From Candidatus Thorarchaeota archaeon (GTDB lineage: Archaea > Asgardarchaeota > Thorarchaeia > Thorarchaeales > Thorarchaeaceae), in assembly GCA_004524565.1 (NCBI GenBank), contig SDNZ01000001.1, positions 12,455 to 76,454 on the forward strand: a stretch of 64,000 nucleotides of DNA, given 5' to 3'. Under the pieces are notes generated by a model. The model saw only the letters and a program-made list of their open reading frames with translations. It was not told the origin of the DNA and did not search any database. Shown here one piece after another: positions 1 to 64,000 of this stretch. Both the position numbers and the translations under genes were made by a program. Numbering within the stretch: position 1 is the first letter of the stretch; each line of letters starts with the position of its first letter.

Positions 1-600
1 GAGTTGCTGTACCATCGCGTAACCAGCGACTCACATTAGCCGCAGGGATTTTAGCTATGTCTTCCTTCTCAAATGGTCCGTGTGTCTTTTCATCAAGTCC
101 CATGAATGGCTCCTTGATTGGCTGTAGGAATCGGACTATGATATAATCAATATCTTCTATATCATCGTCTAGGTCTGCATCAGTCGACTTCTTTGTAGTT
201 TTTTCTTTCTTCGTCCTTGGCTTGGATAGTGGAGTTGTCCCTGAGAGAGATTCTTTTACAAATTCAGCATGATTGTCAAGTGCACGTTGAGTGTCTTTGT
301 AAAATCCTTCTTCGGCCAGAGTCATATCGCCTGTTGGTTTACGATTGGAGAACACTGCCTTCAGTATCTTGTCTCTTCGATAGTCTAGTAAATCCTTTAA
401 CATGAATTCTATGTTTAGAGCTTCTTGGGTCAGTATATCAGATTGTAAGACATCATCCGCATTTGTTGAGGCTAGTTCGAGGCGTACCTTGGAGAGATAT
501 GCCACCATTTTGCTCAGTCGTAAATCTGCAAGGTTTTGTAGAGCTTCACTTGATGTTTCATCTTCCCATGCATTTCGTATATCGTCATAGTTTATTTCAC
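1..600 (-). CDS. GINS subunit Gins51(Gins15)-like. Partial: the 3' end runs off the window. The start is uncertain (a TTG overlapping the priS stop in a TTGA junction, or the ATG at 508).
   Basis: Minus-strand frame immediately downstream of priS translates without stops. It gives '...IDYIIVRFLQPIKEPFMGLDEKTHGPFEKEDIAKIPAANVSRWLRDGTA...'. This matches the GINS B-domain pattern (V.FL.D.P.F.G.D...GPF..GD...LP..NA..L...G.A). A gins51-priS linkage is conserved in many archaea. Confidence 0.45.
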
Positions 601-2078
601 TCAAGCAAAGCGACCCCCTTAGATAGTACAAAGACCGCAGCAGCAGTTGGCAGTGTTTCAGACTCGCCACTGAAAGGTCCATACTTTTCATCATTGATTA
701 CGAATACTGGAATATTGGGACCCTTATGAAATCTAACATTCAAAGTCCCTTCATTAAAAGCTATAGATTCTGTGAATGGATTAAAAGTGTCTAGGCTATC
801 TCGAGTCAGTTCAGTCACTGTGAAACCAGTCTTACCGTTGAGACTACCAATCAGGCGAATGACTCTGTGGATATCATGAGTGACTGGTCTATCGATTTCG
901 CTTCCAAAGGTCTCCACAGCTTTCTCTGCTATTTCCTGCCAAGATTTTATTCCAACGCCCTTGACCTTAGCACTCAACACAGGTCGCGGTCTCTGGAGCA
1001 TATCTATTGCAATGATTTTCTTATCTTTGAGAGGCTTTACCCATTTTTCTCGACCTGTATAGGTATCGATATTCTGAATGAATTCTATCATCGCATCAGC
1101 GACTTTACCAGACCAACCGGGAATGTCTCGAGATGGGATTAGGCTTCCACCCCTCTGTGAAATGATGGCCTTGTCACCTCTAAATCCAGAACCCATGATA
1201 TAATGTACTATCTCTATACGTGCATTAGAATCAAGAGTATAGACTTTTGGATCACGAACTCGGATGTGGTATCCGCGATGGCCACTATAATTGATTTGTA
1301 TCTTATCTGGATCAAAACCAAAATCATCTACTAAGAAGTCATCATAGAGCTTCATCGTATGTTTTCGAGCTACATTGAGACAATCTTTGCAGATCCATTT
1401 TCTTGTACTGAACCCATACAATTTTCGGGAAGTACTGGATTTGCATTTAGGACATGCTTTCGGTAAATCACCACTTCCTATCTCACCACATGTTGGATCG
1501 TCACAATACCAAGCATCACCACAGACTGGACATATTTCAGGAGGTTTCCCAGTTCCTGTTTTTCTACAGGTGGGATTATTGCAGCGCCAAGCATCATGGT
1601 CATTTGCACATTTCAAATCCAGATGATCAGCATCAATATCAAAGACGAGTTCAGCTCCCATCCATTCTTTTTCGTGCATCTTTATTGCAGTAGGAAATCC
1701 ATAGAATGCAGCTGAATGGTATATACTGTGTGGTGCTATTTTGGCTAGATTTCGTAGAAGATCGTCACTGGATTTGTAGCCTTCATGCCGTGTCCAGTTA
1801 GTGACATTGACAGCCTTAGAACCACAGCTTGGACATTTTGTTACAGGCTGGAAAGATTTTCCCGACTTCCCGCAACCTGTTCGTACTTCTTTTCCAGAAT
1901 CATCACGACCAGATTGCTCTCGACAACGCCAGTTGTACTCCCATGCTTGAATCGCAAATTCGCGCGTGTGAATTCGATCAGGTGTATCAATAGACTTTGG
2001 TTTTTCAGAGTAGTACTCATGGAATAGAAGCCTTAGCTTCATGATCGTCGTTGTCTTGCCCTGATTCTGTACTGACAT
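597..2078 (-). CDS. priS: DNA primase small (catalytic) subunit PriS. It carries extra Cys-rich inserts.
   Basis: 493-aa ORF with 'AELVFDIDADHLDL', the AEP primase catalytic motif, and 'LRLLFHEYY' N-terminal primase small-subunit motif. It has several CxxC...CxxC clusters. Confidence 0.85.
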   Translation of the reverse strand: MSVQNQGKTTTIMKLRLLFHEYYSEKPKSIDTPDRIHTREFAIQAWEYNWRCREQSGRDDSGKEVRTGCGKSGKSFQPVTKCPSCGSKAVNVTNWTRHEGYKSSDDLLRNLAKIAPHSIYHSAAFYGFPTAIKMHEKEWMGAELVFDIDADHLDLKCANDHDAWRCNNPTCRKTGTGKPPEICPVCGDAWYCDDPTCGEIGSGDLPKACPKCKSSTSRKLYGFSTRKWICKDCLNVARKHTMKLYDDFLVDDFGFDPDKIQINYSGHRGYHIRVRDPKVYTLDSNARIEIVHYIMGSGFRGDKAIISQRGGSLIPSRDIPGWSGKVADAMIEFIQNIDTYTGREKWVKPLKDKKIIAIDMLQRPRPVLSAKVKGVGIKSWQEIAEKAVETFGSEIDRPVTHDIHRVIRLIGSLNGKTGFTVTELTRDSLDTFNPFTESIAFNEGTLNVRFHKGPNIPVFVINDEKYGPFSGESETLPTAAAVFVLSKGVALLE

Positions 2079-2183
2079 CGATTACAAGCACACCTCTCAC
2101 AGACTTTTGTGTTTCGACTCAGCAGGTAGTTAGTGTTTTGACTAATCCTGCCATATGATTGTGACCATGAACCCAGTTATGGT

Positions 2184-2942
2184 CTATCTGCGTTCAACAC
2201 GTGGTGCTAGAATGAAACTGATATTCCCTGCTTCAGCAATTGGAAACTCCAGCATCATTGGTTTGCTTTCTGTGAATTGAAGAATAATACTATCACTAGC
2301 TATTGCCTTTGATATCTCAGCTAGATAATTAAGCGCGTACATAGCAGCAGATTGACCAGATCCAACCTTTAGTTGGAAAAGAGCAGGATCTTCACCTTCA
2401 GTGGTTAGAGAAACTCTTGCTTCTCCTGTATCACCTTCACCTGTAAAAGTAAGTAGATTCTTTTCTGCACTTATCTTTACATGACTAGAAACAACACCAA
2501 TATCTTTGATTGCTTGTTTGAATGCATCTGCATACATCTCAGCCTTTACACCAAATTCCATACCGGGTTTGTTTGTCTGACTATCTGGAGGAGTAAGAAG
2601 TTGGAGTTTGAACTGTCGTTCTGCTTGACCAATCATCTTAATCTCAAGTCGTTTATCAGTTTCGTCAAGGTTGAACTCCAGTCGTTCATCACCGCCCATC
2701 CGTTTGCTGACTCGGACAAGTTCATCGATACCAAGGCACACATCATACTCTCCTTTACAGGAATATTCCTGAAAAACCGCGGATGGAAGACTCAGGTCAA
2801 CCATAGCAGCCTTGGATGAATCAAGTTGCCTCAATATTATTCCTGATTCAGATACTCTAAAATGCGCTTCAGTCAACAAAGTGGCTAAAGCATCTACTAT
2901 CTGTTTCCAGGTCTTCGTGCTGTCAAGGGTAGCGTGGAACAT
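2184..2942 (-). CDS. pcna: PCNA sliding clamp, paralog 1.
   Basis: 252 aa, 'MFHATLDSTKTWKQIVDALATLL...'. Typical PCNA length. Ends in 'FILAPRVE'. Confidence 0.9.
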   Translation of the reverse strand: MFHATLDSTKTWKQIVDALATLLTEAHFRVSESGIILRQLDSSKAAMVDLSLPSAVFQEYSCKGEYDVCLGIDELVRVSKRMGGDERLEFNLDETDKRLEIKMIGQAERQFKLQLLTPPDSQTNKPGMEFGVKAEMYADAFKQAIKDIGVVSSHVKISAEKNLLTFTGEGDTGEARVSLTTEGEDPALFQLKVGSGQSAAMYALNYLAEISKAIASDSIILQFTESKPMMLEFPIAEAGNISFILAPRVERR

Positions 2943-3075
2943 TATTCAGTTATCTCCAATATCATTGTTAGGCTTTTGACCAAGCAAGTATGAACATGTT
3001 TTGAAATGCGGTATGGCATTTAAAATGTACTTCTCGGCAGATGCAAGTATCAATTTGTAGTGAAATGTGGATACT

Positions 3076-3831
3076 TTATCTTCTCTCCACTCGCGGAGCA
3101 AGAAGATACCGCATCCCACCACTCTCAGCAATTGAAAACTCTAGCAGAATCGGTTTATACGCAGTCATCCGAAGAGTCAAACTATCACCAGACATGGCCT
3201 TGGCTATCTCTGTCAGATAACTTAGTGCGTACATGGAAGTGGCTTCATTCATTGTCCTGAGACTAAAGAGAGATGACTCATCACCACCAAGTTTCAGAAC
3301 TACTTCAACTTCACCTGTATCACCAGCACCCGCGAATGTTAGTGTATCAGAACTGGCAGTGATCTTTAGATGATTTGAAACCACTCCAATATCTTTTACC
3401 ATATGTTTGAATGCATCAGTGAGCATTTCAGCTTGGATGTCAAAAGTCGGTGATATCTTCTGAGTACGTTCTTCTGGAGGGGTCAACAGTTGGAGCTTGA
3501 AGGTTCTCTCAGCAAGGCCAATCATTTTGATCTCAAACCGTTTCTCGGATTCATCAAGATTGAATACTAATCTATCATCTCCAGCCATTCGTTTACTTAC
3601 TTTTACTACTTCTGCGACTCCTAAACATATGTCATGCTCCTCAGTGCAGGTGTATTGTTGGAAAATGCTTCTTGGTAATTCCATATCAACCATAGCGGCA
3701 CGCGAAGAATCGTATTGTGTTAATGTAATTCCACTAGATGATACCACCAAGTGGATTTCCGTAAGCAAAGTGGCTAGTGCATCAACTATTTGCTTCCAAA
3801 CTTTTGTACTATCAAGTGTAGCATAAAACAT
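3076..3831 (-). CDS. pcna: PCNA sliding clamp, paralog 2, a tandem duplicate.
   Basis: 251 aa. It aligns collinearly with the upstream PCNA ('MFYATLDSTKVWKQIVDALATLL...KMIGLAERTFKLQLLTPPE'), with more than 60% identity by eye. Confidence 0.9.
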   Translation of the reverse strand: MFYATLDSTKVWKQIVDALATLLTEIHLVVSSSGITLTQYDSSRAAMVDMELPRSIFQQYTCTEEHDICLGVAEVVKVSKRMAGDDRLVFNLDESEKRFEIKMIGLAERTFKLQLLTPPEERTQKISPTFDIQAEMLTDAFKHMVKDIGVVSNHLKITASSDTLTFAGAGDTGEVEVVLKLGGDESSLFSLRTMNEATSMYALSYLTEIAKAMSGDSLTLRMTAYKPILLEFSIAESGGMRYLLAPRVERR

Positions 3832-3840
3832 TACTAATCA

Positions 3841-4215
3841 TCATCCACTCATCGTTTTTTGGACTTCATCTTCCATCTCGAGAATTTCTTTGTACAAGCC
3901 AATATCCAACTTTTCTATATCATGAATAATAGTTGCATTCAATCTTGCTTCTTTCGTATCTTTTTCTGTTTTTGTGGTGACGTCACCAATAATGAGGTAT
4001 TTTTTCTTTAGTTCTAGAGTTCCTTCGACACTTACCCAAATACTTCCAGCTTTGTCAACTTCTGAATCATATAGATCTTGAATAAGAGCTGCACCAGGGC
4101 TTGAATTAACGACTATTCCTAACACCCGAACAGGGCCATCAATCGAAGGTGAGATATTACGAATAGTAGTGAGTTTAGCTGGTGCTTTTCTGATGTACTT
4201 CTTTTCTTCGGTCAA
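3841..4215 (-). CDS. Small OB-fold-like nucleic-acid-binding protein (possibly RPA-associated). Function unknown.
   Basis: 124-aa ORF. The beta-rich pattern 'VRVLGIVVN...GSIWVSVEGTLELKKKYLIIGDV' resembles tRNA_anti/RPA-type OB folds. The call rests on pattern recognition only. Confidence 0.3.
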   Translation of the reverse strand: MTEEKKYIRKAPAKLTTIRNISPSIDGPVRVLGIVVNSSPGAALIQDLYDSEVDKAGSIWVSVEGTLELKKKYLIIGDVTTKTEKDTKEARLNATIIHDIEKLDIGLYKEILEMEDEVQKTMSG

Positions 4216-4302
4216 TTCACATACGCCCTGTTGGTCATCAAAGATTGAAGATTTTAGTCGTCTCTAGTTCATCATCAAGTGGCGCTATAAATGTGTAGTA
4301 AA

Positions 4303-4623
4303 CTAATATCTTCTCCAAGTATGTTTACACTTTGTACATCTATAGAACTCGGTTGCACCTTCGTCACCACGCCTTGTCTGCACGGTCCAATAATACGCAT
4401 CAGTATTGTCACACTTCGGACAGCTAGCTTTGGTGACGGGCATCGGAATAGAGTCATCCTCAACTACAATGATTTTATCTCGTGGGCCTTTCTCAATATT
4501 CTGGGAAACTTTTAGCTTTCCTTCAATTTCCTTTGTGTGTTCACAACTACGGCATTTCAAGACTCTCGTACCGTCTTCCTGTGCGAACGGAACCATCATT
4601 GCACCACATTTTTCACAGAATTC
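4303..4623 (-). CDS. tfs: Transcription factor S / RNAP subunit M, with a TFIIS-type zinc ribbon.
   Basis: N-terminal 'MEFCEKCGAMM...CRSC' ribbon and C-terminal 'CPKCDNTDAYYWTVQTRRGDEGATEFYRCTKCKHTW', the TFIIS-type Zn ribbon. The ORF-track start at 4668 is probably 15 codons too long. Confidence 0.8.
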   Translation of the reverse strand, partial: EFCEKCGAMMVPFAQEDGTRVLKCRSCEHTKEIEGKLKVSQNIEKGPRDKIIVVEDDSIPMPVTKASCPKCDNTDAYYWTVQTRRGDEGATEFYRCTKCKHTWRRY

Positions 4624-4699
4624 CATTGAACGACTCACCACTTCAACGTCGCAATCATTGGTTGTCAATTAAGCGTTTTGACTTGTCTTATTTTCAAAA

Positions 4700-5110
4700 C
4701 TAAGGAAGGTTGTCAATATTACTTTCCAAAAATTTTTGAAAAGCAACTGCAGCTATCACACCTTCTTTCTTTCGACTGGTGATGCTTGTAATCTTCAGGG
4801 ATTCAGAAAGAGAGTCAACCATATCGGAAATTGTAATTTTTTCAGTCATCCACAAATAGGCCATAATTGCTTCATAGGCATCGGCAGCTCTTCCAGCATC
4901 AGTGCGACGATTCATATAGTGATATACAGATGTTGACCGTATTGCACGAGCAAGGACACTATCACGTACTTTTTCACCTGTTGCCTGACCTAGAACCAAA
5001 GATTTAGCTAGAGAGTAGCAAAAATTGACGAGACCGTCACCTACTTTTGCTAGACCCTTATCGTGCATGATGCTTTCGACATTCTTGTGTTCAACAAAGG
5101 TTTCCCACAT
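4700..5110 (-). CDS. Small RNase III-like (Mini-III-like) domain protein, putative.
   Basis: 136 aa. 'GLAKVGDGLVNF' resembles the RNase III signature (E.L.[FL]GD..L). 'DAYEAIMAYLWM' resembles the second conserved helix (D..EA..GA.YL). Recognition is weak. Confidence 0.35.
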   Translation of the reverse strand: MWETFVEHKNVESIMHDKGLAKVGDGLVNFCYSLAKSLVLGQATGEKVRDSVLARAIRSTSVYHYMNRRTDAGRAADAYEAIMAYLWMTEKITISDMVDSLSESLKITSITSRKKEGVIAAVAFQKFLESNIDNLP

Positions 5111-5138
5111 TCGGGACCACCAAGTATGGATGCTGGTA

Positions 5139-5429
5139 CTAGTCTACGCTGTGATCAGAAATTGCTTGCTTGAACTTCTTTCTGAATTCTTCAGTACGAG
5201 CAAGCATTTTTTCAAGTGCTTCTCGAAGCACAACATTGGATTGGCGTCTTTTTGTTCGCAATGTAACAATAGGACTTGCTAGTAATGGGTGGTCAATGTT
5301 GTATCCTGCAAATTCCACAGATGACTCTTCGAGGAGTGTTTTTCGTAGAAGATTTGGGAAAGAATGACCTTCTCCACCAATCTCAAATTTCATCTCAAAT
5401 TTTGTATTTTCTATTGTTCTTGGTTTCAA
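5139..5429 (-). CDS. rpoL: DNA-directed RNA polymerase subunit L (Rpo11/Rpb11 homolog).
   Basis: 96 aa. 'MKFEIGGEGHSFPNLLR...VEFAGYNIDHPL' matches the Rpo11 'E..GEDHTLGNLL...V.FA.Y...HPL' pattern. Confidence 0.75.
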   Translation of the reverse strand: MKPRTIENTKFEMKFEIGGEGHSFPNLLRKTLLEESSVEFAGYNIDHPLLASPIVTLRTKRRQSNVVLREALEKMLARTEEFRKKFKQAISDHSVD

Positions 5430-6184
5430 TTACGACGCCTCCTATCGTTTTGGCGGTCATGCCCACCACGACCTCTATCAGATCGCCCACCTCTACTACG
5501 GTCATCATATCTTCCACCGCCTCTACGATCGTCTCTTTGGTCGTATCCATCTCGGTCATAAGATCTGCGGCGGGGAGCAAGATCAGGTCTTGCTTCAAGG
5601 CCAAACTGTTGGCCATAATCACTTGCTACTTCGCGATTTTCGCGATTTTCACACCTAAGGCAGAACATATTGTTGTACGTGGTCAATGTGAGGGGATTTC
5701 CACATCTAGAACATTTCGCCAAAATCACGCCTAGCTCAGGACCTATGACCGTAAGCTCGGTGGGTATCTTATGAGTGTTAATAGCTTTTGCTCGGATAAT
5801 ATCAGTCCCGCGCATTACATCGTGCATACTCTTAACGAATCGCCGAGTTACATTACTGATATGGATTTCACCGTATATACCACTGTGAACGTCTTCATCA
5901 TTCCTTCGAACTATGGCGATTTCAGCGCGCTGCTCGTAAGCATTGACAACCTCTCCAAGTAGAATGTCATCAACGACTGGAAGTGCCAGCTTCATATTTC
6001 CATCTGTATCAAGGACACTGATACTACGTTGTTTAAGGTCCATTGAAACTGCACCAGGTGCCGCAGCATATACAATGCCATCATTTTCATATGTACCATA
6101 ACTTGGTGATAGTTCTTCAATTACGCATAACTGATCACCTGGTACTACAATGTCGCCGCTCTTAACATCAGCCATTCTGTTCAC
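5426..6184 (-). CDS. csl4: Exosome RNA-binding subunit Csl4 (S1 domain plus Zn ribbon), with a C-terminal RG/RD-rich low-complexity tail.
   Basis: 'GDIVVPGDQL' start, S1-like core, and 'CSRCGNPL...CLRCEN' zinc ribbon. It is adjacent to rpoL, a conserved archaeal linkage. The last ~55 aa are 'RRRSYDRDGYDQRDDRRGGGRYDDRSRGGRSDRGRGGHDRQNDRRRRN'. Confidence 0.7.
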   Translation of the reverse strand: MNRMADVKSGDIVVPGDQLCVIEELSPSYGTYENDGIVYAAAPGAVSMDLKQRSISVLDTDGNMKLALPVVDDILLGEVVNAYEQRAEIAIVRRNDEDVHSGIYGEIHISNVTRRFVKSMHDVMRGTDIIRAKAINTHKIPTELTVIGPELGVILAKCSRCGNPLTLTTYNNMFCLRCENRENREVASDYGQQFGLEARPDLAPRRRSYDRDGYDQRDDRRGGGRYDDRSRGGRSDRGRGGHDRQNDRRRRN

Positions 6185-6806
6185 ACTCTTTGGAACATAT
6201 TCGATAAAGGTCTACATCGATCATATGTACATGCTTTTTATGATAATCGTACAATTTGCCGATTGGAAATTGGAATGTTTCGATTTGTGTTACCTTTGCG
6301 CCAAGTTTTTCAACTTCCTGTTCCAGGAAAGTTCTATTCTTGTCACCCGCAAGGTGGATACTATAGGTCACCTTAGCAACCGAGATAGCCTTTTTGAGGA
6401 ATCTCAGGTCAGCACCTCTCTTCTTTACTCCGAACGGGGGATTGCTGACTACAGTATCAATAAGACAGTGTAGCTGCAAAGAGGATACATCCCCTAACAC
6501 CCAGTCTACAGTGCCTTCTGTTCCGAGCAGTCGTGAATTCATTTGTGACGCCTTTAAGGCTTTGCTTTGCACATCAATTCCAATCACTCTCCGAGCTCCT
6601 AGCAATGCTGCACCAAGAGCAAAAATACCGTCACCACATCCGAGGTCAATCACAACCTTATCAGTAATATCTCCATGTTCCATTTGTGCGGCAAACAGAA
6701 TCGCAGAAGCAATGTTTGAGGGGGTTGGATATTGTTCCAAAGAGACCTCATACTCACTAGATCTTTTAATCGACTCCAGTGTGATTTCTAAATCCCTAAG
6801 GCGCAA
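6168..6806 (-). CDS. METTL5-like class I SAM-dependent N6-adenine methyltransferase.
   Basis: 'VIDLGCGDGIFALGAALLGA' SAM-binding motif I and 'NPPFG', the amino-methyltransferase motif IV. 212 aa. Confidence 0.6.
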   Translation of the reverse strand: MRLRDLEITLESIKRSSEYEVSLEQYPTPSNIASAILFAAQMEHGDITDKVVIDLGCGDGIFALGAALLGARRVIGIDVQSKALKASQMNSRLLGTEGTVDWVLGDVSSLQLHCLIDTVVSNPPFGVKKRGADLRFLKKAISVAKVTYSIHLAGDKNRTFLEQEVEKLGAKVTQIETFQFPIGKLYDYHKKHVHMIDVDLYRICSKECEQNG

Positions 6807-6902
6807 AGGATACTCACCACATTATAACATTACACGAGATTCTTTGTAAGATGAATGATACTGTATGACAGCAATGGTAATACGTAAGCTTATCAGGTGT
6901 AC

Positions 6903-6937
6903 ACGTTCCATACGTTCCACAGGAAATGCAGTGGAAC
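6903..6937. promoter_or_regulatory. ORB-like dyad element at the 5' end of orc1-1. A candidate origin recognition box.
   Basis: 'ACGTTCCAtACGTTCCACAGGAAATGCAGTGGAAC'. It contains a direct repeat of ACGTTCCA and a perfect 7-bp inverted repeat, GTTCCAC...GTGGAAC. The core TTCCACAGGAAA resembles the archaeal mini-ORB TTCCAGTGGAAA. Confidence 0.35.
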
Positions 6938-6952
6938 TACCCTTTCCTTCTA

Positions 6953-8215
6953 ATGGAGCGCGAAATGATGGAGAAACCTCTAGACAAGCTGTTTGACAAG
7001 TTCTTGCAGGGCCAGGGAATATTCAAGGATAGAGATGCCCTGAGACCTACATATGTTCCAAATGATCTTCCGTATCGTGGTGAGCAGATGGGAAGAATAG
7101 GGTCGATTCTAGGACCTGCTCTTCGAGGTGCACCTCCTTCCAATATACTGTGCTATGGAAAAACTGGTACCGGAAAAACAGTGGTTTCAAGATACGTTCT
7201 TGAACAATTGGTTAACAAGGCAGTAGAGAGTAAAGTAAACGCGCCTCTTACAGCACATGTCAACTGTCGTATCGTGGGAACAAATTATCGGGTTCTCAAG
7301 ACACTCTGTGATGCCATTGGTGCAACCATGCAAGATGGATCTGATGTTCCATTCACTGGACTTCCAACAGATGAGATCAGATCAATCTTCAAGAAACAGC
7401 TTGAGTCAGACTCGAAAATTATGGTTGTTGTCTTGGATGAAGTAGATAGTCTTGTAAAACGTGATGTAAATCAAGGAAACGATATTCTCTATGGTCTCAC
7501 ACGAATGAACAGTGAGCTTGATAGAAGTCGTATTTCGATTATTGGAATAAGTAACGATCTCACCTTCAAGGATATGTTGGATCCAAGAGTGCTATCTACA
7601 CTTGGTGAAGAAGAGGTCATCTTTGCACCATATAATGCAGTAGAACTAAAAGGAATCCTTCAACAGCGTGTAGAGATTGCCTTTCATCCAGGCGTGATAG
7701 GAGATGAAGGAGTCATCAATCTAGTGGGAGCCCTAGCCGCTCAGGAACACGGAGATGCTCGACGTGCACTAGATTTACTGAGAACTGCAGGAGAATTAGC
7801 AGAGAGACGAGGAGATGAGAGGGTACTTCAAGATCACGTTCGAGAAGCTCAGAAGGTAATTGAAAGAGATGCAATTACTGATACCGTAAAGACTCTTCCA
7901 ATGCAATCAAAGGCAGTCCTATTTTCTGTTTACGTTTTAGCTGACAAGGGACAGAACGACATATACACAGGTGAGTGCTTCAACGTCTACTCCGAAATCG
8001 CAAAATCATTATCACTAGACACCCTCACCCAGAGACGTGTTTCTGACTTGATATCTGAACTGGATATGATGGGGTTGATTAATACGACTGTAATTTCGAA
8101 AGGACGTTATGGTCGTACAAAGAAAATCAAACTTGCAGTCAGTAAGAAACAGATAGGAGCTATTTTAGCCGATGATACTAGACTTAGCAAAGCCGCAAGG
8201 GATATCATTGGTTAG
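6953..8215 (+). CDS. orc1: Orc1/Cdc6 replication initiator, copy 1.
   Basis: 'YGKTGTGKT' Walker A, AAA+ core and a C-terminal winged helix. The ORF-track start at 6926 lies inside the ORB-like dyad. The ATG at 6953 (MEREMMEK) is the more plausible start. Confidence 0.9.
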   Translation: MEREMMEKPLDKLFDKFLQGQGIFKDRDALRPTYVPNDLPYRGEQMGRIGSILGPALRGAPPSNILCYGKTGTGKTVVSRYVLEQLVNKAVESKVNAPLTAHVNCRIVGTNYRVLKTLCDAIGATMQDGSDVPFTGLPTDEIRSIFKKQLESDSKIMVVVLDEVDSLVKRDVNQGNDILYGLTRMNSELDRSRISIIGISNDLTFKDMLDPRVLSTLGEEEVIFAPYNAVELKGILQQRVEIAFHPGVIGDEGVINLVGALAAQEHGDARRALDLLRTAGELAERRGDERVLQDHVREAQKVIERDAITDTVKTLPMQSKAVLFSVYVLADKGQNDIYTGECFNVYSEIAKSLSLDTLTQRRVSDLISELDMMGLINTTVISKGRYGRTKKIKLAVSKKQIGAILADDTRLSKAARDIIG

Positions 8216-9873
8216 TTCTGCTTTGATAAATCGTAGAAGAACTTGACTTCTGGAGAACCGGTTCTAAGGTTCAAGAAAGTGACAATTCCTGGCGTTGGAA
8301 CTACACCTTGCTTACGCATGAAATCAGTTTGTGATTGAAATGTACCTGAATTGATTATCTGTACGCCTCGATAGTTATCCACTGCATTATGATGAGCATG
8401 TCCAAAATGGACAACATCTGGTGGCGTATCAATCACCATCCAATCACGATGTAGTGGTGCTAATTCTGTCTTCCCGCCATAAATAGGGGCAAGATGGCGT
8501 TTCTTCAAGAGCTCTTTCATAGGTAGTGCAGGTTCGGTGTAAGATGCTCCGGGAAGCATGGTCACAAGATCGTCTAGACTGTCCCCGTGTGTTATCAAGA
8601 CATTTACGCCTTCGACTATCACTTGACTGGGATCACCAAGCATAGTTACGTTTTTCAAAGTATGGAGAGGTTCTGCAAAAGTCTTCATAATCGGTGGCTT
8701 TGGGAGTGCTTGACGAGCAGCATCATGATTTCCAGGAATACAGAATACTTTCACATGTTCTGGAAGTTTCCGCAGCTTATCTGCAATCAATGCATATTGA
8801 TCATACAAACTTGTAACCGCCAGATGATATCTTTGATCAGGATACACACTGATACCATCCACCAAGTCACCTGCAATGAAGAGGTATCTTGTATTTTGGA
8901 CCAAAGATTTGTCAGCATCGCTAACATCCTTTCCATTTAGCCAGGCAATGAACTGGTCAAGTTCATCTTCAAGGAATTCTTGACTTCCACAATGTAAATC
9001 GGAAATGAATGCAGCGTAAATTTCCCTGTTTGCACGACCTATCTCGCGTGCTGTAGGAATATCAGGGAACAACACGTCATCTGCAATCATTCTACCATCA
9101 TTATCAACAGAACCCGATATGCAGACAATCTCATCCAGCAACAATGAGTTTGCTTTATCTGAAAGATTTGAACCCTTAAGTCCACTAAGTTTGGAAGGAA
9201 TTACACAGATGATTGATTCATTCCCACCCTTAGATTCACGCTTAATAGCTCTTGGATTTTCGTCTTGATATTCCTCAATATCAATTATTACGTTCTGAGC
9301 CTTTGAGATGCTCTTATCCCGGATTATTCCTAAAACCACTTGACTAGGAGGACTTCTACGCCGTGGACCATCACTATTCATTGGTCCTGCACCACGTTTT
9401 GTAGGGCTTCTCCTGAGTTTTGCTACACTTGGGGTGACTGCGTTTTGCGTATCTATTCGAGCCATGTAGATCTTCTTTATTCTCTCAAAACGGTCTCTGA
9501 ACAATTGGAACAAGTCATCTATTGTTCCTTCGGACCCGACTGATTCATCCATAGGGCTTTTTTCAATTTTGAAGTCCCATTCAGAAGTAACGATTTCAGG
9601 TTCTGCTTCTGGGAATGATTCTGGCAGTTCATCACTGATAACGAGAAGAGGTTCTATTGATTCCTGAACTGGTTCGTGACCTTCGACTAGTGATTCAATA
9701 TATTCCTTTGATAGAATAGACGGGCTCTCCGCGGGATTCCTAATCAATATCTTCGATTCTACGGTCTCCAAAGGGGATTCTTGGTCTAGTAGGTACTCTA
9801 ATGCATCCGGCGTGATTTGGAATCCAGACTCTATCAGTCGTGCCAATATATTACGACGTATCGAAGATGTCAA
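8212..9873 (-). CDS. DNA polymerase D (PolD) small subunit DP1.
   Basis: Calcineurin-like phosphoesterase motifs 'FISDLHCGS', 'FIAGDLVDG', 'IPGNHD', 'ITHGD' and 'GHAHH'. 553 aa. Confidence 0.85.
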   Translation of the reverse strand: MTSSIRRNILARLIESGFQITPDALEYLLDQESPLETVESKILIRNPAESPSILSKEYIESLVEGHEPVQESIEPLLVISDELPESFPEAEPEIVTSEWDFKIEKSPMDESVGSEGTIDDLFQLFRDRFERIKKIYMARIDTQNAVTPSVAKLRRSPTKRGAGPMNSDGPRRRSPPSQVVLGIIRDKSISKAQNVIIDIEEYQDENPRAIKRESKGGNESIICVIPSKLSGLKGSNLSDKANSLLLDEIVCISGSVDNDGRMIADDVLFPDIPTAREIGRANREIYAAFISDLHCGSQEFLEDELDQFIAWLNGKDVSDADKSLVQNTRYLFIAGDLVDGISVYPDQRYHLAVTSLYDQYALIADKLRKLPEHVKVFCIPGNHDAARQALPKPPIMKTFAEPLHTLKNVTMLGDPSQVIVEGVNVLITHGDSLDDLVTMLPGASYTEPALPMKELLKKRHLAPIYGGKTELAPLHRDWMVIDTPPDVVHFGHAHHNAVDNYRGVQIINSGTFQSQTDFMRKQGVVPTPGIVTFLNLRTGSPEVKFFYDLSKQN

Positions 9874-9999
9874 TTGGTCATCAATGAGAAAGAGCTGGTT
9901 CTTGTTTTAAACATCTGCCATTATTGTAACATGCGGTAAGTGTAATAAGCGCGCATTTCTCAAGCATCTTGTTTCCTACTATCTCTAAGAGGTGGTATT

Positions 10000-10977
10000 A
10001 TGGTAAACATCAGAACTCTGCAACAAACTGGTGGGAAGAGCGGTAGCTCATTTCTTATTATTTTACCAAAGGATTGGGTTGTGAGACAGAAACTAAGTAA
10101 GGGAGATCCTGTCGTTGTGGCAGAACGTGAAGATGGTTGTCTGATAATAGACCCGCGTCTTCCAAAAGCAGGTGAAACACGTTCTACTACTGCTGAAATT
10201 GAACTCAACTTGAGGTGGGAGATTACAAGTAGGTACCTTCTTGGTTTTGATGAAATTCGTATTGTTAGTAAGGAGCCCATCACAAATGAGCAAAGAGATG
10301 AGTTGAAACGCGTAATCAAACGTTTTGTTGCTCTAGAGGTCACAGAAGAAGATGACCACCAGATTGTTCTAAGATGTCTTGTTGATCCTACAACTCTTCC
10401 GGTAAGTACTGCAATGAGAAGAATGAATCTGATCACATCACGAATGATAGACGATGCTTTGAAGGCATATTTCGAAGGGCTTCAGAAAGCGGCGGAAGAA
10501 ATTATTCAGCGTGACGAGGAGGTGGACAGACTATTCTTCCTGATTGTAAGAGAACTTAGATCTGCAGTTCAATATCCAAGAATGAGTGAATTAATGAAAA
10601 TTACTCCTGTAGAGGCTCTTGATTACAGATTAGCTGCACAGTATATAGAAAGGATTGCAGATTTAGCAGTTGATATCGCACTGAGAGTTGAGGATCCTCT
10701 TGATAGAAAACTAGTCAAGAGATTGCAACTCATAGGAGACAAGGTGAAAGAAATGTTGTCTGTTTCTGTGAATAACCTCTTCAAATTTGATGCGAAGAAA
10801 GTCACCAAGGTAATTGAAACCGAGAGATGGTTGATTCAGGAAACTGCAATATTGAGAAAAGATATTGTCACATCACCTAACGGACAACCACAAACTCAAC
10901 TTTATGTTGTAGATAGTCTACTGAGAATGGGAGAGGCTGCAAAAGATATCACTGACCTTGCACTACCCCACAACTAG
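10000..10977 (+). CDS. AbrB/SpoVT-type swapped-hairpin domain fused to a tandem PhoU-like domain. An archaeal 'phosphate uptake regulator'-type protein.
   Basis: N-terminal 'KSGSSFLIILPKDWVVRQKLSKGDPVVV' is AbrB-like. The C-terminal helical repeats carry E..D...D-type PhoU signatures. Confidence 0.55.
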   Translation: MVNIRTLQQTGGKSGSSFLIILPKDWVVRQKLSKGDPVVVAEREDGCLIIDPRLPKAGETRSTTAEIELNLRWEITSRYLLGFDEIRIVSKEPITNEQRDELKRVIKRFVALEVTEEDDHQIVLRCLVDPTTLPVSTAMRRMNLITSRMIDDALKAYFEGLQKAAEEIIQRDEEVDRLFFLIVRELRSAVQYPRMSELMKITPVEALDYRLAAQYIERIADLAVDIALRVEDPLDRKLVKRLQLIGDKVKEMLSVSVNNLFKFDAKKVTKVIETERWLIQETAILRKDIVTSPNGQPQTQLYVVDSLLRMGEAAKDITDLALPHN

Positions 10978-10988
10978 AGGAGATTAAC

Positions 10989-12371
10989 ATGACAGACAAG
11001 CTCTTTGGCACTTCAGGCATTCGAGGCTCAATTCTTGAAAAATCAACACCCGACTTAGCACTTAATCTAGGGAGAGCATTAGGTTCGTTCTTGGAAGGCA
11101 GAGGTAGTGTGGGAGTAGGAGTTGATGCTAGAACCTCCAATGAAATGTTGAGAAACAGTCTCATTGCGGGATTACTATCGACAGGTGTTGATGTTGTTGA
11201 CTTAGGAATCGCGCCAATGCCAGCAGTTGCATATTATAGTCAAGTAAAGGGGATTGCCACTTCTGTCATTGTTACTGCTAGTCATAATCCCCCAGCCGAC
11301 AATGGTTTCAAATTCTTCAACAATGGGAGGGAATTTGTGAGAAAAGAAGAGGTCTTCATAGAAACTGCTATTGCAAAGAGTCAGTATATTGTAGCAAAAT
11401 GGGATGAGATTGGAAAAATCAGTCATCTGGACATTAAAGAACAATATCTGGATTATCTCAAGACATTCTTATTCAATAGAGGAACGAAAAGTAGTGGTAC
11501 CAAAGTATTGGTCGATCTAGCAAATGGTGCAGCTACTGAATACACACCCCACTTACTTCTTGAAATGGGTTTCTCAGTAACAACAATGAACTCACACCAA
11601 GATGGCCATTTTCCCGGAAGACCTGCAGAACCATCACCTGGAAATCTAGTAGATGCTATGAATATGGCAGCAAACTCAGACTTTGCAGTCACAGTATGCC
11701 ATGATGGCGATGGTGACCGACTTGCAGTGATTGATGAACAGGGTGAGTTTATCGATCAAAATCGGGTCATTGCGCTCTTTGCTAGGGATGAGGTCAAAAG
11801 AAATGGTGGAGGAATTGTGGTTGCTTCTATTGACACATCAAGTGTTATTGATGAACTTGTAACTGCTGCAGGAGGAACAGTGACAAGAATGCCTTTGGGA
11901 TCGCTTCAAGAGTTTCTTGCATCAGATAAAGGGAAAGATGTTGTCTTTGCATCAGAACCGTGGAAACCAATCTTCACTAAGATGGGCTGTTGGATGGATG
12001 GTATAGCTGGAGCTGCAAGGTTAGCACAGATGGTAGATGAACTAGGTAGTGGAAGTTGCACAAAGCTGATGGAAACAATTCCAAAGTACCCAATGCTGAG
12101 AGATTTTGTTCCTTGTCCAGATAGCATCAAACCAAAATTCCTACCCAAGGTCAAAGAGTTACTAGTACCACAAATGAGTGGAGTGGAACAGATTCTAGAG
12201 GTTGATGGTATTAGAATAGAATGCACTGATGGGTCCTATGTTTTAGTCAGAGTTTCTGGTACCGAACCCAAGGCTAGGGTATACGTGGGTGCAAAGAAGC
12301 AAGAAACTGTAGATAGATTGGCTACACTTGCGAAGGATGTCATGGCTAAAGTTCTTGACGAACTCCAATAG
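10989..12371 (+). CDS. Phosphoglucosamine/phosphomannomutase (alpha-D-phosphohexomutase family).
   Basis: 'VTASHNPPADNGFKF' active-site Ser loop, 'CHDGDGDR' metal-binding loop. 460 aa. Confidence 0.8.
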   Translation: MTDKLFGTSGIRGSILEKSTPDLALNLGRALGSFLEGRGSVGVGVDARTSNEMLRNSLIAGLLSTGVDVVDLGIAPMPAVAYYSQVKGIATSVIVTASHNPPADNGFKFFNNGREFVRKEEVFIETAIAKSQYIVAKWDEIGKISHLDIKEQYLDYLKTFLFNRGTKSSGTKVLVDLANGAATEYTPHLLLEMGFSVTTMNSHQDGHFPGRPAEPSPGNLVDAMNMAANSDFAVTVCHDGDGDRLAVIDEQGEFIDQNRVIALFARDEVKRNGGGIVVASIDTSSVIDELVTAAGGTVTRMPLGSLQEFLASDKGKDVVFASEPWKPIFTKMGCWMDGIAGAARLAQMVDELGSGSCTKLMETIPKYPMLRDFVPCPDSIKPKFLPKVKELLVPQMSGVEQILEVDGIRIECTDGSYVLVRVSGTEPKARVYVGAKKQETVDRLATLAKDVMAKVLDELQ

Positions 12372-12382
12372 TGAAATTAGCT

Positions 12383-13045
12383 CTATACTCGTAATGTACG
12401 TGCGTGTACCTTGACTGCTGCTGCATCATCGTGCTTTCCTTGAGCACTCAGTGCCATTCCAAGAAAATCCCATGCTTCGGGCATACGAGGCGCTACTTCG
12501 GTTAGTTTTCGGAATGCTTTTTCTGATTCTTCTGCATGTCCTTTCCTCAAGTGAAGAATACCCATAGCCATCCAACCTTCAAAGAAATTGGGATTCAGAT
12601 CAATACTCTTTTGTGCTGCATTCTCAGCCTCACTATCTTTTCGTAGACCGATAAGGATGGTACTCAGTCCACTCCATGAAGTGAAATCCTTTGGATTGAG
12701 TTCTAGCGCCTTTCGAAAGTACGATTCAGCTTCAGCAAAAGCACTCTTAGACTTCAACACACATCCCACGAGGTTCCAGTTATGAGCAAGCTTGTCATTT
12801 AGTTCCAGAGCCTTTCGTGCTGAAATCTCTGCATCAGCAAGTTTCTGTAGGGCTAATTGGCACCTGCCTAGAGACATCCAGTTTGTTGCATTATCTGGAT
12901 CAATCTCAACGAGTCTTTTAAGCACCTTTTCAGCATCAACCATCTTTCCCTGTTGTATAAGGCGCAAGCTCTCTTCAAATAGTTCGTATTTTTCATCTGA
13001 AGCCATCTTGTATCTCAATCCTATTGATTCTATCAAAATGGTCAT
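12383..13045 (-). CDS. TPR-repeat protein.
   Basis: Repeated 34-residue 'A...Y...A..LNP......W..LG' helical units. Confidence 0.6.
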   Translation of the reverse strand: MTILIESIGLRYKMASDEKYELFEESLRLIQQGKMVDAEKVLKRLVEIDPDNATNWMSLGRCQLALQKLADAEISARKALELNDKLAHNWNLVGCVLKSKSAFAEAESYFRKALELNPKDFTSWSGLSTILIGLRKDSEAENAAQKSIDLNPNFFEGWMAMGILHLRKGHAEESEKAFRKLTEVAPRMPEAWDFLGMALSAQGKHDDAAAVKVHARTLRV

Positions 13046-13115
13046 GTAGCCCTATTTCAATGATTGTACTGAATTTAGGTAAGATTAAATCATAAATGTT
13101 CTCGAGTTTCGATAA

Positions 13116-13231
13116 GCCGGGGTTTCCTAGTGGCTATGGAGGCGGTCTCGAAAACCGCTGTCTTCGGACGCGTGAGACCTCGCGGAAGTAAATAACGCGA
13201 GGCACGAATTCAAGTCTCATCCCCGGCGCCA
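13116..13231 (+). tRNA. tRNA-Ser(CGA) with a ~32-nt non-canonical intron in the T-arm (between positions 53/54).
   Basis: Acceptor stem GCCGGGG/CCCCGGC plus discriminator G and an encoded CCA. Anticodon stem GCGGU/ACCGC with loop CUCGAAA. A 13-nt variable arm. T-stem GUGAG...CUCAU is interrupted by an insert at 13177..13208 that contains the hairpin CCUCGCGG/CGCGAGG. Confidence 0.7.
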
Positions 13232-13248
13232 TTATTGTCTATTTCTAC

Positions 13249-13590
13249 CTAGAATGTGAATAGAGTATATCCATTCCCAAGGAACTTCAGCATGTCACTA
13301 TGACCACTCAGTTCTCCCTTTATGGGAACACCAAGCTTCTGTGCTGCTTCAGTCGCTGAAAATGATGCAGTACAAGCCTTGCATGCATGATCAATAATTC
13401 CAAGCTCCATTGCCTTTCCAAAGAGTGGGAGCTTGATTGACTCATCTGCAATCCCAATCAGAAGTTTGGGAGAGGCACACTCGAGGACTACTGCAACTTC
13501 ATGCTCATTCTCATGGAAATGTATTGCATTAAGAAGCAAATGGTATAGTTGCATCTTGTTATCATCTGTTGCTAAAAATACGTACTTCAT
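13249..13590 (-). CDS. DsrE/DsrF-like (YchN-fold) small protein.
   Basis: 113 aa. 'MKYVFLATDD...LLNAI...HEVAVVLECAS' and 'IIDHACKAC' resemble the DsrE/DsrF/TusD family pattern. Recognition is weak. Confidence 0.4.
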   Translation of the reverse strand: MKYVFLATDDNKMQLYHLLLNAIHFHENEHEVAVVLECASPKLLIGIADESIKLPLFGKAMELGIIDHACKACTASFSATEAAQKLGVPIKGELSGHSDMLKFLGNGYTLFTF

Positions 13591-13649
13591 TGTATTTCAC
13601 AAAAAACTTTGATACAAAGAGGATAATGAGGCTTACGACAGAAAATGAA

Positions 13650-13766
13650 TGGTGCGGAGGGCGAGATTTGAACTCGCGAACTCCTACGAGATTCCCCAAT
13701 CTTAACAATTGTTAAGAAAACTGGGACCTAAACCCAGCGCCTTTAACCTGGCTGGGCAACCTCCGC
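13650..13766 (-). tRNA. tRNA-Leu(UAG) with a ~29-nt non-canonical intron at the anticodon-stem/variable-arm junction (~44/45).
   Basis: Reverse complement gives GCGGAGG...CCUCCGC-A-CCA. It has a long D-loop, an anticodon stem CUGGG/CCCAG with loop UUUAGGU, a variable arm CUCGUAGGAGUUC and a T-arm GCGAG-UUCAAAU-CUCGC. The extra 29 nt (13691..13719) contain the perfect palindrome CTTAACAATTGTTAAG. Confidence 0.7.
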
Positions 13767-13821
13767 ATTGAAGCAAAAGTGAAAATGAATTCATTTTAAC
13801 CATTTTGTATAGGCTAAGATT

Positions 13822-13959
13822 TTACTTGTCAGTAGTTTCCCAAGTATGACTGCAGCGTGGGCATCGCCATTTCTTTTTATATTTCCCACTGCTTAGCATC
13901 TCTTTTCGGACTAGAGCGACTTCATCAGATCCGCAGCGTGTACACACAACTTTGTCCAT
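13822..13959 (-). CDS. Small zinc-ribbon protein, ~45 aa. Below the 60-aa cutoff of the ORF track.
   Basis: Reverse-strand translation: 'MDKVVCTRCGSDEVALVRKEMLSSGKYKKKWRCPRCSHTWETTDK'. Two CxxC pairs about 22 residues apart. Confidence 0.4.
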   Translation of the reverse strand: MDKVVCTRCGSDEVALVRKEMLSSGKYKKKWRCPRCSHTWETTDK

Positions 13960-14166
13960 AGTATATCCATCTCAGTCTGCATGATGTATATTAGTCATAT
14001 CTAGTTTTCTTGTTAGAACCTACAGGACTAGAAGGTAAGAAAGCGAACCATGTCACAACGTTTTTATTAGACTCGTTGGATGTCGGCTCGGTTCCTGTGG
14101 CCCGACCATGGACCATTTCGTGATTCTCTGGACTAATAATGCGTCCAGTGTGAGTGTGATTAAAAA

Positions 14167-14820
14167 ATGTCCTCAAGAAGTAGACAAACAGCGGCAAGAA
14201 CTCGTGATAAATGGCGAGAGAAGACGTGGTACCAGATTCTTGCACCTGATTATTTTGATAACAAGGAGATAGGTACGACTCCAGCAGGAAATGCAGATTT
14301 GCTGATTGGAAGAACTGCCCAACCAACATTGTATGATTTGACTGGAGATTTCGATAAAATCCATGTCAAACTACGATTCAAGATACTTGAGGTCACAGGA
14401 CAGCAAGCCAAGACTACATTCTACGGGCATGAATGGAGTTCTGATTATCTTCGAGGGCTTGTAAGAAGAGGAACATCCAGAATCGATTGGATCGGACCAA
14501 TTCTAACAAAAGACGACTATCTGATGAGAATTTCAGTCATTGTTTTCACTATCACTCGAGCAAAATCTAGTCATGAACATGCAGTCAGAAAGGCTATTGA
14601 AAAAGTGATTAGAGCTCATGCAAAGAAGCATGTCTTTGATGAGTTAGTTGAAAAAGTGATTCTGGGAGATCTGGCTGGTGAGGTCTTTGAAGAAGTGAAA
14701 AAGATCATCCCAATCCGCGAGTGCGAGATTCGTAAGAGTAAGGTGCTCAAGGGGCCTGAAGAGGTCAAAATCAGAAGAGCTAGACTCAGACGAGGCACTG
14801 CTGCTGCCAAGGAAGAGTAG
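14167..14820 (+). CDS. rps3ae: Ribosomal protein S3Ae (eS1).
   Basis: 217 aa. 'KTWYQILAPDYFDNKEIGTTPAGNADLLIGRT...KLRFKILEVTG' is characteristic of S3Ae. Confidence 0.85.
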   Translation: MSSRSRQTAARTRDKWREKTWYQILAPDYFDNKEIGTTPAGNADLLIGRTAQPTLYDLTGDFDKIHVKLRFKILEVTGQQAKTTFYGHEWSSDYLRGLVRRGTSRIDWIGPILTKDDYLMRISVIVFTITRAKSSHEHAVRKAIEKVIRAHAKKHVFDELVEKVILGDLAGEVFEEVKKIIPIRECEIRKSKVLKGPEEVKIRRARLRRGTAAAKEE

Positions 14821-14846
14821 TTAGCAAAATAGATTTTGAGGGGCGG

Positions 14847-15203
14847 TTATTGCCCCTTCATATTTTCTAGTCTATGCAGAGACTGTAAGAGTAATACCAT
14901 AAGGTTAGCTAGTTTCGTCAATGATTCTATATCAGTTTCTGAATCAACAAGCTCATTCAGTGCCTTCAGTTTTCCAATTAGAGTTTCACGAAGCTCGGGT
15001 AAGAGCGTCATTACAGCTTGTGTTTCAACCTCTTCATCCGAATCTGCATAGACGATACGCCTATCGCATGTTGCACAATAGATATCATCGCCCACCTTGA
15101 ACAATGGGGATCCACACTGAGGACAAGCATCAGCTAGCATTGTTGCTCCGCGTCGGAGAAGTTCAGCCATCTTTTTGACCGAGGTATCATCTTTAGTATC
15201 CAT
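14847..15203 (-). CDS. Zn-ribbon protein of the Sjogren-autoantigen-p27 (Auto_anti-p27) family.
   Basis: 'AELLRRGATMLADACPQCGSPLFKVGDDIYCATCD'. The likely start is the MDTKDD Met. The ORF-track start is upstream. Confidence 0.5.
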   Translation of the reverse strand: MDTKDDTSVKKMAELLRRGATMLADACPQCGSPLFKVGDDIYCATCDRRIVYADSDEEVETQAVMTLLPELRETLIGKLKALNELVDSETDIESLTKLANLMVLLLQSLHRLENMKGQ

Positions 15204-15332
15204 TGTAAGCACTAGGATATCATGTAATTGTGGCGATATAAGAGGTGTTCGAATGCATACAACTGATTGCGTCATTATGAAAACGTTGATATGGAAACTA
15301 TCGGTGAGGGTTCTTGTTGATTCGCACACCGT

Positions 15333-15629
15333 TTGTGCGACAAGACTATTTCAGAGGTGAGTCCCTTGGACCCCGAAACTCAGAAGAGCATTGATCAATC
15401 TAAACACCTTCTTAAACAGATATCCGAGGATTCCTCAGTTCCTAGGAACATCCGGCGTGCAGCCAATGAGGCAATTGTAGTCCTGGAAAATGAAACAGAC
15501 TCTCCCGCAATGAGAGCGCAGAACGCAATATCCATTCTGGATGAACCAGGTCAAGACCCAAATTGTCCTAATCATGCAAGGACAAAGATTTGGCACGTAT
15601 CCAGTCTATTGGAGCCGATACGCGATTAG
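15333..15629 (+). CDS. UPF0147-family small protein.
   Basis: 'SVPRNIRRAANEAIVVLENE...MRAQNAISILDE...DPNCPNHARTKIWHVSSLLE' matches the conserved UPF0147 blocks. Confidence 0.5.
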   Translation: MCDKTISEVSPLDPETQKSIDQSKHLLKQISEDSSVPRNIRRAANEAIVVLENETDSPAMRAQNAISILDEPGQDPNCPNHARTKIWHVSSLLEPIRD

Positions 15630-15720
15630 GCGGAACAAGGCCTCATCGATGAAACACAAAGCCAGCCAGAACCGCACGTGGTAAAGGACTGTCTCCCAAT
15701 AATAGGGCCAGTGTCTACTG

Positions 15721-17184
15721 ATGATTAAGGCGAGGATACGGGGAATCTATTCACAATCATTGACGCAGATAATGCTGCAGAACCATTTCGAAATGGTTCA
15801 ACCCATTCCAGAAGTGGCAAGAAGGTTCGGGCTGCCTTATCGCAGTGATATTCCTGATGTAGACATTTGGGATAGAAGTGATTTACAGGGCATTGTGGCA
15901 ATTGCATACGAATCTATTTTGGGCAAACTTGCAGACGTTCTTAGAAGACGTCTAGGTGGGGTTATCACTCGAACACCTAGAGTAGCTAAGAGCTCGATCT
16001 ACAAAGGTATTGTCCAAGGTAGAGATGAAAGAACAGGACAGACACGGATAGACCTTGGGTCGATATCAGGTCTCATACCTGATAGAGGACTTCAACGAGG
16101 ACAACACATGATGGTCCAAATTAGAGCCCATGATTATGGTCGTAAAGCACCTGTTTTGTCTTCAAGTATTACGATACCAGGTCGTGCTGCAGTACTGTTA
16201 CCAGAACCAGTTGTCAGACTCAGTACCAAGATTAAAGATCCTGATGCAAGAAAGAATCTCACTGATCTTGGTAGGAAAATACGTGAGCATACTGATAATT
16301 GGGGTATCTTGTGGAGAACTTCTGCAGAGAATCTCACAGATAAAGAACTCCAAGATGAAGTAGATGATTTATTGGATACTACTCAGACACTCTATAACAA
16401 ATATAATGACTTGGAATCAACTGGAATTTTGTTTGAAGGAACAAGTAATGCGGATATTGAGTTCCCTGCTGAAGTGAAAGAGGCGCTTGATAAAACCCGT
16501 GCCAAAATCAAACCTACAATTGAACGGCATCACTTTTACAAAAGTGCAGGATATACTTCACTTGTGGATCTTGCAGAGATGGTCATTGAAGACCGTCCTG
16601 ATGAACGAAAATATATCACTGCCAAGCTGGACAAGATTGTATCAAGCGAGATACCGCGAGTGGATGATCCTGTTAATATTGAACATGTCAAATTAGATGG
16701 TCGGAATATTGTACTTGCACGAGGTAGAGTGGTAGAAACAACAGGAAATGGATTTGTGATAAGAAGACAGTTCAGGCATACAAGTAGAAAACTCAAAATC
16801 GTCAAAGAATACCCAGATGATGTAGATGTAGTAGGAGATGAGGGTGACTATGCAATGACCTACGTGGTACCCGGAAAACTTACTCTTTTCACAAATTACT
16901 ATTCTAGCGATGATGAACTGAAAGGTACCTACGCTAACATCAATACAGGTGTAGAAATATATCCAAGTAATGGAACCAGTCCGGGCAAGATTCGGTATGT
17001 TGATCTTGAGATTGATGTGGTAAAAGCACCTATAGATCAACCACCAAGAATAATTGATAGACATCTACTGAAACGAGCGGTACAACGCGGTTTCATCACA
17101 GAAGACATGGCGGAATTATCCAGAAGAAAGGCAGAATTAGTAGCCCAACAGATGGCAGAAGGAATAGACATACCTGGAATATAA
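15721..17184 (+). CDS. FAU-1-like RNA-binding protein / probable ribonuclease (RNase E/G-like N-domain plus DUF402).
   Basis: 487 aa. The N-terminus 'IKARIRGIYSQSLTQIMLQNHFEMVQP' parallels Pyrococcus FAU-1 ('IRIRGIYATALTKLL...G'). Confidence 0.55.
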   Translation: MIKARIRGIYSQSLTQIMLQNHFEMVQPIPEVARRFGLPYRSDIPDVDIWDRSDLQGIVAIAYESILGKLADVLRRRLGGVITRTPRVAKSSIYKGIVQGRDERTGQTRIDLGSISGLIPDRGLQRGQHMMVQIRAHDYGRKAPVLSSSITIPGRAAVLLPEPVVRLSTKIKDPDARKNLTDLGRKIREHTDNWGILWRTSAENLTDKELQDEVDDLLDTTQTLYNKYNDLESTGILFEGTSNADIEFPAEVKEALDKTRAKIKPTIERHHFYKSAGYTSLVDLAEMVIEDRPDERKYITAKLDKIVSSEIPRVDDPVNIEHVKLDGRNIVLARGRVVETTGNGFVIRRQFRHTSRKLKIVKEYPDDVDVVGDEGDYAMTYVVPGKLTLFTNYYSSDDELKGTYANINTGVEIYPSNGTSPGKIRYVDLEIDVVKAPIDQPPRIIDRHLLKRAVQRGFITEDMAELSRRKAELVAQQMAEGIDIPGI

Positions 17185-17435
17185 CTTAGAAACTCACTCT
17201 GAGATTATTGAATTTGATGTTCTCATAGATAGGTCAATTGCACTCATAATGTCTTCGAGCGTTGCTCCTAGACTACTAATGTTTCTCTCACACTGTATCA
17301 TGATTAGTAATTTCGTTCCTTTTACAGAACAATCGATAGTAAGACCGTGTGGTAGAGGTGTATTATCAGGTTTGATAGATTCTAAGATTCGGTTTGCTAC
17401 TTCAGACGATTGAAAATCAAGTTTGATTGTTGCGA

Positions 17436-18770
17436 TTATTTCTTACCAACTCCCTTATTCAATTGAACAATCTTCTGTAATGCAAATTCTTTCTCTTCAT
17501 CATTTCCAGTAATTGTGATTGATTGTGGTGAGGATGTAATTATCATAGTGTTTGTAGAGAGAAAGTCCCTGTGAACCATTTTATAATTCAATTCAGATGA
17601 TGGCCAAACAATTGTAAATACCTCGTCATTATCTAATGCTAGAGGACGAATTGTATCTACTATTCCAGATTCTAATGCTATACGCCCGACTTCAGGGAGA
17701 ATCTCAGATTTACAGCCAGTCAGTTTGACTGTTGTGGTGGTGGTGGTGGAGTCGCCTTGTAGGTTTGATTCAAGACGCTGAACTGTTGCAATAACAGCTT
17801 TATGATATTCCATTTGACTGTCAATCAGAGATCGCAACGCTCTACCACGGTCTCCTAGTAGCACACCAATAAGCGCCCCCGGTTCATTTTGAGCCCATGC
17901 AGTCTTGGCCATTGTTTCAATTCCCGAAACAATTCTTATCGGACTGGTTTCACGTTCCAAAGTCAGAATATTATCAGGGCCCATTAAACGGGAGAAAACA
18001 GTAGTATCTAGTCGTGTAATTAAGACTGATGTAAGTCGTTGTGCCTCAGCGGTGCTTAGATTACCTAGAGGTGTCCTAAGTTTAGGGATAGGGATTTCAG
18101 CCTCGTTCAATATCGCATCACACACTTTTTGGTCCCCACTTATTGTTGCCAAGTAAGGGTGTGTGCTGTAAAGGAGAGCTTCATCTAATGGGAGCATGGT
18201 CACTCCAAAGAGCTTGAATCCCTTTCGTTCTTCAATCAATCCTTTATTTTGAGCTAGGTCTATGATATCTTTGTTTGCGCCTTTCTGGGATTCATTCATA
18301 CCACTATTGAGTAGAGCACCTGCAGCCGCAAATTGAAGATTGTAATCATTCAAATCAATCAGAGATTGTGCAAACACATACCCTGCTGCTGTCACTGTAG
18401 AATCAGTTCCTAGGGTAAGTGAATTGACTTGTTCTAACTCAGAAGTGCCACCAATAAAAAGAGGATACCCTTTCCCTTTCTTGATTCTCTGTTTACCAAG
18501 GGCATCAATACCAACCAAAATGATTGAGGATGATTCGAACTTTTCTTTCAATGCATTGATAGTTTCAATTGGTACAACTGGTTGTGAGAATGAGATGTGG
18601 AAGAGAGCCCCTGTTCTCGAAATCGCATGAGAGATGATTGCACTAGCTATTGCTGCTTCGGGAGATGGAGAAGTCAATAGTACATTCTGATTGCCTATCT
18701 GGAAATTGCTACTTGTACAAGCCTTCTCCAAAGTCTTTAGGGAAGGTAGTTTCTTTGCTGTCATGCTCAT
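17436..18770 (-). CDS. DHH-superfamily RecJ/Cdc45-like protein. The catalytic motifs appear degenerate.
   Basis: 444 aa. 'VLLTSPSPEAAIASAIISHAI' sits where DHH motif I (H.D.DG..S..L) would be, with acidic residues replaced. 'IILVGIDALG' sits where motifs II/III (..D / DHH) would be. No GGGH motif was recognised. Confidence 0.4.
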   Translation of the reverse strand: MSMTAKKLPSLKTLEKACTSSNFQIGNQNVLLTSPSPEAAIASAIISHAISRTGALFHISFSQPVVPIETINALKEKFESSSIILVGIDALGKQRIKKGKGYPLFIGGTSELEQVNSLTLGTDSTVTAAGYVFAQSLIDLNDYNLQFAAAGALLNSGMNESQKGANKDIIDLAQNKGLIEERKGFKLFGVTMLPLDEALLYSTHPYLATISGDQKVCDAILNEAEIPIPKLRTPLGNLSTAEAQRLTSVLITRLDTTVFSRLMGPDNILTLERETSPIRIVSGIETMAKTAWAQNEPGALIGVLLGDRGRALRSLIDSQMEYHKAVIATVQRLESNLQGDSTTTTTTVKLTGCKSEILPEVGRIALESGIVDTIRPLALDNDEVFTIVWPSSELNYKMVHRDFLSTNTMIITSSPQSITITGNDEEKEFALQKIVQLNKGVGKK

Positions 18771-18805
18771 CTCAAAGGAGATGATGAGCGTTAGGCATGA
18801 TAAAA

Positions 18806-19267
18806 CTATCTTAAGAGAATAGCAGCTTGGTCAGGACTGTATTTCCAATCAGCAGGAAGAACTCTCGTTTTACGGTAGTACTTTGAGAGTCTGTGGATTT
18901 TACTTTCAACAAGCTGAAGTCCACGTTTTGATGAAAAATCCTTCTTGTTTTCTTCAAGATGTCTTCGAATAGTTGCTGCCTTGGCAATCATATTTCTCAA
19001 ATCTTCTGGAACGTTTCTTTGCAGGTCATTTTCACGAATAATATCCATTACTTTCTTACCCGCAAGTACTTTCACAAGAGGAACTCCATATTGATCTCGG
19101 AGAATCATACCAATCATAGAGGGAGTATTTCCAGTCTTAGCTAATTCAACTACCTTTTCCTCCACCCACTTAGCGTCCTTATCTTTATCCATCCATTCAG
19201 GCACGCGCAGTGTTGAAGGGCGATTGCTACCAGATTGGCCCTTGCGTCGTGTGTGCATTCTTGCCAT
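18806..19267 (-). CDS. rps15: Ribosomal protein S15 (uS15 / S13e).
   Basis: 'MARMHTRRKGQSGSNRPS...' N-terminus and a C-terminal S15 helical domain. The ORF-track start lies 17 codons upstream. Confidence 0.8.
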   Translation of the reverse strand: MARMHTRRKGQSGSNRPSTLRVPEWMDKDKDAKWVEEKVVELAKTGNTPSMIGMILRDQYGVPLVKVLAGKKVMDIIRENDLQRNVPEDLRNMIAKAATIRRHLEENKKDFSSKRGLQLVESKIHRLSKYYRKTRVLPADWKYSPDQAAILLR

Positions 19268-19357
19268 CGGAACTACCTCTAGATTATCTATTTCCCCAAA
19301 AGTATGGGTCTGCCCCACGGCCTAAGGCTGTTGATATAAAGATTGCCTTGTGGAGAA

Positions 19358-19984
19358 CTAATGATATCTTCCACGTTCGCGAATTTCTTCCATACGAGCG
19401 AGCGCGTCCTTAGCTTCCTCACCTATGGTATCTGAATACCCTTTGATTGTGGCTTCAAGCATACATTCCTGTAAATCCCAATGAGTAGTTTCAAGAGCTC
19501 GATGGATTAGATGTAAATCCACGCCTTTCATTTCAACTGTAGCATTCATCTCTGAAAGCCCAAAGTCTACCAGCCAGAGTTTGGATTTTGAATCGATGAT
19601 GACATTGCTAGTTGTAGGGTCTCCATGAACCACATCGCCCTGGTGCAATAATGCAATTGAAGTACCAAATTCAGAACAGAATTTCTTCAACTGATTTTTC
19701 GGAAGAGAATTGGCTATCTGTTTGAACTGTGAACCTTCTATGTAGTCCATTAGGATTGTATAATCATCCAAATCAACGGCGTAAACTGCTGGTGTAGACA
19801 CTCCCAGAGCCCGAGCTACTGACAGCATCTTGCATTCTCTACTTGTTCTTGTTTTTCTAAGCTGTGAGTCAATATCCCTGAAGAGATATGGTTTTGATTG
19901 ACGCCATTTCAAAACAAAGATTCGATTCCATCTCTCAGTCTTTAGAATAATCGACTCGGCGCCTCGGGCAATGATTTCCTCCAT
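19358..19984 (-). CDS. bud32: KEOPS kinase Bud32 (PRPK).
   Basis: 208-aa atypical kinase. 'GAESIILK', 'HGDPTTSNVI' (HGDLT-like catalytic loop), 'LVDFGLS'. Immediately downstream of kae1. Confidence 0.75.
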   Translation of the reverse strand: MEEIIARGAESIILKTERWNRIFVLKWRQSKPYLFRDIDSQLRKTRTSRECKMLSVARALGVSTPAVYAVDLDDYTILMDYIEGSQFKQIANSLPKNQLKKFCSEFGTSIALLHQGDVVHGDPTTSNVIIDSKSKLWLVDFGLSEMNATVEMKGVDLHLIHRALETTHWDLQECMLEATIKGYSDTIGEEAKDALARMEEIRERGRYH

Positions 19985-19986
19985 TT

Positions 19987-20982
19987 TTATGCCCTCCAGA
20001 GAATATCTTGTTCATCAGTGCGCCATTTGGGAAGAACATGAGAATTACTGATTCCGATTGTATGACCTGCCTTGAATTGCAGTATTCCATTCCATGCTAT
20101 CATAGCTCCTTGATCCCCTGCCAAAGAGGGAGAAACTCTATGGAATTTGGTACTATGTCTTTCTGAAACTCCTTTGAGTATCTCTGTAAGTCGATTGTTT
20201 CGGGCTACACCACCAGTTAGCAGAAGTTCTTGTTTTTTGGTGTGAGCAATAGCCCGTTCTGCAATTTCTGCGAGCATACCAAAAGCAGTTTCTTGAACAC
20301 TGAAACAGATATCAGGAATAGGAACACCTTCGGAGAAAAGCTTCTTTGCTGCTGTCAGCATTCCTGAATAGCTCAAATCCATTCCCTTAACTGAATAAGG
20401 TAGATTGTGAAAATTAGACCCTTCATTTGCAAGTTTTTCAATAATGGGTCCAGCAGGGAATCCCATACCGAGTTCCCGTCCTAAAACATCCAACATGTTG
20501 CCAATTGCAATATCCAGTGTTTCACCAAATGTCCGAAATCGACCTCCAGCAAAAGCTATTACTTGGCTATTTCCACCAGAAACATACACTGTGACAGGAT
20601 CGTTGAACTCAGATTCAAGACATCCTATTTCTATGTGCGCGACACAATGATTAACATCTACAAGTGGTACATCAAGCTTTAATGCTAAAGTTCGAGCCAT
20701 AGTAGCGGTAGTTCTTAGGCAGGGACCTAGGCCAGGACCACGAGAAAATGCTATCAGATTGATATCACTGAAATTGATTCCAGCTTTCTCTATTGCAGTA
20801 AGGATTATTTTAGGGCCGAGATCAGAATGGTGCCTACTAGCCTCTCGCGGATGAATCCCTCCCTGTTCTGGCTTTAGCATATCCCATTCATTTGAAAGTA
20901 CTTTACCTTCGTCTGTAACAACTCCTGCACCAAAAGAATGAGCAGTTCCTTCAAGTCCCAGACAAAATAGTACCATTATCAT
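19987..20982 (-). CDS. kae1: Kae1, tRNA N6-adenosine threonylcarbamoyltransferase (KEOPS).
   Basis: 'VLGLEGTAHSFGAGVV', 'HCVAHIE' and 'VSGGNSQ' are ASKHA-fold Kae1/TsaD motifs. Confidence 0.9.
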   Translation of the reverse strand: MIMVLFCLGLEGTAHSFGAGVVTDEGKVLSNEWDMLKPEQGGIHPREASRHHSDLGPKIILTAIEKAGINFSDINLIAFSRGPGLGPCLRTTATMARTLALKLDVPLVDVNHCVAHIEIGCLESEFNDPVTVYVSGGNSQVIAFAGGRFRTFGETLDIAIGNMLDVLGRELGMGFPAGPIIEKLANEGSNFHNLPYSVKGMDLSYSGMLTAAKKLFSEGVPIPDICFSVQETAFGMLAEIAERAIAHTKKQELLLTGGVARNNRLTEILKGVSERHSTKFHRVSPSLAGDQGAMIAWNGILQFKAGHTIGISNSHVLPKWRTDEQDILWRA

Positions 20983-21123
20983 TACCTTCTATCACTAGTA
21001 TCGGTCGATTGATTTTCTAAGGGGAGCAAGTTGCCATTTCAAATTGACTCTTTCGCTCAAGCCATAATGGAAACTTCGTGTAGCAAAGGCTTTATAATAC
21101 TCATAAATGGCCTCTTTTGAGAG

Positions 21124-21360
21124 GTGCATCCTGTGTCCGAGAAATTACCTATCAAAGCTCTTGAACAACAACTAAATGATGTTATTTCTGTCAAGTTGAA
21201 AGACCAGAGAATATTCCGGGGACACTTGACAAGATGTGATATGTACATGAATCTTACACTTGCTGATGCAGAAGAGCTTGAAAGTGATGAGGTAAAGTCC
21301 AAGTACGGTCAGATCTTAATCAGAGGGAACAACATCCTTTGGATTCAGATTCCAGAGTAG
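21124..21360 (+). CDS. Sm-like (LSm/SmAP) protein.
   Basis: 78 aa. 'VKLKDQRIFRGHLTRCDMYMNLTLADAEE' (Sm1) and 'GQILIRGNNILWI' (Sm2). Confidence 0.7.
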   Translation: MHPVSEKLPIKALEQQLNDVISVKLKDQRIFRGHLTRCDMYMNLTLADAEELESDEVKSKYGQILIRGNNILWIQIPE

Positions 21361-21363
21361 GTA

Positions 21364-23403
21364 TTAGCGTTCAATTTCTCTGCGATATTTTTCCACTAAC
21401 TCTACTAATTGTTCCTCACCCTTCACTCGAGCTTGTTCACGCACCTCTTTGATGAATACTTGGAATATCTTGTCAAACTTTTTACGACTGATAAATGCAA
21501 ATTCATCGACTCGTTGGAGTTCGACATCTTTTGCTTCAATAACAGGAATCAGTGCTTTTACCAATTTGTCTTGAGAGAGGTGTGATAGAGGTGTATCAAT
21601 GACCAGCGCACGTATCTCTCGTTCAATGAGCATTCCTGCTGTTTGAGGACCTCCTCCTGAGGCATCTTCAAACAGGACAATATCCCCGTGTTTTAGACCG
21701 ACTTTCTTGTTGTACTCTTCGATGCTCTCTCGAGTGAATTGAGGTATAACTTTGACAGCAAGCATATCTCCACGCATTTCAAGATGCTTTACACCTTTTA
21801 GTAGTTCAAGTCTAGATTTCAATATCTTCATCTGTTTCTTGAGATCATCAGCTTCACGTTGTGCTTTCTTCAGAGCTGATTTTGATTTCTCAAGTTCTCT
21901 ATCACGTTTTATCTTCCAGAAATTTTCTTGATTAACAATATCTAGACTATCAGATAGTTCACTTTCACGGAATTTGAGAAATTCGATAAAACGCTGGAGG
22001 TCATCCACTTTGTCAAGAAGATGCCGGTTATCAAGAGATAACTGCTCGGTCTTGGCCCAGAGTGTGTCAAAACGTTCTTGGGTCAGCTCTTCTTCTGGTT
22101 GGGCTTGGACTTCAGGAATAACTTCAGGTATTTCAGAGTCCACACGTTCCAGAGTTGCCCGAGCTTCATTGATTGAAGTGCCTTTAACCACTAGAGCTTT
22201 CAAATGGTTTCGGTCTATCTGAAGCTGTTCTTCTCGAACCATACGGTCTATTTGCTGTAATTTTGATTGAATTGACCTAAATGCAAATACAGCTGCGGTT
22301 AAAGCGTCACGTTCATGTGCATTACGAATTCTGACATCACCAGAATATTCTCTAGCTAATTCTTGCTTTTCTGATACTGGGATGGGTTTTTGTGGTGTGT
22401 ATACAGCAGCATTGACAGTACTGGCGATTTTTTCTATGAAATGTGGTATTTGGGGTACATCAGAAGCAATCATAACAGGTATACCTTTTTGGTAAACCTC
22501 TCTAATCATGTCAGCCCTAGTGAGACCTTTTCCACTTCTTAGTAGCAACACTTTACCATCTAAAGAGAGTAGACAATAGGCCGCTGTTGTCCCAGGATCC
22601 ACTCCAAGTATGAAATATCTGGTTTTTGTACTGGTCGGTATTGGTTTAGGTTCAAGAGGGAGAAATTCTACTCGTTTTCTAACTGGGGAGATTAGGACTT
22701 TCCAATCACCGCTTTTCTTTGATTCAACTAGACTTTGAATAGCTGGAAGTGGTGCATTGGTCACCAGACGAGCACTCGAATATCCAAAATCGGATGTCCG
22801 TACGTCGATATCATAATCTATTTCTGCTTCCTTCAGCTGGGATTCTATGAAACGTGTCATCTGCTGAATCTCTGAATGGATTCTTCGACGATATCGGTTA
22901 GCACTCTGACCACCGCGTCCTGGCTTTTTTCCTCGGGATATTTTGATCTCACTTTGCTCACTAAAACATTCCAGAGAGTGACCTACTCCTCTTGATGCGA
23001 GCTGTGCTGCAATACGGGCTGATTCTAGCGCATTTGGTTTACCTCTAACATTAAGACCATGACGTCTAGCTAGAATTTTGAGAGCTATTTGACGTGGGGG
23101 AACCCCAGTTACCTGAACTATCCTTGTTTCAGGGGGAATTCTATCAACTAAACGAAATAATGACTTATTATCAGGGACAATTTCAAAGATATTGTCAGTA
23201 CAGAGCCATTTTGGACTAATTTCTCGAGTGAGTTTCAGTAGCGCTCCTCTGGATATTTCAGGATGTTCGCTGAGTATCATTCCATCACGCATTATCACGC
23301 ATGCAAACTTTGGAGTTTTTTTCGATTTTGGACTATGTGCTGGTAGAATATCAAAACCAATTATGAATACATCTTCATTATCATTGTCCATTCGATTCAG
23401 CAC
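21364..23403 (-). CDS. Large conserved archaeal protein with two RuvC/YqgF-like (RNase H-fold) N-terminal modules and a long coiled-coil. DUF460-like.
   Basis: 679 aa. 'VFIIGFDILP' and 'RYFILGVDPGTTAAYCLLSLDG' resemble resolvase-like N-termini. The central ~150 aa are highly charged with heptad periodicity. Confidence 0.4.
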   Translation of the reverse strand: MLNRMDNDNEDVFIIGFDILPAHSPKSKKTPKFACVIMRDGMILSEHPEISRGALLKLTREISPKWLCTDNIFEIVPDNKSLFRLVDRIPPETRIVQVTGVPPRQIALKILARRHGLNVRGKPNALESARIAAQLASRGVGHSLECFSEQSEIKISRGKKPGRGGQSANRYRRRIHSEIQQMTRFIESQLKEAEIDYDIDVRTSDFGYSSARLVTNAPLPAIQSLVESKKSGDWKVLISPVRKRVEFLPLEPKPIPTSTKTRYFILGVDPGTTAAYCLLSLDGKVLLLRSGKGLTRADMIREVYQKGIPVMIASDVPQIPHFIEKIASTVNAAVYTPQKPIPVSEKQELAREYSGDVRIRNAHERDALTAAVFAFRSIQSKLQQIDRMVREEQLQIDRNHLKALVVKGTSINEARATLERVDSEIPEVIPEVQAQPEEELTQERFDTLWAKTEQLSLDNRHLLDKVDDLQRFIEFLKFRESELSDSLDIVNQENFWKIKRDRELEKSKSALKKAQREADDLKKQMKILKSRLELLKGVKHLEMRGDMLAVKVIPQFTRESIEEYNKKVGLKHGDIVLFEDASGGGPQTAGMLIEREIRALVIDTPLSHLSQDKLVKALIPVIEAKDVELQRVDEFAFISRKKFDKIFQVFIKEVREQARVKGEEQLVELVEKYRREIER

Positions 23404-23534
23404 TCACTCAATTAGAAAATATCGTGACTGGCTATCAAGCTATTTGTCTAGCTATTGGGCGGTAGAATATTATACTCCCCAAACAACAAGTATAATAAAG
23501 ACGCGCTTGAGCAAAACGCCAACACTCTCTCGAG

Positions 23535-23825
23535 GTGCAACAACTGTCCGAACAACTTCAAATTGATAACAAAGATGCAATACTTAAGATTGGACGCGCC
23601 CTATCATCTGGTACACGACTCAAAATTCTACAACTTCTTCTTCAAGGAGAAAAAGATGTAACCCGCGTAGCTCGTCACCTTGGTGGAACAGAGGCTAATG
23701 CAAGTGCTCAAATCAAAATCTTGTATGAGGCTGGGTTGTTAGAATGCCGATATGAACCAGGTCAGCATGGTCTGAAAAAGATTTCAAAGACAAAAGTGAA
23801 ACGTATCACAATTGACTTCGAATGA
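23535..23825 (+). CDS. ArsR-family winged-helix transcriptional regulator.
   Basis: 'LSSGTRLKILQLLLQGEKDVTRVARHLGGTEANASAQIKILYEAGLL'. Confidence 0.6.
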   Translation: MQQLSEQLQIDNKDAILKIGRALSSGTRLKILQLLLQGEKDVTRVARHLGGTEANASAQIKILYEAGLLECRYEPGQHGLKKISKTKVKRITIDFE

Positions 23826-23841
23826 ATTTATAATATGTAAT

Positions 23842-24486
23842 CTATTCTGCTGGAGAGCTTGAATAACTAACAAGATGAGCTTTCCAGCGGCGTATCCTTT
23901 TCAGAATATTATCGCGCTCCTCAGTCCTGATTCCTCGTTGACCTCTAGCCTTCAGGAAATTCAATACTATGTCCATGTCGCGCGAAACCTTCTCTTTTCT
24001 CGCATCATCATCAATAAGATAATCTTTAGCAGTTTCAAGATATTCAAGAATTATATCCGCAGTTGCTTCTCCAGTCCTCAATTCACGAGCAATAGGATCC
24101 AGAACTCTATTGACTTTAGCATTTGATGAACTTGGATCTGAGGACTCTGTTGTTGAACTTGTGTTCTCCTCTTCTTCTACCACATCATTAAGGGGTGGTT
24201 CTTCGGAGGGAGTTGTATCAATAGGGTCCTCCGGGATAGAAACCGAAGCGGTTGATGTTTTAACTTCATCAATAGCTTGTTTTACCTTGGAAAAAAGAGG
24301 TACAATAGAGGGTGATAAATCAGAGGGGAGTTCAGTAACAAGATTGAGTCGTTCTCTTAATTCTCGTAACTGGTCAAAGAGCTCAACTAGACCGGACTGC
24401 ATAAGTTCAATCAATTGGCGGATATCATTCAATTCATCATCATTCAAGGACATAAAGCCCCCAGAGAGTGTCACTAAGCATTCCAA
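23842..24486 (-). CDS. Acidic hypothetical protein, co-directional with and immediately downstream of herA.
   Basis: 214 aa. Helical N- and C-terminal segments flank a Ser/Glu/Pro-rich acidic linker. No family was recognised. Confidence 0.35.
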   Translation of the reverse strand: MECLVTLSGGFMSLNDDELNDIRQLIELMQSGLVELFDQLRELRERLNLVTELPSDLSPSIVPLFSKVKQAIDEVKTSTASVSIPEDPIDTTPSEEPPLNDVVEEEENTSSTTESSDPSSSNAKVNRVLDPIARELRTGEATADIILEYLETAKDYLIDDDARKEKVSRDMDIVLNFLKARGQRGIRTEERDNILKRIRRWKAHLVSYSSSPAE

Positions 24487-24519
24487 TTTATGGTCTTATC
24501 AGGATTGTGGGGAGGGCCT

Positions 24520-26034
24520 TCATTTATCGGCTTTTTTCACTGCATCGGTAAGGCTCAAAGAGAGTCCAGTTGGCTCATACTTACGCTGCCGTATTTTGAC
24601 AAATGTTGGAACAGACACAGTTTCTCCCACGAATAGAGCTTCTCCAATCTCAAGTGTAGTGATCGCGTCAAGTGATGAACGATCAATACCTTCGCTTGAT
24701 TTACCAATGTGGTCTAAATCATAGGGATTAGTACATCGTAGGATAGCTTGATTGCTGCATTGACTAAGGACTGTAGTTGATAGTTTAACAGGTCTCTGGG
24801 ATATGAGACATAGAAGTGCGTGGAATTTTCTTCCTTCTCTAGCTATAGTTTCAATGCGACTCTTGGGAAGAGCCAATTCATGGCGGCTCTCTGGGCAGAA
24901 CTGATGGGCTTCCTCTAGTATCAGTAATACAGGAGGAATTTCGTTTCTTCTTCTAAGGTAGAGGAGTTCGCTTGCCAAGTGAGCTACAACAATCTGTTTC
25001 TTCTTCAGACTGATGAAGTCACTAAGATCAATCAATGTGATTTTTCCTGGTTTTACTATGCCCTTTATATCTGGAACAGAACCCTTTCCGAAAAGATTCG
25101 TGTCTTCAAGGTTGATTAACCATCCAATAAGTGCCTCTCTTGTGTTCTTACTGATAGTTTCATCATCTTTTACTCGGTTAACAACATCAGTCAGTGTGTA
25201 CCCATTTTTCATTGTACTACGCATTTCAGAAATGACTCGTCGGAGATCTCGGACTTGAATTGAACTCATGTCAGCCACAAGAGACCCTATCGTTTCAGCA
25301 GCAAGTGACTGAACAGGAATCTGGATATGAGAACCTCTGATATGTTCAACTTCGAACTCGTCATCAGAGAGACCGAGGTCTTTAGGTTTAATATCCTTCA
25401 GATAGCTATACTCACCATGGACATCGACAACCACAACTGCAAGACGGCCTTGTTCCTTCTTCCGTGAAAGAAGTTCTTCAAGTAATACTGAAATGAAATA
25501 TGATTTTCCAGCTCCACTCATTGCCAAGATTGCTAGATGTTTTGATAGTAATCGGTTGATTGAGGGTGTGAATTCAAGGCTCTGATAGGCAAGAGTGCCA
25601 AGACGAAGGCCTTCTTTGTTATCAAGTCTGAGAAATGCAGCCAAAGTGTCTTCATCAATCCTTCTCACAACTGCACCTGGTGATACCGCAAAGTATGGTC
25701 GTGCAGTCTGATTCTCAACCCATAGTCCCAGTACTCGTGCCTTTCCAACTGTGTATTGCCATCTATCAGTTGGAAAGATAGTACGTAATGGTTCTCCTCT
25801 TGATTGGTATTCTCTAACAGCTTCAGCATGTTGGTAGTATCGATTGGTGCGGAGCAAATCCTGAACTCGTGCGATTACTATTCCGTTATCAGTCACAACT
25901 GACACAAATTCTCCACGTCTAGCAACTATCTCTTTTGGACCGCCTTCTAACACAAAAGAAAATTCCATTACATTGGGTCCTTTGTCTGTGCTGACAACTG
26001 TTCCGAGTCTAGCTGGTGATTCGTATTCTGACAA
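24520..26034 (-). CDS. herA: HerA-type FtsK/HerA-superfamily ATPase (DNA end-resection helicase).
   Basis: 'AILAMSGAGKSYF' Walker A, 'VVVVDVHGEY' and 'LILEEAHQF' Walker B. 504 aa. 2 nt downstream of nurA. Confidence 0.8.
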   Translation of the reverse strand: MSEYESPARLGTVVSTDKGPNVMEFSFVLEGGPKEIVARRGEFVSVVTDNGIVIARVQDLLRTNRYYQHAEAVREYQSRGEPLRTIFPTDRWQYTVGKARVLGLWVENQTARPYFAVSPGAVVRRIDEDTLAAFLRLDNKEGLRLGTLAYQSLEFTPSINRLLSKHLAILAMSGAGKSYFISVLLEELLSRKKEQGRLAVVVVDVHGEYSYLKDIKPKDLGLSDDEFEVEHIRGSHIQIPVQSLAAETIGSLVADMSSIQVRDLRRVISEMRSTMKNGYTLTDVVNRVKDDETISKNTREALIGWLINLEDTNLFGKGSVPDIKGIVKPGKITLIDLSDFISLKKKQIVVAHLASELLYLRRRNEIPPVLLILEEAHQFCPESRHELALPKSRIETIAREGRKFHALLCLISQRPVKLSTTVLSQCSNQAILRCTNPYDLDHIGKSSEGIDRSSLDAITTLEIGEALFVGETVSVPTFVKIRQRKYEPTGLSLSLTDAVKKADK

Positions 26035-26036
26035 GA

Positions 26037-27200
26037 TTATCCTCCTCCAAAGGGATTTCTGGACCGTCTCTTCTCAAGAGAGGTATATGTTAAGCCTGAG
26101 AGTGCCATTAATCGATCTACAATGAGCTGTGTTTCATTCATTGTTATTTTGGCTCTCGTATCAGCCTCAAGAATGGGTGTTGGAATACCATATTCCGGGT
26201 GCTGCCAAGAGAGTGGAAGTATAGCAGCCAGTGCTCGATCCACCTTCCATATGTCTTCTGGGTTTCCATCAGTTAGGATTTCAATCCGCAGTGGAAGATC
26301 ATCGCTAGCAGTCTTTAGGTATGTGACCCATATTGATGATGCCCAACTGGCAAGTTCTTCAGAAAGGGAGTTCGAGTTGGGTTGCAACTCAGATGAATAT
26401 TTGAAGATGAATGAACGCTCGCCCTCTTGCAGATAAGTATCAAGGATATCACAATCTCTTGATATTTTTAAAAGCCAACGATAATCAACACCCTGCATCA
26501 GTTCAAAGACTGCTGGTTTTCTGATAAGATGTGGAAGAATGTCTCCGAGGAGATTGGTGACTCTATTAGATTTGCTGTCTTTAACAATCCCAACTAGGGT
26601 AGTACCTTTTTTACGAGCCTTGTTGTATAGCTGTTTATACAGTGCTAGAACTTCTTGGAATTTCTCAAAAACAATAGATCCGCTTTGAGGGCGGTCTCTT
26701 GGATGATAGAAGAGAGAGCCATCGACTAAAATGAGGTCTGCGTGAAATTCTTCGAGAACTGCGAGAGTTACCCGAAGTTCGATTGCCACACGCTCTAGTG
26801 ACGCAAGTTGATCTAATTCTGCGCCAGCAAGAGTTAGCATCATTGGTCTAATCTGGGGTTCTGGAAATGGATCTGGATAGAATTCTACATTGGGACCTTC
26901 CTCAGGTCCAAATTGGAAAATGACTGCGATACCTCTTGTTAAAAGAAGATCCATAGACCGAAAGCGTCGGCGAACTAAGCCACCGTCTATACCTGCAATT
27001 CTAAGACCAGCAAGACTCGTGGGTGCTATTTTTTTGGTGAAATCATCTTCAATGATGCTTGATGCAATTCCCGGAAACTTGGTCAGATGTATTGTACCTT
27101 TGATGTGTTCCATAACTTTACCAAACTGATTCTTTGTTGTCTCGATTCGCTCTATCTCTTCAACAAGTTGCGATAGGAGCATGTCGAGATTCTTGTCCAC
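26037..27200 (-). CDS. nurA: NurA 5'-3' nuclease.
   Basis: 'IAGIDGG', the NurA catalytic Asp motif. 387 aa. Immediately upstream of herA. Confidence 0.7.
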   Translation of the reverse strand: MDKNLDMLLSQLVEEIERIETTKNQFGKVMEHIKGTIHLTKFPGIASSIIEDDFTKKIAPTSLAGLRIAGIDGGLVRRRFRSMDLLLTRGIAVIFQFGPEEGPNVEFYPDPFPEPQIRPMMLTLAGAELDQLASLERVAIELRVTLAVLEEFHADLILVDGSLFYHPRDRPQSGSIVFEKFQEVLALYKQLYNKARKKGTTLVGIVKDSKSNRVTNLLGDILPHLIRKPAVFELMQGVDYRWLLKISRDCDILDTYLQEGERSFIFKYSSELQPNSNSLSEELASWASSIWVTYLKTASDDLPLRIEILTDGNPEDIWKVDRALAAILPLSWQHPEYGIPTPILEADTRAKITMNETQLIVDRLMALSGLTYTSLEKRRSRNPFGGG

Positions 27201-28879
27201 TAGCTTTTCACTCTCACCTGTTTGTATTCCAGAGCTGCTCTTATCAACCCCAAGTAAAGTGGATGTGGCTCTCCGGGTCGTGATTTGAACTCAGGGTGGT
27301 ATTGAACCCCTATCCAGAATGGATGATCAGTGAGTTCAATTGCATTAATTATTCGATTAGTGGTATCATATGCTGCAATCTTGAGCCCTTTGTCAGCCAT
27401 CTTTCTAAGATACCGCTCTATTAGGTGGAAACGGTGTCGAAATCGCTCATGCACATGGGTTCGGCCATAAATTTCTTGAAGTTTTGTGCCTCCAACAATA
27501 ACAACATCATGGCCACCTAGACGCATGGTGCCACCTTTATCCTCTGTAAGCTTTTGTTCATCCATCAAATCTACAACAGGATAGAGGCTGTCAGGATCTA
27601 CTTCGGTGGTATTGGCGCCTTTCCACTCCATTATCTTTCTTGCAAAAGCTACCGTAGATAGTTGAGCTCCATAACAGATTCCCAACAAAGGAATCTTTGT
27701 GTTTAGAGACACTGTTGCAGCACAGATCATTCCTTCAACACCACGCTCCCCAAATCCTGGTGTGAGTAAAACACCATCAACATCTGAAAGGTCTTCAAGG
27801 AGGCATTCTTCAGTAGCCCGTTCCTCAGTTTCAACCCATTTTATCTCGACTTGGGTATTGCATGCAGCTGCAGCGTGGCTAAGTGCTTCATTGATACTTT
27901 TGTAAGAATCACCCAGTGTAGTGTACTTCCCAGGCATTGCAATTACTACTTTTTCTGTAGGATTCTCAAAGGATTGTACAATCTTACACCATGAGTCAGT
28001 ATCAGGGTCTCGAGATTCTAAGGCAAAGTGATTGACAAGAATCTCCCCTAGACCTTCCTCCTCAAACGACAATGGGAGTTGGTAGATTATCGGAATATCA
28101 GGATTTGAAATCACTTGTTCCTCTGGAACATTACAGAAAAGGGCAATCTTCCCTTTGGCGGCAGTAGACAATGGCATCTCAGACCGACAAATCATAATAT
28201 CTGGCTGAATACCTAAACTCTGAAGTGTTCTTACACTATGCTGTGTAGGTTTTGTCTTGAATTCACCTACTGATTTCATGTAGGGAACCAGAGTGACATG
28301 AACTGTCGCGACTCGATTTCTTCCAACTTCTCGCACAAGTTGACGGACAGCTTCAAGGAACGGCATAGCTTCGATATCTCCGACAGTACCACCTATCTCT
28401 ACGAGTAGTACATCAGGAACTGGGTCTTTATTGATGACATCCCAAATTCTTTGTTTAATCCGATCTGTGATATGCGGAATTATTTGAACGGTTCTGCCAA
28501 GAAATCCGCCCTTTCGTTCTTCAAGAATAACGGACATGTAAATCTGTCCCGATGTGATATTTTGAGATGGATGGACTTCCATCCCAGTAAAGCGTTCATA
28601 CGTGCCAAAATCAAGGTCAATCTCAGATATCTTGAAGTCGAATCCTTCCACAGGACTGAACTTCCATGTTTGATCTGTGACAAATACCTCTCCATGTTCT
28701 ATCGGGTTGAGTGTACCAGGGTCGATGTTTAGGTAGGGATCAATTTTGATTATTCGAACACTATATCCTCGAAATTGTAACAATTTAGCAATTGATGCAG
28801 TCGTCACACCTTTTCCAATACCAGAGAGAACTCCTCCAGTAACGAAGACAAATCTTGAACTACTATTTTTTTTACTCAA
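27200..28879 (-). CDS. pyrG: CTP synthase.
   Basis: 'FVFVTGGVLSGIGKGVTTASIAKLL' and a C-terminal glutamine amidotransferase ('GICYGAQ'). 559 aa. Confidence 0.95.
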   Translation of the reverse strand: MSKKNSSSRFVFVTGGVLSGIGKGVTTASIAKLLQFRGYSVRIIKIDPYLNIDPGTLNPIEHGEVFVTDQTWKFSPVEGFDFKISEIDLDFGTYERFTGMEVHPSQNITSGQIYMSVILEERKGGFLGRTVQIIPHITDRIKQRIWDVINKDPVPDVLLVEIGGTVGDIEAMPFLEAVRQLVREVGRNRVATVHVTLVPYMKSVGEFKTKPTQHSVRTLQSLGIQPDIMICRSEMPLSTAAKGKIALFCNVPEEQVISNPDIPIIYQLPLSFEEEGLGEILVNHFALESRDPDTDSWCKIVQSFENPTEKVVIAMPGKYTTLGDSYKSINEALSHAAAACNTQVEIKWVETEERATEECLLEDLSDVDGVLLTPGFGERGVEGMICAATVSLNTKIPLLGICYGAQLSTVAFARKIMEWKGANTTEVDPDSLYPVVDLMDEQKLTEDKGGTMRLGGHDVVIVGGTKLQEIYGRTHVHERFRHRFHLIERYLRKMADKGLKIAAYDTTNRIINAIELTDHPFWIGVQYHPEFKSRPGEPHPLYLGLIRAALEYKQVRVKS

Positions 28880-29187
28880 TTATGATTCCCTCTATTTGAC
28901 ACATAGTAAGTTCTCAGCATACATTAACTGCGGCTGCTGAAACGGCACTTCGTATAAATCGTTCGCTAAAATTCATAGATTAATTCTCTTTTCGTCAGAT
29001 TTATCGGTATAATAATACAATCTGATAGTGGCGAGTGATGATTGCTATGACCCCGATGAGTCATAATTGACGATGATATGGATCTTGAGTTAGGAGCTCG
29101 CCAATACTTTCGGTAACCTACCCTTCGAATATACTTTTAATCGTACAGTCCGCAAATGTATTTAAGGACGCATCAACAGATTTCTCT

Positions 29188-30402
29188 TTGACTGCCATGA
29201 CTCATGATTACATTGAAGATGAATTGAGTAGACGTACAGTCTTCAAGTCAGAGCAGTTCTTATCGATAGATTATGTGCCAGAAAATCTTCCTCATCGACA
29301 GGCCGAGCTAAGAGCCCTTGCGCAGAACTTTAAGACCCTAATTTCTTCACCTGGAAGAACAAGTCAGAGATTCATTATCGAGGGCCCTGTTGGTACTGGA
29401 AAGACTGCAGCAGCAAAAAGATTCGCAGAACAAATAGTTCAAGCTGCAGTACGAAGGGATATTCGACTACATAATATCCACATTAATTGTAGAGTCAATA
29501 AAACATCATATCTTGTCTTCCTACGTGCTCTTAGAGAATTCAAACCCGAATTTCCTCGCCGTGGTCATTCTCCTGAAGAACTATTACAGATGCTTGTTGA
29601 GGTGTTGGAAGAAGAAGATAGATACCTATTACTCATTCTTGACGAACTTGATTATTTCATCAAACAGAGAGGTTCTGATATTCTATATGATTTGACACGA
29701 CTTACCGATGATCAATTAAACGCAAAACAACGTGTATCTATTATCGGGATAGGACGGAAAATTCCCCTTGATGAAGAATTGTTAGATCCTAGTACACTAA
29801 GTACACTACAACGAAACATCCTTCGATTTTCTAAATACGACAGAACTGCACTATATGACATTCTCAAACATCGAGTAGATATGGCGTTTGAGAAAAATGT
29901 GGTCATGGATGAAACCATCCAAGTAATCTCTGATATTGCATCCGAGAGAGGCGATGCAAGATATGCAATAGAATTACTCTGGCGATCAGGAAAGCAGGCA
30001 GACAGGGATCAAACTAATCACGTAGTGCCAGATTATGCACGTCAAGCAAAGGCGGACACACACCCGGAACTCCGGAAAGAAGTCTTCACAACCCTATCAC
30101 AAATGCATCGAATATTGTTGCTAGCTCTAGCAAGACAACTGAAAGAAACTCGCGGAGCATACGTGACAATGGGTGAAGTTGAGGAGATGTACAAATCGTC
30201 TTGTGAAGAATATAATGAGGAGCCGAGAGCGCATACGCAGATTTGGGAGTGGGTCCAAGACCTTACTTCACACGGAATAATTGATACAAAACGATCGGGA
30301 AGTGGACAGAGAGGTCAAACTACACTCATAGGTCTTTCTGACGTTCCTGCAGAAATGCTTGAACAATTCATTGCATCTCTATTAGATTCCCAGGAGCTGT
30401 GA
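29188..30402 (+). CDS. orc1: Orc1/Cdc6 replication initiator, copy 2.
   Basis: 'IEGPVGTGKTAAA' Walker A, 'LILDELD' Walker B and a C-terminal winged helix. 404 aa. Confidence 0.85.
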   Translation: MTAMTHDYIEDELSRRTVFKSEQFLSIDYVPENLPHRQAELRALAQNFKTLISSPGRTSQRFIIEGPVGTGKTAAAKRFAEQIVQAAVRRDIRLHNIHINCRVNKTSYLVFLRALREFKPEFPRRGHSPEELLQMLVEVLEEEDRYLLLILDELDYFIKQRGSDILYDLTRLTDDQLNAKQRVSIIGIGRKIPLDEELLDPSTLSTLQRNILRFSKYDRTALYDILKHRVDMAFEKNVVMDETIQVISDIASERGDARYAIELLWRSGKQADRDQTNHVVPDYARQAKADTHPELRKEVFTTLSQMHRILLLALARQLKETRGAYVTMGEVEEMYKSSCEEYNEEPRAHTQIWEWVQDLTSHGIIDTKRSGSGQRGQTTLIGLSDVPAEMLEQFIASLLDSQEL

Positions 30403-30409
30403 TTTATCC

Positions 30410-30694
30410 TTGGACACTGAAATTTCACAAAAAATCGGTATTGAAGACCTTTTTTCTTCAAGAGGAAGAATCAAGATACTCAAAGAACTTGCTACATCTA
30501 GTGAGCTAAATATCTCGGAACTCTGCAGAAGGGTGAATCTGAATCACAGTTCAACAAAATCACATCTGGAAGTATTGCTAAAATCAGGTCTCATTGAAGA
30601 GAAGATATTTGGCAGGATTAAGATATATCGCTACAAAGCTGAGGATCTGCGAGCTCGTTCTTTGAAGAGTCTCTTTGATATTTGGAAATCATAA
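30410..30694 (+). CDS. Small winged-helix (ArsR/MarR-like) DNA-binding protein.
   Basis: 94 aa. 'GRIKILKELATSSELNISELCRRVNLNHSSTKSHLEVLLKSGLIEE'. Confidence 0.5.
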   Translation: MDTEISQKIGIEDLFSSRGRIKILKELATSSELNISELCRRVNLNHSSTKSHLEVLLKSGLIEEKIFGRIKIYRYKAEDLRARSLKSLFDIWKS

Positions 30695-30711
30695 GGGGAG
30701 ATGTTACTACA

Positions 30712-31568
30712 TGACAGACTATCTTGCACGTCTGTTCTATCTCGGAGAATACTATTATGGGTCACAGTTACAACCAGGACTGAAAACTGTGCAAGGCGAA
30801 CTCATTGATGCAATGCAAGCTTGGAGTAAAGAGCCTCATTCTAAACAAACAGTCCAACTATCAGGAAGAACTGACCGAGGAGTTCATAGTTTTGGACAAC
30901 TGGTATTATTGACAACCAATAAACAGCTCAATATAGATCAGATTAACAAGCATCTTCCTGAGGATATTGTACTCTGGGCAAAAATTAGAGCTCCTGAAGG
31001 ATTTCGACCACGTTCTAGTGCATTGATGCGTCATTATCGTTACTATCTTGCCCCAATATGGAAAGACATTGATTATAATCAAGTCAAGAAAGGTATCTCC
31101 TTACTTATTGGTTCAAAAGATTTCAATCTTCTTTCAAAACCAGACAATAATCGAAATACTATAACTACTGTTCTTAACATATCAACTGGTGAAGATTCAG
31201 GAATACCGTTCCTTGATGTGTTTGGTACTAGTTTTCTATGGAAATTTGTAAGAAAGATTGTAACTGTGCTGACTGAAATTGGTCTATATAGAATGGAACC
31301 AGACGTTATTCTTGAGGTGATTCAGGGCATACGCAAAAGAAATCGAGGTGGAATTGAACCAGCCCCTCCTGAAAACTTGATACTTATGGAAACAATAGTT
31401 CCATTCTCGCTCATACCTAGCAAATATGGACTGAAAAGAGTGCAAAAAATAGTAAATGATAGACTGGACTTCATCAGACGAACGAGTAATACGCTTTCCG
31501 GATTTAGTTCTTACCTCTCTTCTTCAATGATGCCTTATCAACGCCCAACCAATCAGCGTAATCCTTAG
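30712..31568 (+). CDS. truA: tRNA pseudouridine synthase A (TruA/Pus1 family).
   Basis: 'LARLFYLGEYYYGSQ' and 'SGRTDRGVHSFGQ', the catalytic Asp motif. Start taken at MTDYLAR. The 3' end overlaps rfcL convergently. Confidence 0.8.
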
Positions 31569-32733
31569 TCTTACTGGGAGAGATTCCAACAATTTCTGTT
31601 ATCGTATCAAGGTGGGTCCTTACCGCTCTTCGTTTTGATACTCCTGTAAGCCGTGATAGGGATGAAAGAACATCTGTCCTCTTTTCCCGTGATTTATTCC
31701 CTTGAAATACTAATAATGGCCAAGTTGGTCTTGAATAGCTAACCTTCCTGTATGGTGTATCTGTCCGTCCACCGGCCACCCCAACTGCGAGAAAATCATA
31801 CATGTATGCTAAAAGCTTCCAATTCTGGTTTCGCATTATCCGTCCTAATGATAGATCAGCCAACGACAAACTGTCGAGGCCTTTATCTAATTCATCTGGA
31901 GTTAGAAAGTGAAGGTGGATGTTCTCTTCTAGCCACAGAATCAATGAATCGTGGTCTAATTCAGATTCAGATAGTAGTTTCCTTGCTAATTTTGGATCCG
32001 TGGTCATGAATAATCTACGAAGAGTGTCTTCTGTACCACGCCTCATATCTCGGATAGCTGAGTCAACAGATTCTGGTTTAGTACCACGTTTTACATATGC
32101 TTCAAGGTCAGAAATTGCAGCCCGAAGGTCTCCTGCACAATTATCAATAATTTGATCAATAATATCTTGGGATACTTCAGCTTTGTTCAATTTAGCTATT
32201 CTTGTAAGAACTTCACTCATTCTCTCTGAATCAATTGGTTCAAAATTATATACTTGACAAATCTTGAACAAATCTTTCAGTCGCGGACTATCAGGATCAT
32301 TCGCAGTCATCATTATTGGATGAACTGAACTCTTGATCACTTTGATAATCGCACCAATGCCACCTCTATCACTAGTGCCAGATAGACCGTCCACCTCATC
32401 CAGAAGAATGATCCTTGGTCTTCCGTCAAGTGTTTGTTGTGATGCCGCTCTCCAAACAAGAGTTTCAATACTGTCTTTATTCCTCTTATCACTCGAATTA
32501 AACTCTACGATTTCCATATCCAAGTCATTTGCAAGTGCCCCAATTGAAGCAGTCTTTCCAGTACCAGGAGGCCCTATCAATAACACTGCACGTTTTTCTG
32601 GTATACGTGTCTTCCAAGATAAGATCCACGCTTTCAAATTTTGTATTCTCTCTGGATTGCCAACAATTAGATCAAGACTCCTTGGCCGATGTTTCTCTGG
32701 CCAAGGAAGATTATTGCTATTCACTAGCATCAC
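31504..32733 (-). CDS. rfcL: Replication factor C large subunit.
   Basis: 'LLIGPPGTGKTAS' Walker A, 'ILLDEVD' Walker B. 409 aa. Upstream of rfcS. Confidence 0.85.
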   Translation of the reverse strand: MMLVNSNNLPWPEKHRPRSLDLIVGNPERIQNLKAWILSWKTRIPEKRAVLLIGPPGTGKTASIGALANDLDMEIVEFNSSDKRNKDSIETLVWRAASQQTLDGRPRIILLDEVDGLSGTSDRGGIGAIIKVIKSSVHPIMMTANDPDSPRLKDLFKICQVYNFEPIDSERMSEVLTRIAKLNKAEVSQDIIDQIIDNCAGDLRAAISDLEAYVKRGTKPESVDSAIRDMRRGTEDTLRRLFMTTDPKLARKLLSESELDHDSLILWLEENIHLHFLTPDELDKGLDSLSLADLSLGRIMRNQNWKLLAYMYDFLAVGVAGGRTDTPYRKVSYSRPTWPLLVFQGNKSREKRTDVLSSLSRLTGVSKRRAVRTHLDTITEIVGISPSKTKDYADWLGVDKASLKKRGKN

Positions 32734-33679
32734 TGCCTATCCCTATGTGTGCCAATAACGCAGCAAGCTGAATTTCACCATTGGCTCCTTCACCGATTCG
32801 AAATTCGATTTCTGCGATATGTTCAAGAACAGACATCTGTTGTGAATGCGAAAAGTCAAGTGCCTGAATTTCTTTGTGTATCTGCTTCACTAAATCAACT
32901 GGAGATACTCCTTCGTTATAGATTAGTTTTCTGAGAGACTGTAGTGATTCGAGATGTCGTTGTTCTCTTGCATCTGTAAGCATGGTCTTTATGGTTTCCG
33001 GACTTGCACTTCCCGAAATCGCGTACACAATTTTATCGGTGATTGCTTCACCGGTAGAAGAAGCTGCTTGAAGAAGGTTGATTGCAGCTCTCATATCTCC
33101 TTCTGTAAGATAGAGAATCGCATCGACTCCACTTGACTCAAGAGTAATTTGCTCTTGCTTGGCTATGTACTTCAAACGTTTAGAGATGCCTTTTTCATCC
33201 AAACGAGAGAATCGGAATATCGCACATCTTGATTGTATTGGAGGTATGATTCTACTTGAGTAATTGCAAATTAGAACCATTCGACAAGATTGAGCATAAG
33301 ATTCCATTGTACGTCGTAAAGCATGTTGAGCATCTGAAGTCAAATGGTCTGCTTCATCCAGAACTAGAATCTTGAATGGTGCATCTCCGGAAGGCATTGT
33401 TCTTGCAAAATTCTTGATTTGGTTTCGAACTACATCAATACCTCTCTCATCACTCGCATTGAGCTCCATGAAATTTCGTTCATAGGTATCCCCAAAGAGA
33501 TCCTTTGCCATTGCCATTGCCGCTGTTGTCTTACTGGTACCTGGAGGTCCTGTAAAGAGACAGTGAGGTACAGCCTTGGTTTCCACGAATCTGGTCAAAC
33601 TCTCAATTATCGACTCTTGACCAATAATGCCACTCAAGGTGGGTGGGCGGTATTTTTCAGTCCACAAATCCAAATCCAT
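32717..33679 (-). CDS. rfcS: Replication factor C small subunit.
   Basis: 'LFTGPPGTSKTT', 'LVLDEADHLT', 'SRC' motif. 320 aa. Confidence 0.9.
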   Translation of the reverse strand: MDLDLWTEKYRPPTLSGIIGQESIIESLTRFVETKAVPHCLFTGPPGTSKTTAAMAMAKDLFGDTYERNFMELNASDERGIDVVRNQIKNFARTMPSGDAPFKILVLDEADHLTSDAQHALRRTMESYAQSCRMVLICNYSSRIIPPIQSRCAIFRFSRLDEKGISKRLKYIAKQEQITLESSGVDAILYLTEGDMRAAINLLQAASSTGEAITDKIVYAISGSASPETIKTMLTDAREQRHLESLQSLRKLIYNEGVSPVDLVKQIHKEIQALDFSHSQQMSVLEHIAEIEFRIGEGANGEIQLAALLAHIGIGSDASE

Positions 33680-33868
33680 TATTGACTACCTTCCATTCAG
33701 CAAATATCGAGTACAATACAAGTCATTTCGTTGAGTCACCGTTGATTCCTTAAAAGCTTCTCCCGACACTTGTAAAAATACGAATGACCTATGTCATTAA
33801 TCATTTTGACTCATATTTGTAGAGCAAGGGCTTTATCTCATATCATCTATAAGAGAAAATGTACTGAA

Positions 33869-34426
33869 ATGAAACTATTCAATGACTCCAAAGATATTAT
33901 GAAACGGTTTGAAATGGCCTTTCTCAATGAATCGCGGGATTGTATTTTTCAGGGAAATGTCCCACAAATAACAGTCAAAGGAGAAAAATTCGGTCCTTTC
34001 AAGAAAGGAGACCGTGCTACTTTGCCAAACTGGGTGATTGAGAAGCTCCTCAAGTACGAGCATGTTGACATCGTTCCTGAAGATGCATATGAATCACTAA
34101 GACGTCTTCAAAACCTCTATCGAGAAGAAGAGAAACAGCCTCACAAATTACAAACATTCCAGCCATTTCTTTACACAGCTATTGCTAGGAAGACTATGCG
34201 CCTTCAGAGTGATAAAACATCAATGGATCCACGAAAATACGATGAAGTGGAAAAATTACGTAAAATGACCCCCTTCCTTGTTGAAACAAGGTTATCAAAG
34301 ATTCTACGCGTAGCAAAATCAGGTGCATATCAAGAAAAGCGGAATCAGATGGCTCATGAAGAAAGATGGCTGTGTGAAGAGCTTGTAGAACTACTCTCTG
34401 GATGGCGCCAAAATGTAATGGAGTAG
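33869..34426 (+). CDS. GINS subunit Gins23-like (B-domain first), immediately upstream of mcm.
   Basis: 'KGEKFGPFKKGDRATLPNWVIEKLLKYEHVDIV' matches the GINS B-domain pattern at the N-terminus, followed by a helical domain. A gins23-mcm linkage is known in archaea. Confidence 0.5.
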   Translation: MKLFNDSKDIMKRFEMAFLNESRDCIFQGNVPQITVKGEKFGPFKKGDRATLPNWVIEKLLKYEHVDIVPEDAYESLRRLQNLYREEEKQPHKLQTFQPFLYTAIARKTMRLQSDKTSMDPRKYDEVEKLRKMTPFLVETRLSKILRVAKSGAYQEKRNQMAHEERWLCEELVELLSGWRQNVME

Positions 34427-34529
34427 ACAAAGAGTAATAGTGTCCTTAAAATACAAAACCTGAAGAATTAGGAGTTAGATTGATTGCAATTGCTCTACAG
34501 TGCCCAACAAATAATCGAGGAGAATAAAC

Positions 34530-36596
34530 ATGTCCAGTTATGATGAATCTCAAGAAAGATTTGAAGAGTTTCTTAGAACTTACAAAGATGACCAAGGAAC
34601 TCTGACCTACTGGACGAGGGTACAACAGATGTCAATCAATGACGAAACGTCTGTAGCCATCGATTTTCAAGATTTAATTGCTTTTGATAATGTCTTTATG
34701 ACCCTTGCTGCAGAAGACCCTCCCAAATTCATTGAAACAGTCAATAATGCACTCATTGCAGTTTTGCGGGTTGAAGATCCGGATTATGTTAGTAGCATTG
34801 ATACAACATTAATCAAAGCCAGAATTACTAACTATTCAGAACATGTTCCATTACGTGCTATTCGCGCCAAACATATTGGTAAACTAGTACGTGTTAGTGG
34901 AATTATGATGAGAGCTAGTGAGGTAAAACCTCTTCTAGTGCAAGCAATGTTTCAATGTAGGATATGTGATGAGAAAATTCCACAAACACAAGAAGAGGGT
35001 CGATATACTGAACCAGTAAGATGCCCACTGTGTGATAAAAAGACGCCAATGAGACTTCTCGCTCAAGAGTCACTATTTCGGGATTGGCAGAAGGTTAGAA
35101 TCCAAGAATCTCCTGACGAGTTACCTCCTGGCCAAATGCCTCGTTCTATTGACATCGTTCTAGAGGGAGATATTGTTGATATATCTCGCCCTGGAGATTT
35201 AGTGAAAGTAACCGGGATTCTTGAAACAACGCCTGATTTTTCCAGAAGAGGTGGAAGATTGGCTACGTTCAATGTATTCATTGAAGCCAATGGTGTTGAA
35301 ATTTCTGAAAAAGAACATGAACAGATTGAAATTTCTGAAGAGGATGAAAAACAAATCAGGGAACTTGCAGATGATCCTTATGTCCATGAGAGAATTGTAG
35401 CATCTATTGCACCTTCAATTCAAGGTCACACTACCATTAAGGAATCTATTGCATTGTTGCTTTTTGGTGGAGTTAGTAAAATTCTTGCTGACGGAACAAA
35501 ATTACGTGGAAAATCGAATATTCTTATGATTGGAGATCCCGGAACGGGAAAAAGCCAGATACTGAAGTTTGTTGCGGGATTGGCAGTTCGAGCTCTGTAC
35601 ACATCAGGAAAAGGAAGCAGTGCTGCAGGCCTCACAGCAGCTGTTATACACGATGCTGATTCGGGAGCGATGACCCTTGAAGCTGGAGCGCTCGTACTAG
35701 CGGACCAAGGTATTGCCTGTATTGATGAATTTGATAAAATGGATCCTACAGATAGAACTGCAATACATGAAGCTATGGAGCAACATACAGTTAGTATTGC
35801 AAAAGCAGGTATTGTCGCCACACTTAATGCCCGAACATCAATACTTGCGGCGGCGAATCCCACATTGGGCAGGTACGAATCGTCACTATCAGTTCAGGAT
35901 AATATTAGACTTCCATTCACGATATTATCTCGATTTGACTTGATTTGGATTATGGTTGACACTATCGAAGCCACCAGGGACAGGGAACTTGCACAATTTA
36001 TCCTAAACATGCATCAAATGAAAAGGAGTAAGGATGCACCATCAATCCCTCCAGTATCACAAGAATTTCTAAAGAAATACATCGGTTATGCAAATCGTTA
36101 TGTGATTCCTCAACTAACACCGGAGGCTGCTGAAGTCATTGAGAACTTCTATGTTGACTTGCGAAAGAGTGCTGAGGGTGGAGCTGCAGTTCCAATAACA
36201 GCACGACAACTGGAATCACTGGTACGTCTTTCTGAAGCTCGAGCGAGAATGGCACTCCAACCTAAGGTGTCTAAAGAGGATGCTCAAGCAGCAGTTCGAT
36301 TGATGGAAGATTCGCTACGAATGGTGGCGCTTGACAGAGTCACTGGTAAAATTGACATTGACAAACTTGTATCAAGGATGAGTGCATCTCAAAGGAGTTC
36401 TTCTGATACTATCATCAAAGCAATTCGAGATATGGAGGCTGAAGGCACTTCCACCGTAAACAAAGATGCATTGGTTCAAAGAGCAGTTTCTATGGGTCTT
36501 GCTAAGGAGCAAGCTGAAGAAGTAATTGATAAACTTCTAGCAGAAGGAATACTCTATAGCCCAAGAGATGGAAAAATACGTCATTCTCAGAATTAA
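34530..36596 (+). CDS. mcm: MCM replicative helicase.
   Basis: 'CRICDEK...CPLCDKK' zinc finger, 'IGDPGTGKSQ' Walker A, 'CIDEFDKM' Walker B, 'SRFDL' arginine finger. 688 aa. Confidence 0.95.
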   Translation: MSSYDESQERFEEFLRTYKDDQGTLTYWTRVQQMSINDETSVAIDFQDLIAFDNVFMTLAAEDPPKFIETVNNALIAVLRVEDPDYVSSIDTTLIKARITNYSEHVPLRAIRAKHIGKLVRVSGIMMRASEVKPLLVQAMFQCRICDEKIPQTQEEGRYTEPVRCPLCDKKTPMRLLAQESLFRDWQKVRIQESPDELPPGQMPRSIDIVLEGDIVDISRPGDLVKVTGILETTPDFSRRGGRLATFNVFIEANGVEISEKEHEQIEISEEDEKQIRELADDPYVHERIVASIAPSIQGHTTIKESIALLLFGGVSKILADGTKLRGKSNILMIGDPGTGKSQILKFVAGLAVRALYTSGKGSSAAGLTAAVIHDADSGAMTLEAGALVLADQGIACIDEFDKMDPTDRTAIHEAMEQHTVSIAKAGIVATLNARTSILAAANPTLGRYESSLSVQDNIRLPFTILSRFDLIWIMVDTIEATRDRELAQFILNMHQMKRSKDAPSIPPVSQEFLKKYIGYANRYVIPQLTPEAAEVIENFYVDLRKSAEGGAAVPITARQLESLVRLSEARARMALQPKVSKEDAQAAVRLMEDSLRMVALDRVTGKIDIDKLVSRMSASQRSSSDTIIKAIRDMEAEGTSTVNKDALVQRAVSMGLAKEQAEEVIDKLLAEGILYSPRDGKIRHSQN

Positions 36597-36626
36597 TTCT
36601 GAATATGAGCCGATCACTGGAAATAT

Positions 36627-38876
36627 GTGAGGAATTACATGACGAGCCTAGAAGAACTTACCATCAATAAGAAAATAATTAGCCATCTTCAGAGTCTCGG
36701 AATAAAGGAACTATTCCCACCACAAGAACAGGCCTTTGGCACAGGAGTCTTGGAAGGTTCTAATCTTGTGCTGGCAGTTCCCACTAGCTCTGGAAAGACA
36801 TTGGTAGCTGAAATTTGCATGTTGAAGACAATTCTAGACGGGCGTGGAAAGGCACTATACCTTGTTCCTTTGAAATCTCTTGCTCGAGAGAAATATTCTG
36901 ATTTCAAAAAGTACGAAGAGTTAGGCATCTCAATAGCAATGTCTGTAGGAGATTTTGATTCATCCGGAACGAAACTTGGGGAGGCGGATATTATTGTCCT
37001 CACTACTGAGAAAGCTGATTCGTTGATTAGAAATAAAGTGGATTGGATCAATGATATCGGCATAGTTGTAGTAGATGAAGTTCATCTCATCAATGATCGA
37101 TCAAGAGGCCCAACATTAGAGATGGTTCTTGCCAAGTTAAGACAAATGTTAGAAACTCAAATTGTTGCATTGAGTGCTACAATATCAAATGCAAGTGATA
37201 TTGCGGAATGGCTTGACGCAGCACTTGTAAAGAGTAATTGGAGACCTGTTCCACTAAGTGAAGGGGTGTATCTTGATGGAACTATAGATTTTGAAAATCT
37301 TGAAACGAATCAAAGATCAATCAAAAACATACGCCGTGTTCGTAAGGAAGAGATTGCGGATATAGTCTGCGACACACTTGATGAGAAGGGGCAGGTTCTT
37401 GTTTTCGTATCTAGTCGAAAATCAACAATTTCTATGGCAAAGCGTTTAGCCCCATTTCTTCGAAAATATCTCTCAGATGATGCACTCAGGCTGCTAGTAC
37501 AAATCGCAAAGAAAATTGGTAATAAAACCTCAGCTCCTGAGATATCTAAGATACTAGGAAAACTGGTTGCTTCTGGTGTAGCTTTCCATCATGCTGGGCT
37601 TGATAACCAAGAACGAGCTCTTATTGAAGATGCGTTCAAGGAGAATCTGTTGAAAGTAATTGTAGCTACACCTACTCTTGCAGCAGGAGTAAATCTTCCT
37701 GCAAGAAGGGTAATCATTCGTGATTATCGACGTTTTGAGCAGAACCGTGGAAATCACCCCATCCCCATACTTGAATACAAACAGATGGCTGGTCGAGCTG
37801 GTCGACCCAAGTATGACAAATATGGTGAAGCAGTCCTTATTGCTAAGACTGAAGATGAAAAGAATGCTCTTATCGATCATTATATTCTCTCAGAACCAGA
37901 GGAAATATTCTCTAAATTAAAGTCGCAATCTGCCCTAAGGGCTCATCTACTAGCTGCAATTGCTACAGAACTAACGAATAATCGTAAAGAAGTTGATGAA
38001 CTCATTTCAAATACATTCTTTGCCAGTAATAATGAACAACGTAAAATCAACCACCACGTATCTTCTGCTATTGAATTTCTGAATGAAGGCCGGCTTATTG
38101 AAACAACACCCTCAGATTTGTACACTGCAACTGCTTTAGGTAAACGTGCATCACGATTATACATCGATCCACAGACTGCAATCATGTTTCGAGATATACT
38201 GTCAGAGTCTGAAACTCATACCATTTTTGGCATCTTGCATATGATTTGTCATACACCTGATCAACCAGTGACCTACATAGCACAATCTGAAATAGAAGAC
38301 ACAGAAGTGTTCATTGAAGACCATTTCAAGGAACTCATGATTGAATATCCTGATGAACTGGATACTGGTTATACTGAATTCCTAGGAGAAATAAAAACAG
38401 CTAGGATACTTCAAGAATGGATTTTGGAAACTACTGAGAAAGATATTACCGAACGTTACAATGTGGGTATGGGTGATGTCCACAGATTTGTACAATCTGC
38501 AGAATGGTTAATTTATGCAGCTTCAGAAATAGCCCGAATAACTGACTGCCCTGGACACATCCCTTCACTACGCGGTCTCCGTTCAAGGTTAAAATATGGT
38601 GTACGTGCGGATATCTTGGAGCTTGTGAATCTGAAAGGTATTGGTAGAATTCGAGGAAGAATGCTTCACAATCAAGGTTTGTCTAATCTTACTGAACTAT
38701 ACAAAATACCGGTTGAAGAACTCGCAAGAATTCCGACAATCGGTACCACAATTGCAGAATCAATAAAAAAGCAGCTGGGAGTAGAAGTAAAATCATCCAC
38801 ACCTCATATTGAACCCATAGAAGATACAGAAGATTCGGATTCAATTCAGACCTTGCTTGAAGATTTCACCTCATAG
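36627..38876 (+). CDS. hel308: Hel308/Hjm Ski2-like DNA helicase.
   Basis: 'AVPTSSGKT' motif I, 'DEVHLI' motif II, a C-terminal HhH domain ('LKGIGRIRGRML'). 749 aa. Confidence 0.85.
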   Translation: MRNYMTSLEELTINKKIISHLQSLGIKELFPPQEQAFGTGVLEGSNLVLAVPTSSGKTLVAEICMLKTILDGRGKALYLVPLKSLAREKYSDFKKYEELGISIAMSVGDFDSSGTKLGEADIIVLTTEKADSLIRNKVDWINDIGIVVVDEVHLINDRSRGPTLEMVLAKLRQMLETQIVALSATISNASDIAEWLDAALVKSNWRPVPLSEGVYLDGTIDFENLETNQRSIKNIRRVRKEEIADIVCDTLDEKGQVLVFVSSRKSTISMAKRLAPFLRKYLSDDALRLLVQIAKKIGNKTSAPEISKILGKLVASGVAFHHAGLDNQERALIEDAFKENLLKVIVATPTLAAGVNLPARRVIIRDYRRFEQNRGNHPIPILEYKQMAGRAGRPKYDKYGEAVLIAKTEDEKNALIDHYILSEPEEIFSKLKSQSALRAHLLAAIATELTNNRKEVDELISNTFFASNNEQRKINHHVSSAIEFLNEGRLIETTPSDLYTATALGKRASRLYIDPQTAIMFRDILSESETHTIFGILHMICHTPDQPVTYIAQSEIEDTEVFIEDHFKELMIEYPDELDTGYTEFLGEIKTARILQEWILETTEKDITERYNVGMGDVHRFVQSAEWLIYAASEIARITDCPGHIPSLRGLRSRLKYGVRADILELVNLKGIGRIRGRMLHNQGLSNLTELYKIPVEELARIPTIGTTIAESIKKQLGVEVKSSTPHIEPIEDTEDSDSIQTLLEDFTS

Positions 38877-39935
38877 CAATGGAGAAGTTTTTGTTACCTG
38901 GTCAATAAGATCTTTAGTATATTGCGTGCAACTCTCACTCTCTGTATGTTTCTCATCGAATTCGGTAATTTCTATTCCGATTAATTCTTCGAGTAGATTC
39001 AACGAACACATTCCCATGACAGTCAGATCATACCCTCCTTCTAAGAAACATGCCAGCTTGCCTGAGGCATGAGTGGTTGCAATGTGGTTTAGTCGATTAT
39101 TCATCATAGAGAAACCTGATGTAGTAAGACCTAGTGAGGTTAGTGGATCTTTGTAATGTCCATCAAATCCGATAGATGTCAGTATGAACTCAGGTTTGAA
39201 TGATTTTGCTAAAGGTTCTATTACTTCAGTAAATGCTAGCTCATAGGATTTGTCACCAGCACCTGGATACATTGCCAAGTTCAAAGTATATCCCTGACCT
39301 TTACCTGTCCCTATCTCATCAGGAAATCCTGATCCTGGAAAGAGAGTTCGACCGTCCTGATGCAATCCAACATACAAAACCTGATTTGAAGAATAAAATG
39401 AGTTCTGAGTACCATTTCCATGATGAGCATCATAATCAACTATCATGATACGATCTAACTTATGATTTCGAATAAGATGATTTGCTGCAACAGCGATGTT
39501 GTTGATGAAACAGAATCCAAATGCACGTTCGATTTCTGCATGATGTCCAGGAGGGCGACATAAAACGAATGCATTACTGGTAGATCCAGCCATTATTCTA
39601 TCAACAGCATTAACTCCTCCCCCTGCAGCTAGTAATGCAGCTTGGAAAGTATACTGATTAACAGCAGTATCTAAAGTGTAGAAGCCCCCACCCTGCTCTG
39701 ACTTCTTTCTTATCCCATCAAGATAATGCTTATCGTGGATGCTATAGACTGTATCCAAGCTCACGGGTTCAGGTGTTAGGAGATTAAGTCTATCATTTTC
39801 AATGAGTCCTGCTTTTTTTGCATAACTCATTGCACTTCTCAGTCTATCTGGACTCTCAGGATGTCCCATAGACATCTCATGTTTTAGAAATATATCATGA
39901 TAAACAAGATCAGTCACCATCAGTAAGGTCTCCAA
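38871..39935 (-). CDS. Histone deacetylase / AcuC-family deacetylase.
   Basis: 'RPPGHHAE', 'VDYDAHHGNGTQ', 'GFDGHYKDPL' are arginase/deacetylase-fold motifs. Confidence 0.8.
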   Translation of the reverse strand: METLLMVTDLVYHDIFLKHEMSMGHPESPDRLRSAMSYAKKAGLIENDRLNLLTPEPVSLDTVYSIHDKHYLDGIRKKSEQGGGFYTLDTAVNQYTFQAALLAAGGGVNAVDRIMAGSTSNAFVLCRPPGHHAEIERAFGFCFINNIAVAANHLIRNHKLDRIMIVDYDAHHGNGTQNSFYSSNQVLYVGLHQDGRTLFPGSGFPDEIGTGKGQGYTLNLAMYPGAGDKSYELAFTEVIEPLAKSFKPEFILTSIGFDGHYKDPLTSLGLTTSGFSMMNNRLNHIATTHASGKLACFLEGGYDLTVMGMCSLNLLEELIGIEITEFDEKHTESESCTQYTKDLIDQVTKTSPLL

Positions 39936-40075
39936 TCCATAGAATACACCGAACCATCTGATAAATCTGAAGGAAAGAGGTGATTCTGTGAAAGTCTTGA
40001 GATTATTGGAACATGTGTTCTAATTATACGCTAGGCAATCTTTATCTTGGAATCACGTAACGGCATCATCAGCAT

Positions 40076-40183
40076 GGGTCGGTAGTCTAGCTTGGTATGA
40101 TTCTTGCTTGGGGCGACTAAGGAATTACGCCTCTAGTCACAGAATGCAAGAGACCGGGAGTTCAAGTCTCCCCCGGCCCACCA
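40076..40183 (+). tRNA. tRNA-Pro(GGG) with a canonical 31-nt intron after position 37.
   Basis: Acceptor GGGUCGG/CCGGCCC-A-CCA. T-arm GGGAG-UUCAAGU-CUCCC. Anticodon stem CUUGC/GCAAG enclosing UUGGGG + 31 nt (40114..40144) + U. Confidence 0.7.
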
Positions 40184-40204
40184 TTGATTCCATAATCCTA
40201 AATT

Positions 40205-40765
40205 CTAGGAAATTGTCCATAGTGTTTCATAAATAGGACCTGAAGGGGTCAATGTGCTCTTTTTCATACTTAATTTTGATACGGTCATAGGACCAATTGG
40301 TTGATTTACTAAATCATCAAGGTTGTTGGCAAGTTGTTCAGCGTCTTTGATATAACGGACCCTTGCAATAGTAGCATGAGGAGTGAATTTCTGTTTCTCA
40401 GGTTGGTATCCCAATTCCTTCAATCGTGAATCAACCTCCATGATTATGCTTCGTACACGATCAGCATTCTGGGTCACACCAATCCATATCACTCGAGGCT
40501 TTCGTTTAGTGGGAAAAGCCCCCACTCCATGCACCATGATTTCGAATGGTTCAATTTTGATTTTATTTAAACACTCTCTAATCTCACCAATTCGTATTAG
40601 TGAGGTATCTCCAAAGAATTTCATAGTGAAATGGATGTTTTCAATCTCGACGAACTTCATCTTGGCAAGACTGGTATCTAGTTTCCTTTGAGTTTCGGAG
40701 ATTTGTGGTAGAAGTGCTTTGTTTTCGATATCTATACTTAGAAATGCCCTAACAAGTTCACTCAC
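40205..40765 (-). CDS. RNA 2',3'-cyclic phosphodiesterase / 2'-5' RNA ligase (LigT/ThpR, 2H family).
   Basis: Two H-x-T/S-x motifs, 'HFTMKFF' and 'HATIARV'. 186 aa. Confidence 0.7.
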   Translation of the reverse strand: MSELVRAFLSIDIENKALLPQISETQRKLDTSLAKMKFVEIENIHFTMKFFGDTSLIRIGEIRECLNKIKIEPFEIMVHGVGAFPTKRKPRVIWIGVTQNADRVRSIIMEVDSRLKELGYQPEKQKFTPHATIARVRYIKDAEQLANNLDDLVNQPIGPMTVSKLSMKKSTLTPSGPIYETLWTIS

Positions 40766-40882
40766 TTATCATCACCACATATTGGGTTATGCAATTAGAC
40801 AATATTATCCTGACGATAAATTGGTTCTAAGATAACTCTTAAAGGACTTTCACTAAACGATGCCACGGTGACTGTCTAAACA

Positions 40883-42013
40883 TTGACAAAACGTAAAGAT
40901 TCTAGCATTGAAATTCAGACTTCGCCGAAGGAAAGCTCGAAGAAATCTACAAAGAAACGAAGTATTGAAGTCCCCAGTGCAAAAAGCGTTGTTCTGAGAG
41001 ACATGGGATATCCATTCAGAATTAAAGGAGATCCAAGATCAGCAGGTCTAGAGATTGATAGTGAAGAGCTTTTTGCAGATTATGCACGTGAGCAATGGAT
41101 GGGGACAATTGTACGTCAAGGTCTCTATCTATTTGATAGATATATCATGCCGGATTATGCATTCCAAGTATTAGAAGTCGAACCTAAGGAATCAATCATT
41201 TCAAAAGACACCAAAATTCATCTAGAATCTCAATCTACTGTTACGGAATCTGTTTCTACGCGTTTAATCACCCTAGATGAAGTAGTAGGTCACGACCCTA
41301 TTAAACGAAAATGCAAACTCATTCTTGAATATCTTCAAAATCCATCTATATTTGGGGAATGGGCACCTCGTGCAGTTTTATTCTATGGGCCTCCTGGAAC
41401 TGGAAAAACAATGACTGCACAAGCTGTAGCCAATCAAGCCAATGCCAAGATATTTTTTGCCAAAGCGTCTGATTTGATTGGAGTTCATGTTGGTGATGGA
41501 GGTAGAAGAATTAGTACTCTCTTTGATGAAGCCCGAAAGAATGCACCAAGCATCATTTTCATTGACGAACTTGATGCAATCGGTCTCACTCGATCATTCC
41601 AATCAATACGTGGCGATGTGTCAGAAGTTGTAACAGCACTCTTAGGGGAGTTAGACCATACAGCTGGAACAGCTGGCGTAGTTGTCATTGGTGCAACCAA
41701 TGCATTACCACTAATTGATCCAGCAATCAAGAACCGATTCGATACCGTCTTTGAATTTGCATTACCTAGTACTGAGGAGAGACTTAGTATATTACAGAAT
41801 TACAGCAAACGTTTGCCACTAGAGATGGAGATTGATTTGCAAGAAGTTGCGAAGATGACTGAAGGTTTGTCTGGTAGAGACCTGCGAGACCGTATTCTTA
41901 AAGAATCACTTCATATTGCAATATCTGATGAATCTAGCATTATAACTTCGGAAATAGTTAGAGGAATATTGGATAAGATAAAACCCAAGAGTGGACCCAA
42001 TTATACCATCTAG
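40883..42013 (+). CDS. AAA+ ATPase with a single AAA domain and a possible CDC48-like N-domain.
   Basis: 'LFYGPPGTGKTMTA' Walker A, 'IIFIDELDA' Walker B, 'GATNALPLIDPAIKNRFD' second region of homology. Confidence 0.7.
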   Translation: MTKRKDSSIEIQTSPKESSKKSTKKRSIEVPSAKSVVLRDMGYPFRIKGDPRSAGLEIDSEELFADYAREQWMGTIVRQGLYLFDRYIMPDYAFQVLEVEPKESIISKDTKIHLESQSTVTESVSTRLITLDEVVGHDPIKRKCKLILEYLQNPSIFGEWAPRAVLFYGPPGTGKTMTAQAVANQANAKIFFAKASDLIGVHVGDGGRRISTLFDEARKNAPSIIFIDELDAIGLTRSFQSIRGDVSEVVTALLGELDHTAGTAGVVVIGATNALPLIDPAIKNRFDTVFEFALPSTEERLSILQNYSKRLPLEMEIDLQEVAKMTEGLSGRDLRDRILKESLHIAISDESSIITSEIVRGILDKIKPKSGPNYTI

Positions 42014-42019
42014 AGAAAC

Positions 42020-42583
42020 GTGATTGACTGGTGGATGATTATCCTGAAAATAATAATGATTACAGGTATGCCTGGAGCTGGAAAGAGTGAGGTGGCAAAT
42101 GCATTTCGCAATGCAGGCTATCCGTTAATTACCATGGGTGATGTCATCCGTGAAGAAACCAGAAATCGAGGATTAGAAGCAAATCCTGAGAACACCAAGA
42201 AAGTTATGCTTGAACTAAGGGAATCGTATGGTCCGGGTGCAGTAGCAATCCGTTGTCTTGATGGTCTTTGCAATCAAGAATCAAACATTATTGTAATAGA
42301 AGGTTGTAGAAGTATTGCAGAAATTGATGTTTTTGATGATTATGCAGAAGAATTAGTGATTGTCTGTGTACATTCATCTCCAAAAATACGATTCTCGAGA
42401 TTACAGGAGAGAAATCGTGAAGATGCTCCTTCATCTTGGGAAATTTTCAGGGAACGTGATGTTAGAGAAATATCAGTAGGTCTGGGTGGAGTCATTGCAT
42501 TAAGCGATATTATGTTAATTAATGAGGGGGCTCTTGATGATATACAAAATTCTGCAAAGGAACTTGTGGCGAAGTTGACCTGA
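42020..42583 (+). CDS. P-loop nucleotide kinase-like protein (UPF0200-like).
   Basis: 'MITGMPGAGKSEVANAF' P-loop (the likely true start is at 42053). 187 aa. Confidence 0.45.
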   Translation: MIDWWMIILKIIMITGMPGAGKSEVANAFRNAGYPLITMGDVIREETRNRGLEANPENTKKVMLELRESYGPGAVAIRCLDGLCNQESNIIVIEGCRSIAEIDVFDDYAEELVIVCVHSSPKIRFSRLQERNREDAPSSWEIFRERDVREISVGLGGVIALSDIMLINEGALDDIQNSAKELVAKLT

Positions 42584-42584
42584 A

Positions 42585-43007
42585 ATGAAATCTACGATTA
42601 GATGTATTGTTCATCCTACAGAGGAAGTTCAGAGAGTTGAGAAAGCAATAGAGAATATTTGGGGGCCAATTCCGCTATCAATAACAAAATTCGATGAATT
42701 TACAGAAATCTATTCATCTAACTTGAGCAGAAACAATTTTACAATACTAAGACAAATGGTTCATGATAAAAGAATACTCGATGCTGTTAGAGTACGTCTT
42801 TTAAAGAATCTTGATGAGTTTACTACATTCATGTATTTTGATAAACAAGCTGCATATGCTGGAAAATTAAGACTCCTCGATAATATTCATGAAAATCCAC
42901 CTCTTGGTTCAATTGAAATCAATTTAGAGTTCGAATCAGAGTCTCAGTTTGAAGAATTTCTTGATTGGTTTAGTCCTCGCACAAAAGATGGGCGAGTCAT
43001 ATCTTAG
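42585..43007 (+). CDS. Small conserved archaeal protein (UPF0201-like?), adjacent to the UPF0200-like kinase.
   Basis: 140 aa. Assigned mainly from the UPF0200-UPF0201 gene adjacency seen in many archaea. The sequence match is weak. Confidence 0.3.
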   Translation: MKSTIRCIVHPTEEVQRVEKAIENIWGPIPLSITKFDEFTEIYSSNLSRNNFTILRQMVHDKRILDAVRVRLLKNLDEFTTFMYFDKQAAYAGKLRLLDNIHENPPLGSIEINLEFESESQFEEFLDWFSPRTKDGRVIS

Positions 43008-44098
43008 ATTTTGACTGTTACAATATCTCGAACCAACCCACTATGAACTCTCATACTAAGCTGACGCGCAACAGTAAGACCGGCATTCTCTATAATTTGG
43101 GATAATTTCATCTCACTGTCACTGCAAAGACAAAGACATTCCCCTTTTGATTGTAGAATAGAATTTGTTTCTTCAAGCAATGACTCTATGAGTTTGATTG
43201 CCTTGGTACCTCTGGTAGAACTAGCTCGTCCATAGGGCGGATCGCTAACGATACGGTCTACAGAACTGATTGGGAGGTGTTGAGCATCTCCTTGAATTAA
43301 TGAATATTTCAAACCAATTTTACTGAGATTTACTCTGGCACCAATCAATAATTTCCAGCTCAAATCGATCCCAATAACCGAAGCTCCAATATACGAAGCT
43401 TCGCACAAAATTCCACCGCCCCCACAAAATGGATCGAGTACAATATCACCACTTTGTACCCCTGCAAGATTGCACATCACTCTAGCTAATGAACTATTCA
43501 TCATACTTGGATGAAAGAATTCTTTCTTGCCTGGTTCTCTTCCTCTCAATAACGCTCTAAGTTTTGACGTATCTGATTTACATACTATTATCCCGTCAGA
43601 CATTATTAGAACTAGAATCTGAATTGAAGGATTTCTCAGATTGACATTTGCTCCAGTAACCTGCTTGATGTGCGCACCAAGATTCCTTTCAATTTGCAAT
43701 CTCATATCCATGTCATTTTCATTCCCTACACACAAAGTCTTGACTGCAAAACTATCCTGTTTGGAAATATGAATAATCCAATCATCATCAGAGAGTCCTT
43801 TAGTTATATCATCAACTGAGCTTGACTTATACAAAATGATACCTGCATATTGAATAAGAGCAGCTCTTTTCAAGAGAAAATCTGTCGGATTTATTGGCAT
43901 CACTATTCTAGCGAAACGCCTTAACCAAGTTACTTCTTTATCAATTGAGAATTGGTTCAATAATACTTCTAGTTCTGCCTTGGCTAGTCCGATATTTTCT
44001 CCTGAAATATATGCAAAATAGGCAGTCAAGCTGTCATCACTCGTATAGATTGTCTCCACCAGAAAACACTCTTTGTAATTCTCCGTAGAGAATATCAA
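43004..44098 (-). CDS. THUMP-domain tRNA (guanine-N2) methyltransferase (Trm-G10/Trm11-like).
   Basis: 'VLDPFCGGGGILCEASYIGASVIGIDL' motif I and 'IVSDPPYG' motif IV, with a THUMP-like N-terminal half. Confidence 0.7.
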   Translation of the reverse strand: MIFSTENYKECFLVETIYTSDDSLTAYFAYISGENIGLAKAELEVLLNQFSIDKEVTWLRRFARIVMPINPTDFLLKRAALIQYAGIILYKSSSVDDITKGLSDDDWIIHISKQDSFAVKTLCVGNENDMDMRLQIERNLGAHIKQVTGANVNLRNPSIQILVLIMSDGIIVCKSDTSKLRALLRGREPGKKEFFHPSMMNSSLARVMCNLAGVQSGDIVLDPFCGGGGILCEASYIGASVIGIDLSWKLLIGARVNLSKIGLKYSLIQGDAQHLPISSVDRIVSDPPYGRASSTRGTKAIKLIESLLEETNSILQSKGECLCLCSDSEMKLSQIIENAGLTVARQLSMRVHSGLVRDIVTVKI

Positions 44099-44885
44099 AG
44101 CCTGTCATTTCTTTAGCGGAAACAGGTATAGTACCAGTTGCTGTATCCAGATTTCCAAGCATCTCAAGAATAGATTTCGAATATTCTCTACTGAGACCCG
44201 ATGCTGATTCTTCTAGGGCTTCTTCAAGAAGAAATGTTTCTTCGCCCCATTGAATAATCTCCTCAACCTCATCTTCAGTGAGAATGTCCGATTTACTGAG
44301 TAGAGCTTGCTGTGGTAGTCCAAATCTAATATTGATTGACACGCCTAGAAGCATTGAAGAAAGGTATCCCGTTGGAGTTCTGGCAATATTTGAATCAAGA
44401 AGATATAATGACATTGCAGGATCATCACCTCTAAGTCCAGATACCATTAATGGACCAGAATTTCGATATGCAAATAGCTCCATTTGTCCTGGACAGTCAA
44501 CCAAAACATAGTCTCTCTCAGTATCAAGAATTTCTTCCCGTAAATCATCAATAGATCCAACAGCCATATCCAATGAAGCAACAAGCGCGCCATTAGGTCC
44601 AAGTCCGAACTGGTTCATTACTTCACCATAGTCTACATACTCCCTAATATCGACGTCACTCGTATAGGGCGGACTTTCAACCCCTGGATCTATATTAGCA
44701 ACAGTGACGCTCAAATCTGACCCTACAAGCCACTTCTCTAACGATGCTGTTAGTAAAGACTTCCCTGAACCAGCCGTTCCAACTACAAATATGAAGAACA
44801 TTGATAGAACCATGAAGATGTGACAAACTACCTGCTTTGAGTTCTTCGGTAGGTTACTCTTTCTATCTCTAATTTCATTGTACAC
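44037..44885 (-). CDS. GPN-loop GTPase.
   Basis: 'VVGTAGSGKS' P-loop, 'GLGPNGA' GPN motif, 'LVDCPGQMEL'. The likely start is at the internal Met (MVLSMFF). It overlaps the start of the Trm-G10 gene by ~60 nt. Confidence 0.8.
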   Translation of the reverse strand: MYNEIRDRKSNLPKNSKQVVCHIFMVLSMFFIFVVGTAGSGKSLLTASLEKWLVGSDLSVTVANIDPGVESPPYTSDVDIREYVDYGEVMNQFGLGPNGALVASLDMAVGSIDDLREEILDTERDYVLVDCPGQMELFAYRNSGPLMVSGLRGDDPAMSLYLLDSNIARTPTGYLSSMLLGVSINIRFGLPQQALLSKSDILTEDEVEEIIQWGEETFLLEEALEESASGLSREYSKSILEMLGNLDTATGTIPVSAKEMTGFDILYGELQRVFSGGDNLYE

Positions 44886-44920
44886 AAGTCTTATCTGGAA
44901 TCCTAGAAATTAATCGACTT

Positions 44921-45664
44921 ATGCACTCAAGTGAGGCTCTCCAAAGGCTTGCAGAAGCAATGGCTGGCGAGATTTGTCTCGCAGAGAGCAATCCAGGTGC
45001 AATTATGAGAAGATGGCGCGAACGTTTCAATATTTCACAAAAACGTCTTGCAAAACACCTCAGTGTATCACCATCAGTAATTAGTGACTATGAGAGCGGT
45101 AGGAGAAAATCTCCACGTGTTGAAACAATAAAGAGATTTGTTGAAGGTCTCATTGAAATGGATGGAGAAGAAGGAGGTAGAGTTGCAGTAGCGCTTGAAA
45201 AACTGATAGCTCCAGAAATAGCATCAGATGCAATTATCGATAGTAGAGAGTTTGGATTTCCAGTTCCTTCAAGATTACTTGTGGAACATCTCGATTGCAA
45301 TGTTCTTACTCATCATAATCTGCTTGATAGAGATATCTATGGATATACCGCTCTTGATAGTATTCGAGCTATAGTAAGCCTGACACCTCAGCAGCTGCTG
45401 AAACTATATGGTGGTACAACGCAACGTGGGGCAATCCTAGCAAATGTATCAACTGGAAGATCTCCGATGGTTGCTATAAAAGCAAGCCAGATTGGTACAT
45501 CAGTAGCTGTAAAGCCTGCAGTTGTGATTCTACATGGAGTTAAAGAGCTTGATCCGCTTGCTGTGAAGATTGCAGATAGTATACATCTTCCCTTGTGTGT
45601 TTCCGAAATCAGTTCGACCGAAGAATTAGTACGAGAAATTAGATCTTTCGATCCACAGATATAA
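44921..45664 (+). CDS. XRE-family HTH transcriptional regulator with a C-terminal domain of unknown function.
   Basis: 'NISQKRLAKHLSVSPSVISDYESGRR'. Confidence 0.55.
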   Translation: MHSSEALQRLAEAMAGEICLAESNPGAIMRRWRERFNISQKRLAKHLSVSPSVISDYESGRRKSPRVETIKRFVEGLIEMDGEEGGRVAVALEKLIAPEIASDAIIDSREFGFPVPSRLLVEHLDCNVLTHHNLLDRDIYGYTALDSIRAIVSLTPQQLLKLYGGTTQRGAILANVSTGRSPMVAIKASQIGTSVAVKPAVVILHGVKELDPLAVKIADSIHLPLCVSEISSTEELVREIRSFDPQI

Positions 45665-45665
45665 C

Positions 45666-46982
45666 TTGCAAAAAAGAGTGATTGAAATGGAATTTGTGAT
45701 GGAAATCAATGACCCTATTCACGACTTCATTGGTATTACCAATGTAGAGGCCAAAATAATAAACTCTGGAACTTATCAGAGATTGAGACGGATAAAGCAA
45801 TTATCTGGTGGTCATTTCGTTTATCCAACAGCAGAACATACTCGTTTTGGTCACTGTATAGGTGTGATGTTTCTAGCAGGTCGTACTGGCAAGAAACTTC
45901 TGGATAAACTAAAACTCGGGAATGACGTACTTCAAGAAGTCAGATTAGCAGGGTTGTTACATGATCTTGGCCATGGTCCATTCAGTCATGTCTTCGAAGA
46001 ATCATTACTAGAGAAACAAGGAAAGAATCATGAAGATGTTACAGAATGGCTAGTGTTGAAGAGTGAAGTCGGAGAAATTCTTGAAAACGAAGGAGTTTCA
46101 AAGAAACGAATAGCAGACCTAGTTCGAGGACGCAGGACCCGAAAATATGATGGAGTTGTTAGCGGAATCGTTGCAGGCCAGGTAGATTCTGACAAGATGG
46201 ACTATCTAATTCGTGACTCATTCTATTGTGGTGTCAATTATGGTCTAGTGGATATTCATCGACTCATTGACAGTCTTGATGTGTCCAGCGATTATCAACT
46301 TCACTTTGATATAGCAGCTAGAGGCGCTCTAGAAGCATTCCTTGTAGCACGATATGAGATGTTTCTGAATGTGTATTATCATAAGACCGTACGTAGTGTC
46401 GAAGTGATGTTAGTCAAACTCATTAATGCAGCAGACAATGTACTTAATCTTACAGGCTTCAAAACTCCCGATGAATTCCTTCTCCTAGATGATATGTCAT
46501 TAGTGTCAATGGTTAGAGAAATTGATCCATCTGAATCAGAGGATGCAAAAGAAGCAGCACATATGATGGATTTGTTAGACTCAAGAATTCTCTACAAATC
46601 CGTATTTGAAAAAGTGCTTCACACTGGAGATAGATTTGTATCAAAAGTTTTCACAAAGAAAAAAGTGCGTGAGAGTATTGAAGAAGAGATAGCTTCGATT
46701 GCTGGAATTGAAAATCACGAAGTCATTGTTGATGTTCCCACTTTGCCATCAGTCCCCTATAACCCACATCAATTGGATCCAATGGAGATTGCTATCTTTG
46801 AAACAATTGATGGTAAGAAGGTTTCTCGCAATCTATCTGATTACTCCAACATAGCTGAAATGATGAAAGGCTATCTGGATGTAATCCGTGTTTATACCTT
46901 TGAAAAGAATAGAGCTAAAGTTGGTAGAGCAGCACGTGAAGTATTCCAAGAGGTCCCAGATACAGCCCTGATTCATATGTAG
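45666..46982 (+). CDS. HD-domain phosphohydrolase (dGTPase/SAMHD1-like dNTP triphosphohydrolase family).
   Basis: 'HTRFGHCIGV' and 'LLHDLGHGPFSH' HD motifs. 438 aa. Confidence 0.75.
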   Translation: MQKRVIEMEFVMEINDPIHDFIGITNVEAKIINSGTYQRLRRIKQLSGGHFVYPTAEHTRFGHCIGVMFLAGRTGKKLLDKLKLGNDVLQEVRLAGLLHDLGHGPFSHVFEESLLEKQGKNHEDVTEWLVLKSEVGEILENEGVSKKRIADLVRGRRTRKYDGVVSGIVAGQVDSDKMDYLIRDSFYCGVNYGLVDIHRLIDSLDVSSDYQLHFDIAARGALEAFLVARYEMFLNVYYHKTVRSVEVMLVKLINAADNVLNLTGFKTPDEFLLLDDMSLVSMVREIDPSESEDAKEAAHMMDLLDSRILYKSVFEKVLHTGDRFVSKVFTKKKVRESIEEEIASIAGIENHEVIVDVPTLPSVPYNPHQLDPMEIAIFETIDGKKVSRNLSDYSNIAEMMKGYLDVIRVYTFEKNRAKVGRAAREVFQEVPDTALIHM

Positions 46983-47118
46983 AATAAATTCTAGACGAGT
47001 TCCAACATATCTTGGAGCGATTTGACATTCCCAAGTGTGTCTTTTCATTCTGTGTGGAGATTATATAGTACGGATTAGATTCTAAATTGAACATTGAGTT
47101 CTCTGGGGCTGAGAGCAC

Positions 47119-48066
47119 TTGAGCGATGAATTGACTGAAACCTTACAGAATATCAAAACGATAACTGGCGTTGAAAATGTTGTCCTAATTCAAAAAGACG
47201 GTCTTCCTGTAGCAAGTGCAGGAGTATGGTTTAGCAAAGAAGAGGTCTTTGCGGTAGCATCTTCAACATGTGCGATTTTTGGCGTGGCCAAGTTAATTCA
47301 TGGCGATTTCAACTATCTTCTAATGGAATCAGAAACATCCAAAGTGTTTCTTGCATCGCTTCCTAATGACCCTGATTACTTTCTTACTGTAACTACTGCC
47401 CCAAGAGTGAATCTTGCAGCATTATTTATTGAGATGAAAGATAATCTATCAAGATTATCGTATCTCCTAAGACAACACATTGATGGAAGACTTCCACCTC
47501 TCAGGTCGTATAGTACTGATGAAACAAGTCGTGTGCTTGAAGGATTTGCGGTAGCTGAAGGTCGTGATACTACATACGGTATTTCACGGTCTGTAATATC
47601 ACTTGATCGATCACAGGCTCTAAGTCTGAGAGCCCTTTTACGACAAGTACATGATTCTATCCCTGGTATTAGTTCTGTATTTCTATCATTGAGTGGTGGA
47701 GTCAGAGTTTCCCTAGAAGGATTCACAAACGATAGGCTTGCTGCAATGTCGTTTGCATTACATGATGCCTCCGAAAGGGTTGTGAGAACCCTCAGGAACA
47801 GTTCTCTACAAACCGTTCTGTGTGAAACAAGTTCAACTCGACACTTCATCTATGCAGTACCTAATGGTGTATTTAGCCTCTGGGTCGATAAAGATAGCCA
47901 GAAGCTTGGTCTTATGAGACTACTATTGAAACATTACATAGAAGAAACTCGACGAGTACTTTCTTCAGTTTCAATGGTTAAACCAGCTGTTCCTGATGAC
48001 CTAAAGGAACTACTTCTCGCAGGAAGTTCTGATAGGGGTCTACTCATGACGAGGAGAGATAAATGA
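47119..48066 (+). CDS. Tandem Roadblock/LC7 (MglB-like) domain protein.
   Basis: 'ITGVENVVLIQKDGLPVAS...SKVFLASLPNDPDYFLTVTT' is a classic roadblock core. A second similar unit follows ('ISSVFLSLSGGVRVS...RHFIYAVPNGVFSLWV'). Confidence 0.6.
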   Translation: MSDELTETLQNIKTITGVENVVLIQKDGLPVASAGVWFSKEEVFAVASSTCAIFGVAKLIHGDFNYLLMESETSKVFLASLPNDPDYFLTVTTAPRVNLAALFIEMKDNLSRLSYLLRQHIDGRLPPLRSYSTDETSRVLEGFAVAEGRDTTYGISRSVISLDRSQALSLRALLRQVHDSIPGISSVFLSLSGGVRVSLEGFTNDRLAAMSFALHDASERVVRTLRNSSLQTVLCETSSTRHFIYAVPNGVFSLWVDKDSQKLGLMRLLLKHYIEETRRVLSSVSMVKPAVPDDLKELLLAGSSDRGLLMTRRDK

Positions 48067-48983
48067 CATATTCAATACTACGTATGATTGAACTAATGGG
48101 TGATCAATTTCCATTACTACTTAATTCAGTCTTAGAACGAATACCTGTAATTGTCGCAGGAGAAGATATCGAACTTGTGGACGATATAACAGAATGCCTT
48201 ACAATGCTTTGTCCACACAGACATAAACTGGTCTTTTGGAGAGATTTTACTTCAGAGTCAGAGATATTATCTGTCTGGGAAGAGGAGAAACACAACTATG
48301 AAGTCAGCAGAACTGTTGTTTGTGGACTGTCTGGAAATCTGAGGTTAGCCTTGGATAGAATCACTCGTTTTGCAGGTTGGATTCTAGCTATACCATTAGG
48401 AACTATGGTTCTTGGTGTTCAGGTAGATGAAAAGACCTTGGAAGATGTCATATCTCATGTTCAAAATAACTCGGGTAATTGTGGGATACTTAGAATTACT
48501 TCCCCATCAGCAATAACATTCACTCTCCTGAACCAATCTAATAGTAGTCTTGATGTAGAAAAGAAAATAGTCAATAAAATTTTAGTTCGGAAAAAGCAAT
48601 CTTTAGAGAGAATCCGCCGCTTATTAACAAAATCACTTCGCGGTACAAATGTATCAGAGCATATTGTGAATGCAGTACTAAAATTAGATGATGAGTCAGA
48701 GAAGCTCACACAAGATGTCTTCGAGGAGGAGATCAGCAACTATGTCCATGCCGCACGTAGAGCTGTAACATTGCTCTCTAGAATCCGACTTGCTAGAGAG
48801 CTTGGAGCATCTACCACTCTAACGGAGCGAAATCTCTACGAGGCAATTGGATGGGAGGGAGGAGAATTAATAGATTTGATTCATTTCATACGAGCTGAAT
48901 GGCATGAAGACTTTTCGGACTGTGTTAAGCTTGGTGCACTATCAGGTCTGGGAGCATGGGTCGATAGTATGTGGGGTACTTGA
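48063..48983 (+). CDS. Hypothetical protein between the roadblock and GTPase genes. Overlaps both with tight spacing.
   Basis: 306-aa ORF. Its start overlaps the upstream stop by 4 nt. No family was recognised. Confidence 0.4.
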   Translation: MTYSILRMIELMGDQFPLLLNSVLERIPVIVAGEDIELVDDITECLTMLCPHRHKLVFWRDFTSESEILSVWEEEKHNYEVSRTVVCGLSGNLRLALDRITRFAGWILAIPLGTMVLGVQVDEKTLEDVISHVQNNSGNCGILRITSPSAITFTLLNQSNSSLDVEKKIVNKILVRKKQSLERIRRLLTKSLRGTNVSEHIVNAVLKLDDESEKLTQDVFEEEISNYVHAARRAVTLLSRIRLARELGASTTLTERNLYEAIGWEGGELIDLIHFIRAEWHEDFSDCVKLGALSGLGAWVDSMWGT

Positions 48984-49001
48984 GTTTAAGGTGATTAACA
49001 C

Positions 49002-49583
49002 ATGATTATAGACTATGGCAATCGAACTGTTGGTCTCAAGATTGTTTTCTTTGGACCTGCAATGAGTGGAAAAACAACAGCAATTCGATGGTTATTTTCG
49101 TCGCTAGATTATGCTGATAAACTGACATCGATTGAAAATACTGTTGGCAGAACAATGTTCTGTGATTTCGGAACCATTCCATTTCCACTCAATGAATCTT
49201 GGACTGTTAACGCTCATGTTTGGTCAGCCACTGGTCAAGATTTCTATAGATCTACCCGCGAGGTGGTTCTTGTAGGTGCGGATGGTGTTATTTTCATGGC
49301 TGATTCTCAAAGTAACTTGCTAGATGAGGACCTTGCAAGTTGGAAGGAGCTTATGTCGATGATTGCAGAGGAAGAACGGCCATTACCAGTTGTTGTATGT
49401 CTTAACAAACAAGATCTTCCTGAAGTAGTTCAAGAAGGACACCTCAGAGAACATTTACGACTTCCGTCCTCAGTACCTGTATTCAGAAGTATTGCTAAAG
49501 ATGGTCATAACATCCTTGAGGCCTTCCAATTCATATTCCAAGCTGCCATGAAAGCTAGTGTCGTTGCCAAACCTGTTTCATAA
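49002..49583 (+). CDS. Ras-superfamily small GTPase (MglA/Arf/Rag-like).
   Basis: 'FFGPAMSGKTT' P-loop (G1), 'VGRT' (G2 Thr), 'WSATGQ' (G3, DxxGQ-like), 'NKQDL' (G4), 'SIAKDG' (G5, SAK). Confidence 0.7.
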   Translation: MIIDYGNRTVGLKIVFFGPAMSGKTTAIRWLFSSLDYADKLTSIENTVGRTMFCDFGTIPFPLNESWTVNAHVWSATGQDFYRSTREVVLVGADGVIFMADSQSNLLDEDLASWKELMSMIAEEERPLPVVVCLNKQDLPEVVQEGHLREHLRLPSSVPVFRSIAKDGHNILEAFQFIFQAAMKASVVAKPVS

Positions 49584-49596
49584 AAGACCTAGAAAT

Positions 49597-49673
49597 TGGT
49601 GCGACCGCCGGGATTTGAACCCGGCTTGAAAGCTTGGGAAGCTTCCGTCCTAACCAGACTAGACAACGATCGC
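49597..49673 (-). tRNA. tRNA-Gly(CCC), intron-less.
   Basis: Reverse complement gives GCGAUCG...CGGUCGC-A-CCA. Anticodon stem GAAGC/GCUUU with loop UUCCCAA. T-arm CCGGG-UUCAAAU-CCCGG. Confidence 0.8.
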
Positions 49674-49788
49674 TTAGTAGCTCATCCAATACGTATTTGA
49701 TAAAAGATTATCGGCAAATTGTGATTCATCGGTCGTAAGAATATGCTTATCTTGTGCTTGTAAACAAATCCATTTGTGAGATGCAATC

Positions 49789-50922
49789 ATGTCTCCCAAC
49801 GTTAAATCATTGAACTTCTGGCAAGGAAATCAAGCCTGTGCAGAGGCAGCTATTGCAGCTGGTTGCAGATTTTTTGCAGGTTATCCAATTACACCAGCAT
49901 CTGAGATTGCTGAAATCATGTCCCAACAATTACCTAAAATTGGAGGGACCTATGTGCAGATGGAAGATGAAATTGCAGCAATTTCAGCTGTGATAGGTAG
50001 TGCATGGGGTGGATCTCTATCGATGACTGCGACTTCAGGTCCGGGCTTTAGTCTGATGCAGGAAAATATTGGATATGCCATAATGACTGAAACTCCGTGT
50101 GTTATCGTGGATGTTCAAAGAGCTGGACCCAGTACTGGACAAGCAACAAAAGCAGCTCAAGGAGACCTCATGCAAGCAAGGTGGGGAACTCATGGTGATC
50201 ATGAGATGATTGTATTAGCGCCTAATTCATCCCAAGAAACCTACGAACTCACACTCAAAGCGTTTAGTCTATCAGAGAAACTTCGACATCCGGTTATTCT
50301 TCTTTCTGATGAGGTCGTAGGTCATTCAAGAGAAAAAGTAGTAATAGACCCCCAAAGTAATAATCAAATACACAGAAGATTGGCGAAAATGGGTGAACCA
50401 TCATATGGTGGTGTGGATTCTAATGGACATGCAATAATGCCAAAATTTGGAGATGGACATAATCTTCTGATAACAGGTTCTACCCATGATGAGCGAGGTT
50501 TCAGGAAGACTTCTGATTCTGAAGCCCACGATAGACTGATTCGAAGAATTACAGCCAAAATCCAAGATGCAGCACCTATTTTAAATGATTTCGAGATTTC
50601 AGGTCCGGAGAGTGCCGAGTGGGGGATTATTTCTTTTGGTTCTACATCAAGGTCTGTTGAGGAGTTGATGACTACTAAAGATAGTAAACCAACCCTAAGA
50701 ACGATGAGATTGAAGACAGTTTGGCCATTCCCTGATCAAGCAATACGTGAATTCAGCAAAACAGTTGATAAGCTACTAGTCCCTGAATTGAACCTTGGAC
50801 AAATGTCTAGAGAAGTTTCACGTGTCGTTAGGGATACCGTAGAAGTAATTCCATTGAATAAAATTGGTGGTGGTCGAATGATTGAACCAGACGAATTACT
50901 TACTACCATGGTCCAGTCATAA
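49789..50922 (+). CDS. 2-oxoacid:ferredoxin oxidoreductase alpha subunit (KorA/PorA-like). No adjacent beta subunit.
   Basis: 'AGYPITPASEIAE' and 'TATSGPGFSLMQE' are OFOR alpha motifs. 377 aa. Confidence 0.8.
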   Translation: MSPNVKSLNFWQGNQACAEAAIAAGCRFFAGYPITPASEIAEIMSQQLPKIGGTYVQMEDEIAAISAVIGSAWGGSLSMTATSGPGFSLMQENIGYAIMTETPCVIVDVQRAGPSTGQATKAAQGDLMQARWGTHGDHEMIVLAPNSSQETYELTLKAFSLSEKLRHPVILLSDEVVGHSREKVVIDPQSNNQIHRRLAKMGEPSYGGVDSNGHAIMPKFGDGHNLLITGSTHDERGFRKTSDSEAHDRLIRRITAKIQDAAPILNDFEISGPESAEWGIISFGSTSRSVEELMTTKDSKPTLRTMRLKTVWPFPDQAIREFSKTVDKLLVPELNLGQMSREVSRVVRDTVEVIPLNKIGGGRMIEPDELLTTMVQS

Positions 50923-52611
50923 AGAATTGATTCATCAATCTCGATAATTACGATGATGCTAGTCTTCATCCACACAGTCACATTTTCCGTTTGAATAGAA
51001 GATATGAAGTATGGTGCAGCTATCTCAAAACTGAATGTATGTTCTCCAGCTTGAATCCTGAGTGGAAGTGGCAATGAAATAGGTTGAGTTGTAATGATCT
51101 GAGGAATAGTTGCAAAGGGAGTGCTTTCATTATCGCAATAGGCCATTATGGTGACTATATCGATTGTATTATTATTGAGATCAAAGGCCGAAAGGATGAT
51201 GTGAAGATTTTCTCCATAGAAAGCAGATTCTACGGTGACATTGATACTGAGTTCCCCAATAACATTGAACTGGAATTCGTATAGTTCAGAGAAATTGTAG
51301 TATGCATTAGTTGGCTCAGGAGTGATTAGATGAGGTCCTATTGTTAGGTTATACCAAGCTGTTAGTGGTACACTACTCAATAGGTGAGGAGTTATACCTT
51401 TAGAGATAGAGAATTCACCAAAATCATCCGTGAATTGTAATGTGATTTCTTGGCCCCAATTAAATTCCTCCTCAATTGTAAATTCGATTGATGTAGTATT
51501 TCCATGAATAGCGGAAATATTCGTTTGAACTGGATAAAAGTAAAGTATGTTCTCATTGGCGGTAATAGGAATAAATTGAGTATTTGCTTGATATTTTGGA
51601 TTTGATGTTGTGATATTGATGATATATAAGCCTGGAGGCGTTTGAAATGGGATTACAGTAGTATAGAACCCATCTCCAAGATTTGCCATTTCCCCGTTGT
51701 TGAAACCTGCATTCCACAAGAGTGTGCTATCGGATATCCCACTATAGTCTGCTGCTTCGTGCCTTACGGTTATGTTCACATTTTCGAAATGTGAACCATC
51801 TGGGGATTGGCATTGAACAGAGGAGGGAGCAGAAACAACTGTTAGATTAGAAGCTGTGGGAACTACTGAAAGCGGTAAAGATTTAGAAAATCCTAGAAAA
51901 TCTTCGTTTCCACTTCCTGATACTATTAGATCATAGGTGCCAGGTAACCCCATTGAGCTGTTCCAGTCGAAACTAAAAGAACCATCGGGATTAGTTGTCG
52001 TATTAGTGTCAAGTATTGTTTCTGCACTAGGATTATCAATTCGAATATTGATAGACTCGTTGGCATATTCAACGTTATTATCATAGATTGATACGACACG
52101 GGAAATCAGTGTTGCATTACTGTCAGATTGTACGACCAGAGGAGTGACCGGAACAACGGTGAGATGACCTCTTGTGATGAGAACCTCAATGTTGTCACCA
52201 GCACCTTGAGAAACTGTATCAAATATCTCAACGTTGAAAATAATGTAAGCAGTGCTTCCATTTTCACCTGGACTTGTATCGCTTGGTAGGATAGTATATG
52301 ACGAATTTAGCATACGTGGATTTGGTGAAGCTGAAATGAAATATTCGTCTGCAAATGTGGGACCTAGGTCAGTGACCGCAGCAAAGGAAATATAGCACCA
52401 CCCCTCTGGACTAAAATCAGCAATTAATCGTGCAACCATATCAACTGTTTCTCCGACTTCATACACCATCTTGTCAGTTTCAAAATACTGAAAATCAAAA
52501 TAGAATGCTGTTACGGATAGTGTCATTCCCAGAACAATGATTACTGATAGTGATACTATTGCTAATCTCCTTTGTTGCACAGGCAAACACCAAAAAGAAG
52601 TCATATTCATG
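50736..52611 (-). CDS. Secreted/surface Ig-like repeat protein with an N-terminal signal/TM anchor and many N-glycosylation sequons.
   Basis: N-terminus 'MNMTSFWCLPVQQRRLAIVSLSVIIVLGMTLSV'. Long beta-rich Thr/Ser/Asn-rich ectodomain with many N-x-S/T. The 3' ~190 nt overlap korA convergently. Confidence 0.5.
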
Positions 52612-52685
52612 CCTAAAAAAGAGCACACGAATCTAGCGACAGGTTTAACTCAACACTTAACTAGCCTCATTTTAAGCCCCTAACA

Positions 52686-53069
52686 TTGTGGAGTGATATT
52701 TTAATGGTTATAAGACTCAAGGATACTGTGATTGAATCTGTAGATGATACTGAAACTAGAAGACTAAGGACAATTAAAATGGCATCAAAGGCTGATGGGG
52801 CAACAATCACACTTGAACTACCTGAAGCGCTCTCTGGAACAATGAGTGTTGGAGAAATTGTAAACGTTGTAATTGATTCTAAAGAGATAACCACTGGTGA
52901 GAGTTCTAAACTCTATGTAGAAGGTACTATTTTCAAGAAATCGGACAATGGTGATTTTGAAATCATCGGATCAATAGGAGGTTTACGTCTAGTATTTACA
53001 TTAGAAAAAGCAACTCCAACTCAGATAAAAACGTTCGATTCCGAAAAATTTTACATGGCTATTAAATAA
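52686..53069 (+). CDS. RNA polymerase subunit Rpo8 (RpoG, Rpb8 homolog), putative.
   Basis: 127 aa. 'IESVDDTETRRLRTIKMAS...ITLELPEAL', 'KLYVEGTIFKK' and 'GSIGGLRLVF' parallel the Rpb8 blocks 'VSEVDPGRYNKVCRIEAAS...LTLDINVELFP', 'YVMYGTAYKF' and 'SFGGLLMRL'. Confidence 0.5.
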   Translation: MWSDILMVIRLKDTVIESVDDTETRRLRTIKMASKADGATITLELPEALSGTMSVGEIVNVVIDSKEITTGESSKLYVEGTIFKKSDNGDFEIIGSIGGLRLVFTLEKATPTQIKTFDSEKFYMAIK

Positions 53070-53241
53070 GAGTGTAATTCTCTCGGTAAATAGGAGAATA
53101 CTTTCGGATACCTCTTTCTGGCTAGGCTTATTGAGTTCTAGTAAAGAATGGTATTGTACATCCTGTAGAACTTTCAACCGGTGTAAATAGATGAATAATG
53201 CCTGAAACTCAGTTAGGAGAGAAAGTCCCCCATTTTATTGG

Positions 53242-54291
53242 GTGTGGTCTTTGACTGATGAAGTATGTGAATCTCGTTCAATAACTTCGCGATCCTGTCC
53301 AGACTGTGAAGGTTTTCTTATTACCAGTCGTGGGCATATAGTATGTGCTGAGTGTGGCTTGGTTATCTCTAGAGAGTTTGTATCGCCAACATATCAGATG
53401 GGAGAACAAAAACAAGGTAATACTCCAGATGCAACTATGTATGTTTCCTTAGGAAATAGAATGCATATTGTAGATGGGTTAGGTAGCTATATTGGGTTCC
53501 ATAAGGATAGATATTTTCAAGATGCAAATGGGCAATCTCTCTCCGGTCGAACTCAGAAAAAATTCAAACGTCTCAAAACCATTTACAGTACTAGAATTCG
53601 GATTGGGAAGAATGAGGCCAAATATCGAGCTCTCAGAACGCTTAATCATGTATCGAAATTGTTAATGTTAAATGAGCAGGTGCGAGATCGTACTGCATAT
53701 CTCTACAAGAAGGTGATTTCAGAATCAGTTGGAAAAGTCAGTAATAACATTCTATTGATAGCAGTATGCCTTCTTATGGCTGTACGAGAGTTCAAGAATG
53801 AAGCTCCAATAACACTTGATGAAATTGCTAGTGTATTTGAGAAATGTGGTCACCGTGTCAATGTTAGAGCCATCGTAAGAGAGGCTCTTAGACTCAAGTC
53901 ATTGACAGGATATGCACCAGAAATTCGAAAACCGAAGGATTATGTTCCAAGAGTGGTTTCTATGCTGATGAACAATAGTCGGGTATTGAGCAAAGTCAAA
54001 TCACGAGGATGGACTCCTAAATCCTATGAGAATGCGCTTAGAGAGAAAATTCACATGGTCCTAGGAATGATTCCTGCTTCAAAACGTGGGGGTCGTAATC
54101 CATTCATATTCACTGTTTCTGCAGCCTATGCCAGTGATCGCTTAATTGCATCTCAGTTTGAAAGACGTCCTGTCCTTACTCAAAAATTGACATCAACTGC
54201 AACTGAGGTTGCTGAATATAGTATTCGTGATCATTTTGGTATGATGAAGAAGATTGTTGAAAAATCAGATGTGGTTGAGCTCATTCAGTGA
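53242..54291 (+). CDS. tfb: Transcription factor B (TFIIB family).
   Basis: N-terminal 'CPDCEGFLITSRGHIVCAECGLV' zinc ribbon followed by two cyclin-like helical repeats. 349 aa. It is rather divergent from canonical TFB. Confidence 0.7.
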   Translation: MWSLTDEVCESRSITSRSCPDCEGFLITSRGHIVCAECGLVISREFVSPTYQMGEQKQGNTPDATMYVSLGNRMHIVDGLGSYIGFHKDRYFQDANGQSLSGRTQKKFKRLKTIYSTRIRIGKNEAKYRALRTLNHVSKLLMLNEQVRDRTAYLYKKVISESVGKVSNNILLIAVCLLMAVREFKNEAPITLDEIASVFEKCGHRVNVRAIVREALRLKSLTGYAPEIRKPKDYVPRVVSMLMNNSRVLSKVKSRGWTPKSYENALREKIHMVLGMIPASKRGGRNPFIFTVSAAYASDRLIASQFERRPVLTQKLTSTATEVAEYSIRDHFGMMKKIVEKSDVVELIQ

Positions 54292-54354
54292 GAGTTGATT
54301 TCTTGGTAGTGCCATATTAGGGACCATGGTGATTATGATTGGGGTCATTGCTAA

Positions 54355-56031
54355 ATGAAGCAAAGCGTTCAGATTATACAATGCTCTTCTAATCGATGTG
54401 ATAGTTGTCCAAAGAAGTTCAAATTAGACTGCCAAGAGCTAGTATCCGGAAATCAGGTTATGGAGAAATCGACTATTCTAGTTGAAAAAAGTAGAGGACT
54501 GTTTCATATTAGATTTAGAGGGAATCCAATTCTAGCCAACCCACCTTGGTCTACGGATGGGTGGGAATCTATTTTCGTTGGTAAAGATTGTGATTTATTC
54601 CATAATATGACGGAGATGATTGATATCTATCGTGTTGGGCCATATGTTTCACTTTTCTTTAACGTACAGGAAGACCGTCAAATTAGATATATTCAACTTC
54701 CAGTTGTAAGAACTGCTTTAGAGCTCTCATTGCTAAGCGATCTTGGCAAAGATATAAAGAGTTCAATTAATCCAGTATTAGGGTTTAGAGAATCTGTAAC
54801 AAAACAGCTTGAACGTGTCACTGTTGATATAGCAGGCTATATTAAAGAACAAATCCCCGAGATTAATGAGAATACAAGAGCACGAATTGCGCAGATAGTA
54901 GCTCATCGAACAAATATCCTTGGTCGTATTTTTCCAATCTTGCTGGATGAAATGACTGAAGAAGTGTATCTAGATGGACCTAATACCTTAATTTACTTTG
55001 ATCACCAGAAGATGGGTAGGTGTATTACTTCTAGTAGTTTCGATGAAATTGAAGTACCCCGAATAGTAACTTTTCTTCGCTCAGAAAGCAATTTACACCT
55101 AGATCGTAGCAATCCATCACTAAAGATGGAATTAGGTTTACTAGGATCAGTTCTACGTGTATCAGCAAGTGTCCCACCATTAAGTGCAGATGGTTTGAAT
55201 TTAGAGATTCGACGTGCTAGAAAACAACCTTTCACAATAAGAAACCTTATCGAAAATAGTACAATTACAAAAGAAGCTGCTGCTATCCTTCTACTTGCAT
55301 TAGCTAGTAGGTTGAATATTACGATTACGGGAGGCCCTGGGACAGGAAAAACCACCTTGCTAAATGCTCTTGATAGTGTAACTCCGCGATGGTGGAGAAA
55401 AATCTACATTGAAGATGCCATTGAAAGCAGAACTTCACTTGATCATCATCAGGTCAGATTACAAGTTGATCCTGTAGATGAACAACATAAGAGAATGAGT
55501 AAGAGTGAGGAGATAGTGAAATGTCTCCATCGATCACCAGACTATTTGATTCTTGGAGAGATTCAGACTGTAGAACATAGTAAGGCACTATTTCAAGCAA
55601 TAGCAGCTGGTCTTCATTCAATTCAAACATGTCATAGTGATTCAGCAGCTAGTTTAATCACAAGGTGGATTCTTGGTCACAATATCGAAAAATCCAATAT
55701 TGGGTTAATGGATTTGATTGTTACATTGGAAAGACCAAAGCCAGGAGAATCTAAACGTCGAGTAAAAGAAATTGTAGAAATTCGCAAGGGTATTCAGAAT
55801 GGTCTATTGACATTTCTGGGTACTAATATTGTGTATGACAGTATTTCAAAGAATGTTGGTAGTTTTGCTGAAGATGGGTCTTTCAGAACTCTTGCAAGGA
55901 GTTTAGGAATCAATAATCCTGAACAAGCTCTAAATTCATTGATTTCGCGCTTCCATAATTATGATGAGAATATGGAAGAACTTAGTGAGAGTATGTGGGC
56001 ATACGGTCATCCAATGAAATTTGTTGCATAA
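54355..56031 (+). CDS. Type II/IV secretion-family ATPase (T2SSE; FlaI/TadA/VirB11-like) with an N-terminal Cys-cluster domain.
   Basis: 'ITITGGPGTGKTTLLNAL' Walker A, 'YIEDAIE' Asp box, 'RSPDYLILGEIQT' Walker B, 'TCHSDSAASLITRW' His box. The N-terminus has 'CSSNRCDSC...C'. Confidence 0.8.
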   Translation: MKQSVQIIQCSSNRCDSCPKKFKLDCQELVSGNQVMEKSTILVEKSRGLFHIRFRGNPILANPPWSTDGWESIFVGKDCDLFHNMTEMIDIYRVGPYVSLFFNVQEDRQIRYIQLPVVRTALELSLLSDLGKDIKSSINPVLGFRESVTKQLERVTVDIAGYIKEQIPEINENTRARIAQIVAHRTNILGRIFPILLDEMTEEVYLDGPNTLIYFDHQKMGRCITSSSFDEIEVPRIVTFLRSESNLHLDRSNPSLKMELGLLGSVLRVSASVPPLSADGLNLEIRRARKQPFTIRNLIENSTITKEAAAILLLALASRLNITITGGPGTGKTTLLNALDSVTPRWWRKIYIEDAIESRTSLDHHQVRLQVDPVDEQHKRMSKSEEIVKCLHRSPDYLILGEIQTVEHSKALFQAIAAGLHSIQTCHSDSAASLITRWILGHNIEKSNIGLMDLIVTLERPKPGESKRRVKEIVEIRKGIQNGLLTFLGTNIVYDSISKNVGSFAEDGSFRTLARSLGINNPEQALNSLISRFHNYDENMEELSESMWAYGHPMKFVA

Positions 56032-56111
56032 TTATCAAAGAAACATTGGTAATAGAAGTGCACAATACAGAATTCACAATTCTTTAGGACCTTAAAAGGT
56101 TCAGCGAGGCT

Positions 56112-56339
56112 TTGAGCTCGAGGTGTAACTCTGTGGAAGAATCAAATCTCGTTCAGAATGAACAGGGTGGTCCCCTTGTTGAAGAAAGTCTCCTGTTAGG
56201 TCTAGCTGTAGTAACAGTTTCAATTGTGATAGCAGTCATTCTCCAAGCAACTGGATGGGCTCAAGATGTTGTTGGTGGACTACTACAGCTTTTGCAAGAT
56301 AGTTGGAGTAATCTAACTCAGTTATTTTCTGCACCATGA
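56112..56339 (+). CDS. Small Flp/pilin-like protein with a possible class III signal peptide. Putative.
   Basis: 75 aa. 'NEQGG|PLVEESLLLGLAVVTVSIVIAVIL' resembles a G|xxxxE prepilin cleavage motif followed by a hydrophobic helix. There is no basic residue before the Gly. Confidence 0.3.
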   Translation: MSSRCNSVEESNLVQNEQGGPLVEESLLLGLAVVTVSIVIAVILQATGWAQDVVGGLLQLLQDSWSNLTQLFSAP

Positions 56340-56437
56340 ATTTTGGATACTGATTAGTATTGATTATTATTACAGGGGGAAAGCCTTATTTGTAACAGGA
56401 GGCGGTTGCCTCTCGCGCTCCGGGCTGGCATACTCAA

Positions 56438-56548
56438 GCTCCGGTAGTCTACCATAGTGTCATACTATGGTGGTACCGACTGTAGTCCGGCCCAGCATGG
56501 GGGGTTCTCGACCCCCCGACCCGGGTTCGAATCCCGGCCGGAGCACCA
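56438..56548 (+). tRNA. tRNA-Glu(CUC) with a ~33-nt non-canonical intron in the D-arm (around positions 11/12).
   Basis: Acceptor GCUCCGG/CCGGAGC-A-CCA. T-arm CCGGG-UUCGAAU-CCCGG. Anticodon stem GGGGG/CCCCC with loop UUCUCGA. A Glu-type D region GUAGUCCGGCCCAGCAU lies after an insert (56449..56481) that contains the hairpin CCAUAGU/ACUAUGG. Confidence 0.65.
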
Positions 56549-56558
56549 ACTTCAATTT

Positions 56559-58502
56559 CTATACAGCCAGATACTTTTGTCTGATTAATGGTATTGCAAC
56601 AATAGTGAGAGAAGTCAGAATGCCTAATCCAAAACCGTTGATACCAATACCTTGGGATGTCAAAATATCCACAAGTGAAATGGAGATATTTATAGATCCA
56701 GTCAAAGAAGCTATATTGTGAGTCTGTTCTATAGCGTAATATAATGTATAATTTCCACTAATACCAGGAACTGGTAAATGTATCACTGATAAACCATCTT
56801 TTTGGGTAAGTGCATGATTTTCAATTGATAACCAAATGACATAGATTGGAATTCCTTCAATTAACGAACCATTCAAGCACGTTACTTGAAGGTAGACTGT
56901 GACTCTTTGAAGAGGAGGAACTATTTCGTAGTAATCAAGTTCTACTAAGACGGGAATGGAGGTACTGACTGTCAGAAGATAGTCGAGCTTCGTTGATAAT
57001 TCGTATCGAGTCAGATTCATTGGATAAATAACTGAGAAATTGTATATTCCTTCATAATTAGGAGCAAAAGCTGTAATAATTGCAATTCCACTTTCGTTTG
57101 TAATGACTGATGTAACTATCTCACCGTCACATAGAAGATGCATGGGTTGGTCACTGATGTTCCTAGACCAATCTGCAAGTTGCACAATGAAATTGAGTTC
57201 TTGGTTTGGAGATGCAAAATTGAATGTATTGCTATAGATAAGTATCAATTCTGGCTGTGACCATATCACAATATTCTGCATTATTGTCCTATTAATAACA
57301 AATTGGTTTCCAATCTCTATCATAAAATCATGCAGTCCTACAGGTTCAAGAAATGTGAATTTAAAATTGAAATCTATTGTATCATGAGGTACTTGTATGG
57401 TCATATTTCGTCCATTTGAAATATCGATTACACTAAGTGTGGTTTCGATTGGACGCCCGAGTATATCACACAATGAGATTGTAACATTTGTATCTAATCC
57501 GATAGCTGCAGGTGAGGATATTTCTATATCGATAATTGCTGGGCTGAGAACATCGAATTCAATTATACAAGAGGTTTTTGAATATCGTTCTGATCCATTA
57601 TAGAATATATTTAGAAAATGGTGACTCAATGAAAATTGCTCATTAATAGCTATATTGATTGTGCCATTACCTAAGGAATCGGTCGTTGCAACAGTCAATG
57701 GAGTCCCATCAAGAAATACTTCAAGATTAGCAGAAATTCCTCCATCGATACTTGTTAGCATTACCTCCAAATCAAGAGAATCATCCAGTAAGATGGAATC
57801 AATTGAGAAATTTGATTGTATTGAAGTCTGGATTTTTTGTATTTCAATAGAAAAATTAGTTTCGGCACGTTCGTAGTAGTTTTCGATATCCTGTTCGTGT
57901 ACAATCTTGATTACGTTTTCACCTAGTATACTCCATGAACTATTACAATGAATCGAAAAAGATGCATCACCGGTGCTATTAGTCACAGCAGTTGCAAGAA
58001 AGATGTCATCACTGAAAACAAAAAGAGTTCTATTGTTTATTGGATTGGAGGTATCATCAAGAAGAACAACAGAGAATGAAAGTGTATCATCAGGAGCTAG
58101 CATTAATGGAACGCCCTGTAGTACAATCTCCGTCGATGCTAATATATTCAGAATAAAACTTTGGTTAGAAGGTACAAGAAAGAGCGACTCATTTCCACGA
58201 AAGGTAGCATTGATTTGCGTTGGACCCAATGAATAATCAAAAGGAATATTCCAATCGATTGATGCTAGACCATTCACATCCGTAGTATCAATACCAAGCA
58301 ATAGATTGTGGGTCTGGTCATAGAACTCAATACTTTGTTCTGGCACTGGATTTCCATAAGACCCATTTTGTAGAAGTATCACAGAGATGGTTATATTCTG
58401 TCCTCGAACAGCAACATGTTCTTCGTCTGCACCTACAGTACCTATGCTTGAAGCAACAATAAGGAATGCCAAAGTAGCAATCAATAGAAGAGCATTACGC
58501 AT
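56559..58502 (-). CDS. Large secreted Ig-like repeat surface glycoprotein with an N-terminal signal peptide and a C-terminal TM anchor.
   Basis: N-terminus 'MRNALLLIATLAFLIVASSIGTVGA'. C-terminus '...GFGLGILTSLTIVAIPLIRQKYLAV' is a hydrophobic anchor plus a basic tail. Many N-x-S/T sequons. Confidence 0.55.
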   Translation of the reverse strand: MRNALLLIATLAFLIVASSIGTVGADEEHVAVRGQNITISVILLQNGSYGNPVPEQSIEFYDQTHNLLLGIDTTDVNGLASIDWNIPFDYSLGPTQINATFRGNESLFLVPSNQSFILNILASTEIVLQGVPLMLAPDDTLSFSVVLLDDTSNPINNRTLFVFSDDIFLATAVTNSTGDASFSIHCNSSWSILGENVIKIVHEQDIENYYERAETNFSIEIQKIQTSIQSNFSIDSILLDDSLDLEVMLTSIDGGISANLEVFLDGTPLTVATTDSLGNGTINIAINEQFSLSHHFLNIFYNGSERYSKTSCIIEFDVLSPAIIDIEISSPAAIGLDTNVTISLCDILGRPIETTLSVIDISNGRNMTIQVPHDTIDFNFKFTFLEPVGLHDFMIEIGNQFVINRTIMQNIVIWSQPELILIYSNTFNFASPNQELNFIVQLADWSRNISDQPMHLLCDGEIVTSVITNESGIAIITAFAPNYEGIYNFSVIYPMNLTRYELSTKLDYLLTVSTSIPVLVELDYYEIVPPLQRVTVYLQVTCLNGSLIEGIPIYVIWLSIENHALTQKDGLSVIHLPVPGISGNYTLYYAIEQTHNIASLTGSINISISLVDILTSQGIGINGFGLGILTSLTIVAIPLIRQKYLAV

Positions 58503-58695
58503 ATTTTGGGTTTGCAGTACTAAACCTCCAGTGATGATATTTCAACTCTACTTTGAGTGTGATTTTGAGTTTTTAATCTCCTATACATTGGTAGAGAATA
58601 TTGAGGGGAGTTCTTATGTCAAGCTTGGGCACAATGGTTCGGTTCCAATGCAGTGAAACTCATGAGAATAATCAGAGAATAAGGGAGAATTCCAT

Positions 58696-61600
58696 TTGCC
58701 ATTCCATTTATCTTTCAAACGTACGAAGAAAGAGGACAGCTCTTTCAAATTAGAAGATTCTAGGAGTATCTTATGGATAAATAGAGTGTGGATTCTTGGG
58801 ATCTTTAGTATCATTCTCTACTTTTTAATTGTCTATATCTTACCCCTCTATAAAGTGATAACAACTCCTCTGATTCCTTTCAAGACTGCTATTGAAATCA
58901 TTGTTTGCCTTATACCAATTTTTTCTGGTGCTTTTCTTAGCAAACAAAGAATGGAGCAAACCAATCTAGCAGTGTCTGTGGAAAATGAAATGATGCTGAT
59001 TGATCATAATGGCCGCACTATTGGATTATGCTGCCTTGAAATCATGTCCACAGCAAGCTCAATCTCTTTGGATGATAAAGGATACCCAAAGTACAATGCT
59101 TCTATGTTATTAGCAATGAGATCAGGAATGGACAAATCAGTGAATATGGCTTTTGAGGCAGGAATTTCCGAAGGAGAACCATTCTTACGAATTTTCATCA
59201 CTGCTACAGGTACTGATTCATATTTGATTAAGGAAATAATTCGAAGAGAAGCAACTAGAGCCGAAGCTATTCTATTGGCATCATTAAATATGATTGATCT
59301 GAGAATTCTTGAAGGGCATGAGTTAGAAGGAGCCGCCGCTCTCTTTGTTGATAATACTGATTACAAGTCAGGTGATATTTTCCAAGAAATTGATAGTGAA
59401 CGAGCTCTTGTAGTACTGAAAGGTAGTCCCAGAGTTAATCCATCAATTGACGCATCTCAAGTAGGTACTTTTATCTCAACTGCTATGAAAAAGGGATATT
59501 CTGTAACTATGACTTGTATTTTCTCTGCAGCAAGACCTGGTAGAGAAAGAAAACGACTTGAAGGAAAATGGAAAACAATACAATCGAAAGAGAAACGAAA
59601 AGAGGAGTCTCTGAAAGATCACGCCCTGAAAAAACAATTGGTCACACAATATGAAGAAATTCAAGATGATGTAGGATGGTTTGATTCAACAGTATATTTT
59701 GTAATCAAGCAAAACCTGCGTAGTGATATTGCCGTAGCTACAGAAGGAGTGAGAGGATTAATACTTTCGATTTGGGGAGGGCATGATTCATTCAAGTTGG
59801 ATATGAAGAAAATTAAACGAAGAACAGCTTTAAGGTTGTTATCAAAATCCCATCTTAAAAAACAAAGAATGCATGTTAGTAAACTTGTGTCCTTCGTCAA
59901 TACACCAGTTAGGAGTCTTCCAATTATTGGACCAGAAGAAGCACCTGTATTCCAGATTCCTTCCCGTGAATCTTTAGGGAAAGATATTATGATTGGGGAT
60001 ACCATTTTTGATGGTAGACCCTTTTCAAGTGCGGGGCTAGAGATAGAATGGCTTAGAGAACATGTAGCAGTTTTAGGTGCGACTGGTACAGGAAAAACAA
60101 CCTTGGTGAAGCATCTCATTAGTCAGATTAGTGAAAAATCGGATATACCTTGGTGGATTTTTGATGTGAAAGGATCGGAGTATGCGGGATTGATAAAGCA
60201 TAGTGAAAGTGGGATTACTATCTTACGTCCTGGACTTGACTCATCATTTGTGATTAACCTAATGGATTCTAAAGCAGTAAATGCAGAGAGCTCTGCATAC
60301 TCTACATTCATCATGTTGAAGGAATTACTCAAGGAGAGAGGAGACTCATCAGAATTGTCTCCTGCAATGGAACGATTACTTAGAGAATCAGTAATGAAAC
60401 TAGCGGATTCTCTAGAAGAAAACAACTCAGTTCAATCATTGGCAGATATGATAACACAGTTAGCTTCAAACGATCGTATGGGTCAAATGACAAGGGATGC
60501 ACTTCTCAATCGCCTTCAAATTTTATTCCAAGAACCACTTGGTGATATTCTTCGTGGAGGTGCTGATGCGATTGATATCTCAAGTCTATTAGACAAACGA
60601 ATTATCCTAGACCTGAGTTATGTTGCAAGAATTGGAGGTATGGATTCAGCACGGATACTATACAATCTTATTGCAAAGCGGATTTTTGAAAGAGCAATGA
60701 AGAGAGGCATTGTTTCAGGACTACGCCATATAGTGGTTCTTGAAGAAGCCAACAATCTAGTACCTGAAAGTTACTCTAAACACTCTTCTGCTGATGTTAC
60801 CACTGGTGAATCAATGGTTTTGTTGCAGCGTGCTACAGGTCAGGGAGTTATTGTAGTTTCGACACGACCTAATATCTCATCAAATATTCTAGCAAATACT
60901 GCAACAAAGATAGTATTTCGATTGCCATATGACAGTGAAATTGGAGGCAAGTTCCTATCATTAAATGAAAAACAAGAGACCTATTTGCGGAGTATGAAGT
61001 GTGGCCGAGCCTTAGTTTCGATCCCCGATACTGAGACCTTTGAGATTGCAACGAAGTTGTTCATCGATAAAGTGATTCCAGAATCTGAAGATACAGAACC
61101 TGAGAAAGAAGAAATGCTTCATCAAGAACAACAAGTTTTGGTTCAAGATACGATAGTAGTAAAAGAAGATGAACCGGAAGAAAAAAAGGTCGAGGAAATT
61201 CCTGATACAGAAGCACAAACTGTTGTTTTTGACAGAGTGGGGCGTTTTGGAAATCATGTTGTAGCGTTCTTAGCTTCGGCAGGAATGTCAACAGAACAGG
61301 AGATACGTGAATTGTTGACTTCTCTTAATCCAACTGTAATGGAAGATGATATTTCAGAAGTCATAAGAGATTTAGTCACACTGGGTACAATAGAACGTGA
61401 GGCACTATCTTTAGTTCCTGGTGGCTTCGTCTTTACACTTCCTGATAATGGTTTAGAAGCTATTCGGAAGGTCATTGTACAGTACATTTCAGACAAGTTA
61501 GGAATAGAGCAAGATTCCAATACCGAGAGGCAACCAGAATGGCCTGATATGATTGTTGATGAAAAAGCTGTTGTTATTCTACCGCAACATCTCAGAGCTT

Positions 61601-62472
61601 CTTCGATGGAATCTACCATGACAAAAATTAGACATTATATGGAAATGCTCCAAAATGGAATTAGCGAATTATTTGTTGTTGTAAGAGGAAGTGTTGCAGC
61701 TGCTAAGCTTCGAGAATTATTAGATAAGTTTGAAGAGTTCGATGCAGTCAGGGTTGTTTCTGCATTCCCCAGCTCTCTAGATTCAATGATTGAAAATTTG
61801 AGCCGAGGATCTGTTTCCAATGAAGTTGCAAGCGAGGTAGATGAAGATATGGACCTTATTGGTGCAATGCATGATATAGGACCAGCAACAAGTAGGGCAA
61901 TTCAGATTCGATTATGGTTTGGTTTAATTCAAGATTTTGTCGATTTATCAAATGGTCAAATTAAATGGGAAGTGCTTCTTGAATTCATTGAGACCACTGC
62001 ACTACAATCTCTTAAGGGCAGATCAGCTCCATTAACTGTGGAGGAAGGGAGAAGGGCTTTGACAGAGCTTCTGGCAGATGAAGTACTGATTGCTTTACGC
62101 TCGAGTGGAGATAACAAGTTTGTTGATATGGACCAAGGTCTATGGATAGTTAATTCTTCAATATTAAAGAAATTAAAAGAAACATCAATTCAGATTATAG
62201 AAACTGAGCTTAGGAAACACCATTCTAAAGTTTCTCGCAATCATGGTTACTATGATCTTTGTGCAAACAATACATCCTATGTAGTTTTTCCAAATCAACA
62301 ACAATTGAGTACCCTCTTGAATTTACATAGTGATATTGCTTGTAGGACATGTAAATCATCCAAGGTTGTATGTATTCTCACGGCTTCAGAATATCTTGAA
62401 GATAGTGTGGTTACTCCTGGAAATCTAGTCATTAAGACAATGGATGATAGTGTTTCTGCTCTTGTGACCTAA
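58696..62472 (+). CDS. Giant membrane-anchored FtsK/HerA-superfamily P-loop ATPase (DUF87/VirB4/VirD4-like architecture) with a long C-terminal extension.
   Basis: 1258 aa. Two N-terminal TM helices ('ILGIFSIILYFLIVYILPLY', 'AIEIIVCLIPIFSGAFL'). 'HVAVLGATGTGKTTLVKHL' Walker A and 'HIVVLEEANNL' Walker B (hhhhDEAH-like). Acidic linker 'PESEDTEPEKEEMLHQEQQ'. C-terminal ~400 aa helical/wH-like. Confidence 0.7.
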   Translation: MPFHLSFKRTKKEDSSFKLEDSRSILWINRVWILGIFSIILYFLIVYILPLYKVITTPLIPFKTAIEIIVCLIPIFSGAFLSKQRMEQTNLAVSVENEMMLIDHNGRTIGLCCLEIMSTASSISLDDKGYPKYNASMLLAMRSGMDKSVNMAFEAGISEGEPFLRIFITATGTDSYLIKEIIRREATRAEAILLASLNMIDLRILEGHELEGAAALFVDNTDYKSGDIFQEIDSERALVVLKGSPRVNPSIDASQVGTFISTAMKKGYSVTMTCIFSAARPGRERKRLEGKWKTIQSKEKRKEESLKDHALKKQLVTQYEEIQDDVGWFDSTVYFVIKQNLRSDIAVATEGVRGLILSIWGGHDSFKLDMKKIKRRTALRLLSKSHLKKQRMHVSKLVSFVNTPVRSLPIIGPEEAPVFQIPSRESLGKDIMIGDTIFDGRPFSSAGLEIEWLREHVAVLGATGTGKTTLVKHLISQISEKSDIPWWIFDVKGSEYAGLIKHSESGITILRPGLDSSFVINLMDSKAVNAESSAYSTFIMLKELLKERGDSSELSPAMERLLRESVMKLADSLEENNSVQSLADMITQLASNDRMGQMTRDALLNRLQILFQEPLGDILRGGADAIDISSLLDKRIILDLSYVARIGGMDSARILYNLIAKRIFERAMKRGIVSGLRHIVVLEEANNLVPESYSKHSSADVTTGESMVLLQRATGQGVIVVSTRPNISSNILANTATKIVFRLPYDSEIGGKFLSLNEKQETYLRSMKCGRALVSIPDTETFEIATKLFIDKVIPESEDTEPEKEEMLHQEQQVLVQDTIVVKEDEPEEKKVEEIPDTEAQTVVFDRVGRFGNHVVAFLASAGMSTEQEIRELLTSLNPTVMEDDISEVIRDLVTLGTIEREALSLVPGGFVFTLPDNGLEAIRKVIVQYISDKLGIEQDSNTERQPEWPDMIVDEKAVVILPQHLRASSMESTMTKIRHYMEMLQNGISELFVVVRGSVAAAKLRELLDKFEEFDAVRVVSAFPSSLDSMIENLSRGSVSNEVASEVDEDMDLIGAMHDIGPATSRAIQIRLWFGLIQDFVDLSNGQIKWEVLLEFIETTALQSLKGRSAPLTVEEGRRALTELLADEVLIALRSSGDNKFVDMDQGLWIVNSSILKKLKETSIQIIETELRKHHSKVSRNHGYYDLCANNTSYVVFPNQQQLSTLLNLHSDIACRTCKSSKVVCILTASEYLEDSVVTPGNLVIKTMDDSVSALVT

Positions 62473-63275
62473 GTTGATTGGATTCTCGTGCAAATTACAG
62501 ATTTGTTCTCAAGTAATGCAGTTAAACGGCCAGAAACAAGCAAATTAAAAATTGCAATCTCCACATTCAGATTAGCTAAATCTAAAAGCTCTGTAATCTT
62601 CTTAGTCATTCCTCCAGTCACATCTGTACTAGAAGAGGGACCTGTTAGTGAAAGTATTTCTGTTTTGTTTGAGTTATTGATAAGGGGAATGGGTTTTGCA
62701 TTTGGATTATCTGTTGGGTTGTCATCCATGACACCATCTACATTAGTACCAATAAGAACAGCTCTAGGCATGAGCTGCTCAGCAAGATGTTTTGCAATTG
62801 TGTCGCCACTAAGGATGGATGCAGATTTTGTTTTGTCGATACATACATCCCCATGAATAATAACAGAAATACCAGCTTTCAATGTTTCTTCGATTATCTC
62901 TGTTGAAAAATGGTCTATCAAATTGTTACGCAGTGTTACGAACATGAAGGGAGAAATAACTACTCCAGGAATCCCTTGAATTTTCAGTTCCTTTTCAACT
63001 CTTGATGCAAGCAGCAACATATTATGGCGTATCTCTGGAATTCCTGCAAGAAGCTTTTCTGAGGGTGTATCAGGATTTCCAAAACCATGTTTATGAGCTG
63101 CTTGATGGCCATGCGCTCCACCACCAATGACAATTATCAACTTGCCTTTGTGTACTGCGAGCTCTTTCACAATGCGACTGAGATGGTCCTCATTAACTGT
63201 GGGGGGGGATGATTCTTTGTGAGTAATCACCGATCCTCCTAATTTGACAATAACGAGATTCTCCAATTGTAACAC
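62469..63275 (-). CDS. Isopentenyl phosphate kinase (amino-acid kinase family; archaeal mevalonate pathway).
   Basis: 'VIVKLGGSVITHK' and 'IIVIGGGAHGHQAAHKHG' match the IPK glycine-rich and His motifs. 268 aa. Confidence 0.7.
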   Translation of the reverse strand: MLQLENLVIVKLGGSVITHKESSPPTVNEDHLSRIVKELAVHKGKLIIVIGGGAHGHQAAHKHGFGNPDTPSEKLLAGIPEIRHNMLLLASRVEKELKIQGIPGVVISPFMFVTLRNNLIDHFSTEIIEETLKAGISVIIHGDVCIDKTKSASILSGDTIAKHLAEQLMPRAVLIGTNVDGVMDDNPTDNPNAKPIPLINNSNKTEILSLTGPSSSTDVTGGMTKKITELLDLANLNVEIAIFNLLVSGRLTALLENKSVICTRIQST

Positions 63276-63409
63276 ATTTTGTCAGGAGTGATACTACTCT
63301 TATGGACGTTATCATTTTATGGTGAACAATTGATTCACAAGACAAGCTTTTTATCCGATTCATTTTCCGTAGCCCTTGGACACCTCTTAAAGCCGAGAGT
63401 GATTATTAC

Positions 63410-63721
63410 ATGACTCAGAGAGCACGAATACGATTGTCAAGCACGAGTACAGAACATCTGGATGGAGTCTGTAATCAAATTAAACGAATTACTAGAAAAA
63501 CAGGTGTCCGAATGGCAGGTCCGATACCACTACCTACTCGTAGAATGGTAATCCCTACAAGAAAGACTCCCTGTGGTCAGGGGTCTGAATCATGGGATAA
63601 ATGGGAAATGCGTGTTCATAAAAGGCTCATTGATATTGATGCAGATGAAAGAGCTATTCGTCAGATTATGCGTGTAAGAATCCCGGACTCAGTCTATATT
63701 GAGATTGAACTAACTGGATAA
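63410..63721 (+). CDS. rps10: Ribosomal protein S10 (uS10).
   Basis: '[42 protein letters not shown]'. 103 aa. Confidence 0.9.
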
Positions 63722-63804
63722 GCTAGTACGTTTTCAGTCACTACGAAACCCTTTTTGCACAATAGTGCAAACCCTACACATTCTACCTCTGAGGAATTCA
63801 GGCT

Positions 63805-64000
63805 ATGTGTGGTATTATTGGTGTAGTCCAAAAGCGAGGTGATGTCGCTCCATTCATACATCAAGCACTTAAACGACTAGAATATAGGGGCTACGATTCT
63901 GTAGGAGTAACTACTATTGAAAAGAATAAGTTATACATCAAGAAGGATAAGGGGAAAGTAGAAGAAGTTCATAGAAAGCTAGATCTTGATGAAATGCCAG
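63805..64000 (+). CDS. glmS: Glutamine--fructose-6-phosphate aminotransferase (GlmS), N-terminal fragment that continues beyond the window.
   Basis: 'MCGIIGVV...LKRLEYRGYDSVGV' is a class II Ntn-amidotransferase N-terminus with the GlmS-type pattern. Confidence 0.65.
   Translation, partial: MCGIIGVVQKRGDVAPFIHQALKRLEYRGYDSVGVTTIEKNKLYIKKDKGKVEEVHRKLDLDEMP

Follow-up and report, generated by a model that had tools for sequence, protein, structure and literature searches.

A Thorarchaeota locus encoding a tandem-Roadblock protein, a DENN/folliculin-like protein and an MglA-type GTPase is a probable copy of an Asgard-wide GTPase-switch operon

Introduction

Which small GTPase is encoded by a compact three-gene cluster in the genome of a Candidatus Thorarchaeota archaeon, and does the middle gene of the cluster belong to its regulation? 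Eukaryotic membrane traffic and mTORC1 signalling are organised by small GTPases along with regulators of the DENN, longin and Roadblock classes. Pairing Asgard GTPases with their regulators is otherwise hard (Tran et al.), and the operon described here is one of the few cases in which genome layout alone makes the pairing. We analysed the cluster in its surroundings, a 64,000-nucleotide stretch of DNA that we call the window. An initial annotation had proposed a regulatory module of a Roadblock protein and a small GTPase, relevant to the origin of eukaryotic GTPase regulation; the identities of both proteins bear out the module, and its relevance is upheld.

Results

Layout and conservation of the locus

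All three genes, and every feature located below, lie on the + strand. The genes run in one direction between 47119 and 49583, with the ORFs as described earlier: gene 1 (47119–48066) encodes a 315-aa tandem-Roadblock protein of MglB/LAMTOR-like platform type, gene 2 (48063–48983) a 306-aa protein that appears DENN/folliculin-C-like, and gene 3 (49002–49583) a 193-aa small GTPase assigned to the MglA family. Genes 1 and 2 overlap by 4 nt in an ATGA stop/start, and gene 3 follows gene 2 after a gap of 18 nt, with GGTGA directly before its ATG, confirming the tight, partly overlapping and co-directional arrangement first noted. By reading of the sequence, TTATATA at 47061–47067, ~52 nt 5' of the gene-1 start, is a putative archaeal TATA box.

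The triad is kept in 71 of 71 Thorarchaeota species-representative loci (where the contig allows) and recurs in Loki-, Hel-, Baldr- and Sigynarchaeota, making five Asgard lineages in total, all with the same gene order, Roadblock–X–GTPase. Retention in 71 Thorarchaeota loci and four other Asgard lineages indicates that the association is more than chance. In every examined locus the Roadblock gene lies two genes upstream of the GTPase gene, inside the span of at most four genes that counts as MglA–MglB coupling. One divergent lineage (L077) carries the DENN-like gene without an adjoining GTPase and has a tandem DENN–DENN gene pair there.

Neighbours of the module in the window include an XRE-HTH gene, an HD-domain gene and a tRNA, and within these 64 kb the three genes have no additional paralogues. 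We also considered a fourth conserved gene. The ~600-aa neighbours in the Loki and Hel loci are homologous to each other, but the 630-aa protein of the window is only marginally similar to them, and typical Thor loci differ downstream of the module, where they carry CTP synthase and NurA; we therefore do not count this neighbour as part of the module.

Gene 1 encodes two Roadblock domains in one chain

As initially annotated, gene 1 encodes two Roadblock domains in a single chain. The whole protein matches Pfam Robl_LC7 (PF03259) above the gathering score in two stretches (E 1.2e-9, 38.2 bits), its halves align with each other over 107 colinear columns (hhalign, E 0.0046), and an α-β-β-α-β-β-β-α pattern occurs twice in its AF2 model, which was built from a shallow alignment and is of low confidence (pLDDT 56). 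The product is 100% identical to EU528_00315 of Candidatus Thorarchaeota at NCBI and is named [quoted passage not shown] by JGI.

Domain 1 (residues 1–121; 47119–47481) is canonical, keeping the invariant D27-G28 pair and scoring 27.2 bits against the Robl_LC7 cut-off of 23; its secondary structure in the model is H2-16, E20-25, E30-35, H40-61, E66-71, E75-81, E84-93 and H99-121. Domain 2 (residues 164–282; 47608–47964) is divergent, with G193-G194 instead of D-G and a score of 15.4 bits, below the 23-bit cut-off. The linker between them carries a PPLRS motif (residues 126–130; 47494–47508) that is invariant among Thor, Loki and Hel orthologues. In the disordered tail, AF2 places a short C-terminal helix (H293-300, DLKELLL; 47995–48018) at low pLDDT, with L295, L298 and L299 conserved; by analogy, it may correspond to the C-terminal helix of MglB.

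Foldseek searches with this low-confidence model (pLDDT 56) returned MglB in MglA–MglB complexes (6izw, 6h5b, 3t12), Asgard Roadblock crystal structures and LAMTOR at E ~1e-6, the MglB matches having E ~2e-6 and TMt 0.67-0.82. The same low-confidence query matched MON1A/CCZ1, HPS1/4 and Fuzzy/Inturned over ~310 columns (E 1e-6 to 5e-5; TM ~0.26).

Gene 3 is an MglA-type GTPase with a predicted arginine finger

The initial annotation had weighed an MglB/MglA-like against a Rag/Ragulator-like module, naming MglA-, Rag- and Arf-like GTPases as partners of Roadblock proteins. Searched against PDB sequences with phmmer, the GTPase matches T. thermophilus MglA (1.3e-27) and M. xanthus MglA (3e-26) first, with Arf as the next family (1.2e-9), and it is 33-35% identical to these MglA proteins over its full length. 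A profile of its orthologues scores ~2e-39 (138 bits) against MglA versus 6.5e-14 (55 bits) against Rab7, an 83-bit gap to the next family. These score gaps and the motifs below robustly place the protein, at the sequence level, in the MglA family, closer than to Rab, Ras, Arf or Rag, so that of these options MglA stands and Rag and Arf do not. The 193 residues form a single G domain, and the C-terminal Roadblock domain of Rag/Gtr type is absent.

Motifs G1 to G4 were found as previously reported. The G1/P-loop GPAMSGKTT (residues 18–26; 49053–49079) and the G4 motif NKQD (residues 135–138; 49404–49415) are present, switch I (G2) contains R50-T51 (49149–49154), and the G3/switch II motif reads WSATGQ (residues 74–79; 49221–49238), with S75 instead of the universal Asp. 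This last motif had been singled out as an oddity, which it is not: loss of the G3 Asp and its replacement by Ser/Thr define the MglA family (PMC4316618), and PMC3000849 likewise describes the family as specifically lacking this Asp. Indeed, S75 aligns with the Thr of MglA TVPGQ, and all orthologues have Ser or Thr there. R50 and Q79 align with Arg53 and Gln82 of T. thermophilus MglA, respectively, and both are invariant in the orthologues, as is T51; R50 and T51 are kept also in those from Baldr and Sigyn. An intrinsic arginine has a described role in MglA (PMC4316618, PMC10933270). By these residues the GTPase is MglA group-1-like, with a switch-I arginine finger and a G3 glutamine that are predicted to serve catalysis.

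The same motifs bear on whether the cluster could be a signalling cassette of the actinobacterial conservon type (CvnB–CvnC–CvnD). The order cvnB-cvnC-cvnD is identical and CvnD proteins belong to the MglA family, but conservon GTPases are of group 2, with GTPGQ and no switch-I Arg (PMC4316618), rather than R50 and SATGQ. Further, no CvnA-type histidine kinase adjoins the locus, and the middle protein does not match DUF742 and is ~2.5 times longer. The absence of the kinase and of DUF742 and the wrong motif class of the GTPase largely refute a conservon, to which we give next to no credence.

Gene 2 resembles the DENN part of folliculin

The middle protein was initially described as having no recognisable family. 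This holds for Pfam and NCBIfam, in which it has no family match, but not for its predicted fold. Gene 2 is not an ORFan: its product is 62-94% identical across 71 Thorarchaeota species, homologues that span the full length are present in Loki-, Hel-, Baldr- and Sigynarchaeota, and among all named matches the family occurs in Asgard lineages only. The initial annotation had named two outcomes that would count against its proposal, a GTPase inside MglA and a middle protein that is an ORFan without conserved synteny; the GTPase does fall inside MglA, and five Asgard lineages conserve the middle protein in synteny.

The AF2 model of the protein, a confident one (pLDDT 88, pTM 0.85), consists of an α/β domain followed by a helical domain. 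The α/β domain (residues 1–155; 48063–48527), which appears cDENN-like, has strands at 29-33, 53-58, 83-88 and 106-111 alternating with helices; R26, P28 and R53 in it are invariant in the family, and E75, R83 and W106 are conserved in at least 90%. The all-helical, dDENN-like domain (residues 164–291; 48552–48935) has helices at 164-192, 199-205, 209-246, 255-262 and 269-280. The chain ends in a G(L/D)..W(V/I)(D/E)S(M/L)WG motif (residues 292–306; 48936–48980) that may be a docking motif, since its sequence is conserved despite a pLDDT below 50.

When the model was compared with the PDB using Foldseek, the top match was 6ulg_L (E 1.2e-3, prob 0.99), a chain whose identity we verified as folliculin. 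C9orf72, SMCR8, DENND1A/B and DENND10 follow, and nine of the best 50 matches are DENN-family chains; the TM-scores of 0.33-0.35 are low, and the match list also contains AAA+/RecA-type ATPases. At the sequence level, three of 33 family members match Pfam Folliculin_C (PF16692), colinearly and below threshold (best 20.2 bits versus a cut-off of 27), with profile positions 4-62 mapping onto the α/β-domain region, and one of the 33 matches Pfam DENN (PF02141; E 0.09). The window protein itself has neither Pfam match. Alignment of the gene-2 profile with human FLCN 342-579 (the 6ulg_L sequence) by hhalign is non-significant (E 0.47) and in the same register as the Pfam matches, and the profile returned only spurious ferritin matches among PDB sequences. 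Taken together, the modelled fold, the folliculin-led structural matches and the sub-threshold Folliculin_C matches argue that gene 2 is DENN/folliculin-C-like, at a level of similarity below Pfam family thresholds. No N-terminal longin (uDENN) is present in the model, in which the chain begins directly with the α/β domain. P0132 (400 aa), examined as a possible longin–DENN fusion, was rejected, as it carries only low-complexity insertions.

The ATPases in the match list raise the question of whether the middle protein is instead a degenerate AAA+/RecA-like ATPase, its α/β core and helical lid serving as a nucleotide-independent adaptor. Clamp-loader subunits, RuvBL, VirB11 and CpaF are matched at E 6e-3 to 0.1. 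These matches, however, are lower in probability and TM than the DENN ones and have an rmsd of ~20 Å; none of the 33 aligned family members has a Walker A GK[ST] or a Walker B, and there is no AAA Pfam match, which makes an ATPase origin highly improbable.

A broader objection is that the cluster may be an ordinary prokaryotic MglA/MglB polarity or motility module, with the middle protein a lineage-specific accessory, RomY- or MglC-like, whose likeness to FLCN is generic α/β-plus-helical convergence rather than specific DENN kinship. In favour of this reading, bacterial group-1 MglA proteins are the nearest relatives of the GTPase, whose gene is coupled to one for a Roadblock protein, the DENN sequence evidence is sub-threshold, and Foldseek TM values are ~0.33 with ATPases interleaved. 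Against such convergence, no structure matches better than folliculin (prob 0.99), and eight further DENN-family chains are among the best 50; the Pfam matches of three members fall independently on the same Folliculin_C region; the family is confined to Asgard among all named matches; and an independent published analysis (Liu et al., bioRxiv 10.1101/2020.10.19.343400; Nature 2021) also calls the domain DENN. We consider an ordinary MglA/MglB module unlikely.

The match to folliculin comes from an FLCN-FNIP2-Rag-Ragulator complex, which suggests a nutrient-signalling module of Rag/Ragulator–FLCN type, in which the Roadblock protein would be the scaffold, like Ragulator, and a Rag-type GTPase would have the DENN-like protein as its GAP, like FLCN. 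The Hel orthologue of the Roadblock protein matches MAPKK1_Int/LAMTOR3 (E 2e-4), and gene 3 has a weak Pfam Gtr1_RagA match (22.8 bits, residues 13-140 only). Its 138 bits to MglA, however, are far above any Rag, and we reject a Rag-type client, as the GTPase lacks the C-terminal Roadblock domain. In addition, the GAP arginine of FLCN belongs to the longin domain and lies outside the DENN portion, the one that gene 2 resembles (PMC12290439). Liu et al. draw the same Rag/Ragulator–FLCN analogy and also set the operon GTPase apart from Rag GTPases. On balance, a Rag/Ragulator–FLCN-like module is very unlikely.

Discussion

A proposed self-contained GTPase switch

We interpret the locus, with a probability of roughly 0.7, as the Thorarchaeota copy of an Asgard-wide Roadblock–DENN–small-GTPase operon that forms a self-contained GTPase switch. 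In such a switch the GTPase would carry its own catalytic arginine R50 and glutamine Q79, in the manner of group-1 MglA. The fused Roadblock pair is most likely the one-chain equivalent of the MglB homodimer; it would bind the switch face of the GTP-bound GTPase and boost hydrolysis by placing R50 and Q79, as MglB does. A group-1-like client with its own arginine finger implies that the GAP function expected of the Roadblock partner would be MglB-type and non-catalytic.

The ATGA overlap would couple translation of the DENN-like gene to that of the Roadblock gene. The DENN-like protein may bind the Roadblock protein, so that a longin–cDENN–dDENN module is assembled from two chains; this module would either govern nucleotide exchange or adjust GAP activity. 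We infer these binding partners and the GAP and GEF assignments. The earlier guess that the middle gene encodes a third regulatory subunit, a GEF or a longin-like protein, agrees with its DENN/folliculin-C-like model and a presumed regulatory role. The cellular output possibly concerns the membrane, polarity or the cytoskeleton.

Evolutionary implications

Zhang et al. (2012) derived the longin domains of DENN modules from MglB-like Roadblock GAPs of MglA GTPases. It is possible, though the odds are against it, that the operon shows the eukaryotic DENN module as it was before fusion: a tandem Roadblock protein derived from MglB (the future uDENN/longin) and a cDENN+dDENN protein encoded back-to-back in the eukaryotic domain order, with an original client that was MglA-type with an arginine finger, not Rab or Rag. 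If so, a fusion of genes 1 and 2 would have given rise to the FLCN/FNIP-, C9orf72/SMCR8- and DENND-type regulators, the client switch would have come later, after loss of MglA in the eukaryotic stem, and the tandem DENN–DENN pair of L077 could be a forerunner of FLCN–FNIP-type DENN heterodimers. Our literature searches turned up no biochemical characterisation of this operon, and its three small soluble proteins thus offer a tractable system for asking in which capacity a DENN domain ancestrally worked (GEF, GAP or scaffold) and which GTPase it served.

Comparison with known systems

The module is an already known system, described in 2020–21. Liu et al. found an operon of Roadblock, DENN and small-GTPase genes in most Asgard archaea and proposed it as an FLCN-like GTPase regulator. 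We equate the two by protein class and layout: both have a LAMTOR-like Roadblock protein, a DENN protein and a GTPase, adjacent, co-directional and Asgard-wide. The difference lies in the GTPase, labelled "Rab-like" by Liu et al.; our refinement is that the client, judged by its scores and residues, is MglA group-1-like with an intrinsic arginine finger.

With the MglA–MglB polarity switch of Myxococcus xanthus and Thermus thermophilus, the module shares the G3 Asp replacement by Ser/Thr, the intrinsic Arg, the catalytic Gln, a Roadblock partner coupled in the genome and the Foldseek match of gene 1 to MglB. MglB, however, is a homodimer of ~160-aa chains, whereas here one chain of 315 aa holds two Roadblock domains, joined by a linker with the conserved PPLRS; the module also has an archaeal host and an extra DENN-like subunit, and no RomR/RomX genes are nearby. 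The conservon resembles the module in its order of Roadblock protein, uncharacterised protein and MglA-family GTPase (PMC4316618), and differs from it in the kinase, middle protein and GTPase motifs noted above.

Eukaryotic DENN modules (folliculin FLCN–FNIP, C9orf72–SMCR8) appear to resemble gene 2, in whose model the all-helical domain comes after the α/β one, much as dDENN comes after cDENN; FLCN is the top structural match, and their longin–cDENN–dDENN order is mirrored by the Roadblock-then-DENN gene order. In contrast to these modules, the longin/Roadblock part is here a separate and duplicated polypeptide, the client is MglA-type rather than Rab, Rag or Arf, and sequence similarity is below family thresholds. 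Finally, the tri-longin-domain Rab GEFs (Mon1–Ccz1, BLOC-3, CPLANE Fuzzy–Inturned) share with gene 1 the tandem arrangement of longin/Roadblock domains in one chain, but they have three such domains rather than two, and no gene near gene 1 encodes a second protein of this type as heterodimer partner.

Locus organization and conservation

The module consists of three co-directional + strand ORFs whose coordinates agree exactly with those of the initial annotation: gene 1, encoding a tandem-Roadblock protein (window 47119-48066, 315 aa); gene 2, the middle gene (48063-48983, 306 aa); and gene 3, encoding a small GTPase (49002-49583, 193 aa). The gene 1 stop and the gene 2 start overlap as ATGA, and the 18 nt separating gene 2 from gene 3 include GGTGA. 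The window comes from a Thorarchaeota (Asgard) genome. The gene 1 product is 100% identical to EU528_00315 (NCBI), a Candidatus Thorarchaeota MAG protein, and every close homologue of gene 2 carries a Thorarchaeota name. The downstream boundary of the operon is set by a tRNA-Gly(CCC) gene (49597-49673, - strand), 14 nt past the gene 3 stop codon; a second tRNA in the window, tRNA-Glu(CTC), lies at 56473-56548 (+).

Gene 2 matches nothing in Pfam or NCBIfam, in keeping with its initial description as having no recognizable family, but the protein is conserved and probably DENN-like. Homologues 62-94% identical to it turned up in 71 species-representative genomes when a genome collection was scanned, and in Thorarchaeota loci the Roadblock and GTPase genes flank it wherever the contig permits. 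HMMER, run exhaustively against 1.84 billion representatives, returned 65 relatives, about 30 of them full-length (~300 aa, 20-33% identity); those that carry names belong to Helarchaeota, Lokiarchaeota, Baldrarchaeia, Sigynarchaeota, and "Promethearchaeota." The triad itself recurs in Loki (L072), Hel (L074), Baldr (L075), and Sigyn (L076) loci as a Roadblock-like protein of ~310-330 aa, a gene 2 homologue of ~300 aa, and a GTPase of ~185-195 aa, the flanking proteins being demonstrable orthologues. The middle protein is far from an ORFan.

The lineage that diverges most, 'Promethearchaeota' Kow0069 (L077, 3052-4936, +), lacks this arrangement: its DENN-like gene is preceded not by a Roadblock gene but by one for a second DENN-like protein, a paralogue with a blastp E of 4e-10 to gene 2, and no GTPase gene adjoins the pair. 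Such a DENN–DENN tandem recalls the FLCN–FNIP type of DENN heterodimer. One 400-aa homologue (P0132) carries two long low-complexity acidic/Ser-rich insertions within the α/β domain and is otherwise colinear with the family (hhalign E = 3e-51). To several sequences 80-92% identical to the Thorarchaeota proteins, NCBI gives the labels Odinarchaeota, Hodarchaeota, Hermodarchaeota, or Promethearchaeota, which probably reflects inconsistent MAG taxonomy, not true cross-phylum near-identity.

Directly upstream of the module (44921-46982, +) are genes for a 247-aa XRE-type HTH protein (HTH_3, E = 7.5e-11) and a 438-aa HD + HD_assoc_2 phosphohydrolase. This pair is syntenic with the module in essentially all Thorarchaeota loci and absent there in Loki, Hel, Baldr, and Sigyn; it could represent a Thor-specific regulatory link or mere local gene-order conservation. 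On the other side, a gene at 50736-52628 (-), overlapping the 3' end of the convergent gene at 49789-50922 by 187 nt, encodes a protein of 630 aa that no Pfam family matches and whose N-terminal segment looks hydrophobic by eye. It is weakly similar to a ~595-aa module neighbour in Loki (tblastn E = 1.8e-5, 20% over 170 aa), and the module-adjacent genes of this kind in Loki (L072, 7484-9271, -) and Hel (L074, 7583-9382, +) are mutual homologues (E = 6e-7). The protein is missing at the corresponding position in most Thor loci, with CTP synthase and NurA found instead in L018. No effector gene conserved beside the module was seen.

Gene 2 resembles folliculin and DENN proteins

An AF2 model of the gene 2 product, built from a 33-sequence alignment, is confident (pLDDT 88, pTM 0.85) and comprises an N-terminal α/β domain (strands 29-33, 53-58, 83-88, and 106-111, plus hairpins) and an all-helical C-terminal domain. 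Foldseek against the PDB ranks 6ulg_L first (E = 1.2e-3, probability 0.99); this chain is folliculin, matching FLCN residues 342-579 at 100% identity. The top 50 also include C9orf72 and SMCR8 (7mge, 6lt0), DENND1A/B (6ekk, 3tw8), and DENND10 (8p0v). Interleaved among them are AAA+/RecA-type ATPases, whose matches have a lower probability and a very high rmsd. The aligned family lacks Walker A and B motifs, and a reading of gene 2 as a degenerate ATPase fails on both motifs and match quality.

At the sequence level, Folliculin_C is the sole Pfam family matched by more than one of the 33 family members (three members, best E = 4.8e-4), in each case with the first ~60 residues aligned to profile positions 4-62. 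DENN is matched by one of the 33 (E = 0.09), and all of these matches are sub-threshold for Pfam. Aligning the family profile to the single FLCN-CT sequence with hhalign paired the corresponding region at a non-significant E of 0.47. Because this sequence evidence is sub-threshold, the locus might instead be an ordinary MglA/MglB module accompanied by an unrelated accessory protein; we consider this improbable and favor the assignment of gene 2 as a cDENN+dDENN-type protein, at a probability of roughly 0.8. The C-terminal ~15 residues (GLGAWVDSMWGT; window 48936-48980, +; family consensus GD....LWG) rank with the family's best-conserved stretches, yet have AF2 pLDDT below 50, a pattern typical of a motif that folds upon partner binding.

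The Roadblock and GTPase partners

Pfam Robl_LC7 matches the gene 1 product in two stretches; with the halves scanned separately, the N-terminal one scores above threshold (27.2 bits) and the C-terminal one below (15.4 bits). Profile-profile alignment of the halves yields 107 colinear columns (E = 0.0046), and the AF2 model, of low confidence (pLDDT 56) because the alignment is shallow, shows the Roadblock α-β-β-α-β-β-β-α pattern twice. The two Roadblock domains initially annotated are borne out, and the protein is most likely a pseudo-dimer made by internal duplication. Foldseek with this low-confidence model recovers MglB (including MglA–MglB complex chains), Asgard Roadblock crystal structures, and LAMTOR, and, over ~310 columns, the multi-longin Rab-GEF subunits Mon1/Ccz1, BLOC-3, and Fuzzy/Inturned. 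Domain 1 keeps, as the invariant D27-G28, the D-G pair that MglB proteins coupled to MglA typically have; domain 2 has G-G at that place. The interdomain linker carries a PPLRS motif (47494-47508, +), invariant from Thor to Loki and Hel and containing an invariant arginine. Conservon kinases have a conserved LPxR motif (PMC4316618), to which any link would be conjectural. The disordered C-terminal tail includes a short conserved helix. In the Thor-like 'Promethearchaeota' DZ3M.167 (L034, 2801-3919, +), the tandem-Roadblock protein has 374 aa, ~60 more than the others, and tblastn identity falls to 67%, owing to an insertion or else to an artefact of the assembly.

Among all PDB sequences, the gene 3 product best matches MglA from T. 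thermophilus (1.3e-27) and M. xanthus (3e-26), both full length, followed by Arf and Rab7 at ~1e-9 to 1e-7. The gap widens with a 14-orthologue profile (MglA, ~2e-39 and 138 bits, versus Rab7, 6.5e-14 and 55 bits). R50-T51 aligns on the MglA switch-I Arg-Thr, whose arginine is the intrinsic arginine finger in MglA, and S75 to Q79 (SATGQ) on MglA TVPGQ. Residues G49, R50, T51, T77, G78, and Q79 are invariant across Thor, Loki, and Hel orthologues and are found in those of Baldr and Sigyn too. The switch-I arginine marks group 1 MglA, groups 2-5 having GTPGQ and lacking that arginine (PMC4316618). From this alignment and these group definitions, gene 3 is, as judged by sequence, an MglA-type, group-1-like GTPase, and its G3 motif WSATGQ, first called unusual, is in fact a family hallmark. 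An arrangement of the Rag/Ragulator–FLCN kind fails on GTPase type and architecture. A conservon fails on kinase, DUF742, and GTPase motif class.

Proposed mechanism and relation to known systems

The data show the protein identities and the synteny; the mechanism that follows is a proposal. If the module works as MglA–MglB does, the GTPase in its GTP form would be bound 1:1 by the tandem Roadblock protein, which would act as its GAP through positioning of R50 and Q79. We infer that the DENN-like protein may dock onto the Roadblock protein, giving a complete split DENN module that could promote exchange or modulate GAP activity. Gene 1 residues 293-300 and gene 2 residues 292-306, conserved and modelled with low confidence, are candidate docking motifs; the former call to mind MglB's regulatory C-terminal helix.

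The locus is not new: it represents, in Thorarchaeota, an Asgard operon that has been published before. Liu et al. (10.1101/2020.10.19.343400) reported the Roadblock-DENN-GTPase operon from most Asgard archaea, likened it to the FLCN complex, and noted that its GTPase differs from Rag GTPases. In later papers, the known Asgard components include DENN domains as well as the MglA1 and MglA2-5 groups, and Zhang et al. (2012) considered MglB-like Roadblock GAPs of MglA GTPases the source of DENN-module longin domains; on these grounds the system was already known. Literature searches found no experimental characterization of the operon. The observation in the initial annotation is confirmed and its interpretation upheld in part. 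Though known, the operon remains biologically attractive, and our additions to it are modest. Judged by its residues, the operon GTPase is MglA group-1-like and has every catalytic residue that the MglA/MglB mechanism uses; the Roadblock partner carries an internal duplication that makes it a likely pseudo-dimer; and the translationally coupled genes, Roadblock then DENN, stand in an order that parallels that of the longin, cDENN, and dDENN domains.

Follow-up and report, generated by a model that had tools for sequence, protein, structure and literature searches.

VirB4 proteins, known structurally from TrwK of plasmid R388, combine an N-terminal domain (NTD) with a RecA-like C-terminal body and associate with the membrane through a small transmembrane (TM) partner; in some bacterial systems, VirB3 is fused to VirB4. 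Coupling proteins of the VirD4/TrwB type are typically anchored by an N-terminal TM part and extended at the C-terminus by an adaptor-like region. HerA, represented by an archaeal helicase of double-strand break (DSB) repair and by bacterial defence proteins, begins with a HAS-barrel that is far smaller than 350 aa. In archaea, CedB and CedD are DNA-import ATPases that combine a TM part, an NTD, and a HerA/VirB4-like ATPase (PMC11868833). The Ced and Ted systems are domesticated type IV secretion systems (T4SSs) (PMC9905601), and ups and ced are activated by a TFB paralogue (PMC6101594). In Thermoproteales, subclade 4D of the type IV pili (T4P) unites TFIIB and RPB8 with an ATPase whose N-terminus is Cys-rich (Makarova et al. 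2016, PMC4858521). Its locus was described with a 4-5-TM protein, but without pilins and without a VirB4-like ATPase (PMC4858521).

A conserved single gene

The gene compared here with these systems, hereafter BIG, lies at positions 58696..62472 (+ strand) of the 64,000-nt stretch of Thorarchaeota DNA that was analysed (the window). It encodes a 1258-aa membrane-anchored VirB4/HerA-type ATPase from a TTG start, with a GGGAG-like ribosome-binding site 6 nt 5' of it. The product is 100% identical to P0001, an NCBI Thorarchaeota "ATP-binding protein". Its full-length orthologues, of about 1250-1270 aa, number more than 100 and share 54-92% identity and the complete architecture; identity per block is 0.55-0.91, the exceptions being the N-terminal tip, the linker (0.23), and two short blocks of low identity. 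Because these orthologues keep every part of the protein but the acidic linker, BIG is not a fusion artefact or a frameshifted gene pair, and the first-pass annotation, which had treated the ORF as one gene, is borne out: judged from sequence conservation, it is a genuine single gene.

Family members occur in MAGs labelled Thor, Hel, Loki, Odin, Baldr, Ran, Njord, Heimdall, and Asgardarchaeia. The core of TM segments, NTD, and ATPase is Asgard-wide, whereas the tails are lineage-specific, and the tail of BIG is not conserved beyond the Thor-type clade.

Domain architecture

Hydropathy gives exactly two TM segments, as first annotated: TM1 (about aa 24-50) and TM2 (about aa 54-83) form a hairpin encoded at 58765..58944 (+), the only place where Kyte-Doolittle windows exceed 1.6. 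The preceding residues (aa 1-23) are K/R-rich, which by the positive-inside rule implies an N-in/C-in topology, with aa 1-23 and the bulk of the protein predicted to be cytoplasmic.

The hairpin is followed by a cytoplasmic domain (aa 84-437; 58945..60006, +) that had been listed as about 350 aa and unknown. The size was right; sequence searches against PDB and Pfam gave no match to this domain, but its predicted fold looks like the NTD of VirB4. An AF2 model of aa 84-800, which spans this domain and the ATPase, has a pLDDT of 82.7, and Foldseek ranks full-length TrwK/VirB4 of R388 (8rtd_O) best among PDB structures (E 2e-21, ~830 aligned columns), followed by HerA (E 2.6e-15) and TrwB (E 6.5e-11). 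The TrwK/VirB4 alignments come from one AF2 model and have low global TM-scores (about 0.35) and an rmsd of about 18 Å.

The RecA-like P-loop ATPase domain (aa 438-795; 60007..61080, +) is recognized by Pfam DUF87, NCBIfam models, PDB HerA 4d2i, and fold matches. Its Walker A GATGTGKTT (aa 461-469; 60076-60102, +), Walker B HIVVLEEA (aa 678-685; 60727-60750, +), and arginine motifs QRATGQG/STRPN (aa 711-726; 60826-60873, +) are all intact. The DUF87/HerA-central match (54.8 bits, cut-off 23.2, E 1.8e-14), together with the hydropathy of the TM pair, upholds the initial description of a membrane-anchored P-loop ATPase of the FtsK/HerA superfamily. Among NCBIfam models, CedD scores best (5e-14), with HerA and VirB4_CagE (1.5e-7) also matching, all far under their cut-offs: CedD reaches 51.8 bits against 600, over the ATPase domain only, TIGR00929 (VirB4) 30 against 643, and HerA_antiphage 36 against 800. 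The CagE_TrbE_VirB model does not match BIG. The best sequence-level hits also include the PADLOC HerA and mad8 models and several HerA models, with HerA 4d2i as the best PDB match, while fold matches of the domain include the VirB4 C-terminal domain 4ag5 (TMt 0.72), HerA, and TrwB (TMt about 0.6). By sequence, the ATPase thus belongs to the HerA/VirB4 branch. The kinship with TrwB/VirD4 once read from the Walker A is not supported: Pfam TrwB_AAD_bind matches aa 448-497 (22.5 bits, cut-off 20.5), some 50 P-loop residues corresponding to profile positions 7-57 of 387, and by fold TrwB ranks below TrwK/VirB4 and HerA. Pfam FtsK_SpoIIIE stays at 16.6 bits (cut-off 24) over 28 residues.

The ATPase is joined to the C-terminal region by an acidic linker (aa 796-842; 61081..61221, +), which at 47 aa is shorter than the 80 or so first proposed, although its acidic character stands (18 D/E against 4 K/R). 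It is gapped among orthologues, the C-terminal model opens with low pLDDT, and the linker is probably disordered. The region beyond it (aa 843-1258; 416 aa, acidic) has the annotated size of about 400 aa, but instead of being helical, it is predicted by AF2 to mix winged-helix and α/β modules. Unit 1 (61222..61815, +) comprises a winged-helix-like module (aa 843-920, net charge -7) and a small α/β module (aa 921-1040, net charge -5) with the motifs VVVRGSVAAAKLRE and SAFPSSLD; its model (pLDDT 67) has an H-E-H-H-E-E pattern. Foldseek, a check suggested at the outset, gave only weak winged-helix matches here, such as RTP, MarR, MukE/F, and Nse. A unit-1 HMM also matches the P0140 tail (E 6.6e-11). 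Unit 2 (61885..62469, +), defined from the secondary structure of the model, contains a second winged-helix-like module (aa 1064-1155) and, after a long helix, a β-rich α/β module (aa 1179-1258) whose Cys cluster (C1189, C1216, C1219, C1226) is invariant in 35 Thor-type sequences. Its similarity to unit 1 is weak and not significant.

This extension is strongly conserved among Thor-type orthologues, sequence searches found no relatives of it outside the family, and it is as unusual as first remarked, being absent from typical HerA, CedB, and VirB4. A role in binding either DNA or a partner had been proposed. DNA binding is disfavoured because the region is strongly acidic (net charge of aa 796-1258 about -36), including both predicted winged-helix modules (-7 and -4), while partner binding remains plausible.

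Genomic context

The most informative evidence on BIG is its genomic context, which had not entered the first-pass annotation. Divergent from it lies a gene for a 647-aa Ig-like surface glycoprotein (56559..58502, -) with a signal peptide, a C-terminal TM anchor, 22 N-x-S/T sequons, and weak Pfam matches to Big_3_5, Big_1, and MG4; a homologue adjoins BIG in locus L019, and Ig-like surface proteins are found near it in Odin L007 and Hel L017. Next comes a 75-aa Flp/type-IV-prepilin-like protein (56112..56339, +), recognized by orthologue comparison: its leader varies, G|G-P-L-V-E-E carries Glu at +5, and a hydrophobic helix precedes an amphipathic tail. It has a Hel orthologue (E 1.4e-9) and a sub-threshold Pfam Flp1_like match (E 0.04), and its gene is syntenic with BIG in all Thor-type metagenome loci covering that side. 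The adjacent 558-aa secretion ATPase (54355..56031, +) belongs to the VirB11/TadA/FlaI-like T2SS/T4P/T4SS family (Pfam T2SSE 1.4e-21; NCBIfam TadA-family 4.8e-31, FlaI 6e-26, TrbB, and VirB11, all under cut-offs), carries an N-terminal 4-Cys cluster (positions 10, 15, 18, 26), and has orthologues near BIG in Hel and L019. It is preceded by a divergent 349-aa TFB/TFIIB paralogue (53242..54291, +; NCBIfam TFIIB 66.7 bits, cut-off 384) with one cyclin repeat and a weak Zn ribbon by Pfam, whose Hel orthologue (41% identity) lies directly upstream of BIG. Further out are a 127-aa Rpo8/RpoG-like protein (52686..53069, +; Pfam RNA_pol_RpbG E 0.0012, below cut-off), an orthologue of which is encoded in L019 between the T2SSE and surface-protein genes, and a predicted 630-aa surface glycoprotein (50736..52628, -) with an N-terminal TM or signal and 19 sequons, for which a Pfam search gave no match. 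Pfam also identifies, within a trio at 47119..49583 (+), a Roadblock/LC7 protein (315 aa) and an Arf/Ras-like small GTPase (193 aa), accompanied by an unknown 306-aa protein; orthologues of the trio lie 3-9 kb from BIG, in varying positions and orientations, in Hel L004, L011, and L016, Odin L007, and L019. No VirB6/CedA/TadC-like polytopic membrane protein was found in the 64-kb window or noticed beside BIG homologues.

The TFB paralogue, T2SSE ATPase, Flp-like prepilin, surface protein, and Roadblock/GTPase trio accompany BIG in Thor, L019, and Helarchaeota; the arrangement is changed in L019 and takes several orders in Helarchaeota, and Odin has a partial set. Another recurrent neighbour is a small 2-TM protein of the form TM1-(K/R)GK-TM2. 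In all five informative P0141-type loci, it is encoded 146-164 nt upstream of BIG on the same strand. In Ran L020 it precedes BIG by 82 bp; elsewhere its distance from BIG is 0.4-0.7 kb (P0143-type loci and L019), 3.2 kb (Thor), or 4.5 kb (Odin). Two members of this family match Pfam TrbC/VirB2 below threshold (E 0.0028 and 0.0053), and a PDB profile search with the family returned no pilins. In an Asgardarchaeia MAG, a Peptidase_A24 prepilin-peptidase gene (31.2 bits, cut-off 26.5) lies directly upstream of BIG. These neighbours suggest that BIG powers a pilus or a conjugation-like cell-surface machine.

In the Thor-type clade, BIG is conserved on the chromosome and its synteny is fixed. It is often placed among replication and translation genes (Cdc6, RFC, GINS, PCNA/primase, S10); the housekeeping genes S10, IPK, and EF are near it in several lineages, and GlmS is a further conserved neighbour. 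Conservation of its neighbourhood may therefore be partly ancestral synteny. In the one locus each from Loki, Baldr, and Heimdall that was examined, no partner genes were found within 10 kb of BIG.

Comparison with described systems

VirB4/TrwK (R388 structures 7o41, 7o43, 8rtd) is the best structural match, with a full-length alignment and the same body of NTD and RecA-like domain; membrane association and, near BIG, the small 2-TM pilin-like gene and the VirB11-family ATPase gene add to the likeness. BIG differs in having an ATPase nearer the HerA clade by sequence, an additional acidic tether and winged-helix/α-β tail, and no sequence-level membership of VirB4; its gene is chromosomal rather than plasmid-borne, and no VirB6, VirB8, or VirB10 partners were found.

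CedD and CedB of Sulfolobales and TedB of Thermoproteales share with BIG the TM part, NTD, and HerA/VirB4-like ATPase, and its context is likewise chromosomal and resembles a domesticated T4SS (PMC11868833, PMC9905601). The TFB paralogue and T4P-like genes near BIG also parallel TFB3, Ups, and Ced (PMC6101594). However, the CedD score is so far below the cut-off that BIG is not a CedD orthologue, CedB and CedD each have a partial VirB4-like NTD where that of BIG appears complete, and BIG is about twice their length because of its tail. No CedA/TedA channel gene was seen with it, and it occurs in Asgard archaea, not in Thermoproteota. Compared by description, the neighbours of BIG also recall T4P subclade 4D in the Cys-rich-N secretion ATPase, the TFIIB homologue, and RPB8/Rpo8 (PMC4858521), but the Asgard cluster has in addition pilin-like genes, surface proteins, and BIG itself.

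Alternative explanations

BIG could instead be a stand-alone membrane ATPase, acting for example in membrane remodelling or protein quality control, with neighbours that are inherited synteny. The housekeeping genes that are also conserved neighbours and the Loki, Baldr, and Heimdall loci fit this idea, which is nevertheless unlikely, though the best placed of the rivals: partner genes recur in varied order and orientation in Thor, in L019, in several Hel arrangements, and in Odin; three further lineages have the 2-TM gene right next to BIG; and the A24 peptidase gene adjoins BIG in another. An FtsK-like membrane DNA pump, clearing or segregating the chromosome at division with tail winged helices comparable to the FtsK γ domain, would fit the frequent placement among replication and translation genes and the chromosomal conservation in the Thor-type clade. 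FtsK/SpoIIIE belongs to the same superfamily and shows a comparable succession, from TM anchor through motor and flexible linker to C-terminal winged helix. Yet the motor is of another subtype, with Pfam FtsK under its cut-off and the fold search favouring VirB4 and HerA; the tail is acidic, not γ-domain-like, and restricted to the Thor-type clade although the core is wider; and the context differs, leaving recurrent pilin-like, secretion-ATPase, and prepilin-peptidase neighbours unexplained. We consider such a pump improbable.

Quite improbable, too, is a VirD4/TrwB-type coupling protein serving as the receptor that feeds DNA or protein substrates to a separate channel. The anchor and adaptor-like extension suit that type, the P-loop match is above its cut-off, and TrwB is significant in the fold search, but VirB4 and HerA outrank it and align with a larger part of BIG, the large N-domain has no TrwB equivalent, and no relaxase was found near BIG. 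The protein could also combine VirB4 and coupling functions. The least probable reading is a HerA paralogue, a DSB-repair or defence helicase working with a nuclease or effector. HerA (4d2i; bacterial defence HerA) provides the top sequence matches and shares the motifs EEA...R..G...S.RP...IL...K; the scores, however, fall far short of the curated cut-offs, no NurA, Sir2, DUF4297, or other effector adjoins BIG, and a canonical HerA-NurA pair is present separately in one Asgardarchaeia locus. The TM anchor, the VirB4-NTD-like domain, the large tail, and the fixed synteny are unlike the usual repair or defence HerA and its islands.

A proposed role for BIG

The preferred reading, to which we assign a probability of about one half, is that BIG stands in for VirB4 as the motor of a T4SS/T4P-like apparatus, encoded on the chromosome and akin to Ced/Ted, with a tail that serves as a partner-binding adaptor. 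The hairpin would pin each protomer to the cytoplasmic face of the membrane, as in a VirB3-VirB4 fusion, and the NTD and ATPase would, by analogy, assemble as a ring. ATP hydrolysis might extract the VirB2-like 2-TM protein from the membrane into a filament or conduit, push a macromolecule, possibly DNA, through the membrane, or do both. The VirB11/TadA-like ATPase, Flp-like prepilin, and Ig-like glycoproteins could build an adhesive or cell-contact filament, with the TFB paralogue as a dedicated transcriptional switch, like TFB3 for ups/ced in Sulfolobales, and the Roadblock/small-GTPase trio exerting control in space or time in the manner of MglA/MglB. The Thor-specific tail would most likely recruit partners or substrates and not contact DNA directly. 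The BIG family, an unstudied group of membrane-anchored VirB4/HerA-type motor ATPases, spans the Asgard archaea; its machine would be a chromosomally fixed, Asgard-wide one, functionally similar to the Ced/Ted DNA-exchange systems and to conjugative T4SSs.

Gene structure and membrane anchor

The 1258-aa ATPase encoded at 58696..62472 (+) of the window, here called BIG, is translated from an uninterrupted ORF that has a TTG start and a GGGAG-like ribosome binding site 6 nt upstream. An NCBI entry, 'ATP-binding protein [Candidatus Thorarchaeota archaeon]', matches its product at 100% identity. The first-pass annotation had named a fusion artefact, such as a frameshifted gene pair, as a finding that would undo its description. 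Such an artefact is ruled out, and BIG is a genuine single gene, because more than 100 orthologues (54–92% identity, mostly about 1250–1270 aa) are colinear with it and identity remains high up to the C-terminus. In a 95-sequence alignment, identity per 40-residue block is 0.55–0.91 nearly throughout, and 0.56–0.86 over the last 420 residues. Identity is lower only at the N-terminal tip, in blocks 81–120 and 201–240, and at residues 801–840 (0.23, gapped).

Hydropathy gives exactly two transmembrane (TM) segments, at about aa 24–50 and 54–83, in agreement with the original description. The stretch before them is rich in Lys/Arg, implying an N-in/C-in hairpin and a cytoplasmic location for the remainder of the protein. 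The acidic linker is also present, at 47 aa (796–842, 18 D/E) rather than the roughly 80 aa first claimed. As an observation, the architecture described in the first-pass annotation stands with corrected details; its interpretation is borne out in part.

ATPase domain and predicted VirB4-like fold

The ATPase domain (aa 438–795) is intact, with Walker A GATGTGKTT (461–469), Walker B HIVVLEEA (678–685), and a QRATGQG...STRPN region (711–726). The Gly and Lys of Walker A and the R, G, and N of the QRATGQG/STRPN motifs are invariant in the wider family, and the other positions are largely kept. Walker A and B motifs on a RecA-like core, together with a Pfam DUF87 match of 54.8 bits against a cut-off of 23.2 (1.8e-14), place BIG in the FtsK-HerA superfamily. 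Its NCBIfam matches are to CedD (5e-14), several HerA models, VirB4_CagE (1.5e-7), and CedB (2e-6), all far under the curated cut-offs, and the top PDB sequence matches are HerA proteins. Judged by sequence, BIG belongs to the HerA/VirB4 branch.

The roughly 350-aa domain between the TM hairpin and the ATPase had been listed as unknown. A 12-sequence profile of this N-domain finds no match in PDB or Pfam. An AlphaFold2 model of aa 84–800, built from a 55-sequence alignment (mean pLDDT 82.7) and covering N-domain and ATPase together, was searched with Foldseek against PDB; TrwK/VirB4 chains of the R388 T4SS take all ten top places. The best of them (E 2e-21) aligns over about 800–830 columns spanning both VirB4 domains; HerA (2.6e-15) and TrwB (6.5e-11) follow, and the match probability is 1.00 for all three proteins. 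The isolated VirB4 C-terminal domain (4ag5) superposes on the model with a TM-score of 0.72. A difference in domain orientation keeps the global TM-scores against TrwK low (about 0.35). Since the best matches cover both VirB4 domains, a VirB4-type N-terminal domain is the best reading of the N-domain, and BIG has the predicted two-domain layout of VirB4, a large N-terminal domain followed by a C-terminal ATPase. VirB3-VirB4 fusions exist, and the TM hairpin fused to BIG recalls them; it could act as a VirB3 stand-in.

Several other placements are less likely than a VirB4-like one, with specific evidence against each. An FtsK-like DNA pump would fit the superfamily assignment, but the FtsK/SpoIIIE model PF01580 reaches only 16.6 bits (cut-off 24) across 28 residues of BIG, Ftsk_gamma has no match, and the tail is acidic. 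In favour of a HerA repair or defence helicase are the HerA proteins at the head of the PDB sequence matches. However, the HerA equivalog models score 15–36 bits against cut-offs of 800–970, and no NurA or effector gene (Sir2, DUF4297) adjoins BIG in the window. A separate canonical HerA-NurA pair lies about 4 kb from the BIG homologue of one 'Asgardarchaeia' MAG (locus L010). Defence systems were also considered and rejected: PADLOC matches are weak and confined to the ATPase domain of BIG, and the neighbouring genes have none.

At sequence level, the likeness to a TrwB/VirD4 coupling protein, which the first-pass annotation drew from the Walker A motif, is confined to that region. The TrwB_AAD_bind match covers profile positions 7–57 of 387, or some 50 residues at the P-loop, and SXT_TraD reaches 12.7 bits (cut-off 366). 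In the fold search TrwB, for all its probability of 1.00, ranks under VirB4 and HerA. Sequence models do not assign BIG to VirB4 itself either (TIGR00929 30.1 bits, cut-off 643; no match to Pfam CagE_TrbE_VirB), nor to the CedD (51.8 bits, cut-off 600) or CedB (26.6, cut-off 700) equivalogs, whose alignments are limited to the ATPase domain. A CedD/CedB-style architecture of TM segments, VirB4-NTD-like domain, and HerA/VirB4-like ATPase, as described for CedD (PMC11868833), is nevertheless predicted for BIG.

The C-terminal tail

The tail of BIG (aa 843–1258) follows the acidic linker and was modelled with AlphaFold2 as aa 837–1258 (pLDDT 67). The model predicts a winged-helix module at about aa 847–914, a small α/β module at about 952–1035, an acidic spacer of low confidence, a second winged-helix module at about 1064–1153, a long helix, and finally a β-rich α/β module at about 1179–1248. 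This last module carries four cysteines, C1189, C1216, C1219, and C1226, some of them in a CRTC motif. All four are kept without exception in 35 Thor-type sequences, the relatives of BIG with the same tail, and may form a metal site. The motifs HGYYD and FPNQQQL are likewise invariant in Thor-type sequences, the whole Cys/motif stretch corresponding to window 62242–62376 (aa 1183–1226). In P0128, a 40% orthologue, the cysteines of the last module are partly lost.

Foldseek searches of the tail model against PDB and BFVD return only generic winged-helix or tandem-winged-helix matches, all at E ≥ 0.004, among them RTP, MarR/YodB, MukE/F, Nse1/3/4, and FokI. Searches of Pfam (with the single sequence and per member), of PDB with a profile, of a collection of 5.8 billion proteins, and of viral contigs yield no tail relatives outside the family, only same-family fragments or noise. 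A nuclease reading was rejected: the matches to FokI/BspD6I-type nucleases are insignificant, and in a 'PD...EDK' motif picked out by eye the acidic and Lys residues are merely 4 apart. An internal duplication of the tail, with unit 1 (the first winged-helix and α/β modules) repeated as unit 2 (the second pair), was not upheld either; the similarity is suggestive but falls short of significance (hhalign E 0.058, probability <1%; reciprocal HMM i-E 0.2–3).

The C-terminal region had been proposed to bind either DNA or a partner. Its net charge is about -36, with -7 and -4 on the two winged-helix modules, and such strong acidity speaks against simple DNA binding and argues for recruitment of a partner or substrate, so that the second half of the proposal is favoured.

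Distribution in Asgard archaea

An exhaustive HMMER search gives 2274 matches. At their head are full-length relatives with 40–46% identity (P0121–P0128). A wider set of 800–1440 aa shares the TM segments, N-domain, and ATPase at 23–34% identity, with tails of 45–584 aa that are unrelated in sequence. Because the source names of these relatives span Thor-, Hel-, Loki-, Odin-, Baldr-, Ran-, Njord-, and Heimdallarchaeota as well as 'Asgardarchaeia', the core of BIG is, by homology searching, Asgard-wide; the Thor-type tail is clade-specific. Tail unit 1 is also found in the P0140 lineage (E 6.6e-11). The single genome scan yielded only 8 loci, all from Helarchaeota, and the metagenome loci were found with a hand-made degenerate motif. 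One Helarchaeota MAG, Hel_GB_B, has two BIG paralogues on separate contigs (L011 and L013), each adjoined by a radical-SAM gene.

A plasmid origin was rejected: in PLSDB, tblastn finds nothing closer than Streptomyces 'ATP-binding proteins', which share 27% identity with BIG over the ATPase domain. Current annotations of the family go no further than 'ATP-binding' or 'DUF87' protein, and no publication describing it was found in the searchable literature library.

Gene neighbourhood in the window

Upstream of BIG lies a cluster of genes that includes a trio at 47119–49583 (+): a Roadblock/LC7 protein (315 aa), a 306-aa protein with no Pfam match, and an Arf/Ras-like GTPase (193 aa). This trio may be an MglA/MglB-like regulatory module. 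Two tRNA genes are embedded in the cluster, tRNA-Gly(CCC) at 49597–49673 (-) and tRNA-Glu(CUC) at 56473–56548 (+), and a POR subunit gene separates the trio from the gene of a predicted 630-aa surface glycoprotein with 19 N-x-S/T sequons (50736–52628, -). Genes for an Rpo8-like protein, a divergent TFB paralogue (TFIIB model 66.7 bits, cut-off 384), and a secretion ATPase follow at 52686–56031 (+). The secretion ATPase, of the T2SS/T4P/T4SS family, has an N-terminal 4-Cys cluster (C10, C15, C18, and C26) and best NCBIfam matches to TadA-family, FlaI, TrbB, and VirB11 proteins. By published description, the combination of TFB, Rpo8-like protein, and Cys-rich ATPase mirrors subclade 4D of the Thermoproteales T4P-like systems, which has TFIIB, RPB8, and a Cys-rich ATPase and whose function is enigmatic (PMC4858521). 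A search with the ATPase retrieved Thor orthologues only, with no Thermoproteales arCOG05558 among them.

A 75-aa ORF at 56112–56339 (+) is highly conserved in Thor-type genomes, with a conserved motif in which G is followed by GPLVEESLLLGLAVV... and Glu stands at +5. Within this stretch a variable charged leader ends in G-G, ahead of PLVEESLLLGLAVVTVSIVIAVIL..., and on account of this leader and the Glu the ORF looks like a Flp/type-IV prepilin, a pilin assignment that is sub-threshold. Its Hel orthologue reads KRG followed by SPVVEEG and has a weak Pfam Flp1_like match (E 0.04). Next comes the divergently oriented gene of a 647-aa Ig-like glycoprotein (56559–58502, -), also a predicted surface protein, with 22 N-x-S/T sequons, a C-terminal TM anchor, and faint Big/MG signatures. 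No VirB6/CedA/TadC-like polytopic membrane protein is encoded within the 64-kb window.

Recurrent neighbours in other lineages

Thor-type genomes as distant as about 46% identity retain the gene order of the window, which by itself proves little; more telling is the recurrence of the same genes with BIG in other arrangements. The first-pass annotation had called for a search of orthologues and their neighbours, and this search found neighbour genes recurring near BIG homologues in rearranged orders: a 2-TM pilin-like protein, a VirB11/TadA-like ATPase, a prepilin-like protein, an A24 peptidase, a TFB paralogue, surface proteins, and the trio. At two Helarchaeota loci (L004, L011) a TFB paralogue lies directly 5' of BIG, and genes for a prepilin, a short Roadblock protein, the trio, a surface protein, and the T2SSE secretion ATPase come after it within 12 kb. 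At L014, also from Helarchaeota, the T2SSE gene lies 5' of TFB-BIG, and at L016 the trio is 4 kb upstream of BIG on the opposite strand. L019, the locus of the 40% orthologue, has the genes of the T2SSE ATPase, the Rpo8-like protein, and the surface protein in one unbroken run with BIG; the trio is 4.5 kb downstream and the TFB paralogue 9.6 kb upstream. In Odin, the trio is 8 kb upstream of BIG and surface proteins lie on both sides; proteins resembling the 630- and 647-aa glycoproteins flank BIG in other lineages. The trio is kept as a unit (29–63% identity) in Hel, Odin, and L019, always about 3–9 kb from BIG. At L010, a 166-aa type IV prepilin peptidase (Peptidase_A24, 31.2 bits vs 26.5) is encoded at 9412–9912 (+), 88 bp 5' of the BIG homologue.

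The most consistent neighbour across Asgard lineages is a protein of about 80 aa with a TM1-(K/R)GK loop-TM2 organization. It is encoded 146–164 nt 5' of BIG on the same strand in 5/5 informative P0141-type metagenome loci, 82 bp 5' in Ran (L020 8058–8297), 0.4–0.7 kb away at P0143-type loci and L019, and 4.5 kb away in Odin. In Thor (L001 9162–9401), it lies about 3.2 kb 3' of the BIG stop, roughly at window 65.7 kb and so just outside the window; further members are at L002 16983–17231 and L027 1170–1415. Its topology resembles that of the VirB2, TrbC, CedA1, and TedC pilins. It is treated as a candidate conjugative-type pilin only, because two members have sub-threshold Pfam TrbC/VirB2 matches (E 0.0028 and 0.0053) and the family profile retrieves no pilins (VirB2, CedA1, TedC) from PDB.

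A B12-binding radical-SAM gene adjoins or lies near BIG at L004 (14179–15729, -), L006 (6985–8526, -), L011, L013, L035, L065, L084, and L087, in Helarchaeota and one Lokiarchaeota MAG.

These neighbourhoods also bear on the rival that BIG is a membrane ATPase unrelated to pili or secretion. At the single Loki, Baldr, and Heimdall loci examined, partner genes are absent within 10 kb of BIG. In addition, S10, IPK, or EF genes are persistent neighbours: S10 lies within a few kb of BIG in Thor, L019, Ran, and Heimdall, and IPK does in Thor and L019 (window 62469–63721; L009, L019, L020). Their persistence means that part of the synteny around BIG may be ancestral rather than functional. Pilus- and secretion-related genes recur in the rearranged orders nonetheless, and of the explanations considered, the one that fits BIG best is a VirB4-equivalent motor in a chromosomal T4SS/T4P-like apparatus.

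Proposed function and significance

As such a motor, BIG would assemble into a ring and drive the extraction of pilins and/or the translocation of macromolecules, possibly DNA, with its acidic tail acting as an adaptor. The TFB paralogue would regulate the apparatus, by analogy with TFB3, which controls ups/ced (PMC6101594), and the trio would exert MglA/MglB-like control. In function, BIG would most resemble CedB/CedD and TedB, which belong to domesticated archaeal T4SSs (PMC11868833, PMC9905601). What is new in BIG is that a VirB4/HerA-family motor is fused to its membrane anchor and also carries a tandem winged-helix tail that is novel, conserved, and acidic.

A more specific proposal, to which we give roughly one chance in four, is an apparatus for cell-to-cell exchange of DNA or macromolecules under eukaryote-like small-GTPase control. 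It would combine a VirB3/4-fusion-like motor, a VirB2-like 2-TM pilin, and a VirB11/TadA-like ATPase, genomically co-organized with a Flp-like pilus, Ig-like adhesins, a dedicated TFB paralogue, and the Ras-like GTPase/Roadblock module; the Thor-type tail would be a lineage-specific substrate or partner receptor.

BIG represents an unstudied, Asgard-spanning family whose gene set resembles a T4SS/T4P hybrid. If the proposed role is true, it points to a surface or transfer apparatus that had not been described before and is conserved across Asgard archaea; its motor is recognizably VirB4-like yet comes fused to its membrane anchor and lengthened by an adaptor region of a new kind. This would extend the story of the domesticated Ced/Ted T4SSs from Thermoproteota to Asgard archaea, and would bear on how these archaea contact partners, exchange DNA, and build appendages, processes that are central to syntrophy-based models of eukaryogenesis.
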